A stretch of 56,792 nucleotides of DNA from contig NC_068989.1 of the NCBI RefSeq assembly GCF_001194135.2, positions 57,960,949 to 58,017,740 of the forward strand. The letters run 5' to 3'. This stretch comes from Octopus bimaculoides (taxonomy: Eukaryota). The position numbers were made by a program, and so were the translations under genes. Each line of letters opens with the position of its first letter. Within the stretch, counting starts at the first letter, position 1. The notes under the pieces are model-generated. The model was given only the letters and a program-made list of their open reading frames with translations. It had not been told where the DNA came from and ran no database searches. Positions 1-56,792 of this stretch are shown piece after piece.

Positions 1-366
1 TATATATATATATATACGAAACGCCTGTGTTAGAATGGGGGCAGCTGATGAAGGAAAATGTTCTCTATGTGGCCTGTGTGTTTTCTGTACTCTGGTTATT
101 ATTATTATTTTTTTGTCTACGTTTTGTTCGCAACGTCCTGTACCCAGATATGCACCTATATATGCAGGTAGATGTAGGTATGCACATACTTGAACGTATA
201 TATGCATATACTCATTTATTATATATATATATATATTACAAATTAAAAGGGTAAAGGATTATCGCAGAGATGCTATCTGTGGAATTCTCAGCGTTTTTAG
301 CTGCTATTTCTGAACTTCGGTATATGGTGAAGCAAATATTTGCTGATCCCTTAATTATGTTTATAA

Positions 367-405
<39 letters not shown>

Positions 406-658
406 ATTCGGCTGTCAAGCTATATTAGTGACACAAGACCCGAGAGCTTCATTCAGTGTGTTTAGTCTGCACGAAATTTTCCATTCGTGAATCTCTTTTA
501 AGTAACTTTGCATCCGAGTAAAAGATATTATACTATTATGTATTGAGTTGTTTTCCTTTTGTTAGTTTCAATATACACACATGTTCTTTTAAACACACGG
601 TTATAGAACGAACGAGGAAAAATATTACTCATTGCCATAAAAGAGTTTATTAGTTTAC

Positions 659-741
659 ATGTTTAAGTTGATCCAGATGCCTGTTATTTTAGAGTTACCA
701 CATTCTTTGCTGGTTCCACAGCCAGAAATTGAGTGGATCTT
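659..741 (+). other. Candidate first exon of LDHD (5'UTR or coding, unresolved)
   Basis: Strong GTAAGT donor at 742, followed by a relatively CpG-rich stretch (about 780-1300). ATG at 659 gives MFKLIQMPVILELPHSLLVPQPEIEWI, but it ends in phase 2 whereas the exon at 6114 starts in phase 0. Confidence 0.3.
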
Positions 742-1300
742 GTAAGTTTTCCACTATATACACATCTAACCACACTCTTCGTTTCTTCTGCGAGTTGCTC
801 AGTGTAGAGTTTTCTGGTGAGCAAAACGATATTTTGTTTTCTAAATCAGTGGGTTATCGGGTGCCTTTCTATTTTGAGTCGGCTGAATGGTTTCTGCTCG
901 TCTAAAGTGCTCTACCGGCCCTTAGTTGTTCGAAGTTTGAAGTAGTTTATAACAACCCCTTGATGAAGTACTCAATACTATGGTAGTGTCATAGTTTATT
1001 TAGATCGACCCAGTAACATTGTGTGTGTTTGTGTGTCTGTAGCCTGACGTAAACAGGGTTACATTTCTAAAGACAATTTGGCGATCTTACGATACCAGTG
1101 CCAAAGATCGTCGACAATTTTCTTCGCTTGGCTTTCTGGTCACCTGTACAAGCAATATGTAGGGTCCACCAAAAATTTGGGAGAACGAAACTATTCTTTT
1201 GGAAATATTAACTTGTATGCGAAGAACCATATACCAGAGTTTGCACATTTTAAAACATTGTTTGGATAAGCCTTTGTAAGATCTTCTATCGCGCGCACTT

Positions 1301-1347
<47 letters not shown>

Positions 1348-2114
1348 CGAAGGGATCTTCTAAAAATGATGAAACGAAAGGTTTCACAGATGCTGTTCCA
1401 TAAATAAATATACATGTTCACTTGTGGAGTTATATTTTATACCTGGGAGGTTCTTAGGAACCTATGATAGGGAATGTGTGGTATCTGTGATGGAAGAAAT
1501 ATTGGTTTCAAATTATGGCACAAGGCCAGCAATTTCGGGGGAGAGAGTAAGTTGATTATATCAACCCCAGTGCTCAACTGGTACTTATTTTATTGACCCC
1601 GAAAGGATGAAAGTCAAAGTTGACCTCGGCAGAATTTGAACTCAGAACACAAGGATGTACAAAATGCTGCTAAGCATTTTGCTTGGCATACTTACAATCC
1701 TGCCAGCTCGTTGCCTTATGTGTTGGAAGAAATATTCCTAAGGGAAAGGGGAAGGAATTTTTTGAAAAACCCCTCTGAGGTTACTATGATTAACAGAAAC
1801 AACATTGCATACAATTTTGGCAATGAGTTCACAGTATTAATCGGACATTGTAGATGTCAATGGTTTCAAGATAGTTTAAAGTGATCCTGAGGGCTATGGT
1901 GTGAAATCTTGCTTGCATCTCTAATTTCATTTCTGTTTAAATGCTATTTTTACTATTCTCCACATGAGAACCAATATATTGACATTCATTACCTTTTCTT
2001 TTTATCTTATCAAACAACTATTTAGGCACTGGCATACTTTTCACCTGGCCTGCTTGCATTAATGATTATTGCTACCTACCTTGAATTTAATGTACATTCA
2101 ACTATTCATAGTTA

Positions 2115-2410
2115 AGGTGTGTGGCTTAGTGGTTAGGGTATTCAGTTCACGGTCGTAAGGTTATGAGTTTGATCCACAGCAGCACGTTGTGTCCTTGAGC
2201 AAGACACTTTATTTCACATTGCTCCAGTCCACTCAGTTGGCAAAAATGAGTAGCTATGTCATATTCTGTCATGTTGAATCTCCCTTAGAACTACATTAAG
2301 GGTACACATATCTGTGGAATGCTCAGCCACTTCCATGTTAATTTCAAGAGTAGGCTGTTCTGTTGATCAAATCAACTAGAACTCTCATTGTGACTGAGTG
2401 CCAACTATTT
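2115..2410 (+). mobile_element. SINE: tRNA head + CORE-like segment + family B tail
   Basis: gtgtccttgagcaagacacttt...aaaaatgagta followed by the tail of 34548-34700. Confidence 0.75.
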
Positions 2411-3789
2411 ATAAGCCTTAGTCAATCATGATGAATTTTTTTACTCTATTTCTCATTCTTGTTTTTTAGCATAAAAAGTGTTACATTTATAGCATTTTTG
2501 AATGGCAAACTTTAATACCATTTAGGTCAGTGAAGTTGTCCAGTCCAATATAATACCAAACTATTGTCTATATGTATTTAAGTATCTCACCTTATGCAAA
2601 CTTCACCTGGTTGACTGTCAGCTTTCAATCCATCAGGATCAACCTTTTTTGTCACCATGTTTGTGTTGAAATATACTAGTTTTTCAATTAATTTTGAAAA
2701 TAATGATTTTAGTTAAATAATTTTGGCTGTTATTAAGCTGGTGTTTGGACTATAAATTGATTTCAAATTTTGGCAAGTTGACCTTGGTGGAAATTGAACT
2801 GGTGTACTAATGATTGTGCCAGCTCGCTGTCAGTTTGGAACATAAATTAACATGAAACTTTGATGGATGGTTTTAATTTAGCCCACTTTGAAGCAAGAAT
2901 TCTGTATCATGGAATCAAGAGCAGTTTCTGGTATGTTGATGTTAAAAGGGTTATCCTTTTGATACCGACCTCCAGTTGAATTAATTCAGTTGATTATAGT
3001 CACTCTGCCTGGCAAAATTGGCTCTTTACCCAGTCTAAAGAATTCTGTGCTTTATTGTCTGTTTGTACAAGTGAGAATTGCTGGTAATAACATGTCAATA
3101 GTGTTTGCTATTTTTACACCAGTCATCAGTGCTGTTAATGTTCTAGCTGAGACATTTACTTCTTAAACTTTTAGCATTTAAACTGGCCATATCTGGCCTA
3201 AATATTCTATCTGTTTTATGTTCAAACCAGACACACCTGGTCCCTCACATCTATCCTACCTTGTTCTAAAAATAAACAATAACATCAGTAAAATCTCACA
3301 ACTAAAGATAATGCATGATTAATTAAAAAAACTGAAATCTGAATGCTAGAGCGTTAATGGCTTGAATTTGTACCCATAATATAAAGCTAAAGCCCTTTGT
3401 AATCCTCCAGCATCTCAGGGGGTTTATACATAGTGGTGAGTTGCCAAAATTTTAACTACCAGTTACTTAGCTTCAAACAATAATTACTAACCTTCAAACA
3501 CAAGTTTTATATAAGAAAAGCTTTGAATTTGCTTCATTGATATGTTAAAAATAAAGTAAAATCTGGAATCTGAGGAAGCTAGTGATGGTTATTGTTGGTG
3601 AAAATCAGTTGAGAGAGATTGCCAAGCAAGTGAAGTAGAGTTAGTTTAGAAGTTAAGGAAGAGAACTGATGAAGGAGACGAGTTATAAAGGAAGGTAGAT
3701 ACACTCCTCAAACAACTACAAAAAGGTACAATTAAGGTGAAAAGCTAAAGTTTTGTGGAGATAAGGGGAAAGAGAGTTAGAGAGCTTCT

Positions 3790-4023
3790 TCTTTCTTTAT
3801 TGCCCACAAGGGGCTAAACATAGAGGGGACAAACAAGGACAGACAAAGGGATTAAGTCAATTACATCGACGCCAGTGCATAACTGGTACTTAATTTATCA
3901 ACCCCGAAAGGACGAAAGGCAAAGTTGACCTCGGCGGAATTTGAACTCAGAACGTAACGGCAGACGACATACCACTAAGCATTTCGCCCAGCGTGCTAAC
4001 GTTTCTGCCAGCTCGCCGCCTTT
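3790..4023 (-). mobile_element. tRNA-derived SINE family A, tail type 1, full length
   Basis: B box GAGTTCAAATTCC; 17-bp TSD agagttagagagcttct at 3773-3789 and 4024-4040. Confidence 0.92.
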
Positions 4024-5333
4024 AGAGTTAGAGAGCTTCTACACATCAATCACAAATAGAATTAACATTACAATGACTAGCTAAAGTATTGATAGCAAGA
4101 TGGAAGAGTAACAGTATAAAGGCAGAGGCAAAATGGTTGAATGTGTGAGTGGGAATATATATATGTATACATAAATGTAAGATTCAGGGATCGAGGTGTA
4201 GGAAGAAAGTTAGCTCAAGCAATCTGTAGTAAATATAAAAAAACAACTTTCAGGGACAATAGTGGTTTATTGAGACAGAAGGTTGTGGATATTTTGCGTA
4301 TTGAAATACGATAAGCTGAAAAAAAGTTCTTTTTATCTTTCATGGTTGGCGACCAGGGTTGCCGGGTATGCAAAAAAGAATACAAGAGTTACAGAATGGA
4401 GTAGATAAGATCCGGGTTACCTATGTTTCATAGCGAGCGGAAACTCAGAAGTGGTAAATATCCAAGTGAGGTGCATACCACAGGCTACTCTTCAGGCCAA
4501 GGATATCTTGATTTATGATATATAGACACACACATATACATACATATATGCAGCTACATACAGATATAACACACACACACACACACTTGCACACTGAAGT
4601 AGATTTACTTACTTTATGATTGCAAATTGTATTTTGCAAATCTTCTGAATTTAATATTAAATCAGAAAATAATTTTATGCAGCAACCACAATGATTAACT
4701 TTCACTTCAAAACTACAAAGGTCAACTCTGTCTCCACCGTTTGGATGGGTCTTGTGATTTGACTTAGTATTATGAATTGCATCATTATTTTCCTGAGTAG
4801 GTTTGATTTTTTCCTGCAAAAATTTACTGACAAGTTGTCACATTTAAAGAGCTATTAACAGCCAGTTCCCATAAACCAGATGTAGTTCACCATAATTTAT
4901 TCAACATTATCTTTTATTTTTGAACAATTTTATCTTTTACTTGTTTTTTTTTCATTACACTGTATCCATGCTGGGGCACTGCCTTGAAGAATTCTTTTGT
5001 CAAAAGAATTGACGCAAGTACTTATTTTTGTTTTTAAGCCTGGTACTTATTCTATCAGTCTATTTTGCCAAACCACTAAGTTATAGGGACATAAACATAC
5101 AAAGTTGTCCAGGAAGACCCAAGCAAATACTGACAAATCGTAGCTGCAGCAATGTGCTGTGACAGCATGATTTTTATGGATGTTTGGCTTCTCTTTCTAG
5201 CTAGTTGAACAGCTGGATAGAGGTTCCTTGTTGGTTCAGACTGTTGACTATTTGTTGTTAGGTGCAGTGTGGCAAGCAGATCAGAATACACTATGAATTC
5301 ACTAATTTAGCTTCATTTCACATCACATTTACC

Positions 5334-5366
<33 letters not shown>

Positions 5367-6113
5367 TATTATTATTATTATTATAAAATAAAAAGCTGCT
5401 CTGATGCAATTGGAAGTGTTATTATGTACACATTTTGTCTTGGTGTAAAAGATGGGCTAAAGCAAATATTCTGCTCAATACCACAGATTTGCTTGTTAGT
5501 TGCTTGATCTTAACCAGTTGAGCATGTCCCTTGGTGGCTGATGATATGTGCATGTCTGAGCTGGAGTAGTGCGTAAGCATCATAGCCATGTGTTAAGAGG
5601 ACTTTTTTGGCATTTAAATAATTCACCTCTAGAAACATGAGTGTTTCATTCATCATCCTGAAACAAACCTTATTCAGAGACCTTTTGTGTGGGATAAGCT
5701 GCTTGACTTGAAGATAATTCTGGGTGTGAAGAAGTATTTCTGAAATGACGGGTGCTGCAGTGTTTTTTTAATTTTATAAGCATGATGATGAGTGGTAGAG
5801 GTACTGAATTCAAAAAGGTAGCTAAAATTGTTGGGTGGATAATCTTGTGGGCTTCTATCAAATTAGCTGTTAGATGTCAAAACTTTCATGTGTTGGTGTT
5901 GAAAGAAGCAACACCTTCAAGACATGCAGATGTATTTGAAATTGAAGATTAGTCAGCTGTGGTTTTGATCTTACTCAAGATGTCTGCATACATCAATATA
6001 ATAGTTAATGATTCCCAAACTTTCTGTTTGAAATTTTTGGTTTTATATTGAAAGACAGTAAACTTTATTGTATTGTGCTATGACATCTTTCAAAATGGTT
6101 GTATTTTTCTCAG

Positions 6114-6241
6114 GTACCTAACAGTCAAAAACAGCTACCAGACAGTGTTGTGGAAGATCTTCGCTCTATAGTTGGCAAAGAAAATGTGAGCGTATCACTT
6201 GCTGTTCGAGAACAACATGGACACGATGAATCTTACCATAA
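6114..6241 (+). CDS. LDHD: LDHD exon ([42 protein letters not shown])
   Basis: ttttctcag acceptor, GTAAG donor, 128 nt; VREQHGxDES motif. Confidence 0.93.
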
Positions 6242-9200
6242 GTAAGATTTCTAAAGTTCTACTTCTGATATATTTATAAGAATCATTGCTCTTTAGAAAA
6301 AGTTTTTTTTTTCAAAAGGTAATCTTGTTGTCCAACTTAATGTAGAGGTTGTATTAGAACACAGAATACTGCATTATTTACCTTGAGAACGTCTCTCATA
6401 TGGATTCATGGTGCATAGAAGCACTGTTATATCATTGGCAGACGAGAATCATCTGCTATGGTTTTCCGAATTGTCAGGTTACATGTGGCTGTTATGTTGC
6501 TGTTGGACATCTGTCACTGAGGAACTCATAGGAGGGTGAAACCACATGATCTGGCAGTCCCAGCAGCCATAGCTGGTGATTCTCATCCGTCAACGATATA
6601 ACAGTGCTTTTATGCACTATGAGTCCTTATGAGAGGTTCTCTCAAGACGAATAACGCAGTATTCTGTGTTCTAACACAACCTCCACATTAAGTTGGAGAT
6701 CTAAGTTACTTTTTGGTATTAATACCGCTTCTGCCACTATTAATTATTTCTTTCTTTCATTTACTGTTTATATGTAACCTTTTACTGAGTGAACTCCTTT
6801 ACTTCATAACACTACTTTAGAGAACTTGAAAAGCTTAGACATCGCTCCTCTTATTCAGAATGAGAAATAAACATAACATGGTTGCTTTTTCACTTTTTAG
6901 ACTCTTCATAATTAGGGGTACACAATTTAGACTCTTTATGATTTAGAGTACACAGCTTTTTTGTTTTGAAAGTAAATGACAGAAGAATATACTTATAGAT
7001 CCATTTATCACTCATAGGCTTTATTTAACTCTTTAGACTGGAGATGGGGGATGGTTAACTAAGTTAATGTTTTATGTCAATAGTATGAATTTGAACTGTG
7101 ATTAACCAGTGGTTGGAGTTTTCTGTGGATTTGTTTGTCTTGTTGATACATAATTATAGCTTGGTAATGCAGCTGAATTGTATAAATGTTTACCTTTATC
7201 TTACAACAGGTGCTTTCCCCCGGATGTAGTTACATTTGCTAATAGTACAAAAGAGGTCAGTGCTATTGCCAAATATTGTAATGACCAACGAATACCTCTC
7301 ATACCTTTTGGTTCTGGAACTGGCCTGGAAGGTGGAGTAACTGCCACAGTGGTGTGTATTATCTTTCTCTATCATCTATCTGATTGTCTCTCTCTGTTAT
7401 ATTACCATCATAATTAGATTGTTGAAAAATTTCTAATTTTGGTAACTATTTCAATATCATTACTTTTGTGTCTGCTTTTCCATGCTGATATGGGTTGAAT
7501 AGATCATTTTCAGCACACTTTCTCTCCATTTGCCACAGTTCATCATGTGTTTTGTGGGTCTTAGTATCTTCAGATTAGTCCTCGCCACATCTTGTTTAGT
7601 CTTCTACAGGCTTCTACCTGAATTATTTAGTGCATCTTCACCTGTCATTTCATGTATATCACATGTCCAAACTAGCAAAGTCTTCCTTGTTCATGCACAC
7701 TGTCGTTACCCATTTAGTCAAACATGGTCAATTCATTTGCTTCTAGCCTTTACATATCCTCCACATCATCACCCATGTTTTGTTACTATGCAATATTGTA
7801 CTCTATCCATAAAAAGCATCATACATTCTGCTTCTCATTCAAAAGAAGAACCCCTTTGTTGCCAGCATATGTAATAACTCCCTGAACGCCTTTGTCCAAT
7901 CCTCCATACTATAAATATAATAGCTCCCTGAAATTTGTCACCTGTTCCTGTTATGCTTTCATAACCCTAGAGTCCTGTTGAAGTAATTCTCTTAGTCAAA
8001 AAATAAGTGTAGTGTGCAAGAGAGACCACTGTACTGGTATGGCCATGTGATGCATATGGATGAGGACAGCTGTATAAAGAAGTGCCAATCTTTAACTGAA
8101 GAGAACTTGTGGAAGAGGTAGACTCAGGAAGACATGGGACAAGGTGGTGAAGCATGATCTTTGAATGTTGGGACTCACACAGCCAATGACAAGTGATCGA
8201 GACCTTTGGCAGTATGCTGTACTTGAGAAGACTTGTTAAGCCAAATGAAATCGTAGTTGTGCCGATGCTGGGGTCATGTAACTGGCACCCATGCTGGTGG
8301 CACGTAAAAGCACCCATGCCAGTGACATGTAGAAAGCACCCATTACACTCTTGGAAGGGCATCCAATCATAGAAACCATGCCAAATCAGACTGTAACTTG
8401 ATGCAGCTCTCTGGCTTACCAGTTCCAGTCAAACTGTCTAACCTATGCCAGCATGGAAAGCAGATGTTAAATGATGATGATGTTTGTTCATGGCTAAAAA
8501 CTTCACTTATAGTTGCTTCATTTGTAATGGTTCCATGTACTGGTACAAGCCCAAACTGCATCCCATCCAAATTGGTTTGTAGGAAAGTGGTTATACACCA
8601 TTAGGTGTACACCCGCTTCCGTACATTAAACTTCTTGAAGAAACAACGGAACGCAGATTCTGAACTATCAACACAACAATATTTATTTACAGAGGAAATA
8701 GGCAGCACTTCGCCCTTTTGTTGCTGAGATGCCGTCAATGATGTTGATGGTTATTTGTCTAGCTCCAGAGTTGGAATGTTGGAAAGAGCTGTCTCCAGAG
8801 TTGGAATGTTGGAGAGAGACTGCTTGTACGTCTGAGCTCTTCGCCGGCCGGCGAGAAAGAGAATGAAAAAAGGGCGCGAAGCTTGGGTGTCGAATGACCA
8901 CGCATGTGCACGAGACTCTTCCTGTATTCCTTCCGGAACTAGTCCCTGCGCATGCGTGGATAAGCTTTCTGGAATGTCTGCTATTAAGGCATCACTACAG
9001 GTTCTTTCCCTAATAAACTTTGTTACTTTTGTGCCTTGGTCAGTCAATGGTTACTACTTTGTTCTTACATTCATAGTAGTTCATGATGCCACTGTTATAT
9101 CAGTTATTAGTGGGGCATAACACATCACAGCATCACCTCATAGGGTGAAGAATACTGTCCTAGAACCGTGACTGCCTCTTTTTGGCTGAGAATGAAGGAC

Positions 9201-12200
9201 TCCAACCAGTTAAAAAGATTATCTTTCACACTCATTGCAGAGAGTTTTGCCATAAGTCTTTTGTGTGGTACAGAATTAAAAGCTTTAGCAAAGTTAAGGT
9301 AAACAACATCCACCTTGAGCTGCCATCAGTGACCTGGGTGATATCTTCAAGAAACATGACAAGTTGATCACAGCAGCTGGAGTTAGGGATAAATCCAAAT
9401 TGCGAGGGCCAGTGTTCCATATTTTTTTAATATTCTGAATCAACAAAGTAGCTTCAAACTTCTGAAAATACCAGCCAAATCTCCCTTAAATCTCACCACT
9501 GCCACCATCATTGTCATTTTAATGTCCACTTTTCCATGTTCATTTGGATTGGACAGAGTTTACTGAAGCAGATTTTCTGTGGCCAGATGCTCTTACCTGT
9601 TTCCAAGCTAGGTAATATTTTCACCATGGTCAAACATGTTTTCACAGAATACTAGAAATAAATGACAATCATTTACAACAATCATGCAATGTCAAGATAA
9701 GGAGTTACAAATATACACACTCAATCACTTACTCATACACACACACACACACACATGCACACAAACACACGCGTGCGCGCATACACACACACAATGGGTT
9801 TCTTTTAATTTTTGTCTATCAAATCTATTCACAAGCCTTTAGTCAACCCAGAGCTATAGCAGAAAACTCTTGTCCAAGGCACTATGCAGTAGGATTGAAC
9901 CTGGAACCATGTGGTTGGGAAGCAAATTTCATAACTATACAGCATGCCTCCACCAATCATTTCTTACAAAAAAAAGAAAGACAAGTGCAGATTAGATATT
10001 GTACTATTGTGTTTGAAAAAAAAAAAAAATGACAGTATGGTAACAGCTATAAAGCTTTTTTTTATAGGTTAGCTTTATCAGAATGTAACTGGAGCTAAAC
10101 AACGTGAACAACAGTAAACTGTTATTGTTGATTGTAAGAAAATATGCAAATTATGGGGAAACAATTTCACCAATGTAAGTCCATTAGTGTTAAAATTATT
10201 ATGTCTTGAATCATTATTGATTTTACCAAACCTGTTTATAAATTTCGATTCCTGATTTTGTCATAGTTGTATGAGTAGAGTCTGAAGCATTAACTTAGGT
10301 AGAGTTTTGTTTGGTGTGTACCCATTTCCCTTTTCATTACTTAGCCAGCAGAAATGTTTGACCTGATATCAGCCAAAATATTTAACAAGTAAAAAACAAA
10401 AGTAAATTTTTCTCAACATATGTAGTTAGTAATTGAATGTATTTTGCACTACTATTATATATTAACACATATCTACTAGAAATTCAGAAATTGTGATGGT
10501 ATGTACTTATATGTGTATCTTTGTTTGAACATATTCTTTAAAACACTCTGTGGGATTTTTTTATATTTTTTGTGTGTAACCCATAACTCACTATCTATGC
10601 TAACATGTTGAATACAGAACAAGATTGTGTATTTAATAAATAAAACAATTGTCAAAATAAATTTGCCTGAAAAAAAAAGTGTAATTTTTATTTTACTTTG
10701 TAAGCAACGATTAAAATTTTAACTGTCTGACTTCAATAATTTCTAAGACAGTAAAGCAGGTAGTTGACATAATTAGGTAAACAAATATGACAGTGACACA
10801 TAATTTATTTGTTGTATATACTGAATCGTGATAGGGATGATGTAAATGGTACATGACACGTGACCTCACTAGTGCCAGGTGCCATGGAAAAGCTCTCAGA
10901 ACACTCTGTGAAGTGGCTGGCATTAGGAAGAACATCAAGCCATAGAAATCATGCCTAAGTATACGTTGCAGGTTAATGCACACTCCTTGCATATATCCTG
11001 TTGAACCTTCCCACCCATAACAGCATGGGAAATGGATGTTAAATGATGATGATGCAATTGGTTTTAAATCTTGGCACAAGGCCAGCAAGTTGCAGGGTAG
11101 GGGTTAAGTTGATTACATTGACCCCAGTGCTCAACTGGTACTTATTTTATCGACCCTGAAAGGATGAAAGACAGAGTTGACTCTAGTGGAATTTGAACTC
11201 AGAAAGTAAAGATGGGTGAAATGCCACTAAGCATTCTGCCTAGTGCACTAATGATTCTGCTAGCTCACCGCCTTTGATGATGATGTAATTGAAACACAGC
11301 TAACTCTTCCTCTCTCTACCTATTAAACCCTCTCTAAGTAATTCATATCTCCTACTTCTTCTTGTACTAATCTTCTTTCTGATGTAATGAAATACAAAAT
11401 GCATGAAATTGTCTTCTGTCTGTTATATTACTGTCTTACAATATGTATCCTTATATAAGATAATGTGCATGTATATCAGCTAGTCTCAGTGTTCGGCAAA
11501 GGAGCTACTTCTGTTTGGCCACTCAACTTTATAAGAAGTCCTCTTTGTCTCTTTGAATCATTTATTATAATGCTCAGCTGATTTGTGCTTTTCTGTTTTC
11601 TTGCTCATTTCAGGGTGGTGTGTGTGTAGACTTGAGTAAAATGACAGAAATCTTTGATCTACACCAAGAGGACTTTGATGTAACAGTTGAGTGTGGAGTT
11701 ACTCGTAGAACATTAAACTCTCACCTAAGAGATACTGGGCTTTGGTTCCCTATTGGTTTGTAAAATTTCACTGAGTATTTCAATTCATGTTGCTAGTTTA
11801 ATGAGAAAAAATTGCTACATTTCATTAATTATCATCATATTTCAATAATAATAATAATAATAATAATAATAATCCTTTCTACTTAAGGCACAAGGCCTGA
11901 AATTTTGTGGGAGGGGACCAATCGATTACATTGATACCAGTGCTCAACTGGAACTTATTTTATTGACCCTGAAAAGGCAAAATCAACCTTGATTGAATTT
12001 AAACTCATCACGTAAACATGAACGAAATACCACTAAGCATTTTGAATAGTAATAATAATGAAGTTAAAATGAAAAGAATGGTTCTCAGTTTTATGTAGAA
12101 AAAAAATTTTTAAACTAAACTGGAGAATGGTTGTGGTACTTTTTAATGATTGTTTATTAAACGACTATTTCACTATGTATATTTGGGTATTGGCATGAGT

Positions 12201-13350
12201 TATTAGAGCAAGTAGTTTACAGGGCATCAAAATGCCTTTGCAGAAGGGCTCAGCCCAACATATCAGAATCACCGCACTAAACAACACATAAACATCTCCA
12301 CAAAATAGTGCAAATATTTTGATTAATAACTCGATAGCTCTCAGAAATCTGGGAAGAGATTTTCACAATATGATGGCATGCCTTGAACATTACAACTACT
12401 TATGGACATCAGACTAACCTTCAAGAGTTCATATTAGAATTTAAGCTCATCATTTGAAACTAACAAATTTTCCTTTTGTATAGTTATTTTACAGTTATGA
12501 ATTTTATAGATTGATTTTGTCTAATCAAACTAGTCAACTGATTGGTATCTTACATTAGCTGGAATATAAATCTATTCTTAAAATGGCTATTGAAATTTAT
12601 TTTATTTTGAATATAGTGGATGTTGTAAAGTTCTTGGCTTTGAGTAAAAGAAAATACAAGAGGATTAGTTAATTATGATTTTATTCAACATATTCCCTCC
12701 CAGAATAAGTGTGTGAATACTTATTGCAGCATTCCTTCAGTTTTCCTAAGCGCTGTAAAAGAACTCGGAAGGTTGGGCCTCCAACCAGGCCTTCCGCCAT
12801 ACCCTTGAAACTAGGAACTATTCAGTTATCCCTCATGATTATTTTTGTTATTGAATTCACTAATAAATACTTTTACATCATACATTTTGTTTTCAGATCC
12901 TGGTGCTGATGCATCCTTGTGTGGAATGTGTGCTACAAGTGCTTCTGGTACAAATGCTGTCCGTTATGGTACCATGAGAGAGAATGTCCTGAACTTGGAA
13001 GTGGTCTTAGCTGATGGCCGAATCATCAATACAGCTGGGAAAAACAGACATATGAAGTATGAAATGTTTGTCATTTACAGTTATGTGAATCTAGTCCACT
13101 GTTTGTAGATAATTATTATTATTATTTATTGTTATTCTGAGATGACAGAATCATTAGCACACTGGACAAAATGCTTAGTGGTATTTCATCCATCTTTATG
13201 TTCTGAGTTCAATTTCTGCCAAAGTCAACTTTGCCTTTTATCCTTTTGGGGGTTGATGAAATAAGTACCAGTGGTGCACTGGGGTTGATGCAATTGGCTA
13301 GCTCCCCCAACTCCTAAAAAGTTTCAGGCCTTGTGTCTATTGTAGAAAGG

Positions 13351-13395
<45 letters not shown>

Positions 13396-14051
13396 GTTGT
13401 TGTTGTTGTTGTTATTTATTATTAAGGTGGCAAGCTGGCCGAAATGTTATCATGCTGGGCAAATGCTTAGCAGCATTTTGTTTGTCTTTATACATTCTGA
13501 GTTCAAATTCCACCGAGGATGACTTTGCATTTCACCCTTTCAGGTTCAATAAATTAAGTACCAGTTAGATACTGGGGTTGACACAATTGACTAACCCCCA
13601 CCTCTTAAAAATTTTCAGGCCTTGTGCCTATAGTAGAAAAGATTATTATTATTAAGGTAGTGAAGCAGCAGAATTGTTAGCATGCTGAGATAAAATGCAT
13701 CTGTTTTTACGTTCTGGGTTGAAATTCTGCTGAGGTCAACTTTGTCTTTCATTCTTTCAGAGTTGATGAATTAAATACCAGTGAAACACTGGAGTCATGG
13801 AATCGACTAGTTCCCTCCCCCAAATTTCACGTCTTGTGCCTATAGTGGAAAGGATTATTATTGTCATTATTTCACATTATTTACATTATTTACATTTGAC
13901 GGATATTCGTCCTCATCTTGTTTGTTGTTAACACAACGTTTCGGCTGATATACCCTCCAGCCTTCGTCAGGTGTCTTGGGGAAATTTCGAACCTGGGTTC
14001 TCTTTCCTATCGATGTTACTATTATTATTATTTTTATTATTATTATTATTA

Positions 14052-14082
<31 letters not shown>

Positions 14083-17000
14083 ATTATTACTATTATTAAT
14101 CAGGTCGCTGCCGTGAATCGTAATAATAATAGTAATAATAATAATAATATAATAATAATAATAATAATAATAGTAACATCGATAGGAATGAGAACCCAGG
14201 TTCGAAATTTCCCCAAGACACCTGACGAAGGCTGGAGGGTATATCAGCCGAAACGTTGTGTTAACAACAAACAAGATGAGGACGAATATCCGTCAAATGT
14301 AAATAATGTAAATAATTCCTCATCTCTTAAATATAGAACTGTCATTATTTCAGTTCGCAATTCTGCTGTCACTATAATCAATAGAGCTACCAGTCATGAA
14401 TTTAAGTTAATTCAGTCACCTGCTGTTGGTTCTTCTTCTCAGTGCATTTATAATATATTGTTCAAATATATATATACATATAAATAAAGTGAGTCCACAA
14501 CTGTAACCTACACCAGTGTCGCATAACCAGCCCCAGCCCACTCAAAAGTACCTTGGATCGTAGGGCAACATGCCATGCTTGAGGAGACCTATTGAGTCAA
14601 GTACATCAACATCAGCAATATCAAAATCAAATCAAATGGAAATTGTAGTTGTGAGCCGTGTGCCAGTAGCACGTAAAAAGCACCATCTGAACGTGGCCGA
14701 TGCCAGCACCGCCTTGACTGGCTTCTGTGCCCGTTGCATGTAAAAAACAACATCCGATCGTGGTCGATACCAGCACCTCTGGCCCCTGTACCAGTGGCAG
14801 GTAAAAAGTACCCACTACACTCTCATAGTGGTTGGCGTTAGGAAAGGCATCCAGCTGTAAAAACACTGCCAGATCAGATTGGGGCCTGGTGCAGCCTCCT
14901 GGCTTCCCAGACCCCAGTCGAACCGTCCAACCCATGCCAGCATGGAAAACGGACATTAAACGATGATGATGATGATGATGATGATGTTCATGCACACTTA
15001 CATCGTGCATCTAACAGTGTGTGCTCACTTCATTTCTTTCTAGTTTTCTCTGGTCTTCTACATTCAAGGATCTGTATCTCACTACCATGCAGCATCATAG
15101 TTCTAACACAAGAGTCATACAAACTGTCCTTCACTTTGAGAGGGAAAAGACTTTCGTTGCCAATTTGTGTGGACTTGGAATTGAAACAAAAAATTAAGTC
15201 TTCGTATCAGTGATTGCAAGGGCTGTGAGCTGGCTGAATCATTAGCACCCAGGGCGAAATGCTTAGCAGCATATCATCAGTGTTTACATTCTGAGTTCAA
15301 ATTCTGTTGAGGTCAACTATGCCTTTCATCTTTTCTGGGTCGATAAAATAAGTACCAGTTGAACACTGGGATTGATGTAATCAACTTATCCCCTCCCCCG
15401 AAATTGCTGGCCTTATGCCAAAATTTGAAGCCATATTAGTGATTACTTACATACACACTCACACACAACCATACATGTGCATACACACATTCATATACAC
15501 TGGTTAATAACCACATATTTCTTTACATTTTACTTGGATGAACTCCTTCCATTGTTGCCAGAAACTGTACATATTTTCTTGGCTTTGTATATATTTTGTT
15601 TGCAACCCTGCTATTTGTCAAAAGTTATTCCTTATTTTTCCCAGAAAGACATCTGCTGGTTATAACCTAACAAATTTGTTTGTTGGAAGTGAAGGAACTC
15701 TGGGAATTATTACAAAAGCTACTTTGAAATTGTATGGACAACCTGAAAAGGTAAGTTAGTATCAGATCATCATCATTGTTACTATTTTAATGTTCACTTT
15801 TTGCAGATGAGGCTTATTGAAGCAAATTTTTATAAAGCTGAATGTGCTTCCTGTCATCAATCCCTACTTGTTTCCAAGTAAGGTACTACTCTCCATGGTT
15901 TGCACAACAAACAGCTCAGAGGCCATACCTGTTTTTACAGTTAACATCGGCAAAGAAGCTGTTTTTTAGTTTATGCAATGTCCTGGGTGTCACTGGTTAC
16001 ACATCTTGCACACAGCATCAAGATAATAGGAATAAGCAATCATACATACACATTGATTGCACTCATTCAAGCACACATGCTACATAATTCATGTTTTTCA
16101 ACGCTGCTATTTGTCATTCTCAAGAATTGACAAATTATTCCTTATTTTTTCCAGAAAAACATCTGCTGGTTATAACTTAACAAATTTGTTCATTGGAAGT
16201 GAAGGAATTCTGGGAACTATTACAAAAGCTACTTTGAATGCAAGCACACAGGCTACATATATTTTTCCTCCTTCCCATTTCTGTATCACTTTCATCCTCA
16301 CAGCTTTCTACATTTTGTTCCTCTTCTCGTGCATATTTACTTTAATTACACAGTTACCCAGCCTCTCACTTTTTAGAATTCTCTCTCTCTTTTTCTCTTT
16401 TATGTCTCTCTTTCATTTCCTCCCCTATTATAACTCCAATCTTAACACACACACACACACTCTCTCTCTCTCTCTCTGACATTTTATTATTAAACAAGCC
16501 CCTGCCATCACCGCCATTTACCATTATCATATGTCATTTTTATTTTCTTTTTTCTCTTGTTTTCTTTGTTTTTTCTCGTGTATATCTGCCTCTTTTTTTG
16601 TCTCCCTCACTCATATCCTATTTTCTTTAATGTTTACTCTCACTGTACTTGTATATTTTATTATTTCTGTTTGTCTGTCGCTCTCTCTCTTTCTCTCTCT
16701 CCCACCATTCACTTATCAATTATCAACGTCACTAATGCTGCCTCTACCACTATCATAACTACCGTTTTTTTTTTGCGATCACTGAGTTATCTCCCTTAGC
16801 ATGCCACAAACCATTGGTAGGTATTGGTATAAATAGATTACACTGTCCTCATTTAACGACCGAGTTACGTTCCAACAGCCCCGTCGTTAAGCAAATTCGT
16901 CGTTAAACGAATATTCATAGGGTACGTATTTTTTTTTATAGGTATAGTGTACTGTACGTACATATAAAAACAGAATACCGTACTGTATAAAGTATATGCA

Positions 17001-20000
17001 GTACAGGGTCAAGAATCACTAACATAAATTGTTGAAAAATGAATAAGTAACTGTAAGATTATCACAAGGAAAACCTTAAAAGTTAGGATATGGATACTGT
17101 ATTATTGTAGCTCAGACATCGTAAGTATGTTTGTGATTCCAGGCCCAGTACATAAGATGCCTAATAAACTTTTCTCAGGATTATATAGAAAAGGTTTAAA
17201 GGAAACTCANNNNNNNNNNNNNNNNNNNNNNNNNNNNNNNNNNNNNNNNNNNNNNNNNNNNNNNNNNNNNNNNNNNNNNNNNNNNNNNNNNNNNNNNNNN
17301 NNNNNNNNNNNNNNNNNNNNNNNNNNNNNNNNNNNNNNNNNNNNNNNNNNNNNNNNTTTCGTCATAAATTTCTCGATAACATTGAAAAAGTCCAAGAGAT
17401 AATGGAAAAAAGAGACGAAATAGTAATATAGGTACAGAGAGCGTCACTGTGTTGCCTGGCTGACCACAGGCGGGAGAGTGAGAGAGCGAGCGTGTCGGAG
17501 GGTGAGTCTGGGTGCTCGGGATGCGCTGCCGTCCGCTGCCATCACGACGGCAGTTCTTGTACAGCGCACAATACGACAGTCAAAGTTTTTAAGTTTTTAT
17601 ATTTTGTAAAATATGTTATGACGGCTCGTAAAGTTCGTCGTAACTCCGAGTGGTCGTTAAATAGGTAGGTCGTTAAATGAGGACAGTCTGTATTGATATA
17701 CTGCAATAGCAAACCGGTCCATTATATTTTTATGTATATCACTGTCATTTTGTGATATTCACTTAGCTGGTGAGTATACCAAATCTACTCGCAAAACTTT
17801 GGTCGACTGCAAGGCAGTAACAGAAGATACGGTCCCACTGTGGGACTGAACTCAAAACCATGTGGTTAGGAAGTAAACTTTTTTAACCACACAGCTATAC
17901 CTGCACCCTTTTATGTATATTTAAGTATATTATTGCTTAAAAGTGATAGCAACATAACCATTATATATTTATAAATATTACTGCTATACTGTAATAGTGT
18001 TCTAAAACTTGATGCAGTATCTATATATTCTTGTTTGCCATTGCAGACTATTTCAGCTGTTTGCCATTTTCCCTCTGTGCAAGCGGCAGTAGACACGACG
18101 GTGATGACTTTGCAGTGTGGTATTCCCATAGCAAGAATAGGTACGTATACAAAATTAATAGGTTTACTTTCGTAATATTGTATTCTCTATAATTCTGTTT
18201 GTATTGATATTATCCTTGTTTGTTGTTTCCTGGTTCTAAGTTGTGTTCTAAGAACATTGGATTTATCACTTACTCATCTCTTTACTTTTTGCCACATGAT
18301 AATGCAGTCAAACAAAAATTTCTTGTGGCATTAATTCTGCCTGAATAGCACAAACATAATCATCCCAACTTTTTTACATTTTGCCAGATACAGTATATTT
18401 AGGATCACATTAACCATTATGTTCATTTTTTGAAACAACAGACTGTGATTTGAGGAAGATTTGGCTGTTATTACTAGCAAATCAAATGACTGTGTTGACT
18501 TATATGGTGTTAGCATGAGATGTGAATAATTCATAGATTTTAATGGATTGTTACACACACATCCTTGTCACAGTTACCATTGAAATGGTGTGGATCTGTG
18601 ATTTCTCCATTGGAAATCTGTACTCAGGCTGGCTGTGGACAAATGTACCACCATGCATTTTGGGAGGAAAAACCCAGTGTCTACTTACTCCCTCCACAAC
18701 ACTAATCTCAAAAAGTCTTCTTCCGAACATGACCTGGGCATTATTGTCGACAGCGATTTGCATTGGACAAAACACATTACTAAAATTACCAAGAAGGCTG
18801 AGGGTGTCTTGGTATTACTTACCAAGTCCTTTGTGAGCTGCTCTCTGGCTATCTATCTGAGGCTTTATATAGTTATGGTGTGGCTTCACCTGGAATTTGC
18901 ATCACCGGTCTGGAACCCCTATCTTGCCCATGATATTAATCGTCTGGAAATCGTTCAGCGACGTGCAACCAAGAGAATACCCTCCATCAGGCAAAGGGGA
19001 GGGGGCAGGTGGGAATGCAATTCTGTGGGAGTGGAGTTAAGAAGGAAAGGTGAGACTGATTTGTTTTAGCCAGTATAAAAATGTCTATAGAGAAAAAATT
19101 CTTGTGACAGTTTATCTTAGAGTGTAATATCTAGTGTGTGCTTCTTAAGACATAGTAGGTAATTTGAGGAAGATTTGGCCGCTATTTCTAGCTGGTCAAG
19201 CAACTGCATAGAGGCACTCTCTTTGACTTAAGTGAAAATGGGTATTAAGTATTTGCTGCAGAGCTATTTTGTCACATACAATAACAACAAATCTAAAGTG
19301 GAGAAATGAACAAGCAAAGAAACAAAAATATTGAAAATAATTTGAGATTGATCATGAACTTAAATTGAATATTTAGGAAACTTGTTTATTGCTTCAATCT
19401 ACATTTTTTTCTACTTAGAATTCATGGATGAAGTTATGATTGATGCCTGCAACAAATATAGCAAACTCTCACTAAATGTGGCACCAACGCTTTTCCTGGA
19501 GTTCCACGGTGCTGCAGAATCACTGAATAGTCAAGTGGAAACAGTCTGTATGTATTTAAGAAATTTATTAAAATACCTCTTTTGTTAGCATATGTACACA
19601 TTAATAGATTTTTTAATGTATATATGAGGAGGTGCTGTAAAGTTTCTGGCTTCAAGTAAGCGAAAATACAGAGGATTAGTTAATTATGATTTTATTCAAC
19701 ATATTCCCCTCTCAGATTCACACACTTATTGCAGCAGTCCTTCAGTTTTTCTAAGCCCTGTAAAGGAACTTGGAAGGTTGGGTCTCTAACCAGGCCTTTT
19801 GCGATACCCTTAAAGCCAGGAACTTTACAGCACCCCCTTGTATATACCAGGAGCATGCTATCTCCTGTAGTCAAGATAACTTGTGTCGACACAGACTAAA
19901 TCTATAAATCTTCTTTCATCATCATTATTTAATGTTCATCTTGCTTGCTGGCATGGGTTGGACAGTTTGACAGAGGACTGTGTTGAGTTCCAATATATGC

Positions 20001-23000
20001 TTTGGTACAGTTTCTATGGCAGAATGTCCTTCCTAATTCCAACCACTTTGCAGAATATATTTGGTACTTTTTACACGGTACCAGCACTAGTGTGGCTGCT
20101 AACGAACTCACAAAACAAGACCCCCCCCTCCCCACACACACATTCAATTGAGTGGAAGTGCAGTATTTATTATTGTCTATACTCAAGAACACCTGGCATA
20201 AAACCCACTTCCCTCAATTCTGCTATAACATTTATTAACGCCTTAGCATTTAAACCTGCCATATCCAACCCATATATTCTACCTATTTTATGTTCAGACT
20301 AACTAGATCTGGCCTCTTCCACCTATCCTACAATATCATTCTAAAAATAAGCAATCACATCATAAAAATTTCAAAGGTACAAGATAATACATGATTAATT
20401 CAAAACAATGTGAATAAATAAACATTACATTTGACAGAATAATATGAATGCTAAAGGGTTAAAGTTGTTTAAATTTAAGATTACACATATGATAGCTTCA
20501 TTTCTTGAAACTTCAGACTGTAATGAGAAACTTGAGAAACTTTTGAAAATATTGCATGTGTAAGACAATTCTTTCCTTCCTTACCCCACCCCTTGATTCC
20601 TGCTAAAGTTATAGGGACACCTTCATGGCATATAGCATCTCTTGGGAATTTTAAATCTGGCAGTGACCATCTTCTTTGTCTGCCCAGGATCTGCTTCTTA
20701 CAGAGAGAAAGGAGAGAAAGGGATTGATCATAGTACAGAACTGGTACTTTATTTTATTGTCCATGAAAGGTAAAGTTGATCTCATTGAGATTTGAACTCA
20801 ATCACAGAAAACAGGAAAGAATACTGTATAGCATTCTCTCTAACAGTCTAATGACTCTGGCATTTCACAATCTTATAAACTAAATCTGGAGTTAGAGAAG
20901 AGGGAAGAATAGATGAATAGAAGTCTGCTAGTGAATGTGACCAAGGCATTATTGTCTACAATGATTTGTGTTGAATGAACCACATTCCTAATAATCAAAA
21001 AGGCCAATAGTGTCTTAGCAATTCTCAGTAAGACCTTTGTCAGCTACTCACCTGTTATCTATTTAAAGCTATATATAGCTATGGTACATCCACACTTACA
21101 TTTTGTTTTTCTCATCTAGAACCCCCATCTTGTCCAGAATATCAATCTACTGAAAGCTGTCTAGGAATGTGCAACCAAACAAATACCCCTCTGTCACTCA
21201 CCATATCTTGAACATTTTGCTTCTCTGGGCATCAACATGTTTAAAGTTTCAATGTCTAGCAGCTAACTTGGTTGAAGCCCACAGAATTATCCACACTCTT
21301 TCCAACAACTTTGGTTATCTTTTTCAATTCAATACCTCTACAACTTACGAACATTTTTATATAAAATCAAAAATCAACACAATACCCATGACTTTTGAAA
21401 ATATCTTTTTGCTTACATTTTAGGTGGAGTTTAATTATCTTTATTATAATTTAGTTTTCTATCTGTTAAGTCTGAATTAACTTTCACTAATTTAATGTAA
21501 TGTCCAAACAATATATCTGTTGTTTAGCTTATTTTTGCTTATCATGTCTTTGCTTTGTTATAAATTTTTTTTCTCTATAAACTTTCAAAAGGTGAAATAG
21601 CCAAATCTAATGAAGGTTCCGACTTTAAGTGGGCTACAGATGCTGATGAAAGAAACAAGTTATGGAGAGCTCGGCACGACATGTTGTATGCATGCCTAGC
21701 TCTCCGGCCTGGCTCAAAGGTAGGTTATCATGCTTAGTGTCTTTTTGTCTGTCTTCCCGTTCTGAGTTCAAATTCTGCCAAGGTCCTTTCATTCTTTTGG
21801 GGTTGATGAAATAAGTACCTAGTTAAACACTGAAGTCAATATAATTGACTCCAAATTCCAGGCCTTGTTCCTATAGTAAATTTTCAGCAGTTGCATGCAT
21901 ATGTATAAATAGTTGGTGAAAGCCCTGGTGGCATGAGCAGCAGCTCGCAACCTAGCTTAGTACCCACTCCGAGCCAAATAGGGGAAAATTCCTCGGTCAG
22001 GCAGTTAGAAACTGAGGACAGGCACACTTTTGCTGTAAGCTGTCACAGAGTATAACCAACTGATATGGGGTAGAGGTCACTGTTGGGCTTGATGAGACGA
22101 AATAGTTTGGCCCCAAAGAACAAGGGATGAATGTAGGCAAGGACACTCAGACAAGAACAAGTTTATAAACTGTGTTAGGTTCTCCAAGAGTTTGAGCCCA
22201 GCTTCATCAGCTAATGGAGATAACATGCTTGAGATGCTGAGGTCATAATCCATTGATCTCAGCACCAGAATCTGCTGGAAAAGAGTCAATTACCTTTCTG
22301 ACATTGTCAGGGGTTAAAGATGGGTTGTTGAAAACTTGGTGGGTCAGGCCAGTGTAGGTGATCATCTGGAGAGGCCAAAGGAAGTTTCTCCTTCAGTTGG
22401 TTGAGGGAGTCTGTGGTACACAGGACGAGGAAAGAAGGCAAACAGCCCTTTAATGTAAAATTTGCTGAATTTAGCATTAACAACCTTCAAGTTAGGTGGT
22501 TGATCATTGTTCAGGGTTGAGCTGATGACTGACTTGAGATGAACAGTAGTTGGGGTAGATTTGAACTGCCATTTCAGGGAAGGAGTGAGGGATCCACTAT
22601 TCCCATTCATTACATGGAGGGAGACCAAAGCGAACAGGAACAATTTCTGCCAATCCGAGGTGTTGATGGATAGGCAGATGTTCTTCAGCAGTTTTGAGAG
22701 AACACGGGTGAAACAAATTTGAGCACCCTTAGGGATCTGATTGACGAGCGTCAGCTTGAACAAACCCTAGAGAGTAAAAGAATGAAAATAGCAATTTTAC
22801 TTTTTATAATTTTAGGATACATTGTCGTGTAACACAGGATAATATAATAATATTGGAATGTCGGTGCTCCAGCATGGCTGCAGTTAAATGACTGAAATAA
22901 GTAAAAGAATAATGTAATGCTGTTGTAATTTCCCATAATACATTGTTTTCTCTTTCTTTCAGCCATATAGTACAGATGTGTGTGTACCAATTTCCCACCT

Positions 23001-26000
23001 GCCAGAAATAATAGTTGATACTAAAAAAGACATAGAAGAATCAGGAACGACAGGTAAACATATTCTCTAAAGCAGTGGTTTTCAACTAGGGTCCATATGG
23101 CCCTTGGGGGTGTGTGTGAGATTTTCTTATTAAAATTAATGTACAATAAATTGTTTATACTTTTACAATACAAGAAATATTTAAGTTTTTATTACAAATT
23201 ATAATAGGCACAGGCATGCCTCTGTGGTAAGAAGCTTGCTTCCCAACCACATGGTTCCAGGTTCAGTCCCACTGTGTGGCACCTTGGGCAAGTGTCTCTC
23301 ACTATAGTCTCAGGCTGACCAAAGCCTTGTGAGTGGATTTGGTAGACGGAAACAGAAAGGCATGTAAGGGTTTTTAACCCTCTCCATTATAATTGTGATT
23401 TATTCACAATTATTGCACTCTTCTCATATAATAATTTTTTGATCGCATGTTCTGGCCACTGATATATTCGTGGATAATTTTGAATTGTCTACAATATATC
23501 CCGCATAGTGTATTTTTACATTCATTCCCCTTTTATTATTTATTTTTCACTCATATCTGATTCTTCACAGTGGCTAGTTCAACTGGTCTCCTATTATGAA
23601 TGCTGTGCATGACGTTTGAATTCAGAATTTGAATTGTGTAGATAAATGTTGACACATTATTCTTGCTGGTTGGGACACATATTAAGCCCCAAGGTGTTTT
23701 TTTTGTGTTAAAATCTATGTACAGGAATGTTCTCCTGAAAAGAAGAATGGATCCATTTTTGGTTCCTAACTTTGAAATTTCAATGGAAGGACTATTATTT
23801 TTATTTAGGTTTTGAATTTTATGTCATATCACTTGCTAATAGCATTTATAGTTGAGGAGAAAGAATATGAATGATTATATTGGCTTTATGGCGGTTTTGA
23901 CTGCTATTTCTAGGCATGTAAGGGTTTTTAACCTTCTCCATTATAACTGTGATTTATTCACAATTATTGCACTCTTCTCATATAACAATTGTTTGATTGC
24001 ATATTCTGGCCACTGATATATTCGTGGATAATTTTGAATTGTCTACAATATATCCTGCTTAATGTATTTTTACATTCATTTTCCTTGAGGTGGTGAAGCA
24101 TGACCTTNNNNNNNNNNTTACATTCATTTTCCTTGAGGTGGTGAAGCATGACCTTCGAACATTGGGCCTCACCGAGGCAATGACAAGTGACTGAGACCTT
24201 TGGAGGTATGCTGTGCTTGAGAAGACCTGGCAAGCCAAATGAGACAATAACCGTGGCCTATGCCAGTGCTGTATAACCAGCTCATTTAAGAATACCCTTC
24301 AATCATTGGACAATAAACTACGCCTGTGAAGACCTGTTGAGACAAGTGAAATCATTATTGTGGCCAATGACAGTACCGCCTGATTGGCACCCATGCCAGT
24401 GGAACGTTAAAAGCACCATTCGAGTGTGATCATTGTCAGGGCCGCTGACTGGCTCCCATGCTGGTAGCACATAAAAAGCACCATTTGAGCATGATCGTTG
24501 CCAGCATCACCTGATTGGCTCTTTTTCCAGTGGCACATAAAAAGCACCATTCGAGCGTGGTCATTGCCAGTGCTACCAGACTGGCCCCTGTGCAGGTGGC
24601 CTGTAAAAACCACCATTTGAGTGTGGCCAATGCCAGTACTGCCTGACTGGTGGCATGTAAAAGCACCCACTAAACTCTTGGAGTGGTTGGTGTTCGGAAG
24701 GGCATCCAGCTGTAGAAACTTTGCCAGATCAGATTGGAGCCTGGNNNNNNNNNNNNNNNNNNNNNNNNNNNNNNNNNNNNNNNNNNNNNNNNNNNNNNNN
24801 NNNNNNNNNNNNNNNNNNNNNNNNNNNNNNNNNNNNNNNNNNNNTTCGCTCAATAAACACCCACAACGCCCGGTCTGGGAATTGAAACCGCGATACTATG
24901 ACCGCAAGTCTGCTGCCCTAACCACTGGGCCATTGCGCTTCCACAATAAATAAAAGGTTTTATTAATATTAAAAAAAGATTTAAAAAAAAAAAACTACTT
25001 GTTTTTAAGTAATCTAAACTTAAACCTTCCATAAAGATTTCTGGTTAATTTATGTTCCAGACACCAGCTTCAAATATTTATTTTCAAAATTAATTGAAAC
25101 AAATTTCAACAGAAATCTAGTAACAAAAGGTTTTTAAAATGATCTAAATTAAAACTCTCCTTCCAACTTATTTTATTAGTTTATCTTCTAAGCACCAACT
25201 TTATAATGACTGAGTTATTTTACTAAATTCTTTTCATGAATGTATTTGTGTGTGTGTGTATGCATGTATTCTATCAATCAATCAATTGATCAGTCCTTTA
25301 TTCTTACATTTCTTTTTCCAAGGTCCAATTGTTGGTCACGTTGGAGATGGTAATTTCCATGTATTTTTCCCAGTCATGCCAGACAACGCTGAGGAAAAGC
25401 AACTGATTAATGATTTAGCTGATCGTATGGCCAAGTGAGTGCAATTTCTACATTAAATGTTTTCCATTTCTAGGTTTTGTTGTGGGTCATGTTGGTGATG
25501 GAAATTTTCATTCTCTGTTTACTTTTGACCCCAATGACCAAAATGAATTTAGAAGGATAAAGAAAATTGCTGATAAAATAAATATGTGAGTATTCAATAC
25601 ATGATATTTAGTGATATTCACTAAAAACTACTGTATAATCATTTCTTTTAGCCAATGTAATATGTTGGCTGGTTGATTCTTCCAGTCACACTTTACATCA
25701 CATAGAGAGAGAGGTAGAGAGGGGTAGAGAGAGAAGAGAGAGGTGCAGGATGAGTGTACATACTGAGTTTGGTAGAAGGTAATGCGTAAAGAAATGTGTA
25801 GTGAAACTACCTATCGTCACTAGATACAAAACTACCTATCGCCATTAGATACAAAACTACTATTGCCATTACATACAATCTTCTCATTTAAATATAAATA
25901 AATGTGAGCGTAGTAGAGAACCCATTCCTTGTCATCACGTGACTGATTAATATTCGAATCGGCAACTTCTTCGAACCGNNNNNNNNNNNNNNNNNNNNNN

Positions 26001-49472: not shown

Positions 49473-51011
49473 CAGGTCAAATGAATGATCAAACTTGAAC
49501 TGTCTGTAGGTTTTGCTTTTCTATTGGAGATCAATATATTAACCAATGGTGATAGAAGTATTGATTTCAGATAAGGTAGAAATTAGAGTTGTGATATTCA
49601 TATTTTTTCCAGTGTCATTAAGGTAACAACTGACACAAAATGGCTTCAATTGTACAATAGTATAGCATATATTGTAATCTCTCTCTCTCTCTCACAAAGA
49701 GAGACAGAGAGAGAGAAAGAGACAGACAGAGACAGAGACAGAAATATATACATTTCCCTTGTAAAACATTATTACACACCTTTTCCTTTGAGCTGTATTA
49801 TAAACTCTATCAATAAACAAGAAGTAAAGGTTCTTATTCATTTCATCTCACCTTCCTTCTTTTCTTTTTAATTATTCTTTTAAGGAAGGAAATCCTTTAT
49901 AGGTGCGGACACACACATATGAAGCTCGCGTCTGAACACGATCACAGTCCATTGACTAATTCCACAAAAGGAGTTCTAAACATAACAGACTGTAGTAATC
50001 TGTAGTTGGCAGAATATTAGACTATTTGAAAAAATAACTGTGAACATAAATTACACTCTTATATGTTTTGAGTTCAAATACCACCAAAGTCAATTTCACT
50101 TTTCTTTCTTCTGTGGTCAACAAAATAAATATTACTCAAGTATTGGGTTGATTCAATATTTCTATAAAGGATACTCAATATGACTGGAATTATATAATAG
50201 AGGTCTAAGACTGTATAGTAAAGAAATTAATATAAGTTCTTGAGATTAATACTACAGAGTGCTTCACAATAAAATGCAAAACTTGCTGTCTCCTCTCTCT
50301 CTGTTTTCTGTTGTTACTATTATGGTCTCTGTTCCTCAGAACTGGAGGGCATCATGCTTCCACCATTCAAGCAACCCTGATCCACTTGTTTTTCTTCCTC
50401 TCGTCTCACATGGTGCATTGAACCCTGTCCCCCTTTGATCCCTGATTAACCATAGTGCTCATTCTTTGCCTATAGAATTTTTCCCTGTTTGTGTCTTTCC
50501 TTCAACAGTTTAAACAGAATAATATTGGTTTCTGATTTAGGTGCAAAGCCAACAGTTTTGAGGGAGGTTATAAGTCGATACCATCAATCTCAGTATGTGA
50601 TTGGTACTTTATTTCATCAACCCCTAGGGAATGAAAAGCAAAGTTGACCCTGATAGTATAAGGATGTAATGAGCCAGGACAAATTGCTTATTACAATTCT
50701 ACCAGCCATAGAACAATAATCCTTTCTATTATAGGAACAAGGTCTGAAATTTGGGGGAGGGGGAGAGTCGATTACATCGACCCCAGTACTCAACTGGTAC
50801 TTAATTTATCGACCCCGAAAGGATGAAAGGTGAAGTTGACCTGGGTGCAATTTGAACTCAGAACATAGCGATGAGCATAATACTACTAAGCATTTCATCC
50901 AGCATGCTAACAATCCTGCCAGCTCACAACCTACCTAAATGGAATAACAATGGCAACAAACTCGCTGGTCTTGGAGAGCCTGGAGAGGTATTAGACAATA
51001 TTCCATCCTCC

Positions 51012-51300
51012 AGCACGTGCAAAGGACATGCCTGTATGGGTGGCTGTGATTTTACTTTGCTTGATGTGTAATCACTACAACTCCCAGTTCCTTGTCATTT
51101 CCTCAGTAGGGGTCAGCGTCTGAAGATGTTTTCTCACCACTTTGCCCCACGCCTTCCTGGGTCTACACCTTCCACGGGCTCCTTTCACAATTAGGGATTG
51201 ACATTTCTTTAAGTAGCTGTCCTCATCCACATGCATCACATGGCCATACAAGTACAGTCTTTACTCTTGCACATAACATCTGATGACTTTCATACTGTTT
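51012..51300 (-). mobile_element. RTE-like LINE C-terminus; its 3' about 110 nt recur at 53116-53224
   Basis: YGHVMHVDED...GRCRPRKAWGKVV; near-identical 110-nt duplicate. Confidence 0.7.
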
Positions 51301-52674
51301 TCCTCTTAAATCATTTACAATGAAAACCATTCAGAAGGCAATTTTGCATGGTAGCCAACACAGTTTCACATGAGCAATGCAACAATCCTGCATGACTATT
51401 TTTTTTTTGTTGGCACTCCGTCGCTTACGACGTCGTGGGTTCCAGTTGATCCAATCAACAGAACAGCCTGCTCGTGAAATTAACATGCAAGTGACTGAGC
51501 ACTCCACAGACACGTGTACCCTTAACGTAGTTCTCGGGGATATTCAGCGTGACACAGTGTGACAAGGATGACCCTTTGAATTACAGGCACAACAGAAACA
51601 GGATGTAAGAGTGAGAGAAAGTTGTGGTGAAAGAGTACAGCAGGGTCCGCTACCATCCCCTGCCGGAGCCTTGTGGAGCTTTTAGGTATTTTTGCTCAAT
51701 AAACACTCACNNNNNNNNNNNNNNNNNNNNNNNNNNNNNNNNNNNNNNNNNNNNNNNNNNNNNNNNNNNNNNNNNNNNNNNNNNNNNNNNNNNNNNNNNN
51801 NNNNNNNNNNNNNNNNNNNNNNNNNNNNNNNNNNNNNNNNNNNNNNNNNNNNNNNNNNNNNNNNNNNNNNNNNNNNNNNNNNNNNNNNNNNNNNNNNNNN
51901 NNNNNNNNNNNNNNNNNNNNNNNNNNNNNNNNNNNNNNNNNNNNNNNNNNNNNNNNNNNNNNNNNNNNNNNNNNNNNNNNNNNNNNNNNNNNNNNNNNNN
52001 NNNNNNNNNNNNNNNNNNNNNNNNNNNNNNNNNNNNNNNNNNNNNNNNNNNNNNNNNNNNNNNNNNNNNNNNNNNNNNNNNNNNNNNNNNNNNNNNNNNN
52101 NNNNNNNNNNNNNNNNNNNNNNNNNNNNNNNNNNNNNNNNNNNNNNNNNNNNNNNNNNNNNNNNNNNNNNNNNNNNNNNNNNNNNNNNNNNNNNNNNNNN
52201 NNNNNNNNNNNNNNNNNNNNNNNNNNNNNNNNNNNNNNNNNNNNNNNNNNNNNNNNNNNNNNNNNNNNNNNNNNNNNNNNNNNNNNNNNNNNNNNNNNNN
52301 NNNNNNNNNNNNNNNNNNNNNNNNNNNNNNNNNNNNNNNNNNNNNNNNNNNNNNNNNNNNNNNNNNNNNNNNNNNNNNNNNNNNNNNNNNNNNNNNNNNN
52401 NNNNNNNNNNNNNNNNNNNNNNNNNNNNNNNNNNNNNNNNNNNNNNNNNNNNNNNNNNNNNNNNNNNNNNNNNNNNNNNNNNNNNNNNNNNNNNNNNNNN
52501 NNNNNNNNNNNNNNNNNNNNNNNNNNNNNNNNNNNNNNNNNNNNNNNNNNNNNNNNNNNNNNNNNNNNNNNNNNNNNNNNNNNNNNNNNNNNNNNNNNNN
52601 NNNNNNNNNNNNNNNNNNNNNNNNNNNNNNNNNNNNNNNNNNNNNNNNNNNNNNNNNNNNNNNNNNNNNNNNNN

Positions 52675-52708
<34 letters not shown>

Positions 52709-54639
52709 AGAGAGGGAGAGACAGAGATATATGCACATACATATACATACATGCATACATATATGCACAGAGACACAAACACACACAAACATATATGCAT
52801 ACACACACACACACACATACACACATACATATGTGTGCGTGTGTGTATGTGTGTGTGTATGTGCGTGTATCATCATCATCATTTAACGTTTGTTTTCCAT
52901 GCTGGCGTGGGTTGGATGGTTTGATAGGTGCTCACTAGCCAGAGAGCTGTCCAGACTCCAATTGTCTGTTTTGGCATGGATGCCCTTCCTAACACCAACC
53001 ATTTTATAGAGTATAGTGGGTACTTTTTACATACCATTGGCATTAGTGCATTTACATAGCACCAGGGTGAATGCATTTTACATGACACCGACGCAAGTAC
53101 ATTTAATGTGATACTAGCACGTGCAAAGGACATGCCTGTATGGGTGGCTGCGATTTTACTTTGCTTGATTTGTAATCACTACAACTCCCAGTTTCTTGTC
53201 ATTTCCTCAGTAGGGCTCAGCGTCTAAAGTCGAGTGCTTCTCGAGTTTTAGTTATGCACACATACAGACAGACTGACAGGCAGCAGACAGACAGACATTC
53301 TGAATTTTATATATATATAGATGGGAGAAATAAACCAGTTACTGGTTTAGGCTGGAGGAGTCGGCATAAATGTAGAAGAAAATGTTCAAAAATATATTTT
53401 TTAAACGGCCCACTACGTCTGCACGTCGGATGTTGACAGAGAAAAGCAACACAAGTGAAAAGGACGTACTCAGTGAATATATTAGATAGACGCTCAGAGT
53501 AAGTTTAAGATGGAAAAAAAATACGTGTCTTATTTGTCAATGGAGCACGGGCAATCGATTTAATCGACTAGCCACGCTCCCACAATTTTTTTCAAACCTT
53601 GTCTTTGTCATTATCGTTATCATCATTATTATTTCGTTTATAGTTTGAAGGCGTAAAATGCTGCACCTTAGCTTTTAAAACTGTTTCACAAACAGGGATC
53701 GTCGGAGTTACATTTTACTTCGGTACGTTTACTTCAATACTTGAGGTAGACAGAAATTACTTTCCCTCAAAATTTGTTGCGTTTACTATTATTTTTAGCA
53801 TTGCTCCTGTTACCGTGAAAGTGCGTGGCTTAATGGTCAAGGTGTTGCATTTACTATCGTAGAATTTTGTTTTCGATTCCCGGTCCAGGCAGTACATTGT
53901 GTTCTTGTGCAAAAGCACTTCACTTCACGCTGCTTCGTCCACTCAGCAATAGCTGGGAAGTTAATCCCGTGAGGGACTGAAATCTTATCCCAGTGGGGTG
54001 TGTTGTAATCTCAGTCATGGAAATTAGGTTAAGTTCTGGCCTTAGGAGTCATCGAGCTTATGACAGATCAAAGTCTAAGTCTTCCTTTATTACTAGTGTA
54101 GTAAGAACTTGTAACAAGAAAGGGAGAGGCATGAATACGCCGCTTTAACAGACAACAGCTTAATATTCATTGGACACAAGAAACGAATTCAGGAAGCAGA
54201 TAAACAGAATTTTCTTAAAAAGAATTTTGAAAAAGGTAATCAGAAAGAAAAGAAATTACTATGAAGTAAACAGTTATACTCGTAAATACAGATAGTCAAT
54301 TTGATATTCGAAAACGTAAATTTCTTTCTCCTAAACCAAACAGAGAGCAACAACAAAAACGATGCATATACGCACATACACTTGATGTCAAACGGAAGAA
54401 AAGGCATAAAAAAACAACAACGTAGTATTAGCTTCACCCACACTCTACCACGTAGGCAGTTTCTGTACAAGAACCGATTGGCCGAGAAGAAACCTGCTTT
54501 ACGGATATTTGTAATTAAGAACTGCGATTATCTTCCGGAGTTTTTATTCAAGAACAAAGAAAGCTTAAGGTTACATATCTACGCATCACAAAACAACGCT
54601 GCAGGTTTCTTTATGTTAACAACAACAACAACAACAACC

Positions 54640-55265
54640 CTTTCTACTATTAGCACAAGGCTTGAAATTTTGTGGGAGGGGACTAGTCAATTAGATGGAA
54701 ACCGAAGGGATGAAAAAGAAAGTCGACCTCGGTGGAATTTGGACTCAGAACATTGCGACGGGAGAAATACCGCTAAGCATTTCGTCCAGCGTGCTAGCAT
54801 TTCGTCCAGCGCGCTAGCGTTTCTGCCAGTTCGTCTTATTAATAATAATAATGGTTTCAAATTTTGTCACAAGGGCAGCCATTTTGGAGGAGGAGATGTG
54901 TCGATTGTATCGACCTCAGAGTTCAACTGGTACTTAATTCATCGACCCCGAAAGGATGAAAGCAAAAGCTGACCTTGGCGGAATTTGAACTCAGAACGTA
55001 GTGGCAGGACGAAATACCGCTAAGCATTTCGCCCGGCGTGCTAACGATTCTGCCAGCTCGCCTTATTAATAATAATAATCCTTTCTACTATAGGCACAAG
55101 GCCTGAAATTTGGGGGAGGGGATTATCGATTACATCGACCCCAGTGTTCAAATAGTACTTATTTTATCGACCCCGAAAGGATGAAAGGCAAAGTCGACTT
55201 CGGCGGAATTTGAACTCAGAGCGTAGAGCATTTCGCCCGGCGTGCTAACGATCCTGCCAGCTAGC
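54640..55265 (-). mobile_element. Three tandem young SINE family A copies
   Basis: CpG-rich copies separated by (TAA)n. Confidence 0.88.
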
Positions 55266-55519
55266 CTTAACAACAACAACAACAACAACAACAACAATAA
55301 AGATGTATACTTAGCTGATGTGTAGGGGATATTTTTTCTCTCGAACAAGCTAAAAGTTACGAAATGGTGTTCTTGTTTTATAAAATAGAACAAGGCAAAG
55401 AGATGGCCGAACAAATGTATTAAACAACCCGCCTATAAACGAGTGTCGCAATACAAGGAGTGATACAATACAAAAGTCACAAAGATATTTGGCAATGATA
55501 TTAATTTCTGTTTTTTGGT

Positions 55520-55571
<52 letters not shown>

Positions 55572-55663
55572 NNNNNNNNNNNNNNNNNNNNNNNNNNNNN
55601 NNNNNNNNNNNNNNNNNNNNNNNNNNNNNNNNNNNNNNNNNNNNNNNNNNNNNNNNNNNNNNN

Positions 55664-55713
<50 letters not shown>

Positions 55714-56792
55714 GATAACAGCAACAACTGCTGGTCCCAGAGGCTCTTGTTTCAATCGCACTTCAAGTCGTACCACCAGTTGCAGCTCCGAGAATAACCG
55801 AAAGACTTGCTTTGTCGTGAAATCCACAAAATTGACACCCAAGTCATGGACGATAAGAAAACCAAGGATCTCTTCTCAACATTGCCATATAATCTTCTAG
55901 TGATAATGAAGAAGATGTGGAAAGAGAATAGGATGGAAACTGTTAGGGACAGTAGAAAGCGCGACGGAGACCTGCCTATAAAAACAGATGTCAACTCTAA
56001 AGAAAAGCAAATGAAACGTACAAGAAGGGATCTTATCCGACTGCCAAAGTTTTTTCTTATGGAACTGATAGACGGCTTCAAACAAGACATTGAGCTGACA
56101 AATTGCTAAATGGGGAGGTGGAAATAAAACTGGAAGATTAGAATATTCATGAGAACCACAGCAATGAAGAATCATAATTTGAAAATGACTTGCCCTGAAG
56201 ATGTGGAATGCTAGTGTCACGTCCAACGCAAAAATGCTTTAAAAACGTCTGCGAGTACACAAAATCCCAATACGAGAATTGGTTGGTGGAGAGAGTTGCA
56301 TGTTGCTCTTACTTGACCTAGCTGGTCGTTTTTCACTCACATGTAATGTGTTATCTTATATATTTTTATTTCCTTAAATTAAATATTTGAAAATAAACAT
56401 CAAAGTTTTTATATTGTCGTGTGTTTTCACAGTATAATCTGTTGTAATATAATCGTCAATTATGCGGCAAGCTGGCCGAATCGTTAACACGCCGGGCAAA
56501 ATGCTTAGCGGCATTTCGTCCGTCTTTACGTTCTGAGTTCAAATTCCACCATGGTCGTCTTTGCTTTTCATCTTTTATGGGTCGATAAAATAAGTACATA
56601 AGGGCGGACGAAATGCCGCTAAGTATTTCACCCGGCGAGCTAACGATTCTGCCAGCTCGTTGCCTTTATGTAAGTATAAATAATCCTTTCTACTCAAGGC
56701 ACAAGGCCTGAAATTTTGGGGGCGGGGATTAGTCGATTACATCGATCCCTGTGTTTCACTGGTGCTTAATTTATCGGCCCTGAAAGGATGAA

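Follow-up and report, generated by a model that had tools for sequence, protein, structure and literature searches.

Exons 2 and 3 of alpha-tropomyosin form a mutually exclusive pair of the steric kind, backed up by NMD. Short-intron and NMD mechanisms are both established classes of mutually exclusive splicing (PMC6071210). Among metabolic enzymes, exons 6a and 6e of coq-2 are used in a mutually exclusive manner in nematodes, flatworms, annelids and molluscs (PMC7434440). With respect to the enzyme concerned here, mouse LDHD is a general D-2-hydroxyacid dehydrogenase, and its hydrophobic subsite B determines the range of substrates that it accepts; residues His398, His405 and Glu442 of the enzyme bind Mn, and Ile407 lies in that subsite (PMC10589216). 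The equivalent position in D2HGDH, Asn443, frames the pocket of that enzyme (PMC10589216).

The gene described here is that of the mitochondrial FAD/Mn-dependent D-lactate dehydrogenase, LDHD, of Octopus bimaculoides, and it lies in a stretch of 56,792 nucleotides (the window) that was analysed at full length. Its exons are listed in Table 1. The translation of isoform A is identical to residues 5-472 of XP_052826876.1, and both isoforms matched PF01565 (FAD_binding_4, 122 bits) and PF02913 (FAD-oxidase_C, 234.5 bits for isoform A and 243.4 bits for isoform B). The best database matches of the octopus protein carry the LDHD name, and the match of both isoforms to mouse LDHD (8jdc, E=1.3e-43) versus that to D2HGDH (E=4.8e-11) shows LDHD to be the closer of the two. 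Equivalents of Arg347, His398, His405, Glu442 and His443 (mouse numbering, anchored on the H405A chain in the structure matches) are all present, with the histidine pair in both A and B. Sequence and modelled structure place the gene in LDHD (VAO/PCMH fold) rather than in D2HGDH or GlcD. The "MVEC" exon of XP_052826876.1 encodes no mitochondrial presequence, and an exon 1 of the O. sinensis type (MAFRVLRL...) was not found within the window; an Rfam scan of the window gave no match.

Table 1. Exons of LDHD and the spacer between the paired exons, in window coordinates.
Feature	Position	Strand	Basis or use
First coding exon, 12 nt (ATGGTTGAATGT, followed by GTGAGT; "MVEC")	4133..4144	+	RefSeq model XP_052826876.1
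Exon 2	6114..6241	+	tblastn with LDHD homologues and splice sites
Exon 3, donor GTGTGT, giving ..GGVTATV	7210..7351	+	tblastn; agrees with XP_052826876.1
Exon 4	11614..11755	+	tblastn and splice sites
Exon 5	12897..13056	+	tblastn and splice sites
Exon 6	15645..15750	+	tblastn and splice sites
Exon 7	18047..18140	+	tblastn and splice sites
Exon 8	19419..19547	+	tblastn and splice sites
Exon 9, Arg347 and Trp351 equivalents in ..ERNKLW..	21592..21719	+	residue names from PMC10589216
Exon 10, constitutive, 5' of the pair, phase 1 end, Ser365 equivalent in PYSTDVCVP	22963..23053	+	
Exon 11A, 112 nt, conserved form, His+2 = Phe	25323..25434	+	used in XP_052826876.1 and XP_014781592.1
Spacer between A and B, 39 nt (gtgagtgcaatttctacattaaatgttttccatttctag): A donor, B pyrimidine tract and AG	25435..25473	+	
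Exon 11B, 112 nt, divergent form, His+2 = Leu	25474..25585	+	orthologue in O. sinensis isoform X2 (XP_029641647.1)
Last exon (exon 12), ...LLPA and TAA stop, Glu442/His443 equivalents (GEHG)	28993..29167	+	

Exons 11A and 11B are homologous, of equal length and of equal phase (1). Each acceptor consists of a pyrimidine tract and AG (..ttccaag before the first G of exon A, ..tttctag before the first G of exon B), and each exon is followed by the donor GTGAGT. The two agree in 60 of 112 nucleotides and in 17 of 38 amino acids, the remaining 21 residues being different, and their 10-codon catalytic motifs differ at five nucleotides, all of them synonymous. When either exon is joined singly to 22963-23053 and 28993-29167, a frame of 468 aa is open from exon 2. 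When both are joined, the reading ..AKFCCGSCW ends in a stop after eight codons of B, and when both are skipped the frame shifts and a stop is reached 16 codons into the last exon. The main features (exon length, splice sites, phase and 39-nt gap, the consequences of double inclusion and double skipping, and the counts of synonymous and amino acid differences) had been described in an earlier note on this DNA and were borne out by reading and translating the sequence; its proposal of a tandem-duplicated, mutually exclusive LDHD exon pair is supported by this architecture and by the conservation of the pair. In a tblastn search of the 56.8-kb window with the exon A peptide, exon B was matched at E=2.7e-8 and there was no other match below E=0.4. 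Because of this value, and because eight other genomes in total have such a pair at the equivalent position, the likeness of A and B is more than chance. A third copy was sought by tblastn with the A and B peptides against the window and the O. sinensis locus, and was rejected since only two copies were returned; the introns on either side of the pair contain assembly gaps (N runs at 24745-24844 and 25979-26435) in which sequence could be hidden, the exons and the spacer being free of gaps.

Mutual exclusion of A and B most likely operates, as judged from the sequence, through a spacer too short to be spliced, with the frameshift as a back-up. The 39 nt from the A donor to the B acceptor would leave the B branch site about 20 nt from the A donor, and because this is too near, as estimated from the distance, the spliceosome would be unable to remove the spacer and A and B would never be joined. 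The inter-exon intron, at 39 nt, falls below the minimum spliceable length that characterizes the steric class, to which the predicted block would belong. Moreover, since each exon has 3n+1 nucleotides, joining both or skipping both leads to a premature stop by shift of the frame, as in the NMD class, and such mRNAs are predicted to decay. A search for docking and selector RNA structures gave only short, AT-rich inverted matches around the pair (for instance 25070-25084 with 25575-25589), which do not exceed chance level. Raised conservation of the flanking introns, taken as a mark of regulated splicing, seemed positive at first; it was rejected, as the introns flanking the pair are no better conserved between O. 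bimaculoides and O. sinensis (about 93%) than the introns beside constitutive exons.

The pair, with A preceding B, occupies the same place in the genomes of O. sinensis (spacer of 39 nt), Argonauta (38 nt), the oyster Saccostrea (26 nt), Lottia (42 nt), Pomacea (66 nt, a borderline length) and Aplysia (about 537 nt), and crinoids (feather stars) have a parallel exon pair, with a spacer of 247 nt in one crinoid. Given the length of the Aplysia and crinoid spacers, steric exclusion is not the sole mechanism across taxa. The spacer of Argonauta has nearly the same sequence as that of the octopus, and the AG and GTGAGT sites of both exons are kept in O. sinensis and Argonauta. A single exon was found in a chiton and in the annelid Owenia, and one form in a starfish and in hemichordates. 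The search for both exons in relatives, which the earlier note had suggested, thus recovered the pair in cephalopods, gastropods and bivalves, and the view of it as an octopus peculiarity had to be abandoned. RefSeq isoform models comprise an A form and a B form in 13 mollusc species (O. sinensis and 12 others), always with A or B and never with both or neither, and the annotations of O. bimaculoides and Aplysia lack exon B. No paper describing the LDHD exon pair was found in the literature, in keeping with what had been stated about its novelty, but the two isoforms themselves already exist in RefSeq for those 13 species. Across the 15 B-type exons examined, the catalytic histidines and the GDGN residues never vary, although outside the core B exons share only about 24% identity from one mollusc class to another. 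The top match of a search of the representative library, P0121, showed two matched stretches and was discarded as a mis-built vertebrate model, not a double-exon protein.

Homology mapping and modelling show the exchanged stretch of 38 residues to be a strand-turn-strand, which carries both Mn-binding histidines, followed by a helix. Both histidines are identical between A and B. Two positions past the second of them lies a residue (His+2) that is equivalent to mouse Ile407 in the side-chain pocket of subsite B; all mollusc A exons have Phe here, exon B of O. bimaculoides has Leu, and B exons as a whole have Leu, Val or Ala. This is the one difference that is constant in all taxa and faces the substrate, and the same position also separates the pockets of LDHD (Ile) and D2HGDH (Asn). 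It is likewise the single residue, among the four of subsite B, that lies within the swapped exon. AlphaFold models of A and B share their secondary structure, with pLDDT values of 85.5 (A) and 85.0 (B) overall and of no less than 87 within the exchanged segment, and the top Foldseek match of the B model was 8jde (TM 0.92/0.95). The modelling of both isoforms, which had been proposed earlier, gave the same secondary structure with similar confidence, and the earlier claim that the metal-binding histidines are shared while a pocket-lining residue differs is supported by the Phe (A) versus Leu (B) difference at the Ile407 position. Taken together, we consider it probable that the exclusive exon pair of LDHD yields two enzymes differing in pocket size. 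Both would carry out the same chemistry, with a side-chain pocket that is tighter in A or roomier in B, and a different preference between D-lactate and bulkier D-2-hydroxyacids would follow from pocket size; A would be made by default, with B in a minor or conditional role. A difference in specificity or in tissue use is what we infer from this arrangement.

A possible, if doubtful, alternative is that the switch is real but tunes metal affinity, catalytic rate, stability, contacts with redox partners or subunits, or behaviour with temperature or pH, mainly through the divergent helix. Of the 21 differing residues, most are indeed away from the pocket, within the helix formed by model residues 396-415. 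This helix includes residue 36 of the segment, the second type-specific position: crinoid type 1 and 11 of 12 mollusc A exons have Met there (the exception, Argonauta, has Ile), and crinoid type 2 and every B exon of the same alignment have Ile or Val. The small share of subsite B within the swapped exon, one residue of four, would also fit a role other than substrate choice. Nevertheless, it is His+2 that remains constant and substrate-facing in all taxa, and that distinguishes the LDHD pocket from that of D2HGDH, whereas the residues and the charge of the helix vary among B exons. In this regard, the shift in helix net charge from about -2 in A to about +1 in B, to which the earlier note had drawn attention, holds in O. 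bimaculoides but is not conserved, exon B of O. sinensis being at about -1, and as the shift is absent from this and from other B exons it was rejected as a functional difference.

The duplication is old, as had been proposed. It is nonetheless conceivable, although unlikely, that the pairs of cephalopods, other molluscs and crinoids arose by independent duplications and that the octopus pair is younger than it appears. Such origins would fit an identity outside the core of 24% for B between mollusc classes versus 27% for A and B within a species, the single exon of the chiton and Owenia, and the presence of a pair in crinoids while a starfish and hemichordates show one form; independent origins are, moreover, documented for the exon pairs of mrp-1, according to the passages of PMC7434440 and PMC6071210 that cite this case. 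A common origin is favoured instead by the same order everywhere, with the conserved A first, by the tiny spacers of cephalopods, a bivalve and two gastropods, and by the signature H-x-[LVA]-[FL] that all B exons have in common together with Ile or Val at position 36. A neighbour-joining tree of the 38-aa segment placed every B type, crinoid type 2 among them, on one side, and cephalopod A and B came together in none of 300 bootstraps; the support of this grouping is very low (bootstraps of 1-11%) and long-branch attraction is its likely cause, so the tree was rejected as proof of the date. We tentatively suggest that LDHD possesses a pocket-size switch that is either very ancient or arose at least twice, with Phe versus a small aliphatic residue at His+2 and Met versus Ile or Val in the packing helix of both conchiferan molluscs and crinoids, and that this switch may set a narrow D-lactate enzyme against a broad D-2-hydroxyacid dehydrogenase according to tissue, oxygen or diet.

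Regarding the use of exon B, A is the sole form that RefSeq gives for O. bimaculoides (XP_052826876.1 and XP_014781592.1), and all transcript-derived mollusc LDHD proteins inspected in Logan are of the A type; because of these two observations this species may use B rarely, conditionally or not at all. The octopus sequence cluster had no transcript-derived member, and a 125-aa A query returned only an older RefSeq fragment of 77 aa. A comparison of O. bimaculoides with O. sinensis shows exon B to evolve faster than any other exon of the gene, with 82% nucleotide identity versus 92-98% in the other exons and about 93% in the introns that flank it, and 12 of its 38 residues are changed, including His+1 to His+3 (SLF versus IAL). 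Within Octopus its dN (0.167) is close to the gene-wide dS (0.137), which taken alone is compatible with relaxed constraint, and neutrality of exon B was not rejected on this species pair alone. Between Octopus and Argonauta, dN/dS is about 0.39 (P=0.04 against neutrality), and across three octopods with synonymous divergences of 0.65-1.2 exon B has kept an open frame, its exact length, AG and GTGAGT, and every catalytic residue. The purifying selection on both copies that the earlier note had deduced is thus upheld for the long term, the catalytic motif being invariant in all B exons; within Octopus, however, the dN of B approximates the dS of the gene. That O. bimaculoides could carry exon 11B as a dead or decaying relic, making the A enzyme only and including B, if at all, as splicing noise, is very unlikely in spite of the A-only annotation, the rapid change of B and the result for neutrality in the Octopus pair, given the intact state of B in the three octopods, the place of its O. 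sinensis orthologue in a RefSeq isoform (XP_029641647.1), the persistence of B exons in gastropods and bivalves, and a confidence of the B model that matches that of the A model.

D-lactate is removed by LDHD. In cephalopods and gastropods, D-lactate is reported to be far above L-lactate (Ohmori 1997, as cited in PMC7490090), and the remark of the earlier note on octopus D-lactate is backed by the same study as it is cited in passages of PMC7490090 and PMC10918092. The conserved splice switch exchanges one residue out of four in subsite B, has persisted in at least three classes of molluscs and has a parallel in crinoids; it constitutes a natural experiment on the determinants of substrate range in the LDHD enzyme family. 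It would also be a further case, after coq-2 and the oyster alternative oxidase (AOX), in which exon choice, and not gene duplication, retunes the mitochondrial metabolism of invertebrates.

Compared with mouse LDHD (8jdc and 8jde; PMC10589216), the octopus enzyme is 60% identical, superimposes with TM values of 0.92-0.95 and conserves all the named catalytic residues; it differs in that the mouse sequence and structures examined have a single version of the segment, with Ile at His+2, where the octopus has Phe or Leu. As a splicing unit, the locus resembles FGFR2 IIIb/IIIc, described in the passage of PMC6071210 that cites it as a two-exon cluster with an intron too short for the spliceosome and exons of non-3n length that lead to a premature stop. 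In FGFR2 and alpha-tropomyosin the block was shown by experiment, whereas in LDHD it is deduced from the 39 nt and would not apply to the long spacers of Aplysia and crinoids. Exons 4a and 4b of vertebrate OGDH, according to PMC7969005, are likewise exclusive exons of a mitochondrial dehydrogenase whose exclusion is enforced by intron geometry, but in that case the intron is longer and its branch points are distant, and the swapped part is a Ca-sensing regulatory region and not the active site.

Exon 10 of the alternative oxidase of Crassostrea virginica (PMC5589949) is also a tandem-duplicated exon in a mitochondrial oxidoreductase of a mollusc, with one conserved copy and one that diverges around functional sites, the divergent form being induced by air exposure. 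There, however, the duplicated exon is the last one and alternative 3' splicing is involved, unlike the LDHD pair, which is internal and has a spacer too short to splice. In coq-2, as in LDHD, two homologous exclusive exons of the same length belong to a mitochondrial metabolic enzyme, and their swap remodels the substrate site by a few invariant residue changes, including Phe/Leu (PMC7434440); the coq-2 pair occurs in invertebrates exposed to hypoxia and is lacking in vertebrates (PMC7434440). The taxa differ, the LDHD pair being found in conchiferan molluscs and crinoids and not in the annelid examined, and so does the type of evidence, since the function of the coq-2 exons (ubiquinone versus rhodoquinone synthesis) and their regulation were shown by genetics and RNA-seq, whereas those of the LDHD exons are predicted. 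If the pocket-size switch is true, the LDHD pair would be the counterpart of coq-2 for the metabolism of D-lactate and methylglyoxal in animals that accumulate D-lactate.

Full-length LDHD homologues were mapped onto the window and splice sites were set by eye and by script, placing the gene on the plus strand with 11 exon positions within 6114-29167. From 6114 on, the A-form translation equals residues 5-472 of XP_052826876.1, annotated as probable D-lactate dehydrogenase, mitochondrial [Octopus bimaculoides], and the gene is therefore O. bimaculoides LDHD. FAD_binding_4 and FAD-oxidase_C domains are present in the A and B isoforms alike, and mouse LDHD structures are matched by the A form over its C-terminal 125 residues (E=1.3e-43). 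Exon 1 of O. sinensis (MAFRVLRLGRILSHSGAMSRCLTT) had no match anywhere in the window; by synteny, an exon of this type is expected some few hundred bases ahead of the window start. In oyster, chiton, Pomacea and Lottia, a ribosomal protein L14e gene stands head-to-head just upstream of LDHD; the window, from which the 5' end of LDHD is absent, cannot show this neighbor. Downstream of LDHD (29200-56792), neither a convincing protein-coding ORF nor an Rfam family was found, the content being mostly simple repeats and gaps.

Direct reading confirmed the coordinates, lengths, splice sites, spacer, identity counts and reading frames on which the earlier note had based a mutually exclusive exon pair. 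Both exons have a pyrimidine tract and AG upstream and GTGAGT directly downstream, and they are identical at 60/112 bases and 17/38 residues, with all five differences among the ten core-motif codons being synonymous. When the exon A peptide was searched by tblastn against the whole window, exon B was recovered (E=2.7e-8) with no other notable match, so that the resemblance is beyond chance; no third copy was present in the assembled window sequence. N runs occur in both introns flanking the pair (24745-24844 and 25979-26435), leaving the exons untouched. With exon B alone, the transcript would carry a 468-aa frame, open as with exon A; joining both gives ..AKFCCGSCW followed by a stop, and skipping both shifts the frame to a stop inside the last exon. 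The exon-swap architecture proposed for LDHD is thus upheld, as either exon alone is open and both or neither lead to premature termination.

Features of the LDHD locus and of tandem exon pairs in other animals
Feature	Position	Strand	Remarks
LDHD start exon (MVEC)	window 4133-4144	+	12 nt; RefSeq model; encodes no mitochondrial presequence
Exon A	window 25323-25434	+	112 nt; direct reading and script
A-B spacer	window 25435-25473	+	39 nt
Exon B	window 25474-25585	+	112 nt; direct reading and script
Assembly gaps (N runs)	window 17210-17356, 24108-24117, 24745-24844, 25979-26435, 29859-30169, 40733-40742, 51711-52674, 55572-55663		
A-B spacer, O. sinensis			39 nt; genomic DNA
A-B spacer, Argonauta hians			38 nt; genomic DNA
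A-B spacer, Saccostrea			26 nt; genomic DNA
A-B spacer, Lottia			42 nt; genomic DNA
A-B spacer, Pomacea			66 nt; genomic DNA
A-B spacer, Aplysia			about 537 nt; genomic DNA
Anneissia japonica exon pair	L007 (LDHD locus) 9891-10002 and 10250-10361		tandem, 247 nt apart
Ribosomal protein L14e gene	L002, L003, L004, L005 (LDHD loci of oyster, chiton, Pomacea, Lottia), 1 to about 1700	minus	conserved microsynteny

Elsewhere in the gene, exon 6 (15645-15750) and the adjoining end of its upstream intron have been partly duplicated in tandem at 16155-16239, the copy matching the genuine exon at about 90% identity across 85 nt. Its homology ends at ..TTGAAT/GCAAGC without a GT donor, and its 85 nt happen to share phase with the 106-nt exon 6. 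The truncated copy, also found in O. sinensis (locus L001 24450-24533) and absent from Argonauta, is probably a dead pseudo-exon. A 66-bp tandem repeat (window 24371-24650 and 14659-14812) has about 4 copies in the intron upstream of exon A; the corresponding O. sinensis intron contains an expanded array of it, about 11 kb long (L001 about 40600-51700), which explains much of the greater gene length (about 80 kb) in that species.

In mouse LDHD, the Mn2+ ligands are His398, His405 and Glu442, the substrate is held by Arg347 and His443, and its side chain is received by the hydrophobic subsite B, formed by Val101, Trp351, Ser365 and Ile407 (PMC10589216). Alignment to mouse LDHD structures and to the H405A mutant chain identified the histidines of GHVGDGNFH as His398 and His405, and Ile407 as the second residue after the latter (His+2), so that, of the three metal ligands, two are encoded by the swapped exon, as is one subsite-B residue out of four. 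Both ligand histidines are the same in A and B. The swap does alter a pocket-lining residue, as had been claimed: at His+2, A has Phe (HVFF) where B has Leu (HSLF). Asn443 of human D2HGDH occupies the same position and is among the residues giving that enzyme a different pocket (PMC10589216). AlphaFold models of the two isoforms (overall pLDDT 85.5 and 85.0, at least 87 across the segment) have identical secondary structure, with a strand, a turn, a strand at 384-391 and a helix at 396-415, and superposition of the B model on mouse LDHD (8jde) gave TM 0.92/0.95. The additional argument from a change in helix charge did not hold.

The pair is not specific to octopus, since it is also present in gastropods and bivalves, with a parallel pair in crinoids. 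Querying with the complete B isoform and inspecting the matched proteins revealed two kinds of mollusc LDHD among the matches inspected: an A type (GP[IM]-ten-residue core-[VI]F[FY]P), strongly conserved and near the single exon of chiton, and a far more variable B type (GHVGDGN[FI]H-x-[L/V/A]-[F/L]). The segment is the sole difference between the O. sinensis RefSeq isoforms X1 (A, XP_029641646.1) and X2 (B, XP_029641647.1), and RefSeq A/B pairs of the same kind exist for bivalves (Saccostrea cucullata, S. echinata, Ostrea edulis, three Mytilus species, Pecten maximus, Ruditapes philippinarum) and gastropods (Pomacea canaliculata, Haliotis rufescens, H. asinina, Gigantopelta aegis); for O. bimaculoides, RefSeq lists the A form only. 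The genomic order was A then B in all six of O. sinensis, Argonauta hians, Saccostrea, Lottia, Pomacea and Aplysia. Aplysia californica carries an intact 109-nt B-type exon (L009 18903-19011, with AG acceptor and GTGAGT donor) that is missing from its sole listed LDHD protein, the annotated exon lying about 537 nt upstream. Chiton Liolophura and annelid Owenia have a single exon, with no trace of a second. In the crinoids Antedon and Anneissia, LDHD isoforms (P0442/P0463 and P0465/P0454; RefSeq X1/X2) differ in this segment alone, type 1 combining Phe at His+2 with Met at position 36 of the segment, as in mollusc A, and type 2 Ala/Val and Val, respectively, as in mollusc B. The scallop Ylistrum balloti carries two LDHD genes on one contig, the second with a B-like segment (P0415), and a 644-aa model of the rotifer Rotaria sp. 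(P0273), with two LDHD C-terminal halves, is probably a fusion of two neighboring genes; some lineages may have reached the two-enzyme solution by gene rather than exon duplication.

Exons A across mollusc classes share 49% identity outside the invariant core, and exons B 24%, no more than A and B within one species. A neighbor-joining tree placed all B types, crinoid type 2 included, on one side, with 1-11% support for this grouping and with the mutual attraction of fast-evolving sequences as a caveat; cephalopod A and B grouped in 0/300 bootstraps. For conchiferan molluscs, one duplication before the cephalopod/gastropod/bivalve split is the simplest reading, given that exon order and the His+2 and position-36 states are common to them and that three classes have a tiny spacer. 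For the crinoid pair, an independent duplication seems more likely than a bilaterian origin with many losses.

Substitution rates were compared between O. bimaculoides and O. sinensis (for the pair, window 25323-25585 and L001 54036-54298). Outside the pair, dS was 0.137 and dN 0.027 (omega 0.19); exon A had dN 0.074 and omega 0.19, its own dS being high, and exon B dN 0.167 and omega 0.48. With 88% (A) and 82% (B) identity, these two evolve faster than any other exon of the gene (92-98%), and exon B is more diverged than its own flanking introns (about 93%; binomial P=3e-5), its changes including His+1 to His+3 (SLF vs IAL). From these two species alone, neutral drift of exon B would be an admissible explanation. 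Against Argonauta, however, its dN/dS is about 0.39 (P=0.04), and frame, length and splice sites are kept though synonymous sites are near saturation; they are likewise intact in O. sinensis. Moreover, every B exon in every taxon examined retains both histidines and the GDGN residues. In our reading, the catalytic core of B appears to be under long-term purifying selection, with its pocket-side and helix residues changing fast and possibly adaptively. The proposed purifying selection on both copies therefore stands for the core over the long term, but is not uniform, given the dN of B within Octopus.

With 39 nt between the A donor and the B acceptor, the branch site for B would be forced to about 20 nt from the A donor, far under the distance that the spliceosome requires, and an A-to-B splice should be impossible; frameshift and NMD would serve as a back-up against A+B joining. 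Exclusion by an intron too short to splice and exclusion by frameshift with NMD are both known classes of mutually exclusive splicing (PMC6071210). The spacer is nearly unchanged between Octopus and Argonauta, a similarity that fits constraint on it. In Aplysia and crinoids the spacer is too long for the steric rule, which leaves the frame rule alone or some other mechanism. Convincing candidates for competing RNA structures were not detected, and the introns flanking the pair are no more conserved than usual. As all transcript-derived proteins inspected carry A, this looks like the default form.

In the full-text literature, no relevant paper on duplicated or mutually exclusive exons, or on alternative splicing, in LDHD was found, in agreement with the claim of an undescribed switch; automated RefSeq isoform models nevertheless already carry A and B, and the event is hence recorded in databases. 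Cephalopods and gastropods are reported to have more D- than L-lactate (cited in PMC7490090 and PMC10918092), a plausible physiological setting for the switch. The nearest precedents, all of them mitochondrial enzymes retuned by exon choice, are coq-2 with its 6a/6e switch in helminths, annelids and molluscs (PMC7434440), oyster alternative oxidase with a duplicated exon 10 (PMC5589949) and vertebrate OGDH with exons 4a/4b (PMC7969005). The LDHD exon pair is real, old and biochemically suggestive, and its mechanism is not new.
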